A stretch of DNA of 64,000 nt from the NCBI GenBank assembly GCA_022425325.1, contig JAKMFW010000015.1:15937-79936 (forward strand). Reading direction: 5' to 3'. Source of the DNA: Acidimicrobiales bacterium. Its GTDB lineage: Bacteria > Actinomycetota > Acidimicrobiia > Acidimicrobiales > Aldehydirespiratoraceae. Position numbers and translations under genes: made by a program. Shown piece after piece: positions 1 through 64,000 of the stretch. How positions within the stretch are numbered: position 1 is the first letter of the stretch; each line of letters opens with the position of its first letter. A model generated the notes under the pieces. It had not been told where the DNA came from. It did no database searches and was given only the letters and a program-made list of their open reading frames with translations.

Positions 1-1
1 G

Positions 2-211
2 CATGTCTTCGGCGCCGACGACGAGCGGGCGCTTGCGGTCGCTCGTCGGATCCGCACCGGCACGATGTCGGTCAACGGCGGCGTCTGGTACTCCGCCGAC
101 GTGCCGTTCGGCGGCTACCGGCAATCTGGCATCGGACGAGAAATGGGTGTCGCCGGCTTCGAGGAGTACCTGGAGACCAAGGCACTCGCCCGACCAGCAA
201 GCGGCGATTGA
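2..211 (+). CDS. aldehyde dehydrogenase family protein, C-terminal fragment (5' end outside window)
   Basis: Frame 2 is open from the window edge: ...SVNGGVWYSADVPFGGYRQSGIGREMGVAGFEEYLETKAL... This is the conserved ALDH C-terminal FGGxxxSGxGRE block. TGA at 209-211. Absent from the ORF track because it has no in-window start. Confidence 0.8.
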   Translation, partial: HVFGADDERALAVARRIRTGTMSVNGGVWYSADVPFGGYRQSGIGREMGVAGFEEYLETKALARPASGD

Positions 212-243
212 GCAGACCACGGGTCACGCGAGAGGGAACAACC

Positions 244-1095
244 ATGACCACATACGGATACGTAGGGCTCGGCATGATGGGTTCGGCGATGTGTGGACAC
301 TTGGCCGGGGCCAACCTTGGTGAGGTCCTGATCCACGACTTGGTCGAACGCCGAGTCGAGCGGGTCGTCGAACTCGGAGCGATCGCAGCCGGCTCCAACC
401 AGGCAGTTGCGGAGGCCGCCGACATCGTGAGTACATGCGTGCCCGCAGCGCAGCACATCGAGGCGGTGATCGATGACCTCGAGCTCGTTGCCAAGCCCGG
501 CCAGGTGTTGCTCATCCACTCGACAGTCCATCCCGCCACGATCCGCGCTGCGCAGGCTCGGATGGCAACGTGGGGTGGGCACGTGTTCGATGCTTGTGTC
601 GCTGGGGGGAACGAGGCCGCTCGCGAAGGCCAACTCGCCATCTTCGCCGGCGGCCTCAGCGACGCTCCGGATGCCGTCCACGAACTGCTCGACGTCTTCG
701 GTTCCAAGGTGATCGACGCCGGGCCGGTCGGCGCCGGCGCAGCGCTGAAGATCGGCGTCAATGTCATGACGTACGCCCAGTTCGCCGCCGCTGCGATCGC
801 CCACGACGGCGTCGCAGCATCGGGCGGCAACCCCCAAGCGCTGCTCGAGGCATGGCGCCATACCGGCATGCTCGGAGCCTTGACCGAGAACTTCTCGGGG
901 ATGCTGGGACTTGCCCCGGCCGAACTCACCGGCGGCTTTCGGGAGATGATCGAGACACAAGTCGGCATCGGCGAAAAGGATCTCGAACTGGCCACCGAAC
1001 TCGGTGACCCTCCCGAGGCGGTCATTGACGTCGTTCGGTCTATACAGCGACTGATGCCTGCCGTCTACCGCACCATCACCATGGAGGAAGCCTGA
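244..1095 (+). CDS. NAD(P)-dependent beta-hydroxyacid dehydrogenase (3-hydroxyisobutyrate/6-phosphogluconate dehydrogenase-like)
   Basis: ORF 208..1095. Start moved to ATG 244 (MTTYGYVGLGMMGSAMCGHL = GxGxMG Rossmann motif), with purine-rich gagaggga upstream. High third-position GC throughout. Confidence 0.8.
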   Translation: MTTYGYVGLGMMGSAMCGHLAGANLGEVLIHDLVERRVERVVELGAIAAGSNQAVAEAADIVSTCVPAAQHIEAVIDDLELVAKPGQVLLIHSTVHPATIRAAQARMATWGGHVFDACVAGGNEAAREGQLAIFAGGLSDAPDAVHELLDVFGSKVIDAGPVGAGAALKIGVNVMTYAQFAAAAIAHDGVAASGGNPQALLEAWRHTGMLGALTENFSGMLGLAPAELTGGFREMIETQVGIGEKDLELATELGDPPEAVIDVVRSIQRLMPAVYRTITMEEA

Positions 1096-1844
1096 TGTCC
1101 CAACGATTCACCGACCGTGTCGCCGTCGTCACCGGAGCCGGGGGCGGCATCGGCGAAGCGTATGCCCGGGCGTTGCACGCCGAGGGGGCCAGCGTCGTCA
1201 TCGCCGAACTCAACAAAGAAGCAGGGGCTGCAGTTGCGGCTGATCTCGGCGAGCGCGCCCTGTTCGTCCATACCGACGTCGGCGATCTCGGCAGCTGCGA
1301 GGCGATGGCCGCCGCCGCGACGGAAGCGTTCGGCGGCATCGATCACCTCGTCAACAATGCGGCGATCTTCGGCGACATGGAGGGAGTCGGCATCACGACG
1401 GCCGACCCGGCGTACGTCGAGACCTTCATGCGAGTCAATGTGCTGGGCGCTACCTACTGCACGCGGGCGGTTGTCCCGTCAATGCGGGAACGAGGTGGTG
1501 GATCGATCGTCAACCAGTCGTCCACGGCGGCGTGGATGTCGCTTTCGGGTTTCTATGGCGTCGCCAAAGCCGCGTTGAACTCGGTGACGGTGTGCCTGGC
1601 CCAGGAACTGGGAAGCCAACACATCCGGGTCAATGCGATCGCTCCCGGCCCGACCGATACACCCGCCATGCAGAAGCAGGTTCCTGCGGAGTTCCACGAC
1701 ATGCTCGTCCAGAGCTTGGCCCTCAAGCGCATGGGAACCCCAGGTGATCATGTCGGCCCGGTGCTCTTCCTTCTGTCGGACGAAGCAGCCTGGATGACCG
1801 GCCACGTCCTCGCAGTCGACGGCGGGCAGATTCCCCGGATCTAA
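1095..1844 (+). CDS. short-chain dehydrogenase/reductase (SDR)
   Basis: 249 aa with TGAGGGIG cofactor motif, NNAA, and YGVAKAAL (YxxxK). The ATG overlaps the upstream TGA (TGATG), suggesting translational coupling. Confidence 0.85.
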   Translation: MSQRFTDRVAVVTGAGGGIGEAYARALHAEGASVVIAELNKEAGAAVAADLGERALFVHTDVGDLGSCEAMAAAATEAFGGIDHLVNNAAIFGDMEGVGITTADPAYVETFMRVNVLGATYCTRAVVPSMRERGGGSIVNQSSTAAWMSLSGFYGVAKAALNSVTVCLAQELGSQHIRVNAIAPGPTDTPAMQKQVPAEFHDMLVQSLALKRMGTPGDHVGPVLFLLSDEAAWMTGHVLAVDGGQIPRI

Positions 1845-1923
1845 GTTTCGGCAGCGTCGCCGAGACCGAGGCGAAAACGACGAAATCCCAGGCCGGCGCA
1901 ACCGACACTGGGACTTCACGGGG

Positions 1924-1996
1924 TGGAGGTGAGGGGAGTTGAACCCCTGGCCTCCTCGATGCGACCGAGGCGCTCTACCAACTGAGCTACACCCCC
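1924..1996 (-). tRNA. tRNA-Ala (anticodon CGC)
   Basis: The reverse complement folds as a cloverleaf: acceptor GGGGGTG/CACCTCC with the G3:U70 alanine identity pair, D arm GCTC-AGTTGGTA-GAGC, anticodon stem CCTCG/CGAGG with loop GTCGCAT, and T arm AGGGG-TTCAACT-CCCCT. CCA is not encoded. Confidence 0.9.
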
Positions 1997-2069
1997 ATTG
2001 GAGACCACAGCGTAGCGGGTGCGAATCCGAACCGACCCCAGGCTGCGGGGCCGTTCGACCGGGTATGGA

Positions 2070-2531
2070 TCAGGCGTTCACCCGGCGGCGACGCTCGGCG
2101 TCCAGCGACGCGACACGCTCGGGATACAGCATCTGCACCTTCATCTCACGCTCGGCGACGAGGTTGCGCCGCTGCACGACGGCGTAGGCGTACGCAACGA
2201 TGGCGAGGTCGATCACCAGGTGGATGAGGAGCGCGACCAGGCCGAACACGAAGGCGGCCAGGAGCGAGAGCGCAGCGAGGGTGCCGAGGAAGGCGGCGAC
2301 CTCGCGGCGACGGCGAGCAGCGGCGCCGGTCGAACGAGGGGCGAGCACCAAGCCGGCAGCGGTGAGCGATCGAGGGCGAGCGGTCGTGCCGCCGAGGGAA
2401 CCCATCCCGTGCGAGAACGACGAGATCGTGTCGGTGCGACCCTGCGACACCTTCCGAGCGTCCTTGAGCCACACGGCCAGGTAGACGGCCCAACCCGCGC
2501 TCAAGACCAGCAACACGATCGACGTTGTCAT
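2070..2531 (-). CDS. hypothetical membrane protein
   Basis: ORF 2070..2549. Start moved to ATG 2531 (MTTSIVLLVLSAGWAVYLAV...). Two hydrophobic helices flank an Arg-rich loop. No family recognised. Confidence 0.6.
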   Translation of the reverse strand: MTTSIVLLVLSAGWAVYLAVWLKDARKVSQGRTDTISSFSHGMGSLGGTTARPRSLTAAGLVLAPRSTGAAARRRREVAAFLGTLAALSLLAAFVFGLVALLIHLVIDLAIVAYAYAVVQRRNLVAEREMKVQMLYPERVASLDAERRRRVNA

Positions 2532-2581
2532 GTCGAACCCTCCAGACAAGCACCAGGGCCGGTGAGACCGGGCACTCGCTC

Positions 2582-2603
2582 GGACCTACCGGTCGGTAGG
2601 TCC
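2582..2603. repeat. perfect 10-2-10 inverted repeat GGACCTACCG-GT-CGGTAGGTCC
   Basis: Read directly from the sequence. Lies about 50 nt upstream of the 2531 start and downstream of the candidate TACAAT promoter. It could be an operator or a 5'-UTR hairpin. Confidence 0.5.
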
Positions 2604-2619
2604 CGTACTCCACTTGACG

Positions 2620-2649
2620 ATTGTATGACGAATCGACACCAAGAGGCAA
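2620..2649 (-). promoter_or_regulatory. candidate sigma-70-type promoter (-35 TTGCCT, 18-nt spacer, -10 TACAAT)
   Basis: Minus-strand reading of the 220-nt intergenic region upstream of the 2531 start. Pattern match only. Confidence 0.35.
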
Positions 2650-2731
2650 TGCAGGCGACACATTTTCAGCCACCGGCTAGCAGCTGCTGCAGGACTGCTG
2701 CGTCACCACACTCGCAGCGTCGAACCGTGTT

Positions 2732-2749
2732 CACCGTCCGTTGACGGTG
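2732..2749 (-). terminator. candidate hairpin terminator after moaC
   Basis: CACCGTC-CGTT-GACGGTG (7-bp stem, 4-nt loop) begins 4 nt past the moaC stop. No U-tract follows. Confidence 0.3.
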
Positions 2750-2752
2750 GGG

Positions 2753-3241
2753 CTATCCGACGGCGTCGGAACGGCGATACGTGCCGGACTTACCGCCGGT
2801 CTTCTCCCAAAGTGCGATGTCGCCGATCACCATCGACTTGTCCATCGACTTGCACATGTCGTAGATCGTTAGCGCCGCGACCGAACACGCCGTCAGCGCT
2901 TCCATCTCCACACCGGTGCGGTCGAAGGTGTCGACCGCAGCCTCGACCTCGATCGAGTCGTGGTTGATCTCAAAGTTGACCGTGACCGCACCCACCATCA
3001 GCGGATGGCACAGCGGGATGAGATCCGACGCCCGCTTGGCGGCCTGGATCCCGGCGACGCGAGCGACAGCAAGCACATCGCCCTTCTTGATCGCCCCCTG
3101 AGTGACGGCCGATGCGGTCTCCGGGGTCATGTGGACCCGACCACGGGCGATTGCCCGACGGTGCGACGGCTCCTTCGGTGTGACGTCGACCATCCGGGCC
3201 CGCCCGAGCGGGTCGAGATGGGTGAAGCCGTGGTCGGTCAT
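2753..3241 (-). CDS. moaC: cyclic pyranopterin monophosphate synthase MoaC
   Basis: ORF 2753..3259. ATG 3241 (MTDHGFTHLD...). Conserved blocks MVDV..K, KGDVLAVARVAGIQAAKRASDLIPLCHPL and EMEALTA..VAALTIYDMCK. Confidence 0.93.
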   Translation of the reverse strand: MTDHGFTHLDPLGRARMVDVTPKEPSHRRAIARGRVHMTPETASAVTQGAIKKGDVLAVARVAGIQAAKRASDLIPLCHPLMVGAVTVNFEINHDSIEVEAAVDTFDRTGVEMEALTACSVAALTIYDMCKSMDKSMVIGDIALWEKTGGKSGTYRRSDAVG

Positions 3242-3242
3242 G

Positions 3243-4226
3243 TCAGCCCCCGATCTCACTCATGCTGCGCCGAGGACGGATGAAGTGCACCTGGTTGATC
3301 TGATGACCAGCCCACTTTGCCGCCACCGAGCGTTCGAGCGCCTCGGCAACAACGTCATCGGATGAACCGTCGCGCAACAGCGCCCGGACGTCGGTCTCAT
3401 CGGTGGCGAACAGACACGAACGGAACTGACCGTCGGCGGTGATCCGCACACGGTCACAGGTGTCGCAGAAGGACTCGCTCACGGTGGCAACGACACCAAT
3501 CTCGCCCGTCCCGTCGGCGTAGCGCCAGCGGGTGGCCGGCGCCGAGGTGCGCTTGATCGGCTCGAGGTCGTAGGCCGACTGCAGCGTCTCGAGGATCTCC
3601 GCCTGGGTGAGCACCAGCGAGTTGTTCCAGATGTGGTCGGCGTCAAGCGGCATGAACTCGATGAAACGGACGATCACGCCCTTCTCACGTCCCCATTCGG
3701 CGAAGTCGAGAACCTCGTCGTCGTTGATGCCTTTCATGACGACGACGTTGACCTTCACCGGGTCGAATCCGGCAGCGAGTGCCGCGTCGACACCTTCGAG
3801 CACGCGATCCAGGTCGTCGCGTCGGGTGAGTTCGAGGAAACGATCTCGCTGTAACGAATCGAGCGAGATGTTGACCCGCCGCAGGCCCGCCTTCTTGAGT
3901 TCCTCGGCAACCAGCGGCAGCGACACCCCGTTGGTGGTCATCGCCAGGTCGACCCCGAGGTCGGCGAGCTTCTCGACGAGGAGTGGGAGACGGGCACGAA
4001 CCAGCGGTTCGCCGCCGGTCAGACGGATGCCGTCGACCCCATAGCGCTCGACCATGATCCGGGCGACTCGCTCGATCTCCTCGAACGTGAGGATCTCGGA
4101 GCGAGGGGTCCACTGCATCCCTTCCTCGGGCATGCAGTACTGACAACGGAAGTTGCAGCGGTCCGTGACCGAGATGCGGAGGTCGCGGTGAACCCGCCCG
4201 AACCCGTCGATCAGCTGCGATCCCAT
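3243..4226 (-). CDS. moaA: GTP 3',8-cyclase MoaA (radical SAM)
   Basis: 327 aa. LRISVTDRCNFRCQYCMP contains the CxxxCxxC radical-SAM motif. C-terminal CDTCDRVRITADG is the second-cluster Cys motif. Ends 1 nt before the moaC start. Confidence 0.93.
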   Translation of the reverse strand: MGSQLIDGFGRVHRDLRISVTDRCNFRCQYCMPEEGMQWTPRSEILTFEEIERVARIMVERYGVDGIRLTGGEPLVRARLPLLVEKLADLGVDLAMTTNGVSLPLVAEELKKAGLRRVNISLDSLQRDRFLELTRRDDLDRVLEGVDAALAAGFDPVKVNVVVMKGINDDEVLDFAEWGREKGVIVRFIEFMPLDADHIWNNSLVLTQAEILETLQSAYDLEPIKRTSAPATRWRYADGTGEIGVVATVSESFCDTCDRVRITADGQFRSCLFATDETDVRALLRDGSSDDVVAEALERSVAAKWAGHQINQVHFIRPRRSMSEIGG

Positions 4227-4235
4227 GTGCGAAGA

Positions 4236-5438
4236 CTACCGGAGGGGCAGGATCCGAACCTCGTCGCCGGGTTCGATCTCGACCCCGTCGGGGGCCAACG
4301 CAAGGGCGTCGGCTCTGGCCATCGCCGTGAGCTGGTGTGAACCCTGGCCACCGGCCCGGCGCACGTGCCAGCGGCCGGTGTCGTCGATTCGGCCCTCGAC
4401 CCGCAGGAAGTGTGTCTTGCCATCGGGGCCGTGGCCGAGGGAGTCCTCACTGATCGCCCGCAGGAGCGGAAGATCGGTGTCGTCGTGCCCGGCCATGAGG
4501 CCGATCGCCGCCCGGGCGAACAACTCGAACGACACCATCGACGACACGGGATTGCCCGGGAGGCCGAACACCGGTGTCGTGCCGATGAGACCGAAGGCGA
4601 ACGGTTTGGCCGGCTTGATGGCGATCTGCATCCAGCGCATATCGCCGATCTCGTCGAGGACGACCTTCACATAGTCGAACGCCCCCATCGAGACACCACC
4701 CGACGAGAGGATCGCATCGCACTCGACCGCACCAGCAGCGAAGGCGTCGCGGATCGTGTCGGGCTGATCGACCGCAATGCCGAGATCGACCGCCTCCCAG
4801 CCGGCCTCGGCGACGAGGGTGAGGAGGGTGCGACGGTTGGAATCGCGGATCTCTCCGGGTCGTAAGGGTCGACCGTCGTCGACCAGTTCGTCACCGGTGG
4901 AGATCACGCCCACCTTCGGTTGCCGAACACACTCGACCTCCTGCACGCCCACACTCGCAAGCACGCCGAGATGACCGGCGGTGAGCACGGTGCCGGCGGC
5001 GAAGAGCAGGTCGCCGGGCTCGACATCCTCACCGGCACGACGCACATGGTTGCCCTCAGAGACGGACAGGTCGATGAGCACCGTGCCGGCCGCCTCGTCG
5101 AGGGTGGTCTTCTCGACCATGACCACGGCGTCGGCACCGTCGGGCATCGGCGCACCCGTCATGATGCGGGCGGCCTGGCCAGGACCGACGTCGCCCTCGA
5201 GTGTCGAACCGGCGGCAACCGTACCGATGACCTCCAGGGTCACAGGCACCGAAGCAACGTCGGCGGCCCGGACGGCGAAACCGTCCATAGCCGTATTCGC
5301 GAACGGGGGAACCTGTTCGGCCGCAACCACATCGGCGGCGAGTACGAGACCGGCGGCATCGGCGAGCGGCACGCGTGCCGACGCAAGACGGGCGACACGA
5401 TCGAGGACGTACTGACGGGCTTCGTCGAGGGGGATCAC
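4236..5438 (-). CDS. moeA: molybdopterin molybdenumtransferase MoeA
   Basis: 400 aa with typical MoeA blocks: PPFANTAMDGFAV, RIMTGAPMPDGADAVV, ISTGDEL, SGGVSMGAFD, PGNPVSS. Confidence 0.9.
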   Translation of the reverse strand: MIPLDEARQYVLDRVARLASARVPLADAAGLVLAADVVAAEQVPPFANTAMDGFAVRAADVASVPVTLEVIGTVAAGSTLEGDVGPGQAARIMTGAPMPDGADAVVMVEKTTLDEAAGTVLIDLSVSEGNHVRRAGEDVEPGDLLFAAGTVLTAGHLGVLASVGVQEVECVRQPKVGVISTGDELVDDGRPLRPGEIRDSNRRTLLTLVAEAGWEAVDLGIAVDQPDTIRDAFAAGAVECDAILSSGGVSMGAFDYVKVVLDEIGDMRWMQIAIKPAKPFAFGLIGTTPVFGLPGNPVSSMVSFELFARAAIGLMAGHDDTDLPLLRAISEDSLGHGPDGKTHFLRVEGRIDDTGRWHVRRAGGQGSHQLTAMARADALALAPDGVEIEPGDEVRILPLR

Positions 5439-5447
5439 CCCGTCAGA

Positions 5448-6326
5448 CTAGAAGCCGTTCGACTCCAGAGCAGCACGCAACATGGCGGCGACGTCGGCGC
5501 CATCATCACCTCGTAGCGAGAGCTCGACATTGGCCCGGAGCCAGTCGGCTTTCTGTCCGGCATCGAAACCTGCGTCGTCGACGACCAGGCCGCGCATCCC
5601 ACGGTCGTCGATCTGCATTGCCATGGCGTCGGTCAACTGGATCTCGCCGCCCCTCCCCGGCACAGTGCGCTGGAGTTTTTCGAAGATGTCGGGCGTAAGG
5701 ACATACCGGCCCGTGATCCGAAGATTCGACGGAGCGGCCTCCCAGGCGGGCTTCTCGACAAGCCGGTCGACCGTGATGACGTCGCCCTGACGCTCGCTGA
5801 AGCCGGCACAGCCGTAGTTGGAGATCTCGGGCCCCTCGACCGGGACCAGTGAGATCACCGACTCACCGGTCTCCTCGGCAACCTCGATCATGCGCGAGAG
5901 GGTCTGGCCCCCGTCGGGGAGCAACTCGTCGGGGAGCAGCACCGCGAACGGCTCATCGCCCACATGGCGGGCGGCCGTGCCGACGGCGTGACCGAGACCG
6001 AGTGGCGCGCCCTGCCGAGTGAAGTGGAACGTCGCCAGATCGGTGATGTGACGCACGGCGCCGAGCATCTCGAGCTTCCCTTTGGCCTCGAGCGCGGCCT
6101 CCAGTTCAGCCATGCGGTCGAAATGATCTTCGAGCGCCTTCTTGTGGGGGCTGGTGATGATCACGATGTCGTCGATGCCGGCTGCGACAGCCTCTTCGAC
6201 AACCCACTGGATCGACGGGCGGTCGACCACCGTGAGCATCTCCTTCGGCATCGCCTTGGTGGCAGGAAGGAAGCGGGTGCCGAGCCCCGCAGCAGGGATC
6301 ACCGCCGTTCGGACACTCGTGGACAT
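5448..6326 (-). CDS. galU: UTP--glucose-1-phosphate uridylyltransferase
   Basis: ORF 5448..6494. Start moved to ATG 6326 (MSTSVRTAVIPAAGLGTRFLPATKAMPKEML, the GalU N-terminal signature). The upstream 56 codons have no family match. Confidence 0.9.
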   Translation of the reverse strand: MSTSVRTAVIPAAGLGTRFLPATKAMPKEMLTVVDRPSIQWVVEEAVAAGIDDIVIITSPHKKALEDHFDRMAELEAALEAKGKLEMLGAVRHITDLATFHFTRQGAPLGLGHAVGTAARHVGDEPFAVLLPDELLPDGGQTLSRMIEVAEETGESVISLVPVEGPEISNYGCAGFSERQGDVITVDRLVEKPAWEAAPSNLRITGRYVLTPDIFEKLQRTVPGRGGEIQLTDAMAMQIDDRGMRGLVVDDAGFDAGQKADWLRANVELSLRGDDGADVAAMLRAALESNGF

Positions 6327-6372
6327 CAGGGGATTCTCCTCACGCATCGCCGGGAGCGCTGCATCCCGACGT

Positions 6373-6948
6373 TCATACCGTTGCTTCGTCCCGAGCCAGG
6401 AGTCGTCGAATGTTCGACTGATGACGAATAACCAGGATCGCAGCGACCCCGGCTCCCACGGCGACCTCCCACCCGGGCCGACCGGCAATCGCACTCACGA
6501 TCGGGAAGGCGATTGCGATCGACAGCGAACCGAGCGCAGCGACGCGGCCCCACTTCACGACCGCAAAGAAAAGCAGGCCACACGCGATGCCGATGAGCGG
6601 CGAGATCAGGAGTCCGCCGCCGCCCGCGGTGGCGACGCCCTTTCCGCCTCGGAGCCGACGGGTCACCGGCCACACATGGCCGGCCACCGCTGCGACCCAG
6701 ACCGCATGCGCCTCGGGCCGACCAGCGACGAGCAGCGCAACACCGACAGGCACCGCCCCCTTTAGCGCGTCGATCACGCCGACGAGCACACCCGCCCGTT
6801 TCCCCGCAGTGCGATACATGTTCGAGGCACCCGGATTGCCCGAGCCCTGGGTCGTCGGATCGTCGGCGCCCACAAGGCGGGCGACGAGCTGCGCGGTCGG
6901 GAAGGTGCCGACGAGATAGCCGGCGATGACGCCGAGAGCCAAAAGCAC
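6373..6948 (-). CDS. plsY: glycerol-3-phosphate acyltransferase PlsY
   Basis: 191 aa, polytopic. Contains GSGNPGASN and the LKGxxP motif characteristic of PlsY. GTG start. Confidence 0.9.
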   Translation of the reverse strand: MLLALGVIAGYLVGTFPTAQLVARLVGADDPTTQGSGNPGASNMYRTAGKRAGVLVGVIDALKGAVPVGVALLVAGRPEAHAVWVAAVAGHVWPVTRRLRGGKGVATAGGGGLLISPLIGIACGLLFFAVVKWGRVAALGSLSIAIAFPIVSAIAGRPGWEVAVGAGVAAILVIRHQSNIRRLLARDEATV

Positions 6949-6998
6949 GGCCCCATCGTACGGTGCCGGCCGGCAGGGGTACCGGTATCCTCCGAAAC

Positions 6999-7343
6999 GT
7001 GCCGACCTACGACTACCGATGTGAGCGCACCGGCGAGATGTTCGAGCAGTGGCAGTCCTTCTCGGAGGACACCCTCACCGTCTGCCCGCAGACACACGCT
7101 GGCGAATCCGAGGTGTGCGGAGCCGAGGTGAAGAAGGTGTTCTCGAAGGTCGGCATCGCGTTCAAGGGCGACGGCTTCTACAAGAACGACCACGGCTCCA
7201 GCGGCAAGGGACCGTCGAGTTCGTCGACCTCCTCGTCAGAGTCGACCGGTTCGTCGTCGAGTTCCGACACCTCGTCGGACTCCTCGAGCGCAAGCTCCTC
7301 GAGCTCCGGCTCCTCGTCGAGTTCCAGCAACTCCAGCGACTGA
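6999..7343 (+). CDS. FmdB-family zinc-ribbon protein (CxxC_CxxC_SSSS type) with long Ser-rich tail
   Basis: ORF 6963..7343. GTG 6999 gives (M)PTYDYRCERTGEMFE...CPQ...CGAEVKKVF, the typical N-terminus, followed by a Ser/Gly/Asp tail of about 50 aa. Confidence 0.8.
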   Translation: MPTYDYRCERTGEMFEQWQSFSEDTLTVCPQTHAGESEVCGAEVKKVFSKVGIAFKGDGFYKNDHGSSGKGPSSSSTSSSESTGSSSSSDTSSDSSSASSSSSGSSSSSSNSSD

Positions 7344-7399
7344 CTCGACACAGCGTCGTCGATCACTTCCCCTCGAGATCCCATCTCCAGGAGTCGAAC

Positions 7400-8032
7400 A
7401 TGCGCGCCCCCGAGCGCCCTCACCCCTCTCCCCTGTCGTCGGCGACCGTCGCGATCGGTGCCGCCCGGCACCTCCTTCGCCGCTACCGGGTCGGCCCCGT
7501 CCTCGTGATCCTCGCCGCCTCGATTCTCGTCATCGGGGCGATGCGCAACGCCGAGACGACAACCGCCAACGCCCTGTCGCGCTGGCAGGCGACGGTCGAG
7601 GTCTGGACCACCACCGGGCCGGTCAGTGCCGGCGAGACGATCGAGCCCGGGACGGTCCGATCGATCCTCGTCCCCGCCGACCTCGTGCCCGACGGTGCCG
7701 TCGCCACCGATCCCCGCGGTTTGCGCACCCGCATCGAACTCGGCATCGGCGAGATCATCGTCGATCGCTGGCTCACCGACACCGGGTCGACGCACGCCGC
7801 ACGCACCCCGGAGGGGTGGCGAACGATCAGCATCGGACGACGAGACGACCTCTTCGCCGTCGGTGACCTCGTCGACCTTCATCACGCCGTCGACGGTCGA
7901 CGGATCGCCGCTGACGCGCTCGTCGTCATGGCATCTGACGCCGACCTCGGGGTGGCCGTACCTGCCGACGTCGTGGGCGACGTGGTCAGAGCATCGGGGC
8001 AGGCTGGCGTTGTTCCGGTGCTCAGCGGCTGA
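7400..8032 (+). CDS. SAF-domain membrane-anchored protein
   Basis: Internal ATG 7400 of ORF 7049..8032. TM helix VGPVLVILAASILVIGAM is followed by a SAF/CpaB-like region (VSAGETIEPGTVRSILVPADLVPDGAV). The 5' part of the ORF overlaps fmdB and was discarded. Confidence 0.6.
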   Translation: MRAPERPHPSPLSSATVAIGAARHLLRRYRVGPVLVILAASILVIGAMRNAETTTANALSRWQATVEVWTTTGPVSAGETIEPGTVRSILVPADLVPDGAVATDPRGLRTRIELGIGEIIVDRWLTDTGSTHAARTPEGWRTISIGRRDDLFAVGDLVDLHHAVDGRRIAADALVVMASDADLGVAVPADVVGDVVRASGQAGVVPVLSG

Positions 8033-8842
8033 TCAACGCCAACCCGTGGCGAGAAGCAGCAAGACCGCGACCCCCACCACGACGCGGTAGACGACGAAGG
8101 GAGCGAAGGTACGCGATCGCACGAGCTTGAGCGTTCCCCACACAGCGACGTAGCCGGTGAGAGCGGAGGCGACCATGCCCCACAGGAAGGGCGGCCAGAA
8201 GTCCGACGGGATCGATGCATCGGCCAGGGCGAACACGCCGGCGCCCGCGATGATCGGCAAGCTCATCAAGAAGACGAGTCGGGCCGCTGCATCCCGCTCG
8301 TAGCCGAGGAATCGGCTGACGGTGAGCGTTGCCCCCGAGCGGCTGACGCCGGGCTGAAGGGCGAGCGCCTGACCGACGCCCATCGCAAGCGCGTCTCGAA
8401 GTCGGAACGCCTCGAGTTCCTTCCTCTCCGGCAAGCGATCGGCCACCAGCAGCAGCAGACCGAACACGATCAACATCGCTGCGATCATCCAGATGCGGTC
8501 GAAGTCGGCGATCTGGTCCTTCAACACGACGCCGGCGATCCCGGCGGGCACGGCGCTGGCGACGAGGAACCAGGCGACCTTGCCGTCGGTGCCGAGTGGT
8601 CGACCGCGAAGCGGGCCGAAACCGGCGGTTACGTACGTGACGACATCGCGCCGCAGGTAGGCGATCGCGCCGACCAGCGTGCCGAGGTGCACTGCGACAT
8701 CGAACGCCGTCTCGAGATCCTCATCGAGTGCGTCCCAGCCGAACAGCCAGCGGGTCAACTCAAGATGCCCGCTCGATGAGATCGGCAGGAATTCCGAAAG
8801 ACCCTGGACGATGCCGAGCACGATCGCGTGGAGGATCTCCAT
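8033..8842 (-). CDS. uppP: undecaprenyl-diphosphate phosphatase (UppP/BacA)
   Basis: 269 aa, polytopic. N-terminal GIVQGLSEFLPISSSGHL and the later PGVSRSGATL motif are diagnostic. Confidence 0.92.
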   Translation of the reverse strand: MEILHAIVLGIVQGLSEFLPISSSGHLELTRWLFGWDALDEDLETAFDVAVHLGTLVGAIAYLRRDVVTYVTAGFGPLRGRPLGTDGKVAWFLVASAVPAGIAGVVLKDQIADFDRIWMIAAMLIVFGLLLLVADRLPERKELEAFRLRDALAMGVGQALALQPGVSRSGATLTVSRFLGYERDAAARLVFLMSLPIIAGAGVFALADASIPSDFWPPFLWGMVASALTGYVAVWGTLKLVRSRTFAPFVVYRVVVGVAVLLLLATGWR

Positions 8843-8864
8843 GATGTCGCTCCCATCGACGGCG

Positions 8865-8883
8865 AAACGCCCGATGTCGGGCG
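8865..8883 (-). terminator. candidate intrinsic terminator of the tldD-tldE-tldE operon
   Basis: On the minus strand, CGCCCGACATCGGGCG forms a 6-7-bp GC stem followed by TTT. It lies about 20 nt after the stop at 8905. Confidence 0.45.
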
Positions 8884-8904
8884 CCTGAAGTCAGCCTGCT
8901 GAGA

Positions 8905-10266
8905 CTAGGCGCCGGAGCCGCCGCCCAGGGTCAGACCATCGAGAACCAAGGAGGGCACCAGAGTGCCGCCCGGTTGACGTTCGAGATCGGCACCGACACG
9001 AGCCACGTCGAGCAGCATCCGAGGGATGGCACCGGCGAGTGTGCCCTCGCGGATCGGTTCGGCGAGTTCACCATTGCGGATGACAACACCCTCGACACCG
9101 ACCGAGAAGTCGCCGCTGACAGCGTTCACACCACTGTGCAGGCCCTGCAGCGAGGCGATGAGCAACCCGTCGTCGATCAAGGCGATGAACGCGTCAAGGT
9201 CACCCTCACCAGGGCCGACCGACAACGACCGGTGACCGGGGCTGGGCGTGCCGCGCACGGACCGGAGTGCAGAGCCGGTCGACGACACCCCGAGACCACG
9301 GGCACTGCGAGCGTCGTGAAGGAAGCCCTGCAGGACGCCCTCCGAGATCAGCGGAACACGCCGACAGGCGAGACCTTCGCCGTCGAAGGCCGAGGCGCTG
9401 AGCGAGTCGGGGTCGGTGGGGTCGTCGAACATCGTGAGCGCCTCGGTGGCGATGGCCTCGCCGACACGGTCACCGAAGGGGGTGCGGCCCTTCACCACCA
9501 GCTCGCCCGAGAGCATGCCGGCGACGATGCCGAGAATCGTTGCGGTGAATCGAGGCTCGAGGACCACCAGTGGTCGACCGGTGGTGGGGGGTCCGGCGCC
9601 CAGAAGACGGACACCCCGCTCGACCGCGAGCCGGGCGACCTCCTCGATGTCGAGCAACTGCGGCGCCGCGGCAGCGTCGCCTGCATAGCCGGTGCGGGTG
9701 GAGCCGTCGGGATCGTCGATGAGCGGCTGTGTGCCGATCGATGCCGATGCCCCGCGATCCCAGCCGTCGATCCCAGCCGTGGAGACGATGGCGCTCTCAC
9801 CGCGGGAGTCGGCGTACATCGAGGTGCGGACGCCTCGAACCCGAGGATCGGCGCCCCGGGTGGCGGCTTCGAGCGCAACCGCGATCGCAACCTTGTCGTC
9901 GACCGAGGTCGCCTCGATGCGATCGTCCCAGGGATCAATGTCGGCGGCGTCGACGCCGTCGGGTTCGGCAAGGCCGACCCGATCATCGGGTTCGGCGAAC
10001 GACATGTTGTCGCGGGCCTCGGCAAGAAGTGTGTCGATCACGTCGGGATCCCACGAGCCTGCGTGGGCGAGCCCTTCCCGTCCATCGCGGATCACCCGAA
10101 CACCGACACCGCGACTCTCAGCGACGGTGAGCGACTCAACCTCGCCGTCGTAGACACGGATCTCGGTGCGCACCGACGAACCGGCACACACCTCCACCTG
10201 TTCGCCGGCTTCAGCTCGACCCACGAGCGCGCGGGCAAGACGCCGGGATTCGGGGATCTCCCCCAT
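8905..10266 (-). CDS. TldE/PmbA-family protein, paralogue 2 (no HExxxH)
   Basis: ORF 8905..10332. ATG 10266 overlaps the upstream TGA by 1 nt. PmbA_TldD family blocks are present (GVGVRVI.DGR.G, SAFDGEG, GLHSGVN.VSGDFS.G). No metal-binding motif is visible. Confidence 0.8.
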   Translation of the reverse strand: MGEIPESRRLARALVGRAEAGEQVEVCAGSSVRTEIRVYDGEVESLTVAESRGVGVRVIRDGREGLAHAGSWDPDVIDTLLAEARDNMSFAEPDDRVGLAEPDGVDAADIDPWDDRIEATSVDDKVAIAVALEAATRGADPRVRGVRTSMYADSRGESAIVSTAGIDGWDRGASASIGTQPLIDDPDGSTRTGYAGDAAAAPQLLDIEEVARLAVERGVRLLGAGPPTTGRPLVVLEPRFTATILGIVAGMLSGELVVKGRTPFGDRVGEAIATEALTMFDDPTDPDSLSASAFDGEGLACRRVPLISEGVLQGFLHDARSARGLGVSSTGSALRSVRGTPSPGHRSLSVGPGEGDLDAFIALIDDGLLIASLQGLHSGVNAVSGDFSVGVEGVVIRNGELAEPIREGTLAGAIPRMLLDVARVGADLERQPGGTLVPSLVLDGLTLGGGSGA

Positions 10267-11609
10267 CACGCGCCCGACATGGTGACGTCGCCCACGACGA
10301 GCGAGACGCCCGCCGAACTCATCGGCAGCCACTGGAGGTCATCGCCGATACCGGTGACCTCCTGGAGCAGGCGTTGGACGGTCGACGCGATGGTGACTTC
10401 ACGGATCGGTTCGGCGAGTTCGCCGTCACGGATGCGCAGCCCCTCGGCCCCGGTGGAGAAATCACCCGATACCGGGTTGACCCCCGAGTGGAGCCCGGAG
10501 ACGCCCTGGACGAGGAAGCCGTTGTCAATGCCGGCGATCAGTTCGGACTGGCTCTGCGTCCCGGGGAGGAGCGTGAGCGCCTGGGCGCCGACGGACGGTC
10601 CGCTCTTGAAGCCGCCTCGGACGGCCGACCCGGTCGAGGACGAACCGGCACGACGGGCGGAATACGCATTGTGCAGGAAGGCCTGCAGTTCGCCGTCGAC
10701 GATCAAGGGGGTGCGGCGGGTAGCGATGCCCTCGCCGTCGAGGGCGCTCGCCGTGAACGCCGCCGGGTCGGTGGCATCATCGACAAGGGTGATCATCGGG
10801 TTGGCGACGACGTCGCCGAGTCGGTCGGCGAACATCGAGCGGCCCTTCAACACCGCTTCGCCGGTGAGGGTGTGACCGACGATGCCAAGGAACTGAGCGG
10901 TCACCCACGGGTCGAACACGACCGTGAGCCGCTCGCTCCCCGGCTTGGATGCCCCAAGAAGCCGGGTGGCGCGGTCAGCCGCATCGGCGGCGGCGATGGC
11001 CGGGTCGAGCTCGCTCGGGTCGCGGCCGATCGAGAACCCGAAACCGGTCTGGGTCTCGCCATCGGCTTCGGCGAGCGTGTACACGGAGACGTAGCAACCG
11101 GTCTCGCGGGCCGCAGCGGCGATACCCGTCGAGGTGGCAACCGCCGACTCGTACGCAGTGTCGATGTATTCGGCCGACTCGATGCCCGAGATCCGGGTGT
11201 CGGCTGCGAGCGCCGCCCGCTCGAGCTCGATCGCCAGGGCGATCTTTTCCTCGGTCGGGAACGCCCCCACGGCGTCGCTCCACAGTTCGAGCGACGCCGG
11301 TTCGACGCTGTCGGGCACGGCGAGCCCGTTGAACTCGTCGGGTTCGGCGAACGAGGCGTTGTCACGGGCCTCGCGGAGGGTCTCCTGCAGCGCGGTGTCG
11401 TCGAGGGTGCCGGCATAGGCGTAGCCCTGCTTGCCGTCGACGATGACCCGGACACCGACACCCTGAGACTCCGCTCGGGTGAACGACTCGACCTCGCCCT
11501 CGTAGGCGCGGACCTCGGTCTCGGTCTCGTGGACGACGAACGCTTCGACCTGCTCGCCGTCGTTGGCCCACCCGGCAACGCGGGTGGCGATGTCAAGGAG
11601 TTCCGACAT
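10266..11609 (-). CDS. TldE/PmbA-family protein, paralogue 1 (no HExxxH)
   Basis: 447 aa with blocks GVGVRVIVDGKQGYAY, SALDGEGIATR and GLHSGVNPVSGDFSTGAEG. The start lies 3 nt after the tldD stop. Confidence 0.85.
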   Translation of the reverse strand: MSELLDIATRVAGWANDGEQVEAFVVHETETEVRAYEGEVESFTRAESQGVGVRVIVDGKQGYAYAGTLDDTALQETLREARDNASFAEPDEFNGLAVPDSVEPASLELWSDAVGAFPTEEKIALAIELERAALAADTRISGIESAEYIDTAYESAVATSTGIAAAARETGCYVSVYTLAEADGETQTGFGFSIGRDPSELDPAIAAADAADRATRLLGASKPGSERLTVVFDPWVTAQFLGIVGHTLTGEAVLKGRSMFADRLGDVVANPMITLVDDATDPAAFTASALDGEGIATRRTPLIVDGELQAFLHNAYSARRAGSSSTGSAVRGGFKSGPSVGAQALTLLPGTQSQSELIAGIDNGFLVQGVSGLHSGVNPVSGDFSTGAEGLRIRDGELAEPIREVTIASTVQRLLQEVTGIGDDLQWLPMSSAGVSLVVGDVTMSGA

Positions 11610-11612
11610 GGA

Positions 11613-13004
11613 TCAGGCGGCCGTACCGCCGACGGTGAGCGACGTGACCCGAAGCGTCGGGGTGCCGTCGCCGACCGGAACACCTTGGCCGTCCTTGCCG
11701 CACGTGCCGGGTGACCCCATCGCGAAGTCGTGGCCGAGCCGGTCGATGCGGGTGAGCACCTCCGGACCGTTGCCGATCAGGTTGCCCTCACGGATCGGGT
11801 CGGTGATCTCGCCGTTTTCGATCAGGTAGGCCTCAGTCATGCCGAAAACGAAATCGCCGGTGGCGGTGTTGACCTGCCCGCCGCCGAGCTGCGCCACGTA
11901 CACACCGGAGTCGGTGTCGGCGATGATCGCCTCGGGGTCGTCGTGGCCAGCGGTGATGTAGGTGTTGGTCATCCGCACCATCGGGAGGTGCTGGTAGCTC
12001 TGGCGGCGGCCGTTGCCCGAGGACAGACGACCCTCCTTACGAGCCCGGAGCTGGTCCCACATGTAGTCGGTGAGCACACCGTCCTGAATCAAGACGTTGT
12101 GACCGGCAGGACGGCCCTCGTCGTCGATGGCGAAGTAGCCCCACTCGCCCGCCATGGTGCCGTCGTCGATGAGCGTGACCAGCGGGGAGGCGACCTGCTC
12201 GCCGACACGGTTCGCGAAGACCGACGCCCCCTTGCCGACCAGGTCAGCTTCGAGACCGTGACCACACGCCTCGTGGAACAGCACGCCGCCGCCACCGGGG
12301 CCGACCACAACGGGAACCGCGCCGGACGGAGCCGGGCGGGCGGAGAGCTTCGTGATGGCACGCTCGGCGGCGCGTCGACCCATCTCCTCGACATCCGCCT
12401 CATCGAACAATTCGAAGCCGACGGTGCGACCGGTCGACTCTCGCCCGGTCTGCAGACCGGTGTCGCCGCTCGCAACACACGACACCGAGAAGAGCGTGCG
12501 GACCTGGTCGTCCTCGGCGAGCACACCATCGGAGTTGGCGACCAGGATGCGGCGACGGGAGTCGCCGTAGCGGGCCGACACCTGAGAGATCGCGCTGCCC
12601 TGGGCCCGAGCGGCCTCGTTGGCGAGCGTGAGCAGGCCGACCTTGGTCGCTTTGGCGACGCCCTCAGGCGGGATTCGAACCGGGACCGAACGTTCGACAT
12701 CGATCGGCGAGACGGCGACGACCTTCGCCCCACCCCCGCCACCGCGAGCCGCGGCAGCAGCAGCCTCGGCGGCGGCCGACAGCCCCGCCTCGGAGAGGTC
12801 GGCGGTGTGAGCGAAACCCGTGGTGTCGCCAACGACAACCCGGATGCCGGCGCCTCGATCACGCCCACTGGTTAGTTCCTCGACCCGTCCGTCGTCGAGC
12901 ACCGCCGACGAGGAGCGCTTGTCCTCGACGAACACTTCGGCGAATTCGCCGCCGGTTCGCATCGCAGTGGACAGGGTGCGGTTGATGAGCTCGTGGTCGA
13001 GCAC
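11613..13004 (-). CDS. tldD: metalloprotease TldD
   Basis: 463 aa. Contains the metal site VLFHEACGHGLEADL (HExxxH) and the C-terminal GxC...GQ block (GSPGTCGKDGQGVPVG). GTG start preceded by a GGAGG Shine-Dalgarno sequence. Confidence 0.9.
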   Translation of the reverse strand: MLDHELINRTLSTAMRTGGEFAEVFVEDKRSSSAVLDDGRVEELTSGRDRGAGIRVVVGDTTGFAHTADLSEAGLSAAAEAAAAAARGGGGGAKVVAVSPIDVERSVPVRIPPEGVAKATKVGLLTLANEAARAQGSAISQVSARYGDSRRRILVANSDGVLAEDDQVRTLFSVSCVASGDTGLQTGRESTGRTVGFELFDEADVEEMGRRAAERAITKLSARPAPSGAVPVVVGPGGGGVLFHEACGHGLEADLVGKGASVFANRVGEQVASPLVTLIDDGTMAGEWGYFAIDDEGRPAGHNVLIQDGVLTDYMWDQLRARKEGRLSSGNGRRQSYQHLPMVRMTNTYITAGHDDPEAIIADTDSGVYVAQLGGGQVNTATGDFVFGMTEAYLIENGEITDPIREGNLIGNGPEVLTRIDRLGHDFAMGSPGTCGKDGQGVPVGDGTPTLRVTSLTVGGTAA

Positions 13005-13103
13005 GGCGCCTCCGGAGAAGAGCGGACAGGACTCGCCAGACTATCCCCGAGCTCGGCCCTACTCGCCCGTCGGGCCGGCCCCACTGGGTTACGCTCTCCG
13101 CCC

Positions 13104-13931
13104 ATGTCCGACGCCGGCGACGACACCACCGACGACGCCGCCCCCCTTCGTTGGTGGGTCGAGATCGGGCTGACGGTTGCGTTCTATGTCGTGTACTCGG
13201 CAATTCGGAACCAGTTCGGCTCGGCGCTCGGCGACTCGGTTCGGGACGCGTCGTTCCGCAACGCCGAACGCATCATCGACATCGAGCAGGCGATGGGGCT
13301 CTATGTCGAAGAGTGGATCCACAACACCTTCCTTGCGTGGGACTGGTTCATCGTCTTCTGGAACGTCTTCTACGGCACGTTCCACTTCGCGGTGACCATC
13401 GGCGCAATGGTGCTGCTGTTCGCCCGCCATCCCGAGCGCTACACGTTCATGCGGTCGACCCTTGCGGCCACCACCGGTGTCGCGCTCGTCGGCTTTGCGT
13501 TCTTCCCCCTGATGCCGCCCCGACTGCTCGGCAACTGCACCTCGCAGTTCGGGGCGTGCGAGGACGGCTTCGACTACACCGACACCCTGGTCGATCCCGG
13601 CGGCCTCTGGTCCTTCGAGTCCGGCACCATGGAAACCATCAGCAACCAATACGCCGCAATGCCGAGCCTGCACATCGCCTGGGCCATCTGGTGCACCGTG
13701 GCGCTGTACCCGGTGCTGCACCGGCGTTGGGCCCGGGCCCTGATCGTGGCCTACCCGGTCGCAACCATGTTTGCGATCGTCGTCACGGCGAATCACTTCT
13801 GGCTTGATGCCGTCGGCGGCGTGATCGCCCTCGGTGTCGGCCTGAAGGTTGCACCCCGCCTGACCCGGCTCTTGCCGGGTCCGAGCGGTACCCTTCCGGG
13901 TGATGTTGCTCGACGCCCTCAGCGGGCCTGA
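13104..13931 (+). CDS. PAP2-superfamily membrane protein, Aur1/sphingomyelin-synthase-like (C2 and C3 motifs only)
   Basis: ORF 12993..13931. ATG 13104 (MSDAGDD...). Polytopic. PSLH and HFWLD motifs are present (SxH and HxxxD) but no KxxxxxxRP C1 motif. TACGCT box 8 nt upstream of the ATG. Confidence 0.7.
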   Translation: MSDAGDDTTDDAAPLRWWVEIGLTVAFYVVYSAIRNQFGSALGDSVRDASFRNAERIIDIEQAMGLYVEEWIHNTFLAWDWFIVFWNVFYGTFHFAVTIGAMVLLFARHPERYTFMRSTLAATTGVALVGFAFFPLMPPRLLGNCTSQFGACEDGFDYTDTLVDPGGLWSFESGTMETISNQYAAMPSLHIAWAIWCTVALYPVLHRRWARALIVAYPVATMFAIVVTANHFWLDAVGGVIALGVGLKVAPRLTRLLPGPSGTLPGDVARRPQRA

Positions 13932-15750
13932 CGACCTTCGCGGCCGCTCCCTCGAGGAGCTTGACGATCTCGCCGACCAGATTCGCGAGCTGATCATCGA
14001 CTCGGTGAACGACCACGGTGGCCATCTCGGATCGAATCTCGGTGCCGTCGAGCTCTCGATCGCGCTGCACCGGGTCTTCCGGTCGCCCCATGACCTCATC
14101 CTCTGGGACACCGGCCACCAGGCGTACGTGCACAAGATCCTCACCGGCCGGGCACGCGACTTCACCAACCTGCGCGAGGGCGGCGGCCTGTCCGGCTACC
14201 CGAACCGCAGCGAGTCCGAGCACGACTGGATCGAGAACTCCCACGCATCGACCGTCCTGAGCTACGCCCACGGGCTCGCCACGGCCTTCGAGGCCGCCGA
14301 TGCCCGTCGACGCATCGTGGCGGTGATCGGCGACGGCGCCATGACCGGTGGCATGGCCTTCGAGGGCCTCAACAATCTCGGCCATGCTGGCAGCGACGTC
14401 ACGATCGTTCTCAACGACAACGGTCGCTCCTACGCCCCCACCGTCTCTCGACTGTCCGAGAGCCTGGTGAAGATCCGCAACAACCCGATCTATATGCGCC
14501 GCCAGGCCAAGATCGAGGAGATCGCCGAGCGCATCCCCTGGGTCGGCGAGCAGATCGGCCGAGGTGTGCGCATGTCGAAAGCGGCGGTGCGCGAGATGTG
14601 GGAGCCGTCGGCGTTTTTCGAGGATCTCGGCGTCCGCTACATGGGCCCCTTCGACGGTCACGACATCGCCTCAATGGAAGAGGCCTTCGAGAACGCCGCC
14701 GAGTTCGACGGGCCTGTCGTCGTCCATGTGCTCACCCAGAAGGGCAAGGGATTCGCTCCCGCCGAACAGGACGAGATCAAGGCGATGCACGATGCCAAGC
14801 CCGGCCTCGCCGACAACGGCGGTGCCGCCAAGACCGGCTCTTACACCGCAGCGTTCTCCGAGACCCTCGTGAAGCTCGGCGACCAGCACCCCGAGCTCGT
14901 GGCGATCACCGCCGCCATGCCCGACTCCACCGGTCTCCTGCCGTTCCGCGACCGGTTCCCCGATCGATGCATCGATGTCGGCATCGCCGAGCAGCACGCC
15001 GTCACGGCGGCAGCCGGAATGGCGATGGGTGGCCTCCGCCCGCTCGTCGCCGTCTACTCGACCTTCCTCACCCGGGCGATCGACCAGGTCAACCTCGATG
15101 TCGGCCTGCACGGCCTCCCGGTGATCTTCTGTCTCGACCGCGCCGGTATCACCGGCCCCGACGGTGCGAGTCATCACGGTGTGCTCGATCTCGTGCTCCT
15201 CACGAAGGTCCCGGGCATGACGGTGTTCGCCCCGTCGAGTTACCAGGAACTCGAGCAGATGCTCGAGGACGCCATGGACATCACGACCGGCCCGGTTGCG
15301 ATCCGTTGGTCGCGCGGAGCGGCCGCCCACGCCGAGCACGGCGACGTCGGCTCAGGGCTATCCGCTCGCAAGATCCGAGCCGGCGACGGCCGCGTCGCAC
15401 TGCTCGGCTTCGGCCAGATGCTTCCCGCAGCCGAGAAGGCAGCGGCGATCCTCGCCACCGAAGGCATCGACGCCACCGTCTACGACCCGCGGGTCGTGCT
15501 CCCACTCGATCCCGCCATGATCGACGACATCGCCGGTCACGACTGTGTCGTCTCGGTCGAGGACGGGCTCCGCATGGGCGGCGCAGGTGCCGAGGTGAGA
15601 GACGCGCTCGGCGAACGCGGCGCCTCGTGCCGAGTCCGAGTGCTCGGCGTGCCCACCGAATACATCCCGCACGACGACCCCGACGTCATTCACGCTCGGT
15701 TCGGACTCGACGGCGAGGGCATCGCCGCCAGCGTGCGCGCTCTGCTCTGA
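13903..15750 (+). CDS. dxs: 1-deoxy-D-xylulose-5-phosphate synthase
   Basis: ORF 13900..15750, taking ATG 13903. N-terminus MLLDALSGPDDLRGRSLEELDDLADQIRELII, GGHLGSNLGAVEL, the TPP motif GDGAMTGGMAFEGLNN and IAEQHAVT. Overlaps the PAP2 3' end by 29 nt. Confidence 0.93.
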   Translation: MLLDALSGPDDLRGRSLEELDDLADQIRELIIDSVNDHGGHLGSNLGAVELSIALHRVFRSPHDLILWDTGHQAYVHKILTGRARDFTNLREGGGLSGYPNRSESEHDWIENSHASTVLSYAHGLATAFEAADARRRIVAVIGDGAMTGGMAFEGLNNLGHAGSDVTIVLNDNGRSYAPTVSRLSESLVKIRNNPIYMRRQAKIEEIAERIPWVGEQIGRGVRMSKAAVREMWEPSAFFEDLGVRYMGPFDGHDIASMEEAFENAAEFDGPVVVHVLTQKGKGFAPAEQDEIKAMHDAKPGLADNGGAAKTGSYTAAFSETLVKLGDQHPELVAITAAMPDSTGLLPFRDRFPDRCIDVGIAEQHAVTAAAGMAMGGLRPLVAVYSTFLTRAIDQVNLDVGLHGLPVIFCLDRAGITGPDGASHHGVLDLVLLTKVPGMTVFAPSSYQELEQMLEDAMDITTGPVAIRWSRGAAAHAEHGDVGSGLSARKIRAGDGRVALLGFGQMLPAAEKAAAILATEGIDATVYDPRVVLPLDPAMIDDIAGHDCVVSVEDGLRMGGAGAEVRDALGERGASCRVRVLGVPTEYIPHDDPDVIHARFGLDGEGIAASVRALL

Positions 15751-15757
15751 TCGTTCT

Positions 15758-15774
15758 CGCCCGGCAGGCGGGCG
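15758..15774. terminator. candidate bidirectional hairpin between convergent dxs and nfu-like genes
   Basis: CGCCCG-GCAGG-CGGGCG (6-bp GC stem) sits centred in the 27-nt gap. No U-tract. Confidence 0.4.
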
Positions 15775-15777
15775 GAC

Positions 15778-16410
15778 TCAGGTGTAGTAGGGGTTCTCAC
15801 CCTGCTCGTGATCGGTGGTGTCGACCACTTCGGTGATCTCCGGCACCGCCTCGAGAATCGCTCGCTGAATGCCCTCCTGCAGGGTCGCTGCGCTCATCGA
15901 GCATCCCTGGCAGCCGCCACCCATCGTGACGAACGCCTTCTCGCCCTCGACCCCGACGAGTTCGGCATAGCCACCGTGGGCGGCCAGCGCAGGGTTGATG
16001 CGCTCGGTCAGCAAGGTGCGCACCTTGTCGGCGGCGTCGCCGACAAGTTCGAGTTGTCCGAGGTCGCCCAGCGGGTTGGGGCGATTGGGGTTGCGGATCA
16101 CGAGACCGCCCTGGCCGGCGACCGACGGCAGGTCGAGCGTGGCGCCGCGCATCGCGTCGACACTGTTCGCCGGAATGATGACCGACAAGCCGTCGTTGGT
16201 GTGCACGAAGTCATCGTCGGCAGCCTCGGCCACCGGTTCGAGCGAGAGGTCGTAGGTGTAGTCGGCACCGTTGGCACCGGTGACCTCGACTCGCAGGCCC
16301 AAGAGCTCGGCGTCGTCCTCGTTGGACCGGATGTCGAGCACCGTCGCACGAGCGGCGTCGGTGACGATCATGATCTCCTCGGCGGTGTCAGCGGGGGCAG
16401 TGTCGGTCAT
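15778..16410 (-). CDS. NfuA-like Fe-S cluster carrier (IscA/HesB-like N-domain plus Nfu C-domain)
   Basis: 210 aa. The C-terminal block HGGYAELVGVEGEKAFVTMGGGCQGCSMSAATL carries the Nfu CxxC motif. Confidence 0.8.
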   Translation of the reverse strand: MTDTAPADTAEEIMIVTDAARATVLDIRSNEDDAELLGLRVEVTGANGADYTYDLSLEPVAEAADDDFVHTNDGLSVIIPANSVDAMRGATLDLPSVAGQGGLVIRNPNRPNPLGDLGQLELVGDAADKVRTLLTERINPALAAHGGYAELVGVEGEKAFVTMGGGCQGCSMSAATLQEGIQRAILEAVPEITEVVDTTDHEQGENPYYT

Positions 16411-16505
16411 GGTGTTCAGGCTAACGCCGCCTCGGCGCTGCGCATTCCCGCCGCGAACCGAGAACCCGCCACGTCCGGCGGCCCCGCTCTCGGAGGATCA
16501 CGTCG

Positions 16506-18269
16506 TCAGCCGATGCCGTCGATCTCCTCGAGTTCGGCCGAACGTTCGAGCCAGGCCTCCTCGGCCGCGGCGAGGGCCAGTTCCTGCGCAGCGAGCTCGG
16601 TGCCGACCCGGGCAATCGCCTCATGATCGGTTCCGGCACCCTCGAGTTCGTCACGGAGCGCAGCGACCACCGTTTCGAGCTTTGTGATGGCCTTCTCAGC
16701 GGTCTTGAGCTCGTGACGTACCGTGCTTCGGCTGCGATGTGCCACCTCGGACCGAGCCCGTGGCGCCGCACTCCCTTTTCCCGTCCCCGAGGTGTCGAGG
16801 GTCCGCACGTTCGACGAGCCCTCCCGGTCGGCGAGCCAGCCGGCGTAGCCGCCCGGCCAGCGCCGAGCACGGCCGTCGTCGATGACGAGCACGTCGTCGA
16901 CCGTGCGGTCGAGGAAGGCCCGGTCGTGGCTGATGGTCACCACCGCGCCGCGCCACGTGTCCAGGAATTCCTCCAACGCACGGAGGGTGTCGAGATCGAG
17001 GTCATTGGTGGGCTCATCGAGGAGCAACACGTTCGGTTTGGCCGACAACGTGAGTACCAGCTGAAGACGACGGCGCTCACCGCCCGACAACAGCTCGATC
17101 GGCGACTTCTGCACGTCGCTGTCGAACCAGAAGCGTTCGAGTAACTGTGTATCCCACCAGTCGGGTTCGGCGCCCTCACCGGCAACCGCCTGCCGGACCC
17201 GGAGCTGCGGATCGAGGTCGCGGCCTCGCTGGTCGTGCAGCCCAACCTGCACCGTCGGACCCTGGATCCGCTGCCCAGCGAGCGGCTCACGTCGACCTGC
17301 GATCACATCGAGCAGGGTCGACTTTCCGGAGCCGTTGGCGCCGACGATGCCGAGGCGCTCACGGCGGCCGAGCAGAAGATCGAGCCCCGTGACCAGCGGT
17401 GTCTCGTGGTCGTAACCGATCGTCACGTCGTGGAGTTCCACGACCTGGTCACCGAGCCTCGGCGTGCCCTTGTGCATCGAGTCGAGATCGAGGTCACCAT
17501 CCCGAGCGGCGGCTTGGGCTCGGGTGTTGATCAGCGCGGTGGCTCGCTCGATCCGGGCCTTGCTCTTTCGAGTGCGGGCCTTCGCCCCGGTGCGGAGCCA
17601 GGCGAGTTCCCGGCGAGCCAGATTCTGGCGGGTGTTCTCGGCTGCCGCAGCTCGTTCCTCGCGAGCGGCTCGTCCTTCGAGATATCCGTCGTAACCGCCC
17701 TCGTGAACATGGCTCGACCCTCGATCGAGCTCGAGCACACGGGTGGCGACCCGATCGAGCACGTAGCGATCATGGGTGACGATCACGAGCCCGCCCTTGA
17801 AGTGCTCGAGTTCGTGCTCCAGCCACTCGATCGCATCGACGTCGAGATGGTTGGTCGGCTCGTCGAGTACGAGCAGGTCGGCATCGGCGACCAGCGCTCT
17901 GGCCAACGAGACCCGCTTCTCCTGCCCGCCCGAGAGCTGGTCCACCGACCGGTCGATCACCTCCGCGAGGCCGAGGCGATGCAGCGCCGCCTCACCCCGC
18001 CAACCACCGCCGACCGCGTCGCGCACACTGCCGGACGGAAGGGTCGTGACCTGATCGACGGCGGCCATGGTGACACCACGGCCTCGACGAACCGCGCCGG
18101 TCTCCGGCTCGCGGGTGCCGGCGATGATCGACAGCAGGGTCGACTTGCCGGTGCCGTTGATGCCGACCACGCCCAGCCGGTCGCCGCTCGCTACCGTGAC
18201 GGAGACATCGGAGAACAGCGGCCGCAACGGGCGGCTCATGCTGACACGTTCGACGTCGACGAGGATCAC
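16506..18269 (-). CDS. ABC-F family ATPase (two ABC domains, no TM domain)
   Basis: ORF 16506..18383, with the probable start at GTG 18269 (VILVDVERVS...). Two Walker A motifs (GINGTGKST, GANGSGKST), two LSGG signatures, and a C-terminal coiled-coil tail. ATG 18239 is an alternative start. Confidence 0.88.
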   Translation of the reverse strand: MILVDVERVSMSRPLRPLFSDVSVTVASGDRLGVVGINGTGKSTLLSIIAGTREPETGAVRRGRGVTMAAVDQVTTLPSGSVRDAVGGGWRGEAALHRLGLAEVIDRSVDQLSGGQEKRVSLARALVADADLLVLDEPTNHLDVDAIEWLEHELEHFKGGLVIVTHDRYVLDRVATRVLELDRGSSHVHEGGYDGYLEGRAAREERAAAAENTRQNLARRELAWLRTGAKARTRKSKARIERATALINTRAQAAARDGDLDLDSMHKGTPRLGDQVVELHDVTIGYDHETPLVTGLDLLLGRRERLGIVGANGSGKSTLLDVIAGRREPLAGQRIQGPTVQVGLHDQRGRDLDPQLRVRQAVAGEGAEPDWWDTQLLERFWFDSDVQKSPIELLSGGERRRLQLVLTLSAKPNVLLLDEPTNDLDLDTLRALEEFLDTWRGAVVTISHDRAFLDRTVDDVLVIDDGRARRWPGGYAGWLADREGSSNVRTLDTSGTGKGSAAPRARSEVAHRSRSTVRHELKTAEKAITKLETVVAALRDELEGAGTDHEAIARVGTELAAQELALAAAEEAWLERSAELEEIDGIG

Positions 18270-18313
18270 GTGGCGCAGACTACGACCTACCCCCCAACCT
18301 CCCTCGAGGAACC

Positions 18314-19120
18314 GTGCCGATGAGCGGACATCACCCGATCGTCGATGCGCTCGCCGCCCGCCCACCGTGGGAACCCGCCCCACTCACGCGAGCGTTGGCC
18401 CGCCTCAGCGGCACGATCCGCTCGGTGTCAGCGACCATCGACCCGACCGAACGGCGCTGGCATGAACTCGTCGCCCAAAGCCTCGCAACGGCCGAGGGTG
18501 ACCATCGTCCGCCACTGTGGGTCGTCCTGGGCGACTCGACGGCGCAGGGCATCGGAGCTTCGAGCATCGATCACGGCTGGGTTCCTCGCCTCCACGCGGC
18601 GCTGCATGACGCGGGGCGGCCCTATGCGATCGTCAACCTGAGCCGCAGCGGCGCTCACAGCACCCACGTGATCGATGAACAACTGCCGCTGCTCGATCAC
18701 CTGCCCTACGCCGCATCGATCGTGACCATCTGTGTCGGCGGTAACGACCTGGTTGCGAACCCGTACGCCCCCCGGCTCGCCCGTCGACTCGAGCGTCTGG
18801 CCGAAGCCGCTCCTCGCGGCTCGATCCTGTGCACGTTGCCGGCACCGTCGTTCAGTCCCACCGCCAGATACGTCAACCGAGCCGTTCGGCGAGCTGCCAC
18901 CGAACACGGACATCTCGTCGCCGAACTGGGGGCCCACCTGCTCCCACCCCACCGGGGGCTGTCGGCCGATCGCTACCACCCCAACGACCGTGGCTACGAC
19001 GCGTGGGTGCGAGCCTTCGCAGAGCCCATGGGCATCGACCCGGACCTGGTTCCGCAGCGCGGCACGCTCACTTCGGCGACGTCCGACCGCGAAGGGCGAG
19101 CAACGAGAGCGTCTGGGTGA
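18314..19120 (+). CDS. SGNH/GDSL-type hydrolase
   Basis: 268 aa. VVLGDSTAQG (block I GDS), GGND (block III) and a D..H-type C-terminal block (HPNDRGY). The start may be ATG 18320. The 3' end overlaps the convergent permease gene by 53 nt. Confidence 0.75.
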   Translation: MPMSGHHPIVDALAARPPWEPAPLTRALARLSGTIRSVSATIDPTERRWHELVAQSLATAEGDHRPPLWVVLGDSTAQGIGASSIDHGWVPRLHAALHDAGRPYAIVNLSRSGAHSTHVIDEQLPLLDHLPYAASIVTICVGGNDLVANPYAPRLARRLERLAEAAPRGSILCTLPAPSFSPTARYVNRAVRRAATEHGHLVAELGAHLLPPHRGLSADRYHPNDRGYDAWVRAFAEPMGIDPDLVPQRGTLTSATSDREGRATRASG

Positions 19121-19874
19121 ATGCTGCGAGGGCGAGGGTCGCGAGCAGCGCCTTGCCCAATTCGGCTGCGTCCCAGCCGATGAACAGCGAGCGAAGACCT
19201 CCGAGGACGTAGGTCACCGGGTTGTAGGTCGACACGGTCGACAGCCATCCGCTGAGGTTCTCGGCCGGAAGGTAGGCGGTGGTCAAGAAGGCGAACGGGA
19301 AGAAGATGATGAACGACGAGTTCACCGCTCCCGGGTTCCCTGTCTTGAGGGCAATCGCATACGGGATGCCGGTGTAGCCGAGACCCCACAGTGCACCGAT
19401 CAGGATGAATACGAGCACCCCGAGCGGGCCGGTGTCGAAGCGGGCACCCATGAAGAAGCCGAGGATCATCACCGGTACGCTCAGGGCGATCACCAGCACG
19501 AAGTCGGCCACCATGTGGCCGAGCAGCAGCGCCCGCCGCGAGACGGGGGTCGTCATCAAGCGATCGAAATAGCCGTTCTGGATGTCGAGCACCATTGCGC
19601 CGGCACGGGTCACACCGGTGACTGCGAACACGATGGCGACGGGCAGCTGGAACTCCTCGTAGGTGATGCCGAGATCAACGAACGCTGCGGCCTCTGACAA
19701 CGAGGCCACGTTGATCACGAGGAAGAACAGCGGGATGAACAAGGTGGGCCCGATGAACGCGATGTCGCGAGGGAGCTGGCGGATGGCGCGGCGGGCGATC
19801 GACACGGTGTCGTGGACAAATCCCGTCCGGCGCGGCCGGATCTCGGTGCGGGCCGTGGTGCCGGCGGCGGTCAT
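19068..19874 (-). CDS. ABC-2 type transporter permease
   Basis: 268 aa with about 6 hydrophobic segments. 4-nt overlap with the upstream ATPase gene. Confidence 0.8.
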   Translation of the reverse strand: MTAAGTTARTEIRPRRTGFVHDTVSIARRAIRQLPRDIAFIGPTLFIPLFFLVINVASLSEAAAFVDLGITYEEFQLPVAIVFAVTGVTRAGAMVLDIQNGYFDRLMTTPVSRRALLLGHMVADFVLVIALSVPVMILGFFMGARFDTGPLGVLVFILIGALWGLGYTGIPYAIALKTGNPGAVNSSFIIFFPFAFLTTAYLPAENLSGWLSTVSTYNPVTYVLGGLRSLFIGWDAAELGKALLATLALAAFTQTLSLLALRGRTSPK

Positions 19875-20845
19875 GTCGAACTCCCTTCGGCCGAGGATCC
19901 GGCATCGAGGTGCGTGCCGGTGACATCGAGGAAGACATCGTCGAGGGTCGGTGTGCGCAGGCTGAGCTCGCGCACCTTGATGCCAGCACTCCCGAGCGCG
20001 ATCGCCACCGGACTCAACGCCCGGCTGCCGTTCTCGGTGCCGACCCGGACCTCGTCCCCGAAGACGTCGACACCCTCGATGCCGGCGATGCCCTCCAGTA
20101 CCGCCTTGGCGGCGTCGGCGTCGCCGTCGACGACGACGGTGACGACGTCGGTTCCGATTGCTCGCTTGAGCTCGCCGGGAGTGCCCTCGGCGACGATCCG
20201 TCCCGCGTTGATGATGCCGACCCGGTCGGCAAGCTCATCGGCTTCCTCCAGGTACTGCGTGGTGAGAAACAAGGTGAGACCGAATTCGCGGTTGAGTCGA
20301 CGGACCTCTTCCCAGACGCGGAGTCGACTCGGGGGATCGAGTCCGGTGGTCGGTTCGTCGAGGAAGAGCACCGATGGGTTGTGCATCAACGCGGCGGCGA
20401 GGTCGAGTCGTCGAGCCATGCCGCCCGAATAGGACGAGACCAGTTGATCGAGCGCCCGCATTTCGAGGATCGGTGCCAGTTGCTCGATGCGGTCGGCGAT
20501 CTCGGCGCGGTTGAGACCGAACAGTCGCCCCTGGGTTGCGAGAATCTCCCGTCCGGTCATGTTCTCGTCGAGACCCGCCTCTTGGAGCGCAACGCCGATC
20601 GAGAACCGGACATCGTCGGCCTGGGCCACCACGTCGAGTCCGCCCACCCATGCGCTTCCCCCGGTGGGTTCGAGCAGGGTGGTGAGCATCCGGACCACCG
20701 TGGACTTCCCCGCGCCGTTGGGGCCGAGAAAGCCGTAGATCTCGCCGGGTCGGACGTCGAGATCGATGCCGTCGACCGCCGTGAAGTCGCCGAAGGTGCG
20801 GCGAAGGCCTTCGGTTTTCACGGCTGCAGCATGGGGGGTGCTCAT
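19871..20845 (-). CDS. ABC transporter ATP-binding protein (DrrA/daunorubicin-resistance type)
   Basis: ORF 19871..21271. Start moved to ATG 20845 (MSTPHAAAVKTEGLRRTFG...). Walker A GPNGAGKST, signature YSGGMARRL, Walker B LFLDEPTTGLD. The upstream 142 codons have no match. Confidence 0.88.
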   Translation of the reverse strand: MSTPHAAAVKTEGLRRTFGDFTAVDGIDLDVRPGEIYGFLGPNGAGKSTVVRMLTTLLEPTGGSAWVGGLDVVAQADDVRFSIGVALQEAGLDENMTGREILATQGRLFGLNRAEIADRIEQLAPILEMRALDQLVSSYSGGMARRLDLAAALMHNPSVLFLDEPTTGLDPPSRLRVWEEVRRLNREFGLTLFLTTQYLEEADELADRVGIINAGRIVAEGTPGELKRAIGTDVVTVVVDGDADAAKAVLEGIAGIEGVDVFGDEVRVGTENGSRALSPVAIALGSAGIKVRELSLRTPTLDDVFLDVTGTHLDAGSSAEGSST

Positions 20846-20953
20846 GGCCGCCAACCTAGCGGCGAAGGGAAACATGGCGTCCGGGAATCGTCGAGACGCC
20901 TGGCGGGTTGACGTCTCTACACTCGTCGTTTCCCCTCTGCTCTGGAGTGCGTC

Positions 20954-21232
20954 ATGTCCGGAACCACCATCAACGCCGTCCAGTTCTACTGGCGCCCCGG
21001 CTGCGGCTTCTGCGCTCGGCTCGACCGCGCGCTCGAGCACGCAGGCATCCCGATGGCGAAACACAACATCTGGGAGGACCCGGCCGACGCTGCGGTCGTG
21101 CGTTCCCTCGCCAACGGCAACGAGACGGTCCCGACCATCGTCATCGACGACATCGGCATGGTGAACCCGAGCGCCGACGAGGTCATCGCGGTGCTCTCGT
21201 CGAAGGCCCCGCACCTCGTTCCCGAGGGTTGA
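20954..21232 (+). CDS. glutaredoxin-like protein (mycoredoxin/NrdH type, CGFC active site)
   Basis: 92 aa. FYWRPGCGFCARL (CxxC), then TVPTIVI (cis-Pro region). GGAG Shine-Dalgarno sequence upstream. Confidence 0.75.
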   Translation: MSGTTINAVQFYWRPGCGFCARLDRALEHAGIPMAKHNIWEDPADAAVVRSLANGNETVPTIVIDDIGMVNPSADEVIAVLSSKAPHLVPEG

Positions 21233-21316
21233 GAGCCCCCGCAACCGAGTCGGCTCGAGCAGGTGGCCCACCGGCTCCTCCGTGACTGATCGCCGGCACG
21301 AAGCCGACGGCGGCCC

Positions 21317-22315
21317 CTACTCGAGGAAACCACCGCACTCCGGCCACGGCTGCGGGCCGCGCCGGGCATACAGCTCGCGGGCGCGGGCATCCTGTTCTTC
21401 CGGTGGCGCCGCGGCCGGGTCGCCGGTGCCACCGACGGTCTGCCAGGTCGGGTAGTCGAACTGGTAGGCGCCTCGGTACTTGCCGCTCGGCGAGATCGCC
21501 TCGTAGTTGTGGGTCGACTCGCAGAAGCGAAGTTGTTCCCACTTGTCATTCGGCGCGATGCCCCAGGCACCTTCCGCAATGGCGATGGCCGCTCGATCCC
21601 ACGCCTCGGCGAGCGGCATGATCTCGTCGACTGCGTCGTCGCGGTCGTCAAGGAGTGCCAACTCGGTTTCGAGCACGGTGATCTCGATACGGAGCGCCTC
21701 GGCGAGAGCGATGCTCTCGAGCACCTCGCTGTCAGCCTGCTCTCGCAACGAGCGAAGCCGATCCACAGCCACCCGTGACGAGCCCGCATGGGAGCGCACC
21801 AGATACTGGCGCCACGAGAAATCGCTCGCGTTCTGAACCGCCGCAAGGTACTCCAGCGTGCCGACCTCACCGCCGGTGATGAAGGCCTCGACCGCGAGCC
21901 GACGCAGGTTCGTCGTGGTGGCCTCGATCTCCGCAGCCAGCCGACGCTGAGTGTCGTCGAGTTCGTCTCGACGGAACATCACCTCGAACAAGTCGCCTTC
22001 GGCGGACGCCCGCTCGGCGAGTGCCTCCGCTCGCAACTCGGCGACCTCGGCCTGCTCGGCTCGCAGATCGTCGCCGGTGGGCATGTCGCCGCGAAGATCG
22101 TCGACGGACTGGGCAGAGGCACCGAGTGCGTGCGTGGCCGCCACGACGGCGAGCACAGCGAGCACAGCGAGCAAACGCCGCAGTCGGGCCAGTCCCGACG
22201 GCAGGGCGAGATCTTCCGGACGCGCCTCGCCGGCCGCTGCGCCGGATCGCGTGTCCGCTGCTGGGGTGGTGAATCCGGTCATCTGCGTTCGGGAAACCGA
22301 TGGCGGGTGGCGCAT
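21317..22315 (-). CDS. secreted Rpf-like transglycosylase with N-terminal coiled-coil region
   Basis: The C-terminus WEQLRFCESTHNYEAISPSGKYRGAYQFDYPTWQTVGG fits the Rpf/transglycosylase-like pattern (CES...Y.G..QF...TW). Signal/TM segment LLAVLAVLAVVAATHALGASA. The middle is heptad-rich. ATG 22282 is an alternative start. Confidence 0.75.
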   Translation of the reverse strand: MRHPPSVSRTQMTGFTTPAADTRSGAAAGEARPEDLALPSGLARLRRLLAVLAVLAVVAATHALGASAQSVDDLRGDMPTGDDLRAEQAEVAELRAEALAERASAEGDLFEVMFRRDELDDTQRRLAAEIEATTTNLRRLAVEAFITGGEVGTLEYLAAVQNASDFSWRQYLVRSHAGSSRVAVDRLRSLREQADSEVLESIALAEALRIEITVLETELALLDDRDDAVDEIMPLAEAWDRAAIAIAEGAWGIAPNDKWEQLRFCESTHNYEAISPSGKYRGAYQFDYPTWQTVGGTGDPAAAPPEEQDARARELYARRGPQPWPECGGFLE

Positions 22316-22409
22316 GCGGCTGCCGACACGAACGCGCCAGACGATCCTCCACCCGTCGGTCGGGCAATCTAGCCAGGCGCCGAACGATTCAAAAGGCGAG
22401 CGACGGACC

Positions 22410-22415
22410 TACAGT
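22410..22415 (+). promoter_or_regulatory. candidate -10 box TACAGT, 6 nt before the hemH ATG (leaderless transcript)
   Basis: TANNNT hexamer, then a 6-nt gap to ATG 22422. No Shine-Dalgarno sequence. TTCAAA lies about 16 nt upstream. Confidence 0.35.
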
Positions 22416-22421
22416 CCGAGC

Positions 22422-23507
22422 ATGGCCGATCTCCCCTACGACGCCATCCTCCTCGTGAGCTTCGGCGGACCCGAAGGACCAGACGACGTGATCCCCTTCC
22501 TGGAGAACGTCACCCGCGGTCGTGGCATCCCACGCGAACGGCTCGCCCAGGTCGGTGAGCACTACGCCCACTTCGGTGGGGTGAGCCCCATCAACGAGCA
22601 GTGCCGACGTCAACGAGTCGCCCTCGAACGCGCCCTCGCGGACGCAGGCATGGACCTCCCCGTCTACTGGGGCAATCGCAACTGGGATCCCTATCTCAGC
22701 GACGAGATCGAACGGATGGCCGAGGACGGTGTGACCCGTGCGCTCGCCGTCTTCACGTCCGCCTACTCGTCCTACTCGGGCTGTCGTCAATACCGCGAGA
22801 ACATCATCGCTGCGCGCGACGAGGTTGCGGAGCGTCGACCCGATCTGACCATCCCGCACATCGACAAGGTTCGGGCCTACTACGACCATCCGGGCTTCAT
22901 CGAGCCATTCGCCGAGGCGACCCGCACCGCCGTCGACGAACTCGGTGAGGACGCTCGACCGACGCTGGTGTTCACCGCCCACTCGATCCCGATGTCGATG
23001 GCGTCGGCCTCCGACTACGAGGCGCAACTCGCCGAAGCCGCCCGCCTCGTCGCCGATCGGGTCGCTGATCCGGCCCCGCCGCACACCCTCGTGTGGCAGA
23101 GCCGGTCGGGTCCACCCCAGATCCCCTGGCTCGAACCTGACGTGAACGACGAAATCCGGCGGCTCGCCGGCACCGGGGTCGAGTCGGTCGTGATCGTGCC
23201 GGTCGGGTTCGTCAGCGACCACATCGAGGTGATGTGGGACCTCGATGCAGAGGCGGCGGCCACCGCTGCCGACGCGGGAATCTCGTTCGCTCGCGCCGTG
23301 GCACCCGGAACCGAACCCGTCGATGCCTTCGTTGCGATGTGGGTCGATCTCGTGCGTGAACGCATCGAAGCCGAGCGAGGCGGCTCACCGACCCGAGCGG
23401 CGCTCGGAACGCTCGAGGTACGCCCCGACGTCTGCCGCGTCGACTGTTGCCCTGCCCCGCAGCGGCCAGCAGGCCGGCCCGGTGGACCTCCCGGCCGACC
23501 GACCTGA
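22422..23507 (+). CDS. hemH: ferrochelatase (actinobacterial/coproporphyrin type with C-terminal Cys cluster)
   Basis: ORF 21951..23507. Start moved to ATG 22422 (MADLPYDAILLVSFGGPEGPDDVIPFLENV). FTAHSIP and VGFVSDHIEV blocks. The C-terminal CRVDCC is consistent with a [2Fe-2S] site. Confidence 0.9.
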   Translation: MADLPYDAILLVSFGGPEGPDDVIPFLENVTRGRGIPRERLAQVGEHYAHFGGVSPINEQCRRQRVALERALADAGMDLPVYWGNRNWDPYLSDEIERMAEDGVTRALAVFTSAYSSYSGCRQYRENIIAARDEVAERRPDLTIPHIDKVRAYYDHPGFIEPFAEATRTAVDELGEDARPTLVFTAHSIPMSMASASDYEAQLAEAARLVADRVADPAPPHTLVWQSRSGPPQIPWLEPDVNDEIRRLAGTGVESVVIVPVGFVSDHIEVMWDLDAEAAATAADAGISFARAVAPGTEPVDAFVAMWVDLVRERIEAERGGSPTRAALGTLEVRPDVCRVDCCPAPQRPAGRPGGPPGRPT

Positions 23508-23508
23508 T

Positions 23509-23592
23509 CGCGCGCGTCGCGAAGAAAAGCGCGCGCTTCGCGAAAGAAGCCGCGCGCTTCGCGCGATAAATCGCGCGCTTCGCGCGAGAATC
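23509..23592. repeat. 4 x 21-bp direct tandem repeat, consensus CGCGCGCTTCGCG(M)(R)A(K)AA(R)N
   Basis: Units at 23509-29, 23530-50, 23551-71 and 23572-92. The first 13 nt are at least 12/13 identical. Each unit holds a CGCGCG-CTT-CGCG(CG) dyad followed by an A-rich tail. The array starts 2 nt after the hemH stop. Confidence 0.9.
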
Positions 23593-23718
23593 CACCACCC
23601 CTCGCACAGCATTTCGTACCATCGGGTCCACGCCACGGGCGGGCGTTTCCGATGGATGCTTCGGCACCACGGTGGTCCTCCCCGGCGTGATCCACGAAGC
23701 TCGGGGAGGGGCGACGAG

Positions 23719-24027
23719 GTGAACCACGCGAGGATCGCTGCCGAAGCACTGCGCTACCGGCTCGACCTCGTGCGCGGTCCCCTCGTGAACATCACCGACT
23801 GGGACATCGAGACCATGGCCGGCATGAGCGTCGCCGCAGCAGACCCCAACGTCGATGGGGCCATCCGCCGCATCGCCACGGCATGGGTTCGGGCCGGACT
23901 CCCCGAAGAAGGGCTCTGCAAGCCGTGGGCATGCCCGGAGGCCCGGGCGCTGTTCGAGGCAAACCCCCCTCTTGTCGACGCGCTCGACGACATCGTGCGG
24001 GTCGCCACACGCTCCCAGGCCGCCTGA
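23719..24027 (+). CDS. hypothetical protein (102 aa)
   Basis: 3' part of ORF 23245..24027. GTG 23719 is preceded by a GGGGAGGGG Shine-Dalgarno sequence, and third-position GC rises after it. ATG 23656 is an alternative start. No family recognised. Contains CKPWAC. Confidence 0.45.
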   Translation: MNHARIAAEALRYRLDLVRGPLVNITDWDIETMAGMSVAAADPNVDGAIRRIATAWVRAGLPEEGLCKPWACPEARALFEANPPLVDALDDIVRVATRSQAA

Positions 24028-24081
24028 GGCACGACGGTCGCCTGCGCGCGGCCTCCACATGCACGACGGCCGGCCGCTACC

Positions 24082-24897
24082 GTGGCCGCCGTGCCAGTCG
24101 TTGCGGTCGTCAATCAAAAGGGTGGGGTCGGCAAGACCACGATCGCGCTCGGACTCGCGGCCAGCGCCTGGTCACGCGGTGTCGACACCCTCGTGATCGA
24201 CCTCGACCCGCAGGGCAACGCCACCACCGGGCTGGGGGTCTGGGAACCGCCGTTCTCGGTCGACCACGCCCTCGCCGAGGAGCGGGCGGGTTCGATCGCC
24301 GGACTCCGGCTGACCAGCGGTTGGCCCACCGAGCCCGGTTCCGTCCGACCACCGTCGGTTGTCGCCGCCACACCGGCACTCGCCTTGCGCGAATCCCAGC
24401 TCCTCATGGATCCGATCGGTGCGAACGACCGCTTGGCGGTGGCCCTCGAAGGGGTGTCACACGAGTTGGTCATCATCGACTGTCCGCCCTCGCTAGGACT
24501 TCTCACCGTCAACGGCCTCTTTGCCGCCGACCGGGCACTCATCGTCACCGAACCGAGTGCGTGGTCCTCCGACGGTGTCGGCCAGATCACGCGCACGGTC
24601 GACCGCATCGCTGCCCGGCGAGGCACCGACGGGCTCCGACTCGCCGGCATCGCCGTCAACCGACTCGGCCGAACACGCGACGCCAAGTACTGGGACCAGC
24701 AACTGCGCGACGAGCACGGTGACCTCGTGCTGCCGCCGGTACATCTTCGTGCTGCGATTCCCGAGGCATCGGCGGCGTCGCTGCCGATCCATGCGCTGGC
24801 ACCGCGGCCCGGCGCCGCCGAGGCGGCAGCCGAGATCGACACCCTGTTCGAGGCGGTCGTGCCCGATCTCGCCGATCGTCGAACCGATCTACACTGA
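24082..24897 (+). CDS. ParA/Soj-family (deviant Walker A) ATPase, orphan
   Basis: 271 aa. VAVVNQKGGVGKTTIALGLA (KGGxGK[ST]), DLDPQGNAT, IIDCPPSLG. No ParB gene adjacent. GTG 24082 or 24091. Confidence 0.88.
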   Translation: MAAVPVVAVVNQKGGVGKTTIALGLAASAWSRGVDTLVIDLDPQGNATTGLGVWEPPFSVDHALAEERAGSIAGLRLTSGWPTEPGSVRPPSVVAATPALALRESQLLMDPIGANDRLAVALEGVSHELVIIDCPPSLGLLTVNGLFAADRALIVTEPSAWSSDGVGQITRTVDRIAARRGTDGLRLAGIAVNRLGRTRDAKYWDQQLRDEHGDLVLPPVHLRAAIPEASAASLPIHALAPRPGAAEAAAEIDTLFEAVVPDLADRRTDLH

Positions 24898-24904
24898 TCA
24901 CGCC

Positions 24905-25186
24905 ATGGCCTACGACCCCCAGGCGAACCGACGCCGACCCAAGCCCACCGAGAAGGATCCGGCTCCCGTCGATGCCCTGCTTGGTGACGAATCGACGGGG
25001 CCTGCGGTCTCGCCGACCGTCGAGGACCCCCCACCGGGACCTGGCGTCACGCCGACACCGGCTGATCCCGTTCCGGACTCGTGGGTGCTCAGCACGAGTA
25101 TGGGGGCAGCGGTCGGGGCGATCATCGGCGCGGTGACGCTGCGATGGCTGTGGAAGCGCCACCGTCGCTCGAGCGTCACCGAGTGA
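24905..25186 (+). CDS. small tail-anchored membrane protein (93 aa), unknown function
   Basis: Internal ATG of ORF 24521..25186, 7 nt after the ParA stop. High third-position GC. Basic N-terminus (ANRRRPKPTEK), Pro-rich linker, C-terminal TM helix VLSTSMGAAVGAIIGAVTLRWLW followed by KRHRR. Confidence 0.5.
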   Translation: MAYDPQANRRRPKPTEKDPAPVDALLGDESTGPAVSPTVEDPPPGPGVTPTPADPVPDSWVLSTSMGAAVGAIIGAVTLRWLWKRHRRSSVTE

Positions 25187-26053
25187 TCAGCTGACCATCC
25201 ATTCGTCGCCGCCACGCATCGCGGCGGCGTCGGCGTCCTTTTTGGCCTGCCGCTTCGCGACCTCCTTGGTGCCTTCGGGGCACCGGTCGACGTAGGGGCA
25301 CCAGCCACACAATGGACCCGTTCGGGGTTCGAACTTGTCGGTATCGCACGCCGTGTTGATCGCCGCCCAGGTGCCGGCGAGCTTGTCGACAACACTGTCG
25401 ATCTCTTCGCGGGTGACCTTGATGCCGACAGGCCGCTGACCGAGGTACAACAGCCGGGCGTGCACCGGCATCTCCCCCGTCGCCTGCTCGACCGCAGCGG
25501 CATAGAGCAGCACCTGATCGAGGCGCCCACGACGGAACCGGGCCGACGGGGCCTTCCCGGACTTGTAGTCGGTGACGACCAGCCCGTCGCCCTCGTCATC
25601 GAGGCGATCGACAATGCCGCGGAACGGCACACCGCCCAGGTCGGCCTCGACGTCGTGCTCCGTGGCCCGAACGTCGACGGCTTTCGGATCCTCGAGCGCC
25701 CAGAGCCCCTCGATGGCCTGCCAGGCTTTCCACCGGAAGTGCTTGCCGCCGGCCTCGTCGAAGCCGAGGGCCCGGAAATCAGGGTCGGCCTCAACGCCAG
25801 GCCACTCGGCGCGAGCGATGGCCTTGGCCACCTCCACCGTGCGCTCATGCGGGTCGCGCTGCATGAGCAACTCGAGCACACGATGGGCGAACGAACCCGC
25901 AAGCGCCGCCTCCCCCGGCGGATCCGGAAGGCGCTCGACATAGCGCATACGCCAACGGCGAGGACATTGCTCGAACGTGCCAGCGCCCGACGGCGACAAG
26001 CGCCGTGGCGGCGTCGGTACCGCCCGCTTGGAACTGTCGCTCACCGGGTCCAT
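25187..26053 (-). CDS. PD-(D/E)XK nuclease, RecB/Cas4-like with 4-Cys cluster
   Basis: 288 aa. IVDRLDDEGDGLVVTDYKSGK (D...D/ExK), QVLLYA (QxxxY), and one N-terminal Cys (FEQCP) plus CGWCPYVDRC, the Cas4/AddB-type Fe-S arrangement. Confidence 0.8.
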   Translation of the reverse strand: MDPVSDSSKRAVPTPPRRLSPSGAGTFEQCPRRWRMRYVERLPDPPGEAALAGSFAHRVLELLMQRDPHERTVEVAKAIARAEWPGVEADPDFRALGFDEAGGKHFRWKAWQAIEGLWALEDPKAVDVRATEHDVEADLGGVPFRGIVDRLDDEGDGLVVTDYKSGKAPSARFRRGRLDQVLLYAAAVEQATGEMPVHARLLYLGQRPVGIKVTREEIDSVVDKLAGTWAAINTACDTDKFEPRTGPLCGWCPYVDRCPEGTKEVAKRQAKKDADAAAMRGGDEWMVS

Positions 26054-26112
26054 GTCGTCGTTCTACCCCACTGGTGTGACACGGGCACGCTTCCCCACCT
26101 AGCTTCTGCGCC

Positions 26113-27213
26113 ATGAAGACACGTGCCGCCGTCGCCTACGAAGTCAACGCCCCGTGGCAGGTCGAGGAGTTCGAGATCAACGACCCCGGCCCCGAGGAGA
26201 TGCTCGTCAAGATGAGTTTCGCCGGGCTGTGCCACTCCGACGAGCACATCCGAATGGGCGACTTCACCGACGCAGCCCTCCCGATGGTCTGCGGTCACGA
26301 GGGAGCCGGAGTCGTCGAGGCGGTCGGCGACCGCGTGCGAGGCTTCAAACCCGGTGATCATGTCGCCGCCTCGTTTATCCCGTCGTGCGGCCGCTGCCCG
26401 TCCTGCGCAAGCGGCATGCAGTACCTCTGCGACAACGGCGCGGAGATCATGGCCGGCAGCGACAAGTTCTTCGGCGAACGCGGCCCGGTGAAGGCCATGT
26501 CGGGCATCGGCACCTTCTCCGAATACGCCGTCGTCCACGAAAACTCTGTCGTCCCCGTCGGCGACTGGTACCCCCTCGAAGCGGTCTCGCTGTGCTCGTG
26601 TGGTGTCGCCACCGGCTGGGGGTCGGCCGTCAACGTCGCCGATGTCTCCGCCGGCGACACCGTGGTCGTGGTCGGCACCGGCGGTATCGGCGTCAATGCC
26701 GTCCAGGGCGCGGCGATGGCCGGGGCGGCCAACGTCATCGCCGTCGACCCGATCGAGATGAAGCGTGAATTCGCGCAGACGATGGGAGCCACCCACGCCG
26801 TCTCCTCGATCGAGGAGGCCACGCCACTTGTGCAGGAACTGTCCTGGGGGCGCGGCGCCAACCAGGTCATCATCACCGTTGGCGATGCCACCTCCGATCT
26901 CTTCGCCCCGGCGATGGGCATGGTGGGCAAGGGCGGCAGTCTGACCCTCACCTCGCTGAGCAACATGATGCAGAACGACATCAGCCTCAACACCGTCGAT
27001 TTCGCCATGAGCGGCAAACACCTCCACGGCTCGATCTACGGCTACTGCAACCCACGCGCCGACATCCCGAAGCTCCTGCGTCTCTACGACCAAGGAAAGC
27101 TCAAGCTCGACGAACTCGTCACCCAGAAGTACGCCCTCGAGGACATCAACGAGGGCTACCGGGCACTCCACGACGGCGAGATCATTCGCGGCCTTATCGA
27201 CTTCTCCCTGTAG
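26113..27213 (+). CDS. zinc-dependent alcohol dehydrogenase (NDMA-dependent ADH-like)
   Basis: 366 aa. GLCHSDEH, GHEGAGVVEAVG, structural-zinc CGRCPSCASG, and Rossmann motif VVGTGGIG. Confidence 0.88.
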   Translation: MKTRAAVAYEVNAPWQVEEFEINDPGPEEMLVKMSFAGLCHSDEHIRMGDFTDAALPMVCGHEGAGVVEAVGDRVRGFKPGDHVAASFIPSCGRCPSCASGMQYLCDNGAEIMAGSDKFFGERGPVKAMSGIGTFSEYAVVHENSVVPVGDWYPLEAVSLCSCGVATGWGSAVNVADVSAGDTVVVVGTGGIGVNAVQGAAMAGAANVIAVDPIEMKREFAQTMGATHAVSSIEEATPLVQELSWGRGANQVIITVGDATSDLFAPAMGMVGKGGSLTLTSLSNMMQNDISLNTVDFAMSGKHLHGSIYGYCNPRADIPKLLRLYDQGKLKLDELVTQKYALEDINEGYRALHDGEIIRGLIDFSL

Positions 27214-27252
27214 CTGGCAGCGAAGCGGACATCGGCGACTACCCTGCCCACC

Positions 27253-28098
27253 ATGGGTCGCATCCGAAACACCATCGAACTGGCCAAGACCTCCTGGGGC
27301 GTGCTCCAGAAGGATCGTGAACTGGTCGTCCTCCCCGTCCTCAGCTTCCTCGGCGCGGCACTCGTGCTCGCCATCTTCGTCATCCCCGGCGTCCTGGCAC
27401 TCCCCGAGGAGACCGCCGGTTCGGCGGCTGCGGGCGAGGAACAAGCCCTTCCCGCCCTGTCGCTGATCCTGTTCGTGTTCGGCTCGCTCGCTGCCACGGT
27501 CGTCAGCGTGTTCTTCACCGGCGCCCTCGTCGCCGGCGCCCACGAGCGCATGAGCGGCGGCGACCCGACCGTCGGCAGCGCCATCGGCCGGGCAACCCAG
27601 CGGATTCCCGGCCTCGTGCCCTGGGCGCTGCTCACCGCCACCGTCGGCATGATCATCCAGGCGCTGCGCGAGCGAGCCGGTGCCGTCGGCCAATTCATCC
27701 TCGGTGGCATCGATCTCGCCTGGAACGTGGCGTCGTTCCTCACCATCCCGGCGATCGTCATCGACGACAAGGGGCCGATCGACGGCTTCAAGTCGTCGGC
27801 CGGCCTCCTCCGTCAGACCTGGGGCGAGAACCTCGCATCGCAGGTCGGGTTCGGCCTGGTCGGCTTCGTCGCCGCGATCCCGGCGATCGTGCTGATCGCG
27901 ATCGCCACCGCGCTGAACGTCACGGCGTTCCTCGTGGTCGCCTTCATCATCGCCGCCGTGTGGATTGCGCTCGTCCTCGCCGTGATCAGCGCGCTCGGCG
28001 GCATCTTCAAGGCCGCGCTCTACCTCTACGCCACCCGAGGTCAGGCTCCCGAGGGCTTCGAGGGGGCCGACCTCGCCGGGACCTTCACCCGCCGCTGA
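27253..28098 (+). CDS. hypothetical polytopic membrane protein
   Basis: 281 aa with 5-6 hydrophobic helices. High third-position GC. TACCCT box 7 nt before the ATG. No enzymatic motif recognised. Confidence 0.65.
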   Translation: MGRIRNTIELAKTSWGVLQKDRELVVLPVLSFLGAALVLAIFVIPGVLALPEETAGSAAAGEEQALPALSLILFVFGSLAATVVSVFFTGALVAGAHERMSGGDPTVGSAIGRATQRIPGLVPWALLTATVGMIIQALRERAGAVGQFILGGIDLAWNVASFLTIPAIVIDDKGPIDGFKSSAGLLRQTWGENLASQVGFGLVGFVAAIPAIVLIAIATALNVTAFLVVAFIIAAVWIALVLAVISALGGIFKAALYLYATRGQAPEGFEGADLAGTFTRR

Positions 28099-28101
28099 AT
28101 C

Positions 28102-30192
28102 TCAGACGTCGAGGGTCGAGGTATCGACCAGCGCTGAATTCTTCACGAGGAAATCGCGCCGCACACCGACATCGTTGCCCATCAGGACATCGAACATGTT
28201 CGCCGCCTCTTTGGCCTGCTTGGCGTCGTCCATCGTGAGGCGCTTCAGGGTGCGGGTGGCGGGATCGAGTGCACAGTGGCGGAGTTCGTCGACGTTCATC
28301 TCGCCGAGACCCTTGAAACGCTGCCACTTGATGTTCTCGCGCTTGCGGTTGCCTTTGCAGAGCTCGTCGGTGACGGCCTCTCGCTCTTCGTCGGTGTACA
28401 CCCGGTAGATCTGATCGCCGACCTTGGTGGTGTAGAGCGGTGGCTGGGCGGCGTACACGTTGCCCGCTTCGAGCATCGGCTTCATGTACTCGTGGATCAA
28501 GGTGAGCAGCAGACAACGGATGTGGCTGCCGTCGACATCGGCATCACACAGGATCACGATGCGGCCATAACGGCTGTCGTCGAGGTTGAAGTCGCGGCCG
28601 GCACCGGCGCCGACGGACGTGAACAGGGCTTGGGCCTCGGCATTGTCGAGGACCTGCTTCTGGCTGGCCTTGGCCGCATTGACCACCTTGCCCCGCAGCG
28701 GCAGGATCGCCATGGTCTCGGAGTCGCGCCCTCGCTTGGCCGGACCGGCGGCGGAGTCGCCCTCGACCAGGATGATCTCGGAGTCGGGGCCGTGCGTGCG
28801 ACAGTCGGCCAGCTTCTCGGGCATGCCGGTCGAGCCGAGCTTCGCGGCCTTGCGCTTGTTCTCGAGGACCTGCTTGGACGCCACCCGGTTCTGAATCGCA
28901 TTGGCGAGCTTGTCGGCGATCGCCTTGACATGGCTGCGCGGACCCCCGCCCGGCTCGAACCACTCCTTGAGCTGCTCATAGGCGATGCGACGCACGATCG
29001 ACTCGATCGCCGGCGTACCGAGCTCCTGCTTGGTCTGACCGCGGAACTGCGGCTCGGGGAAGGTGACCTTGATGGCGGCGACGAGACCTTCCTGGACATC
29101 GTCCTTGACCGCCTTGTGCTTGTCTTCCTTCTTGAGCTTCGCCAGCTTGCGGTTGTCCTTCAAGACGACATTGTTGACCGCCTGCGTGAGCGCCTTATCG
29201 AAGCCGGCCTGATGGGTGCCACCCTGACTGGTGGGGATCGTGTTGACGAAGGAGACGATCTCGGTGTCGTAGCCGGCCGTCCACCGCAGGGCGACATCGA
29301 CACGGCACTCGCGCTCGACGTCGGTCATCTTGCCGTCGACCGGGACCTTCTCGGTGAACGTGTCGATGCCGCTGCACATGATGATCTGATTGACCGGGGC
29401 ACCGGTCGACAGGTGCTCGACGAGATCGGCGAGCCCACCGCGGCTCACGAACGAGAACGGCTCGCTGAGCCGGGTGCTCTCACCCGCCCCTGACGCACTG
29501 CGCTTGTCGGTGACGGTGACCTTCATGCCGGGCACCAGGAAGCAGGCCTGGGTGGCGCGCCGACAGATCTCTTCGACGTCGATGACGGCGTCGGGATCGA
29601 AGATTTCGAAGTCGGGCCAGAACCGCACTCGCGTGCCGGTCTTGTTCTTGGAGATGCGCTTGGCCTTGACCAGCGCATGACCCTTCGAGAAGCGGCCGGT
29701 GCCGGTCGAACCGTTGGCGAACTGCCCGGCGACGCGCTCGTTGAACCCGAGAACATGGGTGGCGCCGTCGCGATCGACTTCCGCCACGAGCTTCTGCGCG
29801 AGTGCGTTCACGACCGAGGCGCCGACCCCGTGCAGACCACCCGACGACGAGTAGGCGCCACCGCCGAACTTGCCGCCGGCGTGAAGCTCGGTGAACACGA
29901 CCTCGAGCGCGGAGACCTTCTTGCGGGCGTGCAGGTCGATCGGAATGCCTCGCCCGTTGTCGGCGACCTCGATCGACCGGTCACGATGCAAGGTGATGTC
30001 GACCTTGTCGGCGAAGCCAGCCGATGCCTCGTCGACGGCATTGTCGATCAGCTCCCAGACAAGGTGCATGAGACCATCGGAGCCGGTGCCGCCGATGTAC
30101 ATGCCCGGACGCTTGCGAACGGCCTCCAACCCTTCGAGGGTCTGGATGGCGTCGGCGTCGTAGCCCGAGGTGCTGGTCTTCTTCGCAGGCAT
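28102..30192 (-). CDS. type IIA DNA topoisomerase subunit B (GyrB/ParE family)
   Basis: 696 aa. GHKL ATPase (LEAVRKRPGMYIGGT, ELIDNAVDE, DNGRGIP, GGLHGVGASVVNA), Toprim EGDSAGG, PLRGK and DADVDGSHI. No A subunit in the window. Confidence 0.9.
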   Translation of the reverse strand: MPAKKTSTSGYDADAIQTLEGLEAVRKRPGMYIGGTGSDGLMHLVWELIDNAVDEASAGFADKVDITLHRDRSIEVADNGRGIPIDLHARKKVSALEVVFTELHAGGKFGGGAYSSSGGLHGVGASVVNALAQKLVAEVDRDGATHVLGFNERVAGQFANGSTGTGRFSKGHALVKAKRISKNKTGTRVRFWPDFEIFDPDAVIDVEEICRRATQACFLVPGMKVTVTDKRSASGAGESTRLSEPFSFVSRGGLADLVEHLSTGAPVNQIIMCSGIDTFTEKVPVDGKMTDVERECRVDVALRWTAGYDTEIVSFVNTIPTSQGGTHQAGFDKALTQAVNNVVLKDNRKLAKLKKEDKHKAVKDDVQEGLVAAIKVTFPEPQFRGQTKQELGTPAIESIVRRIAYEQLKEWFEPGGGPRSHVKAIADKLANAIQNRVASKQVLENKRKAAKLGSTGMPEKLADCRTHGPDSEIILVEGDSAAGPAKRGRDSETMAILPLRGKVVNAAKASQKQVLDNAEAQALFTSVGAGAGRDFNLDDSRYGRIVILCDADVDGSHIRCLLLTLIHEYMKPMLEAGNVYAAQPPLYTTKVGDQIYRVYTDEEREAVTDELCKGNRKRENIKWQRFKGLGEMNVDELRHCALDPATRTLKRLTMDDAKQAKEAANMFDVLMGNDVGVRRDFLVKNSALVDTSTLDV

Positions 30193-30254
30193 CAGGCCGA
30201 ACGTAGCAACGCCATGTGACGAGGCGGTGGCACCGCCACGTGTCGACGCGTTGA

Positions 30255-30758
30255 TCAGCCCGGCGCGCCGACGACGACGGTCTTCGAACCGTCAACGCCG
30301 TTCATCGCGCACAGACCGTTCCAGGCCTGCAGGATCGACTGCGCGTCGGTCACGCCCGTGACCTGGCCGTCGTCGTCGACGTTGACGTTGGCGCCGTGGA
30401 TGGCGAACCACACGTCGGTCTCGCCGTCGTTGTCTTCGGGCACGACCAGCGTGTGGACCGAATGGGCCGGTTCGTACAGGTACGAACCAGGCCGGTTGAG
30501 ATACTCCGGGTACTCCTCATACCCCCACGAGCCCGCGAGCGTCAGGGCGTAGACGGGACCCGTGTGGTAGTGCCGCTGCACCCGGTACCCCGCCGGGAAG
30601 CGGTTCCGGAGAATCCAGAGGCCCTGGTTGAGGTCGACGTGGAGCAGCTTGATGCCGAGGTCGCCGGCGTAGACCCAGGGGGTGTCGTCCTCACCGAGGT
30701 GCAGGGCTTCGGTGAGTCCGTGCATCGGGACCATGGGCTGGGGTGCGGTGTCGGTCAT
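30255..30758 (-). CDS. cupin-fold protein, 2,4'-dihydroxyacetophenone dioxygenase-like
   Basis: 167 aa. RHYHTGPVYALTLAGSWGY...YLYEPAHSVHTL is a cupin His-containing motif pair. The family assignment is from memory. Confidence 0.7.
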   Translation of the reverse strand: MTDTAPQPMVPMHGLTEALHLGEDDTPWVYAGDLGIKLLHVDLNQGLWILRNRFPAGYRVQRHYHTGPVYALTLAGSWGYEEYPEYLNRPGSYLYEPAHSVHTLVVPEDNDGETDVWFAIHGANVNVDDDGQVTGVTDAQSILQAWNGLCAMNGVDGSKTVVVGAPG

Positions 30759-30767
30759 CCGTGCACC

Positions 30768-31997
30768 CTAGGAGGCCGAGGCCTGCGGCTTGGGTTCCTT
30801 GGGCAGACCCAACACCATCTCGCCGAGGATGTTGCGCTGGACCTGGCTGGTGCCAGCGTAGATCGTGCCGGCACGGGCGTTGTAGAACGCGCCGAGCCAT
30901 GAACCCGGGTCGTTCGGTGATCCCGGCGCGTCGGAGTGGAAGGCCTTCTTGGCGCTCGGTTCCGCGATCATCGCGTCGGGGCCGATCACATCGAGGGCCA
31001 ATTCGGTCAGCCGCTTGTGGTACTCGGACCAGTAGAGCTTGAACGCCGACTCGGCCGGACCGGGCTGGGCCCCACCGAGGAAGCGGGTCAGGGTACCCAT
31101 GCCGAGATAGCGCATGATCTCGACCTCGATGTAGGTCGAGGCGAGGCGGTCGCGCAGGACCGGGTCGGTGTTGGCGCCGGTCTCCTGGGCCTTCGCCGCC
31201 AACTTCTCCCACTCGGCCTTGAACATGATCGGTTGGGTGGCGGCGGCTTCGCCGCGCTCGTAGCCGAGCAGCGTCATGGCGACGGCCCAGCCGGCGTTGA
31301 CCCCACCGATGACGTTGTCTTTGTGGGTACGGGCGTCGGTGAAGAACGTCTCGTTGAACTCGTCGTCGCCGGAGATCATCGTGATCGGACGAACCTCCAC
31401 GCCGGGCTGCTCCATCGGGCACAGGAGGAACGAGATGCCGCGATGCTTCGGAGCGTCGGGATCGGTGCGGCACAACACGAAGATCCAGTTGGCGTACTGC
31501 CCGGCAGAGGTCCAGATCTTCTGACCGTTGATGACCCACTCGTCACCGTCGAGGACGGCCTTGCAACCAAGCCCGCCGAGGTCGGAACCCGCGTCGGGCT
31601 CCGAGTAGCCCTGACACCAGACATCCTCGCCGCTGATGATGCGCGGCAGGAAGTGCGCTTTCTGCTCCTCGGTACCCCAGTGCAGGATCGTGTTGCCGAC
31701 CATCTGGATCGAGAACGCGTCGTTGCCGGCGCCGGTCGGGGCACCGGCCTTCTCGAACTCCTCGGCGAGGATCACCTGCTCGATTTCCGACATGCCACCG
31801 CCGCCGTATTCGGTCGGCCACGACGGGGCGAGCAGGCCGTTGGCGGCAAGCTTCTGGCGCCAATCGGCGGTCCACTCGAAGGCATCCTCCACGGACATCG
31901 CGCCGTAGCCGGCCCAGCCAGGTGGGAGGTTGGCGTCGAGGAAGTCCTTAATGCGGGTGCGGAAGGCCTCGGCTTCTTCGGTGTACGTCGGATCCAT
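30768..31997 (-). CDS. acyl-CoA dehydrogenase
   Basis: ORF 30768..32945. Start moved to ATG 31997 (MDPTYTEEAEAFR...). YSEPDAGSD, GQKIWTS and a C-terminal IYAGTSQVQRNILGE block. The upstream 316 codons are antisense shadow of the methyltransferase gene. Confidence 0.88.
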   Translation of the reverse strand: MDPTYTEEAEAFRTRIKDFLDANLPPGWAGYGAMSVEDAFEWTADWRQKLAANGLLAPSWPTEYGGGGMSEIEQVILAEEFEKAGAPTGAGNDAFSIQMVGNTILHWGTEEQKAHFLPRIISGEDVWCQGYSEPDAGSDLGGLGCKAVLDGDEWVINGQKIWTSAGQYANWIFVLCRTDPDAPKHRGISFLLCPMEQPGVEVRPITMISGDDEFNETFFTDARTHKDNVIGGVNAGWAVAMTLLGYERGEAAATQPIMFKAEWEKLAAKAQETGANTDPVLRDRLASTYIEVEIMRYLGMGTLTRFLGGAQPGPAESAFKLYWSEYHKRLTELALDVIGPDAMIAEPSAKKAFHSDAPGSPNDPGSWLGAFYNARAGTIYAGTSQVQRNILGEMVLGLPKEPKPQASAS

Positions 31998-32033
31998 GAG
32001 GTCCGAAGGTACCGGGCCGTAGGCTCTTGCACC

Positions 32034-32867
32034 ATGTCCGCGCGAGACCGATACGTCGACCTGCTCATGGGGTGCCTCACCCGGGAGTTGTTCCTCGACG
32101 AAGAGACCCACGACATCGACCTGTCGACATGGCCCGGACCCGGCACACCCGACGAGGTGAAAGCGGCCCTGCGGACCCATGGTTGGCGCGTCACCCGCAC
32201 GGGTGGCGATCCGTCGACCCGCGACGATGCTGCGCTTCGTGGAGAGGGGCGCGACTGGCCGCCAACAGCGGAGACGATGGTCGGTCGCCGGCGGCTCGAG
32301 AACGTCCGATCGGCGGTCGAGACCGTGCTCGGTGAAGGCATACCGGGCGATCTGATCGAGACCGGCGTCTGGCGAGGTGGCGTGACCATTCTCATGCGCG
32401 GCATGCTCGAGGCCTGGGAGGACACCGAACGGCGCGTCTGGGTTGCCGACTCGTTCGAGGGACTTCCGGCGCCGAACGTCGAGACGTACCCCGACGATGC
32501 CGGACACGACATGTCCGGTGTCTCGACCCTCATGGTCGGAGCCGACCAGGTGCGGGCGAACTTCGACCGGTACGGCCTGCTCGACGATCAGGTGCGCTTC
32601 CTGGAGGGATGGTTCGCCGACACCCTGCCGATGGCGCCGATCGAGCAGCTCGCCGTCCTGCGTCTCGACGGAGACCTCTACGAGTCGACGATGGACGCAC
32701 TCGTGCCGCTCTACGAGAAGGTCTCCCCCGGTGGCTTCGTCATCGTTGACGACTACGGCGCCTGGGAACCCTGCCGAAAGGCCGTCGACGACTTCCGAGC
32801 GCAGCACGGGATCACCGACGAGATCGTCGAGGTCGACTGGACCGGGGTCTACTGGCGCAGGTCCTGA
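32034..32867 (+). CDS. TylF/MycF-family (macrocin-type) O-methyltransferase
   Basis: Internal ATG 32034 of ORF 30936..32867. GDLIETGVWRGG, LRLDGDLYEST and GGFVIVDDYG are typical TylF-family blocks. Confidence 0.8.
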   Translation: MSARDRYVDLLMGCLTRELFLDEETHDIDLSTWPGPGTPDEVKAALRTHGWRVTRTGGDPSTRDDAALRGEGRDWPPTAETMVGRRRLENVRSAVETVLGEGIPGDLIETGVWRGGVTILMRGMLEAWEDTERRVWVADSFEGLPAPNVETYPDDAGHDMSGVSTLMVGADQVRANFDRYGLLDDQVRFLEGWFADTLPMAPIEQLAVLRLDGDLYESTMDALVPLYEKVSPGGFVIVDDYGAWEPCRKAVDDFRAQHGITDEIVEVDWTGVYWRRS

Positions 32868-32975
32868 GGCCGGCAGGCGTCGACACCGGCTCCGGGGCGA
32901 CCCCCCGACGACGAACCGCCATGCGGTGCCGTGTCCAGAAGACATCTACGATCGGCCTGCCAAGGGGGAGGCCGC

Positions 32976-33755
32976 ATGACCGACAAGATCACGCTCGACG
33001 TCAAGGGTTCGATCGCGACGATCACGAACCGCAACGTCGACAAACACAATGCGTTCGACGACGAAATGGACGCCCAGCTGTTCGCGATCTTCGACGAACT
33101 GGCGGCGACCCCGACGGTCCGAGCGATTGTGTGGCGAGGCGAGGGGAAGAGCTGGTCGTCTGGCCGCGACGTGTCGGCGATCGGCACCAACGTGACCGAG
33201 ATGACCCATCACGAGCTGATGAGCCGAGGCCATGCGGGCATCCAGAAGATCTGGTCGATCGAGGCCCCCATCATCGTGGCGATCCAGGGGTGGGCGATCG
33301 GCGGCTCGTTCCAACGAGCACTGCTGTGCGACGTCCGCATCGCGGCGGAGGACGCTCGCTTCATGCTCCCCGAGCTCGGTCACGGCGTCATCCCCGACAC
33401 CGGCGGCATGGGGGTGCTGTACGAGATGTGCGGCCACGGCCTCGTGAGCGACATGGTGCTGACCGGCCGCCGTCTCTCGGCTGACGAGGCCCTGTCACAC
33501 GGCATCGTGAGCCGGGTCGTGCCGAACGATGAGCTCGACGCAACGGCGCACGAGATGGCCGAGAAGATCGCCGCGTCACCCGCCGTGACGGTGAAGCTGG
33601 CCCGCAAGGTCATCGCCCATCTGAGCCGCCCACAGATCCGCACCTCGATGGAAGACGAGCTGATCTACCAGACGTTCCTGAACAAGTCAGAGGACTTCGC
33701 CGAGTTCCGCGCCGCCCGAGCCGAGGAACGCGAACCGAACTACCGGGGGTCGTGA
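32976..33755 (+). CDS. enoyl-CoA hydratase/isomerase (crotonase fold)
   Basis: ORF 32931..33755. ATG 32976 is preceded by GGGGGAG. ITNRNVDKHNAF, GEGKSWSSGRDV and the QGWAIGGSF oxyanion-hole region. Confidence 0.88.
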   Translation: MTDKITLDVKGSIATITNRNVDKHNAFDDEMDAQLFAIFDELAATPTVRAIVWRGEGKSWSSGRDVSAIGTNVTEMTHHELMSRGHAGIQKIWSIEAPIIVAIQGWAIGGSFQRALLCDVRIAAEDARFMLPELGHGVIPDTGGMGVLYEMCGHGLVSDMVLTGRRLSADEALSHGIVSRVVPNDELDATAHEMAEKIAASPAVTVKLARKVIAHLSRPQIRTSMEDELIYQTFLNKSEDFAEFRAARAEEREPNYRGS

Positions 33756-34636
33756 TGCCTGAGTTCCCCGGCCTCCCGGCCCCACCACCGGTCGGGACCA
33801 GCGCCCTGCCGGCCGGCACCTTCGAGGGCACGAGCGTGTTCGTCACCGGCGGCGGAACCGGCCTCGGGAAAGCGATCGCCTCGGAATTCGCCCGCCTCGG
33901 GGCCGACATCGTCATCGCCTCGCGGAAGCCCGAACACCTCGAGGCCGGCGAACAGGCCATCACCGACCTCGGCGCCCGGGTCACGACGGTCGAATGCGAC
34001 ATCCGCGACCCTGAATCGATCACGACGGCATTCGACGCCGCCGAGGCCGCATTCGGGATGCCGAGTGTTCTGGTCAACAACGCCGCCGCCAACTTCCCGG
34101 TCCCGGCCGAGGACATGTCGCCCAACGCGTGGCGCACCGTCGTCGACATCACCCTCAACGGCACCTTCTTCGTCGCCCGAGAATTCGGGCGGCGACACCT
34201 CGCCGCCGAGACGCCCGCCTCGATCATCAATGTCGGGGCGTCGTACGCCTGGACCGGTGGTCCCGGTTTCGCCCACAGCGCCGCCGCAAAGGCCGGCGTC
34301 AAGAACATGGTCGAGACCCTCGCCGTCGAGTGGGGCCCGTATGGCATCCAGGTCAACGGACTCGTCCCCGGCCTGATGCCCCACGAGGACATGACCGACG
34401 ACATCCAGGGCAACCTCGTCCGCACCCACGACAAGGATGCGACCCAACCCGCATTGCGGGTCGGCCAGCGCCAGGAACTCGGCTGGGCGGCGACATTCCT
34501 CGCTTCCCCCTTCGCCCGCTTCATCTCCGGCCACACACTCGTGGTCGACGGCGCCAACTGGCAGCGCCGGAGCCTCACCAATCCCGAGGTCGTCACCGTG
34601 CGCGACCAGATGGGCCGGGGTCCGTTCGAGCCGTGA
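33755..34636 (+). CDS. SDR, 2,4-dienoyl-CoA reductase-like
   Basis: ORF 33752..34636. ATG 33755 overlaps the upstream TGA. VTGGGTGLG, NNAAANF and HSAAAKAGV (DECR-type active-site region). Confidence 0.8.
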   Translation: MPEFPGLPAPPPVGTSALPAGTFEGTSVFVTGGGTGLGKAIASEFARLGADIVIASRKPEHLEAGEQAITDLGARVTTVECDIRDPESITTAFDAAEAAFGMPSVLVNNAAANFPVPAEDMSPNAWRTVVDITLNGTFFVAREFGRRHLAAETPASIINVGASYAWTGGPGFAHSAAAKAGVKNMVETLAVEWGPYGIQVNGLVPGLMPHEDMTDDIQGNLVRTHDKDATQPALRVGQRQELGWAATFLASPFARFISGHTLVVDGANWQRRSLTNPEVVTVRDQMGRGPFEP

Positions 34637-34745
34637 GTACCTCCCCGGTCAGACGATCGGGGCCGATGGCGGTGGCGTGCTGCGGGCCTGACCCGTCGAT
34701 CGCCCGATCCGGCGGAAGGTTCGGCCAGGCCGTACGCTCTCGCCC

Positions 34746-35927
34746 ATGACCGATCGCTACACCCTCGTCTCGGCCGATTGCCACGCCGGCGCCGACCTCC
34801 ACACGTACCGCGGCTATCTCGAGTCCTCGTACCACGACGACTTCGACGCCTGGGCCGCCGACTTCTCGAACCCGTGGGAGGACCTCACCGACGAGTCGAA
34901 GATCCGCAACTGGGACAACGAGGTGCGTCAGCGCCAACTTGAGGCCGACGGCCTCGCCGGCGAAATCGTGTTCCCGAACACCATCCCGCCGTTCTTCCCC
35001 TCGGGCCTTCTGGTGTCCGGACCTCCCCGCACCGCTGAGGAACTCGATCAGCGATGGGCCGGGCTGCGGGCCCACAACCGGTGGCTCGCCGAGTGGTGCG
35101 AGGACCTCCCGGGTCGCCGCGCCGGCCTCGCCCAGGTTTTCCCGAACGATGTCGAGGCATCAGTCATGGAGATCCACTGGGCCGCCGAGCACGGCCTGAA
35201 GGGCATTCTCTTCCCGGCGATCCCGCCCGACGCCGACGTCCCGAAGCTGTGGAGCGACGAGTACGACCCCATCTGGCGGGCGTGCGAGGAGACCGGCCTG
35301 TCGGTCAACCAGCACGGCGGTGCCGGTGTGCCCGACTACAGCACCGCCAAGATCAAGAACTTCCTGATGATCATGGAGGTGCCGTTCTTCGCGAACCGCA
35401 GCCTCTGGCACGTGATCCTCTCGGGCGTTTTCGAACGGTTCCCGAACCTGCAGTTCGTGATGACCGAGCAACGCACCGGCTGGGTGCCCGAGACGCTCAA
35501 GAAGATGGACGGCGTCTGGTGGGCCTTCAACAACGGCGGCGTCGGTGAGCTGCGCATGGACGGCAACTCGCTCGAACGTTCACCGTCGAGCTACTTCGAC
35601 ACGAACTGCACCATGGGTGCAAGCTTTCCGTCGAGAGACGAGGCCGAGGCCATCAGGGAGCTCGGCGTGGGCAACGTGATGTGGGGCTCGGACTATCCGC
35701 ATCGCGAGGGGACCTACCCCGACTCGGTGGCGTCGTTGCGTCATGTCTTCCACGACTGGGAGCCGGCTGACCTCCACGAGCTCTTCGGCGGCACCGCGGC
35801 CAAGCTCTACGGCCTCGACATCGAGCCGATGGCTGCGTTGGAGCTCGGCCCGACGGTCGACGAGATCGCCACGCCCCTCGACGAGATTCCCGACAACCCG
35901 TCGATGGCGTTCGGTCGCCGTCTCTGA
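34746..35927 (+). CDS. amidohydrolase-2 (ACMSD-like metal-dependent hydrolase/decarboxylase)
   Basis: 393 aa. N-terminal SADCHAG metal motif and C-terminal WGSDYPHREG. TACGCT box 7 nt before the ATG. Confidence 0.8.
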   Translation: MTDRYTLVSADCHAGADLHTYRGYLESSYHDDFDAWAADFSNPWEDLTDESKIRNWDNEVRQRQLEADGLAGEIVFPNTIPPFFPSGLLVSGPPRTAEELDQRWAGLRAHNRWLAEWCEDLPGRRAGLAQVFPNDVEASVMEIHWAAEHGLKGILFPAIPPDADVPKLWSDEYDPIWRACEETGLSVNQHGGAGVPDYSTAKIKNFLMIMEVPFFANRSLWHVILSGVFERFPNLQFVMTEQRTGWVPETLKKMDGVWWAFNNGGVGELRMDGNSLERSPSSYFDTNCTMGASFPSRDEAEAIRELGVGNVMWGSDYPHREGTYPDSVASLRHVFHDWEPADLHELFGGTAAKLYGLDIEPMAALELGPTVDEIATPLDEIPDNPSMAFGRRL

Positions 35928-35946
35928 GGCCGTAGCCTCGGCCGCG

Positions 35947-36612
35947 ATGCGCGAGCCGATCTCCACCTACTACGGGCTGCTCCGTCGGATCCACGAGCTG
36001 CGGCGGCCCTCGCTGTACGTCGAGATCGGGGTGCACGAGGGCCACTCGTTGGCGTTCGTTCAACCCGGCACCCGCATCGTCGGGGTCGATCCCGAGCCAA
36101 AGGTGGCCGAACCTCCGCCCAATACGACAATCGTCGCCCAGACCAGTGACGATTTCTTCGCCGATCCCGAGGCTCTGGGCGGGGCAGCGATCGACCTTGC
36201 TTTCGCCGACGGCCTGCACTGGTGGGAGCAGACCCTGCGCGACGTCGCAAATCTGGAACGCCACAGCTCCCCTGACGGCGTGATTCTCATCCACGACTGC
36301 AATCCGATCGACGAGGTCACGGCGGCGCGCGAGCGCACAACAGCGGTCTGGTCGGGCGATGTCTGGAAGACCGTCGTCGCCCTTCGTCGTTTCCGACCCG
36401 ACCTGCAGGTTGTCGTCGCCGATGTCGAGCCGACCGGGCTGGCGATCGTCACCGGGCTCGATCCGACCAACACCGTCGTGTTCGACCGGTACGACGAGAT
36501 CGTCGCCGAGATCGACCGACTCGGCTGGGCGGACATCGCCGCCGCCGACCGCAGCGAGTTCCTGGGCTTGGTAGCCGGCGACTGGGCCGACCTCCGACCG
36601 CTGGTCGCCTGA
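35947..36612 (+). CDS. class I SAM-dependent methyltransferase (Methyltransf_24-like)
   Basis: Internal ATG 35947 of ORF 35743..36612. [11 protein letters not shown] (SAM motif I-like) and DLAFADGLH. Family assignment is moderate. Confidence 0.65.
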
Positions 36613-36691
36613 GCGTCACTCCCCCCTCACCGGCGACGATTCTTCGTCTAGCCTCCGACCGTTCCGGAGACGAACACCACAGGGGGATCCC

Positions 36692-37789
36692 ATGCCGCAG
36701 ACCGTGAAGGGCGTCATCGCCATGGAGCAGGACGCTCCGGTGACCATCGAGAACATCATCATCCCCGACCCAGGCCCGGGGGAAGCTGTTGTCGCCATCC
36801 AGGCATGCGGGGTCTGCCACACCGATCTGCACTACCGCGAGGGCGGTATCAACGACGAGTTCCCGTTCCTGCTCGGCCACGAGGCCAGTGGCGTCGTCGA
36901 AGCTGTCGGCGAGGGTGTGAGCGAGGTCGAGCCCGGCGACTTCGTGATCCTCAATTGGCGTGCTGTGTGCGGCACGTGCCGCAGCTGCCGCAAGGGCAAG
37001 CCACAGATCTGCTTCGACACCCACAACGCCACCCAGAAGATGACGCTCGAGGACGGCACCGAGCTGTCGCCGGCGCTCGGCATCGGTGCCTTCGCCGAGA
37101 AGACCCTGGTCGCTGCCGGCCAGTGCACCAAGGTCGATCCCGGGACGCGCCCGGCCGCCGCCGGCCTGCTCGGCTGTGGCGTGATGGCTGGGATCGGCGC
37201 CGCGATCAATACCGGCGGCGTCGGCCGCGGCGACAGCGTCGCCGTCTTCGGTTGTGGCGGCGTCGGCGACGCAGCCATTGCCGGTTCGAAGCTCGCAGGT
37301 GCGTCGATCATCATCGCCGTCGACATCGACGACCAGAAGCTCGAGTGGGCTACCGGTTTCGGTGCGACGCACACGATCAACTCCACCACCGAGGATCCGG
37401 TCGAGAAGATCCGCGAACTCACCGGTGGCCACGGTGTCGATGTCGCGATCGAGGCGATCGGGCTGCCCGAGGTCTATGCGCAGTGCTTCGAGGCCCGCGA
37501 CCTCGCCGGCACCGTCGTGCTCGTCGGTGTTCCTCGGCCCGACATGGAGCTGACGCTTCCGTTCCTCGACGTCTTCGGTCGAGGTGGTGCGCTCAAGTCG
37601 AGTTGGTACGGCGACTGTCTTCCGAGTCGCGACTTTCCGATGCTGATCGATCTCTACCAACAGGGCCGTCTCGATCTCGACGCCTTCGTCTCGGAGATCA
37701 TCGCCCTCGATGGTGTCGAGGAGGCCTTCCACAAGATGGAGCGGGGCGAGGTGCTCCGGTCGGTCGTCGAGATCGACGCGACACCGTGA
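36692..37789 (+). CDS. class III Zn alcohol dehydrogenase, S-(hydroxymethyl)mycothiol dehydrogenase-like
   Basis: 365 aa. [33 protein letters not shown] and FGCGGVG. AGGGGGA Shine-Dalgarno sequence upstream. Confidence 0.85.
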
Positions 37790-37799
37790 CGGCGCTCCG

Positions 37800-38228
37800 G
37801 TGACCGCCGCCGACATCGAGGCGATCCGACAACTCAAGGCACGGTACTTCCGCACCCTCGACCAGAAGGACTGGTCCGGTTATCGACAGGTCTTTGCCGA
37901 CGATGTCGAGATCGACGTGACCGACGATGCTGCCGACGGCCGCTACACGGGAACCGAGATCTACCTTCCGATGATCGAGTCGTTGCTCGGCACGGCGACA
38001 ACGGTGCACCGCGGTGGGCAGGCCGAGATCACCGTCGACGACGACACCGCCAGCGGCATCTGGGCGATGGACGACCGGATCTGGTTCCCCGGCGGGGCCA
38101 CCCTCGTCGGATCCGGCTGGTACGAGGAGACCTACCGACGCACCACCGACGGCTGGTTGATCGCCACCATGCGATTGCGCCGGCATCGGGTCGAACTCGA
38201 CGGGGTCGTGATTTTCCCGCGGAACTGA
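37800..38228 (+). CDS. NTF2/SnoaL-like fold protein
   Basis: 3' part of ORF 37710..38228, starting at GTG 37800. AADIEAIRQLKARYFRTLDQKDW is the typical SnoaL_4 N-terminus, and ...WLIATMRL is the typical C-terminal strand. Confidence 0.6.
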   Translation: MTAADIEAIRQLKARYFRTLDQKDWSGYRQVFADDVEIDVTDDAADGRYTGTEIYLPMIESLLGTATTVHRGGQAEITVDDDTASGIWAMDDRIWFPGGATLVGSGWYEETYRRTTDGWLIATMRLRRHRVELDGVVIFPRN

Positions 38229-38231
38229 GCG

Positions 38232-39698
38232 TCAGATCGTGAACGTTCGGCCCTCGACCGCAACCCGGGCGCCGATCAGGTCCTCCTGCGTGGCCCGAGC
38301 AGCCAACGCCTCGTCATCGCATGCGGCGACGGCCCGCTTCCCGCTGTCGAGATCGATGACCGCCGAAACCCGGGGGCCGGCGGTCGTGTAGGTGGCGATC
38401 ACCCCTGCACCGTGCGGGTCCTCGTCGAGCGGCGCGACATCGGTCGAGGCTTGGACATCGGCGACGAGATCGGATGGCGTGCATCGAACGCTGGGTTCCG
38501 TTCCCCACACGGTGAGGCCCGGCTTGGTGAGCAGCCCACTGACGGCGGTGACCAAGCCCCGCTCCCCCAGCCGCTCGCGCAGGCACTCGACCATCGCGAC
38601 CGTGGCTTGGAAGACGAAGTTGTTGAACGGGCCACCGGCGAACGGCATTCCACCCGTGATGGTGGCCGTCGCATCGGGGTCGAGTCCGAGTTCGGCCTGC
38701 TGCACCCGGACGGCGGCCGGGAAACACGAGTAGAGCTCGACGTGTTCGATTGCGGTGAGCGGCTCACCCAGCTGCGCCTCGGCCACTCGGCCGAGCACAC
38801 CCATCGCCGGCCATCGATGCAGATCGGCCCGACGGCTGAGCGACAGCGACTGCGACGACTCGAGCGCAACGAGCGGATAGACGGAACGATCAGGGGCGAT
38901 TCCGGCCAGTTCTGCGGTGGCGGTCGACGTGATGAGAATCGCGGCAGCCTGATCGACCCCCCACTGACTGTTGTGCCACTTGTTGTACGGGAACGCGAGC
39001 ATTCGGTTGGCTTCGCCGGGTTCACGGATCCATGCCGCCGAACGAGCTTCCGGGAAGGCCGCCTTCGGATTGGCGCGTGCGACCTCGTTGAACGATTCCC
39101 ACACGGCAGCGATGTCGTCCCGGTGCTCGTCGAGGGTCCACTCCGCCGCGGCTCGCCGAGCCGAGTCGATGAGCGCGTACTGCTGCACGGGGGCGACCGC
39201 GCCGATGTCGATCTCGGGGCGGGCGACAATCTCACCCTCGGGTGCGATCAGTTCGTCGTCACCGCGCTCGAACACATCGAGCGGCGGCAACTCGACTCCC
39301 GCCCGACGGGCAAGATCGTCACGCCGCTTGGTCTCACCGCCGACGATCAGCGCCGCGCGGACCGATCCGTCGAGGACGGCCTCGATCGCCCGATTGATGA
39401 GCGCCTGTTGGGGAATCCCCACCTGGTAGGTGACGACCTGCGCATCGGGAGCACCGACGGCATGGGCCACTCGGCCGGCGGCGTCGGTGAGCATCGACAG
39501 GCCCTGCGTGGCCAGCACGAGGTCGACCATCGAGGCAATCGAGTCGCTGCCGGTGTCGACGACCGCAGCACGAGCGGCCTCGCACATGAGTGCGGCACAG
39601 TCGACACCCTCACCGGGCTCGGTCGGCCATTGCTCCGCCGTCGCCACCCCGACGGCGACGGGATACGACCCGGCGAGATCCTCCGTGCTGATCGCCAT
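38232..39698 (-). CDS. thiolase-like protein (SCP-x/lipid-transfer-type, non-canonical)
   Basis: 488 aa. Thiolase-fold C-terminal blocks (ELYSCFPAAV, GGMPFAGGPFNN) plus a C-terminal extension of about 80 aa. The start overlaps the upstream stop by 1 nt. Confidence 0.75.
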   Translation of the reverse strand: MAISTEDLAGSYPVAVGVATAEQWPTEPGEGVDCAALMCEAARAAVVDTGSDSIASMVDLVLATQGLSMLTDAAGRVAHAVGAPDAQVVTYQVGIPQQALINRAIEAVLDGSVRAALIVGGETKRRDDLARRAGVELPPLDVFERGDDELIAPEGEIVARPEIDIGAVAPVQQYALIDSARRAAAEWTLDEHRDDIAAVWESFNEVARANPKAAFPEARSAAWIREPGEANRMLAFPYNKWHNSQWGVDQAAAILITSTATAELAGIAPDRSVYPLVALESSQSLSLSRRADLHRWPAMGVLGRVAEAQLGEPLTAIEHVELYSCFPAAVRVQQAELGLDPDATATITGGMPFAGGPFNNFVFQATVAMVECLRERLGERGLVTAVSGLLTKPGLTVWGTEPSVRCTPSDLVADVQASTDVAPLDEDPHGAGVIATYTTAGPRVSAVIDLDSGKRAVAACDDEALAARATQEDLIGARVAVEGRTFTI

Positions 39699-40315
39699 CA
39701 GGCCGGTCGGGTGAGGTCGAACAGGTCGGTGGCGTGGGAGTACCAGTTGCCGGCGTGGCGGCCGACCGCCCGCAGCTCGGACTGGTCGACGCGAGTGCCG
39801 TCGAGGACTCGATCGGCAACGTGCACCACGACAACTTCACCGATGACGAGATCGTTGCCACCTCCGGCGCGTCCGACGTGCACGATGTCGACGACGATGC
39901 ACTCCATCGTGGCGGTCGCCTCCGCAACGCGAGGCGGACGGATGCGTTCCGACGCCAGCTTGGTCAACCCGGCGTGCTCGAATTCGTCCTCCTCGGGCGG
40001 CAGTGTCGCAGCGGTGTCGTTCATCGCTGCGACGGTCTCGGCCGTGACGATGTTGACCGTGAACTCCGGTACCTGCTTCACGTTGGCGAGCGAGTCCTTG
40101 TCACCGCCGCCGACGGAACCGGGAGAGAAGGCAACGTGCATCGGGTCGTTGCCGATCAGGTTGAAGAACGAATAGGGCGCGAGGTTCGCGACGCCATCGG
40201 CCGAGATCGAGCCGATCCACCCGATGGGCCGCGGAACGATCAGGCCCGAGCACAGCTTGTAGGCATCGTGCGCAGCGATCTCGTCGGTGAAGAAGGTCGT
40301 CGAGGCGTCAAACAT
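39698..40315 (-). CDS. flavin reductase (FMN-binding split-barrel)
   Basis: 205 aa. VPRPIGWIGSISADGVANLAPYSFFN is the typical flavin-reductase-like-domain N-terminal block. Confidence 0.85.
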   Translation of the reverse strand: MFDASTTFFTDEIAAHDAYKLCSGLIVPRPIGWIGSISADGVANLAPYSFFNLIGNDPMHVAFSPGSVGGGDKDSLANVKQVPEFTVNIVTAETVAAMNDTAATLPPEEDEFEHAGLTKLASERIRPPRVAEATATMECIVVDIVHVGRAGGGNDLVIGEVVVVHVADRVLDGTRVDQSELRAVGRHAGNWYSHATDLFDLTRPA

Positions 40316-40320
40316 GGCTG

Positions 40321-40354
40321 AATTGTGCGACTCCAGCGTCCACTTGTCACAATT
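40321..40354. promoter_or_regulatory. inverted repeat AATTGTG-N20-CACAATT supplying mirror-image -10 boxes for divergent leaderless genes
   Basis: On each strand, CACAAT lies 6 nt before the start codon (ATG 40360 on + and ATG 40315 on -). The intergenic region is only 44 nt and is AT-richer than its surroundings. Confidence 0.4.
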
Positions 40355-40359
40355 GGCCC

Positions 40360-41484
40360 ATGACCGCCCTGCTCGACGCTGCCCGTGACCTGTTCGAAAC
40401 CCTCGACGCCGAGGCCGCGATCGCCGAGGAAGCTGGCACTCCGATGACCGATCGCGCCGTGGCTCTGTGTCGAGACGCCGGGTTGTACGGGACGATGATC
40501 GCCCGCGATGCCGGTGGCGCCGAGCTGACGATCGGCGAGAGCCTCGACGTCTTCAAGGAACTGGCCCGAGCGGACGGCTCGACCGGTTGGGTCGTCATGG
40601 CATCGTCAACTGCTGCCGCCTACTTCTCGGCGTTCTGCCCCGATTCGTTCGTCCAGCAGGCGTTCGGTGACGGCCCGTCGCCGCTGGTGGCCGGCCAGTT
40701 CGCCCCGAACGGCGTGGCCGTGCCCGACGGCGACACGTACGCCATCACCGGCTCGTACAACTTCGGCAGCGGCATCGAGCACGCTGACTGGGTCGGCTGC
40801 GGTTCGTTCACCGCCCCGACAGACGGCACGCCGGCCGATTACATGTTCGCCGTCGTTCCCAAAGAGGAAGCCGACATCACCGGCAACTGGGACGTCCTCG
40901 GGCTCCGGGCGACCGCCAGCTACGACTACTCGATCGACTCGACCGTCCCGGCCGACCGGACCTTCAGCTTCGGTGGCCACACCCGTCATCGGGGTGGCCC
41001 GATGTACGACCTCGGTGTGTTGTGCCTCACCGAGGTCGGCCATGCCGGTTGGGTGCTTGGTGTCCTGCGGCGAGCCATCGACGAGGCGGCCCTGATCGCC
41101 CGCTCGAAACAGCGCATGACCGGCAAGACCACACTCGCCGACGATCCCCGTTTCCAGTACGACCTGGCGATGGCCGAATCGACACTCCAGTCCGGCGAGC
41201 TGTGGATTCGCGACGCGTTCCACCGAGCCGAGCAGCACGCCATCGCCGGCGGCGGCATCGACCCGGCGATCGACAACGACGTTCGCCAGTCGACGACCTT
41301 CCTCACCCAGCGTGCGTGCCGCGTCGTGCAGGATCTCTACCTGCACATCGGCACGACCGCGCTGCGCGACGGGCCGTTCCAGCGCTGCTTCCGCGACCTG
41401 CATGCAGGCAGTCAGCACGCGATGGTGAGCCCGGCGCACACCTTCGAGTTCGCAGGCCGGCTCCTCGCCGAGCCTGAGGCTTAA
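40360..41484 (+). CDS. acyl-CoA dehydrogenase-fold protein, probable oxygenase partner of the divergent flavin reductase
   Basis: 374 aa with the ACAD-type three-domain layout (ITGSYNFGSGIEHADW..., C-terminal helical part). The pairing with the reductase is an inference from gene context. Confidence 0.75.
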   Translation: MTALLDAARDLFETLDAEAAIAEEAGTPMTDRAVALCRDAGLYGTMIARDAGGAELTIGESLDVFKELARADGSTGWVVMASSTAAAYFSAFCPDSFVQQAFGDGPSPLVAGQFAPNGVAVPDGDTYAITGSYNFGSGIEHADWVGCGSFTAPTDGTPADYMFAVVPKEEADITGNWDVLGLRATASYDYSIDSTVPADRTFSFGGHTRHRGGPMYDLGVLCLTEVGHAGWVLGVLRRAIDEAALIARSKQRMTGKTTLADDPRFQYDLAMAESTLQSGELWIRDAFHRAEQHAIAGGGIDPAIDNDVRQSTTFLTQRACRVVQDLYLHIGTTALRDGPFQRCFRDLHAGSQHAMVSPAHTFEFAGRLLAEPEA

Positions 41485-44048
41485 CCTTCGGCGCCGACCT
41501 TGTCGTCGAGCTTGGCAATCACCCGCTGCATCATCTCGCGAGCGACCATCGGCCCGGCGTTCTGGTTCTGACCGGTGATGAGGTCGCCGTCGACCGCGAC
41601 ATGGTTGGCGAAGGCATCGCGGCGCTTGTGGCGGGTCGACTCGAACAACGCCCCGGCGTTGCGCAGCTCCCGCTCCGGGTGCTGCGGGGTGTGGCTGATG
41701 CCGAGTTGCTTCACCTGACGGTCGGTGACGGCGGTGAGGCGACGTCCTTCGACGAACAAGGTGCCGTCGGGGTTCGTGGCCTGAAGGAGTCCGAGCGGTC
41801 CGTGGCACACGCCACCGATGACTGCGTCATTGGCGATCGCAGCCGAGGCTTGCTCGCCGACGACCTCGGAACGGCCGAGATCCCAGGCCGCACCCCAACC
41901 GCCGGCGAAGAAGACGATGTCGTACGTCGACATGTCGAGATCGCCGATGGCGAGCGAGTTCTCGCAGAGGTCCTGCAGGACCGGGTCGTCGAGGTAACGG
42001 TCGTCTTCGGTGGTGCGAATCGGGGGGCGGAACGATGTCGGGTCGAACGGGATGTCGCCCCCGCGAGGTGACGCCACGTCGACCTCCATGCCGGCGTCAA
42101 GGAAGGCGTAGTACGGCACGGTGAGTTCGGAGCCGAACACCCCCGTGGCCTTCCCGGGCTTGAGCGTGCCGTGGTTGGTGGCCACGACGAGCGCCCTACG
42201 CCCGGCAACACCCGACAGATCAACGCCGGTGACATCGTCGTCGGGGTGCATGCCCGCCTTCTGCAGCGCCTTGCGCAGGCGGAGGACCGGTCGTGGAGGT
42301 GTCTTCATCTTGGGGGTCTTTCGTTCGGGCCGCTGGACGTAGGGCCACGGGATGTTGCGTTCGTGAACCTTTTCGCTGCGGGTGGTGGTGAGCGTCTGCT
42401 GCAACGCGGTGAGCAGATCGGCGTGCGCCGGATCGATGGCGAGGTTGAGGGCCTCGATCGGATCGGCGTCGAGGTCGTAGAGCTCCCACTGATCGGGGAT
42501 CGGGTCGGTGCGAAACGCAGGGCCGGCCGGGCTGCGCACCGAGAGGTGACGCACGTGCGGATCGGTCCAGGTGGCCGGGTCATCGAAGGTGCGAGCGATC
42601 TTGTAGAGCGTGCCCTCGTGTTCGACGACGACGCCCTCGACGTTGGTCGCAGCATGGGCCGGGATCCGGATCTGCAGCGGGAACGCCGGTTCAAGCCGAC
42701 CACGGGCACGAGCCATCGCGCTCGCGGAACCGTCGCCTTCGAGCATGTTGTCGCGGGTGATCAGATAGATCGGCTGGCCTTCCGGCGCGTCTCCCGGCGA
42801 TGCGACCAGGCCGCTGAGATCACGCCCGGGGAGCGGGTGCACCTCGCTGTGGGTCTGCGTGAGCGTCTCGGCGAGTTCGGCCTCGTTGGCACCGGCGAGG
42901 CCAAGCAGGGTCGGCAGCAGGTCGATATGGCTGGTCGGTGTGCGCTCGATCGATGCTCCGACAGACGCCTGGGCTCCGACCCGAGCGATCTGGAACGGCA
43001 CTCGGACGGCCTCGTCGTAGAGCTGGTACCACTTCTGGTGCAGTCCGCCGTGCGAGCCGAGGAGGTCGCCGTGATCGGCGCTGAACACGAGCACGGCATC
43101 GTCGGCGTTGTCGGTGACGGCTTTGCGGACCCGATCGATCGGGCCGTCGACGTCGTGATGGAAGCGGTAGTAGAGCTCCCGGTACTCGGCCGCGTTTCTC
43201 TCGTACGCGCCCTTGACGAGTCGGGTGACCGCGTAACCCGAGTAGTACGCGTCTCGGTAGGCGCTGTGGAGCGCAGGCTTGCTCGAGAGATCCTCGTCGT
43301 CGGTGGGGGACGGCGGGATCGTCGGCGGCGGGGCGATCGACGGCGGGTAGGTCTTGCCCTGCCGCATGAAGCGCGGGAACAGCACGATGTCGTGCGGGTT
43401 GACGAAGCAGCACATGAGGAGGAACGGCTTCAGCGCTTCCTCATCGCCGGCTGCGCGGCGGGCGTACCGGTCCTCGAGCCATGCGACGGTGCGGTCGGCG
43501 TACAGCGGGTCGCGGATGTAGCCCGTGTTGGCGATATCGGCGCCGTGGGGTTCGGGCCCGACCCAGCCGCTGAAGCCGAACTCGCCGAGCGGGTCGGCAT
43601 CGAGGTACGCCTGCACAGCCTCGGGGAAGACGTGGCCATCACCCGAGTTGGTCGGCACCGGCTTGCCGTTCTTCATGAGGTCGGCGTGGCTGACATGCCA
43701 TTTGCCGTCGTAGTGGGTGTCGTAACCCGCGGCCCGGAACCAGTTGCCGATCGTGGGGACCTCACCCGGGCGCAGCCACCGCATGCGGGTGTCGTCGTGG
43801 AGTTTGCCGAGACCGTCGGTCTGGGTGACGCCGTGCACTTCGGGGTACTGGCCGGTGAGCAGCGACGGGCGACTCGGCACGCACGCGGTCGAGGCGACAT
43901 AGTGCCGCTCGAAGCTCACACCGTTGTCGGCGAACCAGGCACGGGCGGGCAGGTGCTCGTTGCGCCAGGCTCGAATCTCGTCGTTCTCGTAGCTCGGAGC
44001 GGCGCGCTCTTCGTCGGTGAGGATGATGATCAGGTCGGGACGGCTCAT
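41481..44048 (-). CDS. sulfatase (CxPxR formylglycine type) fused to a C-terminal DJ-1/PfpI domain
   Basis: ORF 41481..44219. ATG 44048 (MSRPDLIIILTDEERA). STACVPSRPSLLTG is the C-x-P-x-R motif. The C-terminal 239 aa (about 41484-42200) carry the DJ-1 nucleophile elbow IGGVCHGPLGL and ITGQN. One uninterrupted frame. Confidence 0.8.
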   Translation of the reverse strand: MSRPDLIIILTDEERAAPSYENDEIRAWRNEHLPARAWFADNGVSFERHYVASTACVPSRPSLLTGQYPEVHGVTQTDGLGKLHDDTRMRWLRPGEVPTIGNWFRAAGYDTHYDGKWHVSHADLMKNGKPVPTNSGDGHVFPEAVQAYLDADPLGEFGFSGWVGPEPHGADIANTGYIRDPLYADRTVAWLEDRYARRAAGDEEALKPFLLMCCFVNPHDIVLFPRFMRQGKTYPPSIAPPPTIPPSPTDDEDLSSKPALHSAYRDAYYSGYAVTRLVKGAYERNAAEYRELYYRFHHDVDGPIDRVRKAVTDNADDAVLVFSADHGDLLGSHGGLHQKWYQLYDEAVRVPFQIARVGAQASVGASIERTPTSHIDLLPTLLGLAGANEAELAETLTQTHSEVHPLPGRDLSGLVASPGDAPEGQPIYLITRDNMLEGDGSASAMARARGRLEPAFPLQIRIPAHAATNVEGVVVEHEGTLYKIARTFDDPATWTDPHVRHLSVRSPAGPAFRTDPIPDQWELYDLDADPIEALNLAIDPAHADLLTALQQTLTTTRSEKVHERNIPWPYVQRPERKTPKMKTPPRPVLRLRKALQKAGMHPDDDVTGVDLSGVAGRRALVVATNHGTLKPGKATGVFGSELTVPYYAFLDAGMEVDVASPRGGDIPFDPTSFRPPIRTTEDDRYLDDPVLQDLCENSLAIGDLDMSTYDIVFFAGGWGAAWDLGRSEVVGEQASAAIANDAVIGGVCHGPLGLLQATNPDGTLFVEGRRLTAVTDRQVKQLGISHTPQHPERELRNAGALFESTRHKRRDAFANHVAVDGDLITGQNQNAGPMVAREMMQRVIAKLDDKVGAEG

Positions 44049-44491
44049 GAGCTTTCCTTCTCGGAGCGGGCGACGAGGTCGTTGACGAGCGACGCGTTGG
44101 TTCGCCCGATCAACCGAGCGGCAGCTTTGGCGGCAAGCTTCATCGGCGGCCGTGGGCCGGGTTCGATGCTGGCGGTAAGTTCGATCGAGGTGCCGGCGCC
44201 GCGGGCCACCAGCACCCATCGGTTCTGCACGCTGCGCAGGGCCTTGGGGAGACCGAGGATCTCGTAGGCCATCACCTCATTCGGTGCCCACTCGACGATC
44301 TCCTCGAGCAGGACGTTGGATCCCACGACGACCCGACGGCGAGCGTCGGGCCCGGCCGGCGCAGCGGTCATGGCACTGCAGTGGTTGATGGCCGACGCCC
44401 AGGTGTGCAGCTGGAAATAGTCGCCGAGCACCGACCACACAACCTCGGGCGACGCAGACGAATAGCCGGCCTTGACGACGTGCTCGGTCAC
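44045..44491 (-). CDS. SRPBCC (START/polyketide-cyclase-like) ligand-binding protein
   Basis: 148 aa. SPEVVWSVLGDYFQLHTW... is a typical SRPBCC N-terminus. GTGA overlap upstream and ATGA overlap downstream. Confidence 0.7.
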   Translation of the reverse strand: MTEHVVKAGYSSASPEVVWSVLGDYFQLHTWASAINHCSAMTAAPAGPDARRRVVVGSNVLLEEIVEWAPNEVMAYEILGLPKALRSVQNRWVLVARGAGTSIELTASIEPGPRPPMKLAAKAAARLIGRTNASLVNDLVARSEKESS

Positions 44492-45099
44492 GATGTCTCC
44501 GGCGCGAGCAGGCGCGACAGGGCAGCCACCAATGCCGCTCGTGTCGCCGACTTCGAGAGTCGCTGGTGGAACCGCAGTGTCTCGATCGCCTCAAAAGTCA
44601 GCACCATGGTCATGGCGTTGGTGAGCGCGTCGGCCTCTTCGGTGGGAAGCGCGTCGAGGTCGGAGCGAAAATGGGCCCAGGCCTGGCGACGGAGCCGCGA
44701 CCGGTTGCGCGTGAGGTTGTCCATCAAGACGTCGCTGCGCAGAGCGTGCATGCGTCCGACGCGAGCGACCGGCGCCACCCGCTCGTAGAGGTCGAACCGG
44801 TGGTCGACGAACTGCTCGATTCGCCCCGCCCGATCGCCTGCGGGCTCGGCGTCGAACTGAAGGAAGGGCTCCAACATCGCGTGATGGCGTTCGATGGCGA
44901 CGCGATACAGCTCTTCGAGATCCTGGAAGTAGCGAAAGACACTGCGATGCGAGACGCCCGAGCGATCGGCGATCTCGTCGAGCGATGGCGAGACGTTGCC
45001 TTCTTGGTACAGCGACAAGATGGCGTCGACGACCGTCTCCCGGTTGCGGTCGCGACGAGCGCGGCGCCCGTCGATGCTGGCGAGTTCTCCCGAGCTCAT
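44488..45099 (-). CDS. TetR-family transcriptional regulator
   Basis: ORF 44488..45519. ATG 45099. HTH region RNRETVVDAILSLYQEGNVSPSLDEIADRSGVSHRSVFRYF. ATGA overlap with the upstream gene. Confidence 0.88.
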   Translation of the reverse strand: MSSGELASIDGRRARRDRNRETVVDAILSLYQEGNVSPSLDEIADRSGVSHRSVFRYFQDLEELYRVAIERHHAMLEPFLQFDAEPAGDRAGRIEQFVDHRFDLYERVAPVARVGRMHALRSDVLMDNLTRNRSRLRRQAWAHFRSDLDALPTEEADALTNAMTMVLTFEAIETLRFHQRLSKSATRAALVAALSRLLAPETS

Positions 45100-46250
45100 C
45101 GGTGCCCCGGCGCCATGTAGAACCAGACCGGGAAGGGTCCTTCGGCATCCTTGATCGCCTGGCGGGCGGCCATGACGACCTTTCCCGCCTCGGTGACCTC
45201 GTAGAACCAGGCCTCGGCGGCGCGGCCGGCGGGTGGCGGCCCGTCGACGAGTTCCATCGCTGCCTCCTCGTAGTACGAGCGGATGTCGTGCACGAGCGAG
45301 ATCGTGTTCTTGCCCGGAATGTCGGCGTCTTTCCACGGGGTGCCAGCGGCGATCGACTCGAGGGCGGCGATGGCTGCCTCGATGCCGTCGACGTCGACGG
45401 AGCGCCCGACTTGCGTGGCGCCCCGCTTGGCGAACGAGCGCTCCCAGGCCTTGCGGAGACCTCGGAGTTCTTGCACGGCAGCCGATGCCTCGGCGTCGAA
45501 GGCCGGTGGGATCTGACAACTCATCGGTGTCTCATCGGCCTCGATGACCTCGGGATGATGCTCGAGCACCGGGCCAGATTCGGCGTCGAGCAGGGCGAAC
45601 GCACGGGCGAGCACGTCGTGCTGGAACTCGGGATCCTGTGGCTTGCCGAGGGGACGACCGAGGGGGAAGTCACACCAGAGCGCTCGAGGCGGTTGGGTCC
45701 GCTCGACGACCGACAGGGTCGAGGCCAGCGTGACGGTGGCGATACCGGCCGCTTCGAAGACATGGGCGAGCACACTCACGGTGCGCGTGCAGAGCGGTCA
45801 AACGGGGGTGAGGAGCACGACGTCGACGCCGTCGGCCTTCAGGGCCGCTGCGGCGGCCGGGCCAGAATCCATGCGGATCGTGGCGACATCGTCAGGCTGG
45901 TTGCCGGCGAAGCTGACGTGTCGATCGGCAACCGAGCCGATCACACCCTGCTCGGCGAGCTCCTCGAGCCGGTCGATCGGGTAGACGACATTGAGGTCGA
46001 GGGTGAATCCCGTGCGGTCGAAATTCGGACTCCAGTGACCGAGCACGAGATCGCGTGCTTCGCGTGGGACGAACCGATAGCTCGTGTCGCCCTGGGAGAA
46101 GCGATCGTCGTCGGTCGTGTGGAGTGCCGCCGAGGTCACGATCGCGACCTTGGCCTGCGCCAGCGGCGTGGGGGTCACCCAGGCTGGATCTTCGAAGGTC
46201 GGCGTCGGGAAGTTGTCCCCGAGCGCCCGCATTGCAACATCACCGGACAT
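45096..46250 (-). CDS. PrdB/GrdB-family (selenoprotein-B-like reductase) protein, predicted selenoprotein with in-frame UGA at 45798-45800
   Basis: ORFs 45798..46283 and 45096..45779 are in the same frame, 18 nt apart, and separated only by TGA. The joined sequence is ...GVDVVLLTPV-U-PLCTRTVSVLAHVFEAAGIATV... (UxxC). ATG 46250 is preferred as the start (TATGCT box 6 nt upstream). Confidence 0.6.
45770..45800 (-). other. candidate selenocysteine codon plus SECIS-like hairpin
   Basis: The mRNA reads UGA CCG CUC UGC ACG CGC ACC GUG AGU GUG C. Positions +15 to +31 pair GCGCAC with GUGUGC (6 bp, one G-U) around the loop CGUGA, placing G-U at +22/+23. Confidence 0.4.
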
Positions 46251-46256
46251 GACCGC

Positions 46257-46285
46257 AGCATAATTTGGCAGTCTGACTGCCACAA
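46257..46285 (-). promoter_or_regulatory. candidate leaderless promoter (-35 TTGTGG, 17 nt, -10 TATGCT) with embedded perfect palindrome GGCAGTC-T-GACTGCC (46267-46281)
   Basis: Minus-strand reading of the 45-nt AT-richer gap between the echA-like stop and ATG 46250. The palindrome fills the promoter spacer, the classic repressor-operator position. A TetR gene lies in the operon. Confidence 0.4.
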
Positions 46286-46295
46286 GTCAGGTTGG

Positions 46296-47066
46296 TCACT
46301 CCACCTCGACCTGGTCTCGGCCCCGAGCCTCGATGTCGGCCCGCCGGTCGGCAAAAGCCGAGCGATCAAAGCCACCGCGCTCGATCCACGAGCGGTTGAC
46401 TTCGCGCTCGACGGTGAGCCCCTCGGCCGGTGTCACCGAGCCGGCCGCCCAATACAGCCGTTTCATCGCCGACACCGTGACCGCCTCGATGCCCGCCACA
46501 TCGGCGGCAAGCGCTTGCGCTCGACCGACAAGTTCGTCGTGAGGGACGATCTCGTTGAGCAGCCCCCACTCGAGCGCCTGGCGAGCGTCGACATAATTGC
46601 CGGTGAAGCTCATCTGACGGGCTCGCCGAACCCCGACGGCACGGGGCAGTTCGACTGACAATCCCCAACCCGGCAAGATCCCGACACGGGCGTGGGTGTC
46701 GGCGAACGCCGCCCGTTCCGAGCCGATCAGAAGGTCGCACGCCAGCGCGAGTTCGAGTCCGCCGGTGACCGCAGCGCCGTTGACCGCGCCGATGACCGGT
46801 GTGCCCATGTCGGCCGGGATCGGCGGCGCCGAGCCACCACCGCCGAGCGTGCCCTCGGCGAGATCGTGCAGGTCGAGCCCCGCACAGAACGCCGGGTCGG
46901 CACCCGTCAGCACGATGGCGGCGACGTCGGCGTTGGCATCGAGCGACGTCATCGCCTCTCGGAGGCCGCCGATCAACAAGGCGTTGAGGGCATTGCGGAC
47001 CTCGGGCCGGTTCAGCCAGACGGTGGCCACCGGACCCTCGATCTCCACGTGCAGGACATCATCCAT
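46296..47066 (-). CDS. enoyl-CoA hydratase/isomerase
   Basis: 256 aa. VWLNRPEVRNAL, FCAGLDL and GAVNGAAVTGGLELALACD (crotonase signature). Confidence 0.88.
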   Translation of the reverse strand: MDDVLHVEIEGPVATVWLNRPEVRNALNALLIGGLREAMTSLDANADVAAIVLTGADPAFCAGLDLHDLAEGTLGGGGSAPPIPADMGTPVIGAVNGAAVTGGLELALACDLLIGSERAAFADTHARVGILPGWGLSVELPRAVGVRRARQMSFTGNYVDARQALEWGLLNEIVPHDELVGRAQALAADVAGIEAVTVSAMKRLYWAAGSVTPAEGLTVEREVNRSWIERGGFDRSAFADRRADIEARGRDQVEVE

Positions 47067-47077
47067 GCGCCTCGGTC

Positions 47078-47083
47078 TAGCAT
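47078..47083 (+). promoter_or_regulatory. candidate -10 box TAGCAT, 6 nt before the acyl-CoA ligase ATG (leaderless)
   Basis: The divergent intergenic region is only 23 nt. TANNNT then 6 nt then ATG 47090. Confidence 0.35.
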
Positions 47084-47089
47084 CCCGGC

Positions 47090-48637
47090 ATGGAACACAA
47101 CATCGGCCAGTGGGTGGCCAAGCGCGCCCTCCTGAACCCCAACAGCGAAGCCATCGTCGACATCACCAGTGGTCGGCGCCAGACCTACGTCGAACTCGAC
47201 GCCCGATGCAACCAGGTCGGCAACGGCCTTGTCTCCGGCGGCCTCGCCCAGGGCGACCGGGTCGCCACCTTGTTGATGAACGGTCCGGAGTTCGTCGAGA
47301 CCTTCTTCGGCGCCGCAAAGATCGGCGGCGTGATCGTCGCACTCAACTGGCGTCTCGTCGCCGACGAATTGTCGTTCATCCTCAACGACTCCGGCGCGTC
47401 CACGCTCGTGTTCGGCACCGCCTTCAACGAGGTGGTGGCCGAACTCCAGTCACGCGGCACCGATGGCACCAAGGTCACCCGTTGGATCCACGTCGGCGAC
47501 GCCGCCGATCGCCCCGACTTCGCCGAAGGCTACGAGGACATGATCAGCGCCTCGTCCTCGGCGCCGATCGTCAGCACCGCCGGCGACGACGACCTTCTCT
47601 TCATCATGTACACCTCGGGCACCACCGGCCTGCCCAAGGGGGCGATGCACAGCCACAACACCTCCATGTGGGGCTGCCTGACCGCCAATGTCACTGCCGA
47701 TACCCGCTACGGCGACAACTATCTGATCTGCCTGCCGCTGTTCCACGTCGGTGCGCTCAACCCGATGCTGTCGATCATCAACCTTGGCGGCACGGCGACG
47801 ATCATGAGCGAGTTCGATCCCGTGAAGATCTGGGAGGTCTTCGGCGAGGAGAAAATCACCGTCACGCTCGCCGTGCCGGCGATGTTGCAGTTCATGCTGC
47901 TCACCTACGACAAGGACGCGCACGACACCTCGTCGCTTCGTTGGGTCATGTCGGGTGCGGCGCCGGTGCCCGTCAGCTTGATCGAGACCTATGCCGCGAT
48001 GGGTATCGAGATCCACCAGGTGTACGGCCTGACCGAGACGTGCGGCCCGGCCTGCCTGATCTCCCCCGACGACGCCCTCGACCGCGCCGGCTCCACCGGC
48101 AAGGAGTTCTTCTTCACCCGGGTTCGCGTGGTCAACGAAGCCGGCGATGACTGTGGACCGGACGAGCCCGGCGAAGTGCTGGTCAAGGGGCCGCACATCA
48201 TGGTCGGCTACCTCAACCGCGAGGACGCCACTGCCGAGTCGATCGTCGACGGATGGCTGCGCACGGGCGACGTCGCCGTGATGGACGCCGACGGTTTCGT
48301 CTACATCCAGGACCGCGTCAAGGACATGATCATCTCCGGCGGCGAGAACGTGTATCCGGCCGAGATCGAGAACGCGATCTTCGGCATGGAAGGCGTGAAC
48401 GAGGTCGCCGTCATCGGCATCCCGTCGGAGAAGTGGGGCGAATCGCCGCTGGCCGTCGTGGTCCGCGCCGACGACTCCGTTACCGAAGACGCCGTGCTTG
48501 AACACGTGTCCGGCAAACTCGCCCGTTTCAAGCAGCCCAAGAAGGTCGAGTTCGTCGACGTAATCCCCCGTAACCCCACGGGCAAGGTGCTCAAACGGGT
48601 GCTGCGCGATCAGTTCGCCGATGTCTCGGCCGAGTGA
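47090..48637 (+). CDS. acyl-CoA synthetase / AMP-dependent ligase (FadD-like)
   Basis: 515 aa. AMP-binding motif YTSGTTGLPKGAMHSH, plus YGLTE, GWLRTGD and PRNPTGKVLK. Confidence 0.9.
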   Translation: MEHNIGQWVAKRALLNPNSEAIVDITSGRRQTYVELDARCNQVGNGLVSGGLAQGDRVATLLMNGPEFVETFFGAAKIGGVIVALNWRLVADELSFILNDSGASTLVFGTAFNEVVAELQSRGTDGTKVTRWIHVGDAADRPDFAEGYEDMISASSSAPIVSTAGDDDLLFIMYTSGTTGLPKGAMHSHNTSMWGCLTANVTADTRYGDNYLICLPLFHVGALNPMLSIINLGGTATIMSEFDPVKIWEVFGEEKITVTLAVPAMLQFMLLTYDKDAHDTSSLRWVMSGAAPVPVSLIETYAAMGIEIHQVYGLTETCGPACLISPDDALDRAGSTGKEFFFTRVRVVNEAGDDCGPDEPGEVLVKGPHIMVGYLNREDATAESIVDGWLRTGDVAVMDADGFVYIQDRVKDMIISGGENVYPAEIENAIFGMEGVNEVAVIGIPSEKWGESPLAVVVRADDSVTEDAVLEHVSGKLARFKQPKKVEFVDVIPRNPTGKVLKRVLRDQFADVSAE

Positions 48638-48670
48638 CCGCTTCCGCCCGGTGACCATCACGGCGACGGC

Positions 48671-49765
48671 GTGAAGACCCTCGTCGTCGGAGGGACGGGA
48701 CCAACGGGGCCGGCCATCGTGGCCGGCCTCGCCGCGCGCGGCCATGACATCACGATCTGCCACACCGGCAGTCACGAGCTCCCCGAAGTCGACGGGTACC
48801 GCCACATCCACACCGATGTTCGCGACCACGACGCGCTCGCCTCGACGATCGGCTCCGAGGCGTGGGACGCCGCCATCGTCACCTACGGCCGCCTCCGCAC
48901 GATCGCCGAGGTGTTGCGCGGGCAGGTCGGGCACTTCGTGTCGGTCGGCGGTGGCCCCGCCTATCGCGGCTACTTCGACCCGTGGCGCCACTCACCACCC
49001 GGGCTGCCCGCACCGGTGGCCGAGGACGCGCCCACCTCGACCGAAGCCGACGACGGCAAGTCCTACCGCATCGCCGCCACCGAGCGGCAACTGTTCGAGC
49101 ATCAGCCCGAGGCGACCCACTTCCGCTACCCATGGGTCTACGGACCGCGGCAGCTCGCGCCTCGCGAGTGGTCGGTGGTGCGCCGCATCCTCGACGACCG
49201 GCCGCACATCGTGCTGCCCGACGGCGGCGCCATGCTCAACACCTTCGGCTTCACCGAAAATCTTGCGCACGCCCTGCTGCTCGCCGTCGACCAACCCGGG
49301 CAGGCCAAGGGCGAGATCTTCAACGCCGCAGATGACGAGTGCCTGACCATCCGGCAGGTGGTGGAGATCTGTGCCACCGAACTGGACCACGAGTGGGAGC
49401 TCATCTCGATGCCCGCCGATCTGGCCCGACCGGCATGGCCGTTGCTGGCCGGCCCAACCTCGCATCATCGGCTCTACGACACGTCGAAGCTGCGCACCCG
49501 ACTCGGCTACCACGACGTCGTTCCCGCCCGTGAGGCCGTCGCCCGAACAGCTCGCTGGCTTGCGGACAACCCGCCGGACCGCGGCGGTCAAACCGAGCAG
49601 ATCATCGAAGATCCCTTCGACTACGAGAACGAGGACCTCCTGATCGAATGGTGGCGCACGGCAGTCGCCCGGCCGCCTGAGCTCGCGTGGCGGTTCCCAC
49701 CCGGCTACGGCCTGGCCTATGCCGGCCCGGGGACGAGCTATCAGCGCCCCGACACGCGCATCTGA
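48671..49765 (+). CDS. NAD-dependent epimerase/dehydratase-family protein
   Basis: 364 aa. GTG start. Rossmann motif VVGGTGPTGPAIV. Atypical extended SDR. Confidence 0.75.
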   Translation: MKTLVVGGTGPTGPAIVAGLAARGHDITICHTGSHELPEVDGYRHIHTDVRDHDALASTIGSEAWDAAIVTYGRLRTIAEVLRGQVGHFVSVGGGPAYRGYFDPWRHSPPGLPAPVAEDAPTSTEADDGKSYRIAATERQLFEHQPEATHFRYPWVYGPRQLAPREWSVVRRILDDRPHIVLPDGGAMLNTFGFTENLAHALLLAVDQPGQAKGEIFNAADDECLTIRQVVEICATELDHEWELISMPADLARPAWPLLAGPTSHHRLYDTSKLRTRLGYHDVVPAREAVARTARWLADNPPDRGGQTEQIIEDPFDYENEDLLIEWWRTAVARPPELAWRFPPGYGLAYAGPGTSYQRPDTRI

Positions 49766-49784
49766 CCTGCGCCGCCGCGAGCGA

Positions 49785-50675
49785 TCAGTCGACTCGGCTG
49801 CTCAGGAAGGCCCCGGTGAGCACGATGATCGTGCCGGCGATCGCCCAAGCGCTCACGGTCTCGTCTCGGAACACCACGCCGAGCACGATCGACACGAGTG
49901 GGATCACATAGGTCACGATCGACATCCGCACGGCGCCGACTCGGCCCGTGAGCCACCCGGCGAAGGCGTAGGCGATGCCCGTACCGCCGATCCCCACTGC
50001 CGCACATGCGGCGAGCGAACCCCACGAGAACGATGACTGCGCGCCGTCGACCACACCGAACGGCACGCAGATGAGCGTGGCGATGCCGAGGGCCCGGCTG
50101 ATTACCGGCAGGCTGCCGTACGCGCGTTGGAGTGGGCCGGCGAGGTTGACGGCAACGCCGTAGGACGAGACAGCGATCAGGACGAGCACCACACCAGCAG
50201 CATTGGTGCCGGCGACCTGGGCTTCGGGCAACGAGATGACGAGGATGCCGACGAGTCCGACGAGCACACCGAACAGTCGGCGCGGGCCGGTTTGCGTGCC
50301 GAACGCAAGCCACGCGATCAGCACGGTCATCAGCGGCATACCGCTGTTGAGCATCCCGGCGACCGACGAGTCGATCCACTGCTGCGCGATGGGGAACATG
50401 GTGAGCGGGAACGCCATCCACGTGACACCGAGCAGCGCAATCCTCGGCATCGCCGCGCGGGGCACCGGCTGGCGGGCCGCAGGAACAAAGAGCAACGTCA
50501 GCGCACCAAACCCGACTCGGAGCAAGGTGACGAGCCCCGGTTCGAAGGACTCGAGTCCGATTGCCATGAAGAGGAACGAGCCGCCCCAGATCAGCGAGAG
50601 CGACAACAGCACCGACCACTCGGTCGGGGCCATCGGCCGATCTTCGGCTGCGGGCTCGATCTCGGGCGCCGTCAC
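49785..50675 (-). CDS. DMT-superfamily (EamA-like) transporter
   Basis: 296 aa with about 10 hydrophobic helices in two EamA-like halves. GTG start. ATG 50633 is an alternative start. Confidence 0.8.
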   Translation of the reverse strand: MTAPEIEPAAEDRPMAPTEWSVLLSLSLIWGGSFLFMAIGLESFEPGLVTLLRVGFGALTLLFVPAARQPVPRAAMPRIALLGVTWMAFPLTMFPIAQQWIDSSVAGMLNSGMPLMTVLIAWLAFGTQTGPRRLFGVLVGLVGILVISLPEAQVAGTNAAGVVLVLIAVSSYGVAVNLAGPLQRAYGSLPVISRALGIATLICVPFGVVDGAQSSFSWGSLAACAAVGIGGTGIAYAFAGWLTGRVGAVRMSIVTYVIPLVSIVLGVVFRDETVSAWAIAGTIIVLTGAFLSSRVD

Positions 50676-50761
50676 GAGTGCGACGCTACCGGCGCTTGGT
50701 CGCGACCCCCTCGGCGTCTTCGGACGCGAGCGGTTCGCGCCGGAGCGCTAGCGTGCGGCCG

Positions 50762-51910
50762 ATGCCGATCAGCCGCTTCGTCCCGATCTCGCTGTTCGTG
50801 CAGGCCGCATCCGTCGGCATGGTCTTCGCCCTCCTTCACGAGGTCCAGGACGAGAACAATCTCTCGACCACCAGCATCGGCCTAATCAGTTCCGCCGGCC
50901 TCTTGGCCGCCGTGTTCGGCCAGGTTGGCCTGGCACCGCTCGCCGATCGCGGCAAGGGCCGCGAACTGATGGTCGGCGCCATGGTGGTCGGTTCACTCGG
51001 TGCCGTCGGCTTTGCGCTCGGCGATGACGTCTGGCAGTTGGTGGCCGCCCGAGCGATCAGCGGTGCTGCGCTCGGCGCGTTCGACCCGGCAGCACAGGCC
51101 TTGGTCACGACCCGAAATCCGGATCGCGCCGGCGAACTGCTCGGCAAGCTGATCGGGGTGCGCACCGCTGGCTTCCTGATCGGACCCGGGCTCGGTGTGG
51201 TTGTCGCCGAGTTCGGCAACAACGACACGCCGTTCTTCGTGACCGGTGTGCTGTTGCTGGCGCTCGCGCCTGGCTTGGCCCGCATCGCCCCGACGGCGGC
51301 CATGCCGGTGCCGCCGAGCGGTCCCACGAGCCGAACCACCATGTTCCGCCGCCGGTCCACCCTCGCTGCGATCGTCCTCACCGCCGCCCTCGTGATGCCG
51401 GTCGGGTTGTACGACGCCATCTGGGCGATCCTGATGGACGACCGGGGCGCTTCCACCCTCTTCACCGGCCTCACGCTCAGCTTGTACGGCGTGCCGTTCA
51501 TCTTGCTGGCGCCATTCGGGGGCAGGCTGGCCGATCGGCACGGGCCGCTGCGCACCTTGCCGCTCGCAATCCTCGGCGTCATCGGCGTGACCGTGCTCTA
51601 TGGCGCGCTCGAGACGCCAGGGATCCTGATGTCCTTTGCGATGGTCGAGGCGACGTTCAACGCGGTCGCCTTGCCGGCGACCCAAGCAGCGATGGCCCGA
51701 GCGACTGAGGAGCACGAGCGAGCCCTCGGTTTCGGTGTCGCTGCGGCTGCGGGTCAGGTCAGCGCTGGCATCGCCGCGCTGGTCGCGGCACCGGTCTACG
51801 CCGCCCAGGGCCAGTTCTTCGTCTTCGCCCTGCTGGCGGCCGCCGTCGCTGTCGTCGCGGCAGGCGGGTATGTCCTGCTGCGGAGCGCCTCGACGACAAC
51901 CCCCCATTAG
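50762..51910 (+). CDS. MFS transporter
   Basis: ORF 50678..51910. ATG 50762 (MPISRFVPISLFVQAA...). About 12 helices. PLADRGKGRE is the MFS loop 2-3 motif. TAGCGT box 7 nt before the ATG. Confidence 0.8.
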   Translation: MPISRFVPISLFVQAASVGMVFALLHEVQDENNLSTTSIGLISSAGLLAAVFGQVGLAPLADRGKGRELMVGAMVVGSLGAVGFALGDDVWQLVAARAISGAALGAFDPAAQALVTTRNPDRAGELLGKLIGVRTAGFLIGPGLGVVVAEFGNNDTPFFVTGVLLLALAPGLARIAPTAAMPVPPSGPTSRTTMFRRRSTLAAIVLTAALVMPVGLYDAIWAILMDDRGASTLFTGLTLSLYGVPFILLAPFGGRLADRHGPLRTLPLAILGVIGVTVLYGALETPGILMSFAMVEATFNAVALPATQAAMARATEEHERALGFGVAAAAGQVSAGIAALVAAPVYAAQGQFFVFALLAAAVAVVAAGGYVLLRSASTTTPH

Positions 51911-51942
51911 AGCTGACGAAGGGCACGCTCGCGATTCGACCC

Positions 51943-52572
51943 TCAACCCCTGTGGGTCGGGCGTACCAGCGCGGCCCGTTCGGCCTCGCACGCCTCACGG
52001 CAGTCGCACCCCGGCACGTGATCGTTCACCAACCCCATCGCCTGCATGAAGGCGTAGACGGTGGTCGGCCCAACGAAGGTCCAGCCACGCTTCTTCAGGT
52101 CCTTGGCGAGCGCCGTCGACGTGGGCGTGGTTGCGGGAACCGTGAACTGCCCACCAACGTCGCCTTCTCGCTCGCTCGGTTCCCAGCTCCAGACATAGCG
52201 AGCCAGTGACCCTTCGGCCTCGACCAACGCAACCGCGCGCTTTGCGTTGTTGATCGTCGACCGGATCTTCCCCGGGTGGCGCACGATGCCAGCGTCATCG
52301 AGGAGACGGGCGACATCGTCATCGTCGTAGTTCGCCACGACACGGAAGTCGAAGCCGTCGAAGGCGGCCCGAAAGTTCTCTCGCTTGCGCAGGATCGTGA
52401 TCCAGGCGAGGCCGGACTGGAAACCCTCGAGGCAGAGCTTCTCGAAGAGCCGCACATCATCGACCACCGGCCGACCCCACTCGTGGTCGTGATACTCGTT
52501 GTAGTCGGAAGCCGTGCCGGCCCAGCCGCAGCGAACGACACCGTCGTCGCCCGTGACCGGATCGCTGATCAC
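51943..52572 (-). CDS. tag: DNA-3-methyladenine glycosylase I
   Basis: ORF 51943..52803. GTG 52572 overlaps the upstream TGA. YHDHEWGRP, LFEKLCLEGFQSGLAWITILRKRENF and the Zn-site residues H...C.C at the C-terminus. Confidence 0.88.
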   Translation of the reverse strand: MISDPVTGDDGVVRCGWAGTASDYNEYHDHEWGRPVVDDVRLFEKLCLEGFQSGLAWITILRKRENFRAAFDGFDFRVVANYDDDDVARLLDDAGIVRHPGKIRSTINNAKRAVALVEAEGSLARYVWSWEPSEREGDVGGQFTVPATTPTSTALAKDLKKRGWTFVGPTTVYAFMQAMGLVNDHVPGCDCREACEAERAALVRPTHRG

Positions 52573-52964
52573 AGCATCACGCCGAGCACCAGAGCGCCGA
52601 GCGCCGACACCAACCCCAGCCCCCCGGTGGCGCCGCGCAGCGCAGGCGATGACGTCTGCTGATGGACGAACGCGGCCACGCCGGAACCGACGACAAGCAA
52701 GAGCTTGACCCCGAGCGTGACGTTGTACTCGAACGACTGCCCGCTCGGCAGCGTCAGGATGCTCCAGATGCCGGTGACGACGGCAAGGCCGAAGGCCGGC
52801 CACGCCACCTGACCGAAGCGCCGTGCCACGAGGCGGGGCGCGTCGGCTCCGACCTCGCGTAGGACCGGCACCGCAGCAGCGACCACGAGCTGGCCGCCGA
52901 TCCAGATGCAGATGGCGAGGATGTGAAGCGAGAGACGGACAGTGTCGAGGGTGAACGGCAGCAT
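52569..52964 (-). CDS. hypothetical integral membrane protein (4 helices)
   Basis: ORF 52569..53138. ATG 52964 (MLPFTLDTVRLSLHILAICIWIGGQLV). No family recognised with confidence. Confidence 0.55.
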   Translation of the reverse strand: MLPFTLDTVRLSLHILAICIWIGGQLVVAAAVPVLREVGADAPRLVARRFGQVAWPAFGLAVVTGIWSILTLPSGQSFEYNVTLGVKLLLVVGSGVAAFVHQQTSSPALRGATGGLGLVSALGALVLGVML

Positions 52965-52983
52965 CGCCGCAGACCCTACGAGA

Positions 52984-54165
52984 TCAGACCGCCCGAGCGG
53001 CCAGGGCGAGCCCGTTGGTTCGCATGATCTGTTCGACCTCGGCGGAGTCGAAGCCGCCGAGGTCGGCGACGAAGTCGACCGGGTTGCGAAGACCTTCGGC
53101 ATGCGGCCAGTCCGAGCCGAACAACATGTGGTCGGCACCGACCTTGGCCTTGAGATCGTGAAGGTCGTCCTCGTAGTAGGGCGACACCCACACCTGACGG
53201 GCGAAGACCTCGATCGGATCCTCGGCGAAGGCGTGACGCTGCATCTTGTACGTCTTCTCGAACTTCTTCAGCAGCGGTTGCACCCACTCCGAACCGGTCT
53301 CGATGGTGCAGACCCGCAGGTTGCGATGCTCGCTGAGCACGCCTTCAGCGATGAGCGATGCCAGCGCATCGCTGATCGGCGAGTGGGTCAGCAGGGTCTT
53401 GAAGGCGTTTTGGCGGAAGGCCTCGAACTCGGCGTTGACGCCCCAGTAGTCGGCGAGGAACGAGTAGCCGGCGTCGCCGCTGTGCATCGCGAGCGTGATG
53501 CCGTGGTCGTTCATCTTCTTCCAGAACGGCGCAAACATCGGATCGCCGAGCGAGCGACGCCGTCCGTCTCGACCGAGCACCGACGAGGGCCGCATGTTCA
53601 CAACGCGCACGTCGCGTTCGATCATCCAGTCGAGCTGGTCGAGCGCATGGTCGGGATCGGCGAGCGTGATGTAGCCGGCCGTGATGATCCGGTTCTGGTA
53701 GGCGAAGCCCCAATCTTCGTCGAGCCACTTGTTGAAGCCGTCGAAGGCGGCGAGGGTCGCCTCGACGTCGCGCTCGAGCGCCGATTCCATGCCGACGCCG
53801 AGCGTCGGGAACATGAAGCAGGCCTCAAGCCCCTGCTGATCCATCACGGCGATTCGAGCGTCGCGGTCGCGGTACTCATCGGGGATCGGGACGAGTTCAC
53901 CGAACGCCTCACGCATGTCGGACTTGGCGACCTTGCCGCGGAAGTAGTCGTCGAGGCAGCCCGGGCGGGCCACGGGATTAAAGGTCGGGTTGGGGATGAA
54001 GCGGTTGACCTTGCCGCCGACCAGGAGTCGTTGGCGCCCGTCGATCTGCGCCCATTGCATGCATCGCTTGTGCATCTTGGGATCGACGTGGCGGGTGAAC
54101 GCGTCTTCGGCCTCGTAGTAGTGGTTGTCGGCGTCGAACGCTGCGTAGGGAAGCATCGAACTCAT
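52984..54165 (-). CDS. amidohydrolase-2 family metal-dependent hydrolase
   Basis: 393 aa. N-terminal FDADNHYYE and C-terminal LFGSDWPHAEG. Paralogous in style to 34746..35927. Confidence 0.8.
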   Translation of the reverse strand: MSSMLPYAAFDADNHYYEAEDAFTRHVDPKMHKRCMQWAQIDGRQRLLVGGKVNRFIPNPTFNPVARPGCLDDYFRGKVAKSDMREAFGELVPIPDEYRDRDARIAVMDQQGLEACFMFPTLGVGMESALERDVEATLAAFDGFNKWLDEDWGFAYQNRIITAGYITLADPDHALDQLDWMIERDVRVVNMRPSSVLGRDGRRRSLGDPMFAPFWKKMNDHGITLAMHSGDAGYSFLADYWGVNAEFEAFRQNAFKTLLTHSPISDALASLIAEGVLSEHRNLRVCTIETGSEWVQPLLKKFEKTYKMQRHAFAEDPIEVFARQVWVSPYYEDDLHDLKAKVGADHMLFGSDWPHAEGLRNPVDFVADLGGFDSAEVEQIMRTNGLALAARAV

Positions 54166-54806
54166 GACTTGATCGTAGATGCGGTGTTCATCGCACCCCG
54201 AATCGAGTCACGGGTGGCGTCGAAGTGACCGGTCTCGTTCAGCGTGGTGAGCGACACCCGCCCGTCGGTCACGGCGAAGCGACAGATCGAGGCGTACTCC
54301 AGTTGGGCGTGAAACGACGCTGGCATCTCGCCGAAGGTCGCTCGGATGATCTCGCGGATCGTGCCGCCATGGCAGCCGATGACGACGTGCTCGCCTGGCG
54401 GGTCGGCGACGAGCTCGCGCCAGACGTTTGCGATCCGCTCGCGGAAAACGTCGGGCGGGTCGTAGCCGATGTCGGCGTAGCGCTTCTCCCCCAACGCCTC
54501 CAGGATGTCGAGGCCCTCGGTCGCCCACATGTCGGTGGGGACGTAGACCGACGAGAAGCGATCGATCTCGTCGAGATCGGCGACGATCGTGAGCGGCACG
54601 TCGAGCTGATCGACGAGTGGCTGCACGGTCTCGATGGCGCGGGCCTTCGGGCTCGCCACGACAGCGTCGACCGGCTCGTGAGCCAGCCAGGCGCAGACTC
54701 GCTCGGCCTGCCAGCGGCCGAACTCGTCGAGTGACGGGTCGGCGATCCCCGATTCGAGCCGTTCGGTCAACGGCCGCCCGTGGCGAACGACAACGAACTC
54801 GGACAT
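54162..54806 (-). CDS. histidine phosphatase (phosphoglycerate-mutase-like) family protein
   Basis: ORF 54162..55241. ATG 54806 (MSEFVVVRHGRP contains the RHG motif). Later CHGGTIR. 1-nt overlap with the aquaporin stop. Confidence 0.8.
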   Translation of the reverse strand: MSEFVVVRHGRPLTERLESGIADPSLDEFGRWQAERVCAWLAHEPVDAVVASPKARAIETVQPLVDQLDVPLTIVADLDEIDRFSSVYVPTDMWATEGLDILEALGEKRYADIGYDPPDVFRERIANVWRELVADPPGEHVVIGCHGGTIREIIRATFGEMPASFHAQLEYASICRFAVTDGRVSLTTLNETGHFDATRDSIRGAMNTASTIKS

Positions 54807-55483
54807 CAGGAAGCTCCAGTCTCGGCGTCGTCGGGATAGAGCGCTCGGACGACGGCGACGGCGAGCAGGGCGCCGGCGAACTGCATCACGATGAACATCG
54901 GTGCCGAACCGGGATGGATACCGGCGAAGGTGTTCGACAGTGTCCGAGTGACCGACACAGCCGGGTTGGCGAACGATGTCGACGAGGTGAACCAGTACGC
55001 GCCACCGATGTAGGCGGCGACCGCCGACGCAACGAGGTGGCTCCGGCCGGTGCGCACCAAGGAGAAGATCAGCATCATCAGGCCGAAGGTGGCGATGAGT
55101 TCGCCGAGGTACTGGCCGCCACCGTCGCGGACCTTGTCGCTGAGGTTGATCGCATCGAGGTCGAACATGAGGTTGGCGGCCATCACGCCGACGGCACCGC
55201 CGGACAGTTGGGCTGCGACATACGGGCCGAGGTCGACCCATGGCCGCTTCTGCAGCAGGACGTCGGCGAGTGTGACCGCCGGGTTGAGGTGCGCGCCGGA
55301 GATCTCGCCGAACATCAGGATGACGGCGTAGAGCACGCCGACGGTGGCCGCTGTGTTGGCGAGCAGCTGCAACCCGACATCGTCGGTGAGGCGTTCGGCC
55401 ATGATGCCCGACCCGATGACGCCGACGAGAAGGAAGGCGGTGCCGAGGAATTCGGCGAGCAGACGGCGGGCGAGATCGTTCAC
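54806..55483 (-). CDS. MIP-family channel (aquaporin/glycerol-facilitator-like)
   Basis: ORF 54806..55654. Probable GTG 55483 (VNDLARRLLAEFLGTAFLL). Two NPA boxes (SGAHLNPAVT and SFANPAVS). No Shine-Dalgarno sequence is seen, so the start is uncertain. Confidence 0.85.
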   Translation of the reverse strand: MNDLARRLLAEFLGTAFLLVGVIGSGIMAERLTDDVGLQLLANTAATVGVLYAVILMFGEISGAHLNPAVTLADVLLQKRPWVDLGPYVAAQLSGGAVGVMAANLMFDLDAINLSDKVRDGGGQYLGELIATFGLMMLIFSLVRTGRSHLVASAVAAYIGGAYWFTSSTSFANPAVSVTRTLSNTFAGIHPGSAPMFIVMQFAGALLAVAVVRALYPDDAETGAS

Positions 55484-55501
55484 AGGCGGAGTTGTACTAC
55501 A

Positions 55502-55668
55502 GCGGGGCGGGTTCCCCACGCTGTCGACACCGAGTGTTCTGGGCTTGGGCCCGGCCGGCGATCGCCGTCGACCGGGCCCCAGTTTCCCTGGAGGGGGATC
55601 GGGGGCCGGAAGCCCCCGAGCTGGTGTCAGAACGGCCCTGCATCCGTATGACACCGAACCCGTCAGGG
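55502..55668 (-). promoter_or_regulatory. long GC-rich structured 5' leader of the MIP operon (four predicted hairpins)
   Basis: Four stems. GGTGTCA/TGACACC at 55623-55655. CGGGGGC/GCCCCCG at 55600-55618. GGGCCCGG...CCGGGCCC with an inner CGGCGA/TCGCCG at 55547-55579. A GCG(U)GGG/CCCCGC stem at about 55502-55523. Confidence 0.4.
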
Positions 55669-55697
55669 ACCTTAGTGCAGCGACGCAACGATGTCAG
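55669..55697 (-). promoter_or_regulatory. candidate promoter (-35 CTGACA, 17 nt, -10 TAAGGT) for the MIP operon
   Basis: Minus-strand pattern match in the AT-richer part of the 266-nt intergenic region. Confidence 0.35.
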
Positions 55698-55749
55698 ATC
55701 CAGATGTAAACAAATCGACACGAGACAGCAACGAAGGGCTGACGTCGGC

Positions 55750-56343
55750 TCAAAATGTGGTGATTCCCCAGGCAAACACATGCTCGTGACCGAGTTCGGT
55801 TCCGGCGAAGGCGTCGGCTACATGTCGATACCGCGACAATGAGGTGAGGAACGAGATCGTCGGCGTAATGGCGTCGAGTTCACCGGCTTCGAGCCGAGCG
55901 AGCGTGTCGGCCGGCCGCTCCCACCACACCTCGACGAGTTCGTCATCGGCGACCTGCGCCTCGCCGCCGGGGTGGCGAGCGAGAAAGAACCGGGTGTCGT
56001 AGCGACGCGGCACCTCCTCGGGGGTCGTCCAGTGGCCCACCGCAGCGAACGCCGTGCCGTCATGCACCTCGTTCGGGTCGGGGAACAGGCCGACCTCCTC
56101 GCGCGTCTCGCGGATCGCGGCGTGGAGATACGCCGCCGCATCGGTAGCGGAAAGTCCGGGAGCCGTGGCGCCGGGCACGAGCGTGGGACCGAGTCGCCAG
56201 TCGTCGTCATCGACGGCGCCGCCCGGGTAGACGATCATGTCGCCGACGAACGCACCGGGTCGCCGGCGGCCGAGCAGCACGTGAAGATCGGGCCGATCGT
56301 CGATCACCACCAGTGAAGCCGCCGGGAGGGCGGGGACCGTCAC
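55750..56343 (-). CDS. NUDIX hydrolase
   Basis: 197 aa. The Nudix box region ends ...AAIRETREEVGL (REx2EE). 4-nt overlap with the upstream SDR gene. Confidence 0.85.
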   Translation of the reverse strand: MTVPALPAASLVVIDDRPDLHVLLGRRRPGAFVGDMIVYPGGAVDDDDWRLGPTLVPGATAPGLSATDAAAYLHAAIRETREEVGLFPDPNEVHDGTAFAAVGHWTTPEEVPRRYDTRFFLARHPGGEAQVADDELVEVWWERPADTLARLEAGELDAITPTISFLTSLSRYRHVADAFAGTELGHEHVFAWGITTF

Positions 56344-57125
56344 GTGTCGAAGTACTCGCCAGCGTTCACCAACAGGCGCTGTCCGGTAATCATCGAGCTG
56401 CGATCGGAGAGGAAGAACATCACCGATTCGGCGACGTCGGTATCGGCCGCCATCGCTCGAAGGGCGTTGGCCCTCGCCAGCTCGTTCTTGATGTCCTCCG
56501 GCTCAACCCCACGCTCACTCGCCTGCCACTGGCAGTACATCTGCACGTTCGGCCCCCACATCCAGCTCGGCACGACCGTGTTGACGCGGATTCCGTCCGG
56601 GCCGAGATCGTTGGCCAGGTCGCGGGCGACCGCGAGCAGCGCAGCCTTCGATGGCCCGTACACCCCCTGTGGCACCGGGTTGGACTTCATCGCCGACTGC
56701 GAGCCGATCAGCACGACCGCTCCCCCGCCATTGGTCTTGAGCGCCGGGACGGCAGCCCGGACGAGGTTGGTGGAGCCATAGACATTGACCTCGAGCACCT
56801 GGCGGAAGGTGTCGGCGTCCATGTCGAGGAGGGTGCCCATCACGGCGTCGTAGGCGGCGACGTTGACCACGCCGTCGAGACCACCGAACCGCTCGACACC
56901 GGCGGACACGGCCTCAGCGAGCGCGTCCGAGTCCATGATGTCGGCCGCCATCGCGAGCGTTCGCTCACCGCCCGGATCGAGTTCCGCAACCGCGCCCTGC
57001 AGACGATCCAGGTTGCGAGCGGTCGCGATCACGTTGGCGCCGTCGCGCAGCGCCGCCGCCGCACACGCACCACCGAGACCGGGACCGACCCCCGAGATCA
57101 GAATGGTCTTCCCCTCAAGCTCCAT
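56340..57125 (-). CDS. short-chain dehydrogenase/reductase
   Basis: ORF 56340..57188. ATG 57125 (MELEGKTILISGVGPGLG). YGPSKAAL (YxxxK). Confidence 0.85.
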   Translation of the reverse strand: MELEGKTILISGVGPGLGGACAAAALRDGANVIATARNLDRLQGAVAELDPGGERTLAMAADIMDSDALAEAVSAGVERFGGLDGVVNVAAYDAVMGTLLDMDADTFRQVLEVNVYGSTNLVRAAVPALKTNGGGAVVLIGSQSAMKSNPVPQGVYGPSKAALLAVARDLANDLGPDGIRVNTVVPSWMWGPNVQMYCQWQASERGVEPEDIKNELARANALRAMAADTDVAESVMFFLSDRSSMITGQRLLVNAGEYFDT

Positions 57126-57145
57126 TCCGACAGCCTGGCATGAGG

Positions 57146-58675
57146 TCAGGGCGCCGCCCAATCGACCGGCACCCCGACATCGGCACACGACGTGTCGAGC
57201 GTGCGGAGCGGATCGGCGACGAATCGCTGGACGATGCCGGCAATGCAGTTGTTGCCGAACCAGATGCCGTGGCCCCGGCCGTCCTGGGTGACGGTGGTGG
57301 CGTTGGCGAGGAGATCGGCGGCGGCGTCGGCAAAGGTCGACGGCGTGATCGGATCGAAGGTGCCCGACAGGAGCAGGGTCGGCAGATCCGATGCCACCGG
57401 TGTGCCGACGACGGCGTCAGCCTCGCCTTGCTCCCAAGCCGGGCAGAGGTTTCGGAGCGGTTCGACCGGCACTGCCGAACCGAAACCACCGTCGTGGTCG
57501 ACGAACCCGCCGGAGGTGAAGGGCAGACGGTCGTGACACTGCACGGCGAAGTAGGTGCCTTCGCGATTGGCGTTGTAGGCCGCCGTTAGGGTGCGCGTGC
57601 CGACCCGAGCGAGCCACCGTTCGGCATCGGGATCACCGTCGGCGATACCGGTCAACGTCGCCGGAAGGTAGCGGGCTAGCGATTCGTTGTAGAGCAACAG
57701 GAACACGAACTCGGCGAGACGGGTGCCGTCGAGGCGGACGTCGACCTCGCGGTCGAAGCCAGTTTCGTTCGGACTCAGGGTGACGACGCGTGGCGATTCG
57801 TCGAGTTCGGCGATCAACAGGTCGAGACTGAGGGCCACATCGGGGTTGAGATCGGTGCACCGGGTGCTCCGGCCGCAGGTGGCACTGAGCGCGTCGATCG
57901 ACCGTTGGGCGGTGATGGCGACCGACGTGTCGACATCGAGATCGGGCGGGTAGACGCCGTCGAGGACCGTGCCCACGAGTCCCGCCGGAGGCTGACGAAG
58001 CAGCTCGAATCCGATCGTGGTGCCGTACGACACCCCGTACGCGACCCAGCGGTCATAGCCGAGACCGGCCATCACCTGGCCGACGTCGAAGGCATGGTTC
58101 TGGGTCGTGGCGGCGTCGAGCAGACGATCACCGGCGAGCCGCTCGGCGCAGGCGTCGAGGGCACCGGCGGCGAGTTCGCGGCTGCGTTCGCCATCGCGTT
58201 CGACAAGCGCAGGGATCACACCGTCGAATTCAGGGCAATCGAAGTCGGCCGGGGCGAAGCCGGTACCCCGCTGGTCGACGAAGACTTGGGTGAACGGCTG
58301 TTGCGGGAAGAAGCCGGCAAGATCCGAGCTGGACCCACCCGGGCCGCCTTGGAGGACGGCGACCGGCGTGCGGAAGCCGACGTCGTAGCCCGCCATGGTC
58401 GCGATCGAGATCGATGCCGTGGCACCGGATCCGGCGGTTGGATCGAGCGCGACCTCGGCGATACCGCAGGCGACGGTGTCGGCGGCGATCGTCGATGGGC
58501 AGTCGACCTGCGTGATCGCTGCGGGCGCGCGCGCAACTGCGCCCGGAGTGGTCGGGGCCGGCACGGCGGCGTCCGCGACGGTCGTCGTGACCAGCGGTGG
58601 TGCAGCCGCGTTGTCGCCGCACGCAGCAGCGAGGACCGCCGTCACCATGACAGCGGCCGCAAGCCGACGTTTCAC
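57146..58675 (-). CDS. lipoprotein alpha/beta hydrolase, tripeptidyl-aminopeptidase (Tap/SlpD)-like
   Basis: ORF 57146..59344. GTG 58675 gives (M)KRRLAAAVMVTAVLAAAC with the lipobox LAAC. Nucleophile motif GVSYGT. C-terminal TAP-like region LLLSGTFDPITP. Confidence 0.8.
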   Translation of the reverse strand: MKRRLAAAVMVTAVLAAACGDNAAAPPLVTTTVADAAVPAPTTPGAVARAPAAITQVDCPSTIAADTVACGIAEVALDPTAGSGATASISIATMAGYDVGFRTPVAVLQGGPGGSSSDLAGFFPQQPFTQVFVDQRGTGFAPADFDCPEFDGVIPALVERDGERSRELAAGALDACAERLAGDRLLDAATTQNHAFDVGQVMAGLGYDRWVAYGVSYGTTIGFELLRQPPAGLVGTVLDGVYPPDLDVDTSVAITAQRSIDALSATCGRSTRCTDLNPDVALSLDLLIAELDESPRVVTLSPNETGFDREVDVRLDGTRLAEFVFLLLYNESLARYLPATLTGIADGDPDAERWLARVGTRTLTAAYNANREGTYFAVQCHDRLPFTSGGFVDHDGGFGSAVPVEPLRNLCPAWEQGEADAVVGTPVASDLPTLLLSGTFDPITPSTFADAAADLLANATTVTQDGRGHGIWFGNNCIAGIVQRFVADPLRTLDTSCADVGVPVDWAAP

Positions 58676-59472
58676 CAGAGCTGATCGGTGTAGGTGTCGG
58701 TGCCGACGATGGTCGGCAAGAACGGGGCTGCGAAGCTCACCACGCCCTTGCCCGAAGCATCGAGGTCGGCGGCATAGGTCCGGAAGCGGTCCCAGACGGC
58801 GGCCGGGTCGTCCTCGAGGAAGAACATCTGCAGGCGTCGTTCCGGAGGGCCCGGCGGCATGCCGAGATCCATCGGGGCCTGCTCGGTGCCTTCGCCCATC
58901 TGGATGTAACGCCACGACACCATGCTGGCGATCGGCGAGTTCGCGAGGAGTGCCGGGAGCGCCGTTTCGTCGAGGTGAGCGCCCAGTTCTTCGTCGCTCA
59001 CACCCTCGGCGGGATCGACCGCCACGACGGCGAGGCCCTGGTAGTGGTGATCGAAGGCGAGTTCGATCGGAACCGGATCGTCGTCTCGGTAGGCGTGTTC
59101 GGGGTTGGAGAGCAACACCGTGTGGGCGTGCTGGCGCTCCATGAACCCTCGGTTGTTCATGTAGAGGTCGACGACCTGATTGCCGGCCCAGTCGAAGTGC
59201 TCCTTGTGCTTGTCCTCGAGCACCCAGTAGGTCGCAAGGTAGGAACCCTTGTCGTGGGGGCTGGCAACCGGGGTGTCGCCCTCGGGGAAGCGGAGATCCT
59301 TCATCGCCCGGGTGGCGACCCACCGCTTGCCGGCAAACAGCCACGGGCCGATCATGCAGCCGGCGTAGAAGTGGTCGCGCTCGTACCAGCGGTTGTAGGC
59401 GACCTCGTGACCCTTGCTCGGGTCGACGAGGGTGAACAGCGCCGAACCGGCAACGATTGGGTAGTCATTCAT
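58672..59472 (-). CDS. conserved-looking hypothetical protein (266 aa)
   Basis: Full-length ORF with high third-position GC, overlapping the downstream lipoprotein start. No motif recognised (MNDYPIVAGSALFTLVDPSKGHEVAYNRWYERDHFYAG...). Confidence 0.6.
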   Translation of the reverse strand: MNDYPIVAGSALFTLVDPSKGHEVAYNRWYERDHFYAGCMIGPWLFAGKRWVATRAMKDLRFPEGDTPVASPHDKGSYLATYWVLEDKHKEHFDWAGNQVVDLYMNNRGFMERQHAHTVLLSNPEHAYRDDDPVPIELAFDHHYQGLAVVAVDPAEGVSDEELGAHLDETALPALLANSPIASMVSWRYIQMGEGTEQAPMDLGMPPGPPERRLQMFFLEDDPAAVWDRFRTYAADLDASGKGVVSFAAPFLPTIVGTDTYTDQLW

Positions 59473-59479
59473 GGCTTCC

Positions 59480-59947
59480 TCAGGAGTCGTAGACGGTGCG
59501 GCCGATCCAATCGGCGACGAGGGCCGGTTTGCCTTCGCCCTCGATTTCGACCGTGATCGTGCGGGTGGAGTTGACGGCGGTGCCCTTGAGTTCGACGGCC
59601 GAGGTGACGGCCGAGGCCCGGATGCGCTTGCCCGACAGCACCGGGTTGATGAAGCGGACCTTTTCGAAGCCGTAGTTGATGCCCATCTGGATGCCCTCGA
59701 GCGGGATCTCGTTGGGGATCGAGGCGGTGAGCTTCACCAGCATCGACAGGGTGAGGAAGCCGTGGGCGATCGTGCCGCCGAAGACCGGGGTCGCCCGCTC
59801 CGGATCGATATGGATGAACTGGTGATCGTGGGTGCAGTCGGCGAAGTCGTTGATCTGCTCCTGGGTGATCTGGAACCAGTCGCCGGTGGCTTCGTCGTTG
59901 CCTACGCGGGCGTTGATCGCCTCGTAGGCGGCGGCAGCGTTGCTCAT
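59480..59947 (-). CDS. MaoC-like (R)-hydratase / hot-dog fold dehydratase
   Basis: ORF 59480..60025. ATG 59947. FADCTHDHQFIHIDPERA..FGGTIAHGFLT is the hydratase-2 motif region. Confidence 0.85.
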   Translation of the reverse strand: MSNAAAAYEAINARVGNDEATGDWFQITQEQINDFADCTHDHQFIHIDPERATPVFGGTIAHGFLTLSMLVKLTASIPNEIPLEGIQMGINYGFEKVRFINPVLSGKRIRASAVTSAVELKGTAVNSTRTITVEIEGEGKPALVADWIGRTVYDS

Positions 59948-59981
59948 GTCGTTTCTCCGTTCCGGGGACGTGGCGGGGACC

Positions 59982-60833
59982 TTAGTTCCGGAGCGCGACG
60001 GCGAGCATTTCGGCTGCCGGGTCAACGGCGGCGCCGTCGCGGCGGGCGAGGACGAGGGTCCGTTCGGCGATCACCCGCCCCGGGCCGAAGTCCGGTCCGG
60101 CTTGGACGACCGGCAGCACGGTCGAGCCCACCCCGAGCTCGACCATCGTGCGGAGCACTTCGGGCTGGTTCGATTCTGCCACGATCGTGGTCGGCGCACC
60201 GAGGCGCTGCAGGGCTTCCTCGGCGATCGCGCGGGTGTGGGAACCCTGGGCGAACAGCACCCATGGACCCCATGCGGTGACGTCACGGGGCAGACCTCGC
60301 GTCGGGGTGAAGACGGCGAGCGGCTCGTTCATCAGCGACTCGGTGTGGACGCCCCGTCGGGTGTGTCCTCCGACGACGACCGCAAGGTCGAGGTCGCCCG
60401 ATTCGATTTCGTCGAGCAGTTCGCCTGACGGCGCGACCCGCAACGTGAGGTGAAGCTCAGGGTGATCGTCGCGGAACTGGCGGAGCACGTCGGTGAAGTG
60501 GCCGACGGCTGCGGCATCGATCATGCCGACCCGCAACTCGCCCGCCCGACCGGTGCGGGTGCGCTCCGCCCAGTCGGCGAGATCGCTGGTGAGGGCGATG
60601 ACCTGTCGGGCGTGGGCGAGCACCGGTTCGGCGGTCGGCCGCAACGTGCGTCGGCGACCCTCCCGATCGAACAGCGGTACGCCGATACGGCGCTCGAGTT
60701 CGCTCAATCCCTGCGAGAGCGCGGAGGGCGACACACCGATCCGGGCTGCGGCATCAGCCCACGACGGTTCGGTGGACACGGCCACGAGATAGTCGAGTTG
60801 GCGAATGGAGAGGTCCGGGAGCGCAGGAGTCAC
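59982..60833 (-). CDS. LysR-family transcriptional regulator
   Basis: 283 aa. GTG start. wHTH region IRQLDYLVAVSTEPSWADAAARIGVSPSALSQGLSELERRIGVPLFDR. TATTCT box 6 nt upstream suggests a leaderless transcript. Confidence 0.88.
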   Translation of the reverse strand: MTPALPDLSIRQLDYLVAVSTEPSWADAAARIGVSPSALSQGLSELERRIGVPLFDREGRRRTLRPTAEPVLAHARQVIALTSDLADWAERTRTGRAGELRVGMIDAAAVGHFTDVLRQFRDDHPELHLTLRVAPSGELLDEIESGDLDLAVVVGGHTRRGVHTESLMNEPLAVFTPTRGLPRDVTAWGPWVLFAQGSHTRAIAEEALQRLGAPTTIVAESNQPEVLRTMVELGVGSTVLPVVQAGPDFGPGRVIAERTLVLARRDGAAVDPAAEMLAVALRN

Positions 60834-60839
60834 CCGTGC

Positions 60840-60882
60840 AGAATAGTTCAGAGTTGCTTTACTAAATCAGATTCTTGTTGAT
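60840..60882. promoter_or_regulatory. AT-rich divergent control region between LysR and ino1 with dyad ATCA-N9-TGAT (60866-60882)
   Basis: The -10-like TATTCT (minus strand, 60840-60845) and the dyad were read directly. The dyad spacing is T-N13-A, not the canonical LysR T-N11-A. Confidence 0.35.
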
Positions 60883-60890
60883 CATTCCTT

Positions 60891-62201
60891 ATGGTGTTGT
60901 CCATGACGAAGAACATCGCCCCCGCAACCGGCAAGCTCGGTGTGCTGACGCCCGGACTCGGTGCCGTCGCCTCGACCTTCATCGCCGGCGTCCTGTCCGC
61001 CCGCCAGACCGGTGTCGCCCCACTCGGCTCGGTCTCCCAGATGGCCCACATCCGTCTCGGTACCCGGGAAGAGGGCCGCAACCCCCTCATCAAGGACTTC
61101 GCTCCCCTCGCCTCACTCGACGACATCGTCTTCGGTGGCTGGGATCCGATCTCCGCCAACGCCCTCGAGGCCGCCCGCACCTGCGGCGTGCTCGAAGAAA
61201 AGGATCTCTCCCCCATCGCCCAGGAACTCGAGGGTGTCGTCGCCATGGACGCCGTCTTCGACCAGACGTGGGTGAGCCGTCTCGAAGGAACCCGCGTCAA
61301 GTCCGAGACCAACAAATGGGACCAGGCCATGGCGCTCATGGCCGACATCGAGAACTTCAGGGTCGAGAACGGGTGCGACCGTCTCGTCATGGTCTGGTGC
61401 GGTTCGACGGAGGCCTTCCAGGAGCCGTCGGCCGTCCACGAGACCGTCGCCGCGTTCGAGCAGGGCCTCAAGGACAACGACGACAACATCTCGCCCTCAC
61501 AGATCTACGTGTACGCCGCGCTACAGAGCGATGTGCCGTTCGCCAACGGCGCGCCGAACCTCTCGACCGACCTGCCCTGCATGCAGGAGCTCTCGCACAC
61601 CCGCGGGGTCCCGATCGCCGGTAAGGATTTCAAGACGGGCCAGACCCTCATGAAGACCCTGCTCGCGCCCGGCCTCAAGGCCCGCATGCTCGGTCTACGC
61701 GGCTGGTACTCGACCAACATCCTTGGCAACCGCGACGGCGAAGTGCTCGACGCCCCCGAGAACTTCAAGACCAAGGAAGAGTCGAAGCTCGGCGTACTCC
61801 ACAAGATCCTCGAGCCCGAGGTGTACCCCGAGCTCTACGGCAACGTCGACCATGTCGTGCGCATCAACTACTACCCGCCCCGCGGCGACAACAAGGAAGG
61901 CTGGGACGCCGTCGACATCTTCGGCTGGATGGGATACCCCATGCAGATCAAGATCGACTTCCTGTGCCGCGACTCGATCCTGGCGGCACCAATCGTGCTC
62001 GACCTCGCACTGTTCATGGACCTCGCCCACCGGGCCGGTGAGTCGGGTGTGCAGGAGTGGTTGAGCTTCTATCTGAAGGCCCCGCAGGCCGCCGGTGACA
62101 ATCCCGCCGAGCAGGACCTCTTCATCCAGCAGACCAAGCTCAAGAACACCCTTCGCGAGTGGATGGGCGAGCTGCCCGTCACCCACAGCGAGGCGGGCTG
62201 A
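60891..62201 (+). CDS. ino1: inositol-3-phosphate synthase (long, about 430-aa type)
   Basis: 436 aa (or 432 aa from ATG 60903). NGAPN, GKDFKTGQT, STNILGNRDG and DSILAAPIVLDLALF blocks are typical of MIPS. Confidence 0.88.
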   Translation: MVLSMTKNIAPATGKLGVLTPGLGAVASTFIAGVLSARQTGVAPLGSVSQMAHIRLGTREEGRNPLIKDFAPLASLDDIVFGGWDPISANALEAARTCGVLEEKDLSPIAQELEGVVAMDAVFDQTWVSRLEGTRVKSETNKWDQAMALMADIENFRVENGCDRLVMVWCGSTEAFQEPSAVHETVAAFEQGLKDNDDNISPSQIYVYAALQSDVPFANGAPNLSTDLPCMQELSHTRGVPIAGKDFKTGQTLMKTLLAPGLKARMLGLRGWYSTNILGNRDGEVLDAPENFKTKEESKLGVLHKILEPEVYPELYGNVDHVVRINYYPPRGDNKEGWDAVDIFGWMGYPMQIKIDFLCRDSILAAPIVLDLALFMDLAHRAGESGVQEWLSFYLKAPQAAGDNPAEQDLFIQQTKLKNTLREWMGELPVTHSEAG

Positions 62202-62216
62202 ACCGACCGGCGACGG

Positions 62217-63083
62217 TCAGACGGCAACCGGTTCCCGACGCCAGAGTTCGGGATACAGGGGACCCCCGACCCGATCGCCCGGGGCGAGACCGTGCTCGGT
62301 CATCACCTGGGAATGGTCGGGGTCCATGCCCTCCGGCCGGAACATGACCCGGACATCGTCGCCGAGCCATTGGGTGTTGAACACCTTGAGGTCTCGATCC
62401 GGGTGCAACAGGCCCGATCCACCATGGATCATCCGGGCGTTGAAGATCGCCACGTCGCCGGGTTCCATGTCCCAGCTCAGGATCTCGTACTGCTCCCGAT
62501 TGCCCTCGATATCGGGAAACGGCTCGAGCTCGCCCTCGAGCTGGTCGTAGACGACCTGGTCGCGTTCGTCACCGGTGAGCGCCCCGAAGTTGGTCTGGGC
62601 GTAGCGCACGTCCCAGGCGTGGGAGCCCTTCACGAACTCGAGGGCGCTGCGCTTCGCGACCGGCACGAGCGGCATCCACGCCGAGCAGGTGTCGAACCCT
62701 TCGACCGACCAGTAGGGCTCGTCCTGGTGGAACGGCGTGCGGAACTGGCTCCCGGTGCTGCGAGTGAAGATGGCATCGAAGAAGAAGTTCACTGCCTCGA
62801 CGTTCATCACCCGACCGGCGAGCTCCGCCATCGGCGAGTTCTCGACGAAGTCCCGGTATTCCGGAATCTCCTGCCAGACCTGGGAGTCGTAGAACGTGAC
62901 CCGGCCATGCTCGTCTCTGTTCCACACCCGACCTCGAGGCGACGGGTCGACGACGTTGCGCTCGAGGCCCGCCGTGAGCTTCTCGATCCAATCCGGGTTG
63001 ATGACCTGTCGAAGACAGACGACGCCGTCAGTGGCGAAGTCGACAATGTGCTGATGCGTGATGACGTCAGCGAGGTTGGACAC
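62217..63083 (-). CDS. phytanoyl-CoA dioxygenase (PhyH)-family Fe(II)/2-oxoglutarate oxygenase
   Basis: 288 aa. FHQDEPYW (HxD facial triad) and the later MIHGG His. Family-level call only. Confidence 0.8.
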   Translation of the reverse strand: MSNLADVITHQHIVDFATDGVVCLRQVINPDWIEKLTAGLERNVVDPSPRGRVWNRDEHGRVTFYDSQVWQEIPEYRDFVENSPMAELAGRVMNVEAVNFFFDAIFTRSTGSQFRTPFHQDEPYWSVEGFDTCSAWMPLVPVAKRSALEFVKGSHAWDVRYAQTNFGALTGDERDQVVYDQLEGELEPFPDIEGNREQYEILSWDMEPGDVAIFNARMIHGGSGLLHPDRDLKVFNTQWLGDDVRVMFRPEGMDPDHSQVMTEHGLAPGDRVGGPLYPELWRREPVAV

Positions 63084-63123
63084 GGGACACCCCCTTCGCA
63101 GGCCGGTTGGAATCCGGCGCAGC

Positions 63124-63954
63124 CTAGATGCCGGCGAGGTACGCGAGCGTCGCTTCCCAGGAAGGCGACGCCGGGTCGATGACGTCGAAGTGCCCTTCGT
63201 CCTCGAAGATCAAGGCGTCGACGCTGTCGCCAGCCTTGTCGATGTAGGGCGCCACCACCTCGAACGGCACGTCGTCGTCGCGCAGACCGTGCACGATCAA
63301 CTGAGGGACCTTCACCGGGAGCCGCCGAGCGGGGTCGGCCTCGTCGTATGCCGCGGGAATCTGCTCGGGAGTGCCGCCCATGAACCCCTCGACCGCACCG
63401 CGCCCGAGATCCAACGAGCCAGCGAGATCGGCGACGGGGGCCTGACCCACCACGAGCCGAGGAACGACGACGGGGTCATCACGCTGACCGACCCAGAGTG
63501 CGAGATGCCCACCGGCGGAGTGCCCGATGACGAACACCCGGTCGAGATCGAGGGGCGCATCGATACGGGCAAGGGCGTCGATCGCCGTCGCAATGTCGTC
63601 GAGCGTTCCCGGATAGCCACCGCCTTCGTCGCCGACCCGCCGATACTCGAAATTCCAGGTGGCGTACCCCTTCGAACGGGCGTTGGCGGCCTGTGGTTCG
63701 GACAGGCTGCTGTCGTACGTGTTGCGCCAGAACCCGCCATGGATGAAGGCAATCAACGGGAACGGCCCCTCCCCGGCGTCGATGGGCAACCGGAGGCTGC
63801 CGACCTGCTGAGGCGAGTCGCCGTACCTGACCGAGTCGCCGATGCCGACCTCGAGGACCCCCGAGTCGGTCACGGCCGGGATGGTCTCGTCACCGGGCCC
63901 GTCGGCGCCACACGCCGCGACGAGCACGGCGAGGACGAGCAGGAGCGGACGCAC
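63124..63954 (-). CDS. lipoprotein alpha/beta hydrolase (esterase/lipase, HGGxW type)
   Basis: 276 aa. GTG start. Signal peptide plus lipobox LVAAC. Oxyanion motif IHGGFW, nucleophile GHSAGG, and a C-terminal D...H. Confidence 0.75.
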   Translation of the reverse strand: MRPLLLVLAVLVAACGADGPGDETIPAVTDSGVLEVGIGDSVRYGDSPQQVGSLRLPIDAGEGPFPLIAFIHGGFWRNTYDSSLSEPQAANARSKGYATWNFEYRRVGDEGGGYPGTLDDIATAIDALARIDAPLDLDRVFVIGHSAGGHLALWVGQRDDPVVVPRLVVGQAPVADLAGSLDLGRGAVEGFMGGTPEQIPAAYDEADPARRLPVKVPQLIVHGLRDDDVPFEVVAPYIDKAGDSVDALIFEDEGHFDVIDPASPSWEATLAYLAGI

Positions 63955-64000
63955 TCATGCCCCATCGGCGACATCGCGTTCGATCGCCCCCGATGCGAGC

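Follow-up and report, generated by a model that had tools for sequence, protein, structure and literature searches.

An AtsF-related sulfatase fused to a DJ-1/PfpI domain in Acidimicrobiales, and its candidate role in sulfate ester desulfation

Is a polypeptide that joins a sulfatase to a DJ-1/PfpI domain the product of a real gene, and, if so, what might the second domain do for the first? The question is raised by an 855-codon open reading frame on the minus strand of a 64,000-nucleotide stretch (the window) of an Acidimicrobiales genome (Table 1). A sequence-only reading had located this frame without giving its strand and had proposed that one polypeptide combines a sulfatase of the formylglycine type with a DJ-1/PfpI domain. 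The frame is present, as are all of the peptides quoted from it: LIIILTDEERA at residues 6–16, STACVPSRPSLLTG at 53–66 with Cys56, RPERKTPKMKTPPRPVLRLRK at 573–593, and GGVCHGPLG at 745–753 with Cys748. The domain scan that was recommended finds both PF00884 and PF01965 above their thresholds, each with its catalytic signature. The longest ATG reading of the frame in the ORF listing would yield 912 aa (41481..44219, minus strand). We prefer the ATG at 44048 because it shares an ATGA with the stop of the 148-aa ORF that precedes it, GAAGGAAAG lying immediately 5' of it, because gene callers on three other assemblies also called exactly 855 aa, and because homolog alignments begin at residue 1–3 of this form.

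The single frame could in principle be an artifact of assembly or gene calling that joined two adjacent genes, an explanation to which we assign next to no probability and which we regard as excluded. An identical product occurs on three independent assemblies made from different samples with different assemblers, 118 full-length fused clusters were found at 90% identity, and the linker has a length and flanking motifs that are conserved in the family. Complete chromosomes from long reads and cultured isolates of Nocardioides also encode fused orthologs. The ORF represents one real gene, predicted to encode a cytoplasmic protein with two modules whose catalytic residues are intact. The fusion had been called unusual, and as a statement of rarity this does not hold. 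Both domains are present in every one of the best 120 clusters at 90% identity, no fewer than 54 species genomes of Acidimicrobiia and Nocardioides encode fused orthologs, and 54 of the 82 analyzable reference loci are fused (the other 28 are short, DJ-1-less forms). The fusion belongs to a widespread actinobacterial family, which automatic pipelines already name [quoted passage not shown]. The accompanying remark that no enzyme with this architecture has been characterized agrees with our literature searches, which found neither such an enzyme nor a paper describing a sulfatase–DJ-1 fusion.

Table 1. Features of the fusion gene and its neighborhood (window positions).
Feature	Position	Strand	Basis and remarks
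Fusion CDS, 855 aa	41481..44048	-	ORF, RBS-like GAAGGAAAG, gene calls, Pfam; stop codon 41481-41483
AtsF-type S1 sulfatase module, residues 1-570 (predicted)	42339..44048	-	Pfam, Foldseek, AtsF identity; core 4-387 plus C-terminal subdomain
C56-V-P-S-R60, predicted formylglycine site	43869..43883	-	Direct reading; invariant in 46/46 aligned members
Linker, variable, basic/Pro-rich, residues 571-587	42288..42338	-	Low identity, low pLDDT, no secondary structure
DJ-1/PfpI module, Hsp31-like, residues 588-855 (predicted)	41484..42287	-	Pfam, PDB matches, Foldseek; N-terminal helix included
Cys748-His749, nucleophile elbow	41802..41807	-	Invariant in fused, standalone and MBL-fused members
SRPBCC/START-like (Polyketide_cyc2) partner gene, 148 aa	44045..44491	-	Pfam; stop overlaps fusion start by 4 nt
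TetR-family regulator, 203 aa	44488..45099	-	TetR_N 24.0 bits, at Pfam cut-off; 203-aa gene call on L001/L002
Acyl-CoA_dh_2-type flavoprotein (DszC/SfnB-like class)	40360..41484	+	Convergent; stops overlap by 4 nt
Flavin reductase (Flavin_Reduct)	39698..40315	-	Pfam; context only

The N-terminal module is predicted to be an S1 sulfatase of the Cys type, dependent on formylglycine, from the AtsF (Rv3077) family. PF00884 matches residues 4–387 over its full model, 1–301 (E=8.6e-43, 147.2 bits vs a cut-off of 25), PF16347 (SGSH_C) matches residues 518–557, and Foldseek retrieved many S1 structures at a probability of 1.00. The C56-V-P-S-R60 motif agrees with the (C/S)-x-P-x-R signature of S1 sulfatases. 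Nine residues (D12, C56, R60, K116, H118, H219, D325, H326, and K339) are invariant in 46 aligned sequences. The metal- and sulfate-binding set is present as an N-terminal Asp, the GKWH Lys/His, the NPHD His, the DHG Asp/His, and a downstream Lys; we take all of the nine except C56 and R60 to be the PAS/ARSA counterparts, matched by motif. By sequence, the top solved sulfatase is the choline-O-sulfatase BetC (SulfAtlas S1_12, PDB 6FNY/6G5Z; E=3.9e-18), likewise a Cys-type S1 enzyme with a small-molecule substrate, and TIGR03417 is the best NCBIfam model for the fusion. However, identity to BetC is only ~19–20% in the structural alignment, and BetC has neither a DJ-1 domain nor an SRPBCC partner. 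The TIGR03417 score (102.3 bits) is far below the equivalog cut-off of 433.45, so by that model the fusion is not a choline sulfatase. The protein has no signal peptide, and its first beta-strand begins at residue 5 of the structure model. Pseudomonas aeruginosa AtsA is a cytoplasmic Cys-type arylsulfatase that belongs to the sulfate-starvation response and acts on imported aromatic sulfate esters. It provides a precedent for a cytoplasmic formylglycine sulfatase, but it has one domain only, and both its regulon and its transporter setting differ.

A relationship that the sequence-only reading overlooked is that to AtsF of Mycobacterium tuberculosis. The sulfatase module is 59.4% identical to AtsF (residues 2–573 vs 3–583, 584 aligned positions), and the two share the CVPSR motif and the lack of a signal peptide. 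Rv3076 lies upstream of AtsF and overlaps it, as the SRPBCC gene does here, and the two partners are 34% identical (E=2e-27). The M. tuberculosis locus runs from Rv3075c to pknK. A review lists Rv3076 as START-like and in an operon with rv3077 (PMC13525633), while AtsF itself is described as an uncharacterized type I sulfatase (PMC3675115, PMC13525633) without a known substrate (PMC3675115). In contrast to the fusion, AtsF has 603 aa and ends about 30 residues past the PWPY motif, without a DJ-1 domain, and no separate DJ-1 gene was found within 10 kb of it. The fusion, at 855 aa and with its extra module, therefore departs from the single-domain architecture of about 600 aa that is typical of AtsF, while its high identity over the full-length module and its SRPBCC synteny are those of the AtsF orthologous group. 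In the tree, the ingroup, mycobacterial AtsF included, is monophyletic relative to other sulfatases (100% bootstrap), and the short forms are nested within the fused forms (bootstrap 100/0/94). The window protein is a fused relative of AtsF and not an AtsF look-alike. Judging from the tree, the mycobacterial lineage lost the DJ-1 domain and kept the SRPBCC–sulfatase pair.

The C-terminal module is assigned, from its sequence, to the Hsp31-like DJ-1/PfpI domains as a distinct subtype. PF01965 matches residues 639–841 (E=4.8e-11, 43.2 bits vs a gathering score of 26.6), and a conserved G-M-H-P-D-D motif occupies residues 599–604 in the N-terminal part of the module. The structure model has the geometry of a nucleophile elbow, with a strand at 743–747, Cys748, and a helix at 750–754. 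The closest solved structures are REP24 of Francisella tularensis (PDB 4P5P) and APC35852 of Geobacillus stearothermophilus (PDB 1U9C), at E about 1e-30, 29–31% identity, and Foldseek TM-scores of 0.91 and 0.88, respectively. Both differ from the module in being standalone proteins of ~225 aa that retain a Glu at the triad position, and no biochemical function for either was found in the literature searched. The nearest characterized relatives are the glutathione-independent glyoxalases III of the Hsp31 class (Candida albicans Glx3, PDB 4LRU; Saccharomyces cerevisiae Hsp31; Escherichia coli HchA), which have the same fold and the Cys-His elbow. The module aligns with Glx3 at E=1.5e-15 and keeps the Glu equivalent to DJ-1 Glu18. 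This residue, E641, is matched by a Glu in 1u9c, 4p5p, and Glx3 and, like C748, is invariant. The module has an N-terminal extension like that of HchA, with the alignment starting at residue 602; its score of 36.8 bits falls short of the HchA equivalog NF003168 (365). Unlike the Hsp31 class, the fusion has the subtype-specific invariant motifs VTD(K/R)Q, TPxHPE, and GQNQN, and a sulfatase is attached. The acid of the Hsp31-type triad, expected ~30 residues after the Cys, is absent: the position of Glx3 Glu168 is a nearly invariant Val779, next to an invariant Gln778. Because this third triad residue is not conserved, glyoxalase III chemistry is an analogy for the module and not a membership. 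Mean pairwise identity is 0.72 for the DJ-1 module, 0.69 for the sulfatase core, and 0.42 for the linker. Conservation of the DJ-1 module is level with that of the sulfatase core, which speaks for selection acting on a separate function.

The genomic context adds two partners. The SRPBCC gene (PF10604, E=4.1e-16, 60 bits vs 27.4), also overlooked at first, lies directly upstream in 79 of the 82 loci, namely in 54/54 fused and 25/28 short ones, and natural SRPBCC–sulfatase fusions exist (P0123, P0328–P0335). By analogy with its fold family, its product probably binds a ligand. TetR, SRPBCC, and fusion genes form an apparent operon in that order with 4-nt overlaps. Homologs of the regulator adjoin the module in many loci, in varying position and strand, and neighbors of the fusion other than SRPBCC vary between loci. 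The canonical operon of Acidimicrobiia comprises TetR, sulfatase 2, MBL, alpha/beta-hydrolase, SRPBCC, and the fusion; the window locus lacks its sulfatase 2, MBL, alpha/beta-hydrolase, and c8/c17 genes. The Acyl-CoA_dh_2-type flavoprotein neighbor is conserved in the subclade of the window, and together with the flavin reductase it resembles a two-component monooxygenase.

The reading that we favor, with confidence poised evenly between acceptance and doubt, is that of a cytoplasmic module under TetR control that would desulfate a hydrophobic sulfate ester, with the DJ-1 domain providing a second, cofactor-free step. TetR, SRPBCC, and the fusion would make up a module that is inducible and serves the catabolism, detoxification, or scavenging of an aryl, steroid, or lipid-type ester. 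The SRPBCC protein would bind and present a poorly soluble substrate or product. The formylglycine hydrate derived from Cys56, supplied by a formylglycine-generating enzyme (FGE) encoded elsewhere in the genome, would attack the sulfate ester to give an alcohol or phenol and sulfate. Cys748, with His749 and Glu641, might then carry out the second step in the same pathway, most likely the hydrolysis or isomerization, by chemistry of the glyoxalase III/DJ-1 type, of a reactive carbonyl or acyl electrophile that the substrate carries or that desulfation unmasks. Because the mycobacterial lineage dropped the domain and retained the SRPBCC–sulfatase pair, the DJ-1 step would be accessory.

The same module could instead serve sulfur scavenging as a cytoplasmic sulfatase of the sulfate-starvation type, like P. 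aeruginosa AtsA, freeing sulfate from imported esters and serving neither carbon catabolism nor detoxification, with DJ-1 still a side activity. Pairs of such a flavoprotein and a flavin reductase are typical of organosulfur monooxygenases (DszC/SfnB/MsuC class), and in the window and its subclade they flank the fusion; luciferase-like monooxygenases also recur nearby (cluster c12; the Rv3079c position). In Mycobacterium abscessus, AtsF was detected only in carbon-starved cells (preprint PMC13174468), which we count on the side of scavenging. However, the regulator is of the ligand-induced TetR type and not of a sulfur-regulon type, the canonical operon places hydrolases (MBL, alpha/beta-hydrolase) beside the fusion and not sulfur-assimilation genes, and no conserved sulfate-ester transporter adjoins. 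We consider scavenging unlikely, at a fraction of the confidence given to inducible desulfation.

The DJ-1 subtype can also be followed beyond the fusion, an association with sulfatases in other phyla that had been missed. The same module, including its "AGLHPE/D" motif, occurs as a standalone protein and fused to MBL hydrolases, the latter in Myxococcota (at least 16 clusters). In 24 of 52 marine loci, the gene for a membrane-anchored standalone DJ-1 comes before genes for a small membrane protein and a sulfatase; GST, SDR, MBL, alpha/beta-hydrolase, and TetR genes recur at such loci. The marine partner sulfatase is homologous to sulfatase 2 of the Acidimicrobiia operon (E=1.6e-83). Altogether, two or more Cys-type S1 subfamilies that are unrelated to each other (CVPSR; CAPAR/CSPTR) accompany the subtype in different phyla. 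The subtype recurs beside or fused to sulfatases and MBL hydrolases in several phyla, and its link to sulfatase pathways does not depend on this fusion. One might ask whether the domain is a structural or regulatory appendage, such as a scaffold for dimerization, a holdase of the Hsp31 kind acting on the sulfatase, or a redox sensor built on Cys748. Proteins of the DJ-1 superfamily form obligate oligomers and Hsp31 acts as a holdase, the domain is dispensable in the mycobacterial lineage, and the canonical third triad residue is missing. Yet Cys-His, Glu641, Gln778, His790-Pro-Glu792, and GQNQN do not vary among members of different phyla, whether these are fused to a sulfatase, fused to MBL, or standalone; the module is conserved to the same degree as the catalytic core of the sulfatase; and the standalone members are separate membrane-anchored proteins and not scaffolds within a sulfatase chain. 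An appendage is improbable in our estimate, somewhat more so than scavenging.

Sulfatase partners from at least two unrelated S1 subfamilies would also fit a sulfatase-generic role for DJ-1, which leads to the maturation of formylglycine. The observation that neither an FGE nor an anaerobic sulfatase maturase is present in the window stands: Pfam found no PF03781 among 54 GC3-selected ORFs, nor was it in the precomputed Pfam annotation of 31481–51055, and a six-frame scan of the window for the GNxWEW motif, which recovered a true FGE elsewhere, gave no match. The sole radical-SAM protein in the window is MoaA (3243–4235), with Mob_synth_C. The subtype might serve the sulfatase cofactor itself, helping to make formylglycine (an FGE-independent route) or, more plausibly, repairing and unblocking its aldehyde by clearing thiohemiacetal or imine adducts. 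What the unrelated sulfatases of different phyla share is the cofactor and not the substrate, and the GNxWEW scan found no FGE near any actinobacterial locus examined. Mycobacterium, the lineage that lost the domain, has a well-characterized FGE, reportedly described by Carlson et al. in 2008, a study that PMC3675115 cites. However, at locus L110 the cluster that holds DJ-1 and sulfatases also encodes a bona fide FGE (PF03781, 241.6 bits), so that DJ-1 is no substitute for FGE there, and an FGE-like motif is present at L112. A signal anchor or lipoprotein signal suggests that standalone and MBL-fused members lie outside the cytoplasm, where no Cys-type maturation is known, the chemistry of Cys-nucleophile DJ-1 proteins is not oxidative, and the GST, MBL, alpha/beta-hydrolase, and SDR genes that occur alongside indicate a pathway for small molecules. 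A cofactor role is therefore a long shot, the least probable of the functional readings weighed here. If true, a dedicated cofactor helper would explain why one DJ-1 subtype accompanies unrelated sulfatases in Actinomycetota, Myxococcota, and marine gram-negative bacteria, and it would be relevant to a question of long standing, namely how Cys-type sulfatases undergo maturation or stay active without FGE.

The sequence-only reading described an uninterrupted frame joining a sulfatase to a DJ-1/PfpI domain, and this is what the minus strand holds: the ORF list gives a frame at 41481..44219 (-), 912 aa from its first ATG, and every peptide quoted from the sequence lies in the 855-aa portion starting at 44048. 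We also prefer that proposed start, because its ATG overlaps the TGA of an upstream 148-aa ORF (…GAGAAGGAAAGCTCATGAGC…), as is typical of a coupled start, because an identical 855-aa product was called independently on three other assemblies, and because homologs align to the fusion from residue 1–3. Pfam, suggested as the check on the two domains, matched both. The possibility that the single frame was produced by misassembly is refuted by the identical protein on two ENA metagenome scaffolds and one Logan assembly. The description of the architecture as unusual did not hold in the sense of rarity. In a collection of 5.8 billion proteins, PF00884 and PF01965 occur together in all 120 of the best 120 clusters at 90% identity, 118 of them full length (843–901 aa), with Nocardioides, Ilumatobacter, Microthrixaceae, and other Acidimicrobiales as named sources. 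Clustering at 50% leaves one full-length representative (P0121), so the fused family is compact. The GTDB species genomes that carry fused orthologs belong to Acidimicrobiia and Nocardioides, among them N. conyzicola and N. tweenelious, and include complete chromosomes of the sponge-associated Ca. Poriferisocius and Poriferisodalis. The nearest relatives of the window fusion (69–71% identity) come from Ca. Microthrix and Acidimicrobiales MAGs, which would make the source of the window an uncultured member of the Acidimicrobiia. The architecture is already in public databases under automatic names, and JGI labels the fusion [quoted passage not shown]. In line with the sequence-only reading, which was aware of no characterised enzyme of this kind, the literature search found no description of this architecture and no paper on a sulfatase–DJ-1 fusion or association.

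The fusion reached none of the NCBIfam equivalogs. Choline sulfatase (102 bits against a cut-off of 433) and HchA (36.8 bits against 365) were rejected as identities, and the curated models for arylsulfatase, PehA, Mn-arylsulfatase, and PfpI likewise scored far below each cut-off. Alignments of 119 sequences, and of a subset of 46, showed invariant residues in the sulfatase (D12, C56-V-P-S-R60, K116 and H118 of GKWH, H219 of NPHD, D325-H326 of DHG, and K339) and in DJ-1 (E641, C748-H749, Q778, H790-P791-E792, and a GQNQN motif). Mean pairwise identity was 0.69 in the sulfatase core, 0.63 in the C-terminal subdomain, 0.42 in the linker (571–587), and 0.72 in DJ-1; constraint on DJ-1 is therefore at least as strong as that on the sulfatase. 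From their aligned residues, both modules look catalytically intact. A non-catalytic role for the DJ-1 module is disfavoured, given that its active-site residues are invariant across phyla. In an AlphaFold2 model (pLDDT 80.3, pTM 0.68), the strand–Cys748–helix elbow is visible. Foldseek matched the C-terminal part to 4P5P (REP24; TM 0.91) and 1U9C (TM 0.88), and the N-terminal part to generic S1 sulfatases at 16–20% identity. By sequence, too, 4P5P and 1U9C are closest to the DJ-1 part (E about 1e-30), with the glyoxalase III Glx3 at 1.5e-15; a literature search on REP24 turned up crystallography-methods papers alone. The third triad residue of the Hsp31 class, Glu168 in Glx3 and also Glu in 1U9C and 4P5P, is instead Val779 in the fusion. 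The first beta-strand begins at residue 5, so a signal peptide is absent, and we infer a cytoplasmic location.

Upstream of the fusion lie genes for a START-like SRPBCC protein and a TetR regulator, and every junction in this TetR–SRPBCC–fusion series is a 4-nt overlap, which for the SRPBCC and fusion genes suggests translational coupling. We compared 82 reference loci, all with 500 nt or more of upstream sequence, comprising fused forms, with both domains, and short forms, the DJ-1-less AtsF-like proteins of Mycobacterium and Mycolicibacterium (AtsF is Rv3077 of M. tuberculosis). In 79 of them (54 of 54 fused, 25 of 28 short), the gene directly upstream, in the same orientation, encodes an SRPBCC homolog, at an inferred spacing from the sulfatase of mostly -8 to +27 nt. 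SRPBCC is the obligatory partner of the fusion. The link is strengthened by natural fusions of the two. One protein, P0123, is an AtsF-type sulfatase with a C-terminal SRPBCC domain that is 33% identical to the window SRPBCC, and proteins of 756–759 aa from Logan assemblies of Mycobacterium (P0328–P0335) combine Polyketide_cyc2/SRPBCC and AtsF sulfatase in one chain. Overlapping genes of the Rv3076 and Rv3077 types are therefore read as one gene in some mycobacteria.

Features of the fusion, its loci, and other window genes (coordinates are those of the window unless a locus or residues are named)
Feature	Location	Strand	Details
Sulfatase PF00884	residues 4-387		Pfam E=8.6e-43
SGSH_C	residues 518-557		Pfam
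DJ-1_PfpI PF01965	residues 639-841		Pfam E=4.8e-11; 43.2 bits, cut-off 26.6
Sulfatase–DJ-1 fusion gene	41481-44048	-	855 aa
SRPBCC/Polyketide_cyc2 gene	44045-44491	-	148 aa; Pfam
TetR gene	44488-45099	-	precedes SRPBCC gene
227-aa ORF	45096-45779	-	homolog in one other locus alone (L053)
161-aa ORF	45798-46283	-	beside 227-aa ORF; matches only the C-terminal third of GRDB (glycine/sarcosine/betaine reductase selenoprotein B)
Acyl-CoA_dh_2-type flavoprotein	40360-41484	+	convergent with fusion; stops overlap 4 nt
Flavin reductase	39698-40315	-	near flavoprotein
MoaC, MoaA, MoeA	2753-5447	-	molybdenum-cofactor biosynthesis cluster
Three consecutive PmbA/TldD-family metallopeptidase genes	8905-13040	-	477, 448, 475 aa
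GyrB-type topoisomerase subunit gene	28102-30291	-	beside ChrR-like cupin; adjacent GyrA-type gene none noticed
275-aa gene downstream of fusion	L013 12571-13398		conserved, 19 fused loci; weakly DUF1330-like
202-aa gene downstream of fusion	L013 13403-14011		conserved, 8 loci; no Pfam match
Sulfatase 2, neighbour			fused loci 30/57; short loci 0/28
MBL hydrolase, neighbour			fused loci 26/57; short loci 3/28
Alpha/beta-hydrolase, neighbour			fused loci 31/57; short loci 1/28
HpcH/CitE-like gene	M. tuberculosis-type locus, 1	opposite
SRPBCC	M. tuberculosis-type locus, 2		158 aa
Sulfatase	M. tuberculosis-type locus, 3		603 aa
133-aa gene	M. tuberculosis-type locus, 4
Luciferase-like gene	M. tuberculosis-type locus, 5	opposite
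Ser/Thr kinase	M. tuberculosis-type locus, 6		1110 aa

Roughly half of the fused loci place the module in a tight operon, which in the reference locus L013 runs TetR, sulfatase 2 (756 aa, CSPTR), MBL hydrolase, alpha/beta-hydrolase, SRPBCC, fusion, 275-aa gene, and 202-aa gene. Searched by tblastn, the window has no sulfatase 2, MBL, or alpha/beta-hydrolase, and neither of the neighbour families c8 and c17. For the small partners, Pfam gave a sub-threshold DUF1330 match to c8, a sub-threshold DUF4345 match to p125 (a membrane protein of ~125 aa found near standalone DJ-1), and nothing for c17 or the 227-aa ORF of the window. On the other side of the fusion, the flavoprotein and flavin reductase form a pair that is conserved in the window's subclade (L004, L008, L010) and resembles a DszC/SfnB-class two-component flavin monooxygenase. 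A role of the module in sulfur scavenging would be compatible with such monooxygenase neighbours, but a TetR regulator and operons rich in hydrolases argue against a classic sulfur regulon.

The sulfatase part belongs with a mycobacterial protein. In 28 reference loci from Mycobacterium and Mycolicibacterium, the match to the fusion covers residues 3–573 only, and the M. asiaticum short form used as a query found proteins of ~600 aa genus-wide, including in M. tuberculosis, M. marinum, and M. kansasii. The gene order of the M. tuberculosis-type locus is one we take to be Rv3075c–Rv3080c (pknK) of the H37Rv annotation. AtsF of M. tuberculosis is 59.4% identical to the window fusion over residues 2–573, and Rv3076 is 34% identical to the window SRPBCC. 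AtsF is one of five type I sulfatases in M. tuberculosis, none of which had a known substrate in a 2013 study (PMC3675115), and in M. abscessus it was detected under carbon starvation only (preprint PMC13174468). Rv3076 is described in a 2026 review as START-like, in an operon with rv3077/rv3078, and of unknown function (PMC13525633). Some M. tuberculosis strains (GCA_000661855.1 and GCA_040143835.1; L091/L092, 5001-7271) carry, in place of the 603-aa form, an AtsF variant of 756 aa in which Pfam matches Sulfatase twice, an internal duplication. When the sulfatase part was placed in a neighbour-joining tree (100 bootstraps; a distance tree with no term for horizontal transfer), the short forms are monophyletic with 100% bootstrap, the fused forms alone are monophyletic in 0% of replicates, and all sequences except the window's small clade are monophyletic in 94%. 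This places DJ-1-less AtsF and P0123 inside the fused forms, and the simplest reading of the tree would be one gain of DJ-1, then loss. A split version in mycobacteria, with a short sulfatase and a separate DJ-1 gene, was ruled out within 10 kb, where no short form has a DJ-1 homolog.

Functions in the DJ-1 superfamily are notoriously hard to assign, and the context of this subtype outside the fusion is informative. In Myxococcota/"Deltaproteobacteria", at least 16 clusters join an MBL domain to the subtype (55% identity, shared motifs); these proteins are secreted or of lipoprotein type, and their MBL domain is related to the MBL of the Acidimicrobiia operon (29% identity, E=4e-27). In standalone DJ-1 proteins (P0218, P0223, P0255, P0260, P0230), an N-terminal membrane anchor precedes the AGLHPE motif of the fusion subtype. 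Their context was taken from 79 marine metagenome loci, some of them near-duplicates, so that the counts are approximate: DJ-1 is followed by a four-helix membrane protein of ~125 aa and then by a signal-peptide sulfatase in 24 of the 52 loci that extend far enough downstream, 28 of 48 loci have a sulfatase no more than 5 kb away, and GST, SDR, TetR, MBL, and alpha/beta-hydrolase genes recur. The conserved membrane protein, which always separates standalone DJ-1 from the sulfatase (for example, L095 8886-9275; seen across L095–L173), has a sub-threshold DUF4345 match, and DUF4345 also occurs as a domain of one MBL protein (P0470). Acidimicrobiia sulfatase 2 and the sulfatase that accompanies DJ-1 in the marine loci are full-length homologs (33% identity over 546 aa, E=1.6e-83), and the latter has only a remote relation to the AtsF-type module. 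With sulfatase-linked loci in three phyla, the DJ-1 subtype therefore accompanies at least two type I sulfatase subfamilies and the same hydrolase set.

That the partner sulfatases of DJ-1 are unrelated to each other makes attractive the idea of a cofactor helper, in which DJ-1 repairs or generates formylglycine. As the sequence-only reading had noted, the window has no formylglycine-generating enzyme (FGE) or anaerobic sulfatase maturase: Pfam on 54 GC3-selected ORFs, together with precomputed Pfam for 31481-51055, gave no PF03781, and the sole radical-SAM protein is MoaA, which was rejected as a maturase and belongs to the molybdenum-cofactor cluster. A six-frame scan for the GNxWEW motif, which did find a true FGE at another locus, had no match in the window, and a search of the window and 1.67 Mb of actinobacterial loci for an FGE near the fusion module likewise found none. 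However, a bona fide FGE (PF03781, 241.6 bits) at L110 4214-5203 shares a cluster with two sulfatases and a standalone DJ-1, and an FGE-like motif occurs in another standalone-DJ-1 locus (L112), so that DJ-1 is a weaker candidate for an FGE substitute. An extracytoplasmic location, which the standalone forms appear to have, is a further point against a helper.

We favour a second catalytic step in the same pathway. The ligand-inducible module would act on a hydrophobic sulfate ester, with the SRPBCC protein binding substrate or product and the formylglycine hydrate from Cys56 cleaving the ester; Cys748, His749, and Glu641 would then carry out a cofactor-free step, which by analogy may be the removal of a reactive carbonyl or acyl electrophile. 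We favour this chemistry because the closest characterised relatives are glyoxalases III and the recurrent partners are MBL, GST, SDR, and alpha/beta-hydrolase proteins. As the triad acid is missing in the fusion, a glyoxalase III role is an analogy and not a membership. The lack of a cofactor requirement in DJ-1 enzymes suits a subtype that works inside and outside the cytoplasm. Steroid, aryl, or lipid sulfates are plausible substrates, given the START-like partner and lipid-type neighbours.

The fusion adds an unstudied catalytic accessory to a sulfatase of known kind and has SRPBCC as an obligatory partner. If the DJ-1 step is coupled to desulfation, the fusion would represent a bifunctional sulfatase of a new kind, and the TetR regulator and SRPBCC protein offer handles for tracing the inducer or substrate. 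A DJ-1/PfpI subtype defined in several phyla by a context rich in sulfatases and MBL hydrolases is useful for function assignment. The uncharacterised AtsF/Rv3077 and START-like Rv3076 of M. tuberculosis are now tied to a larger, better-contextualised family, which gives them a testable context.
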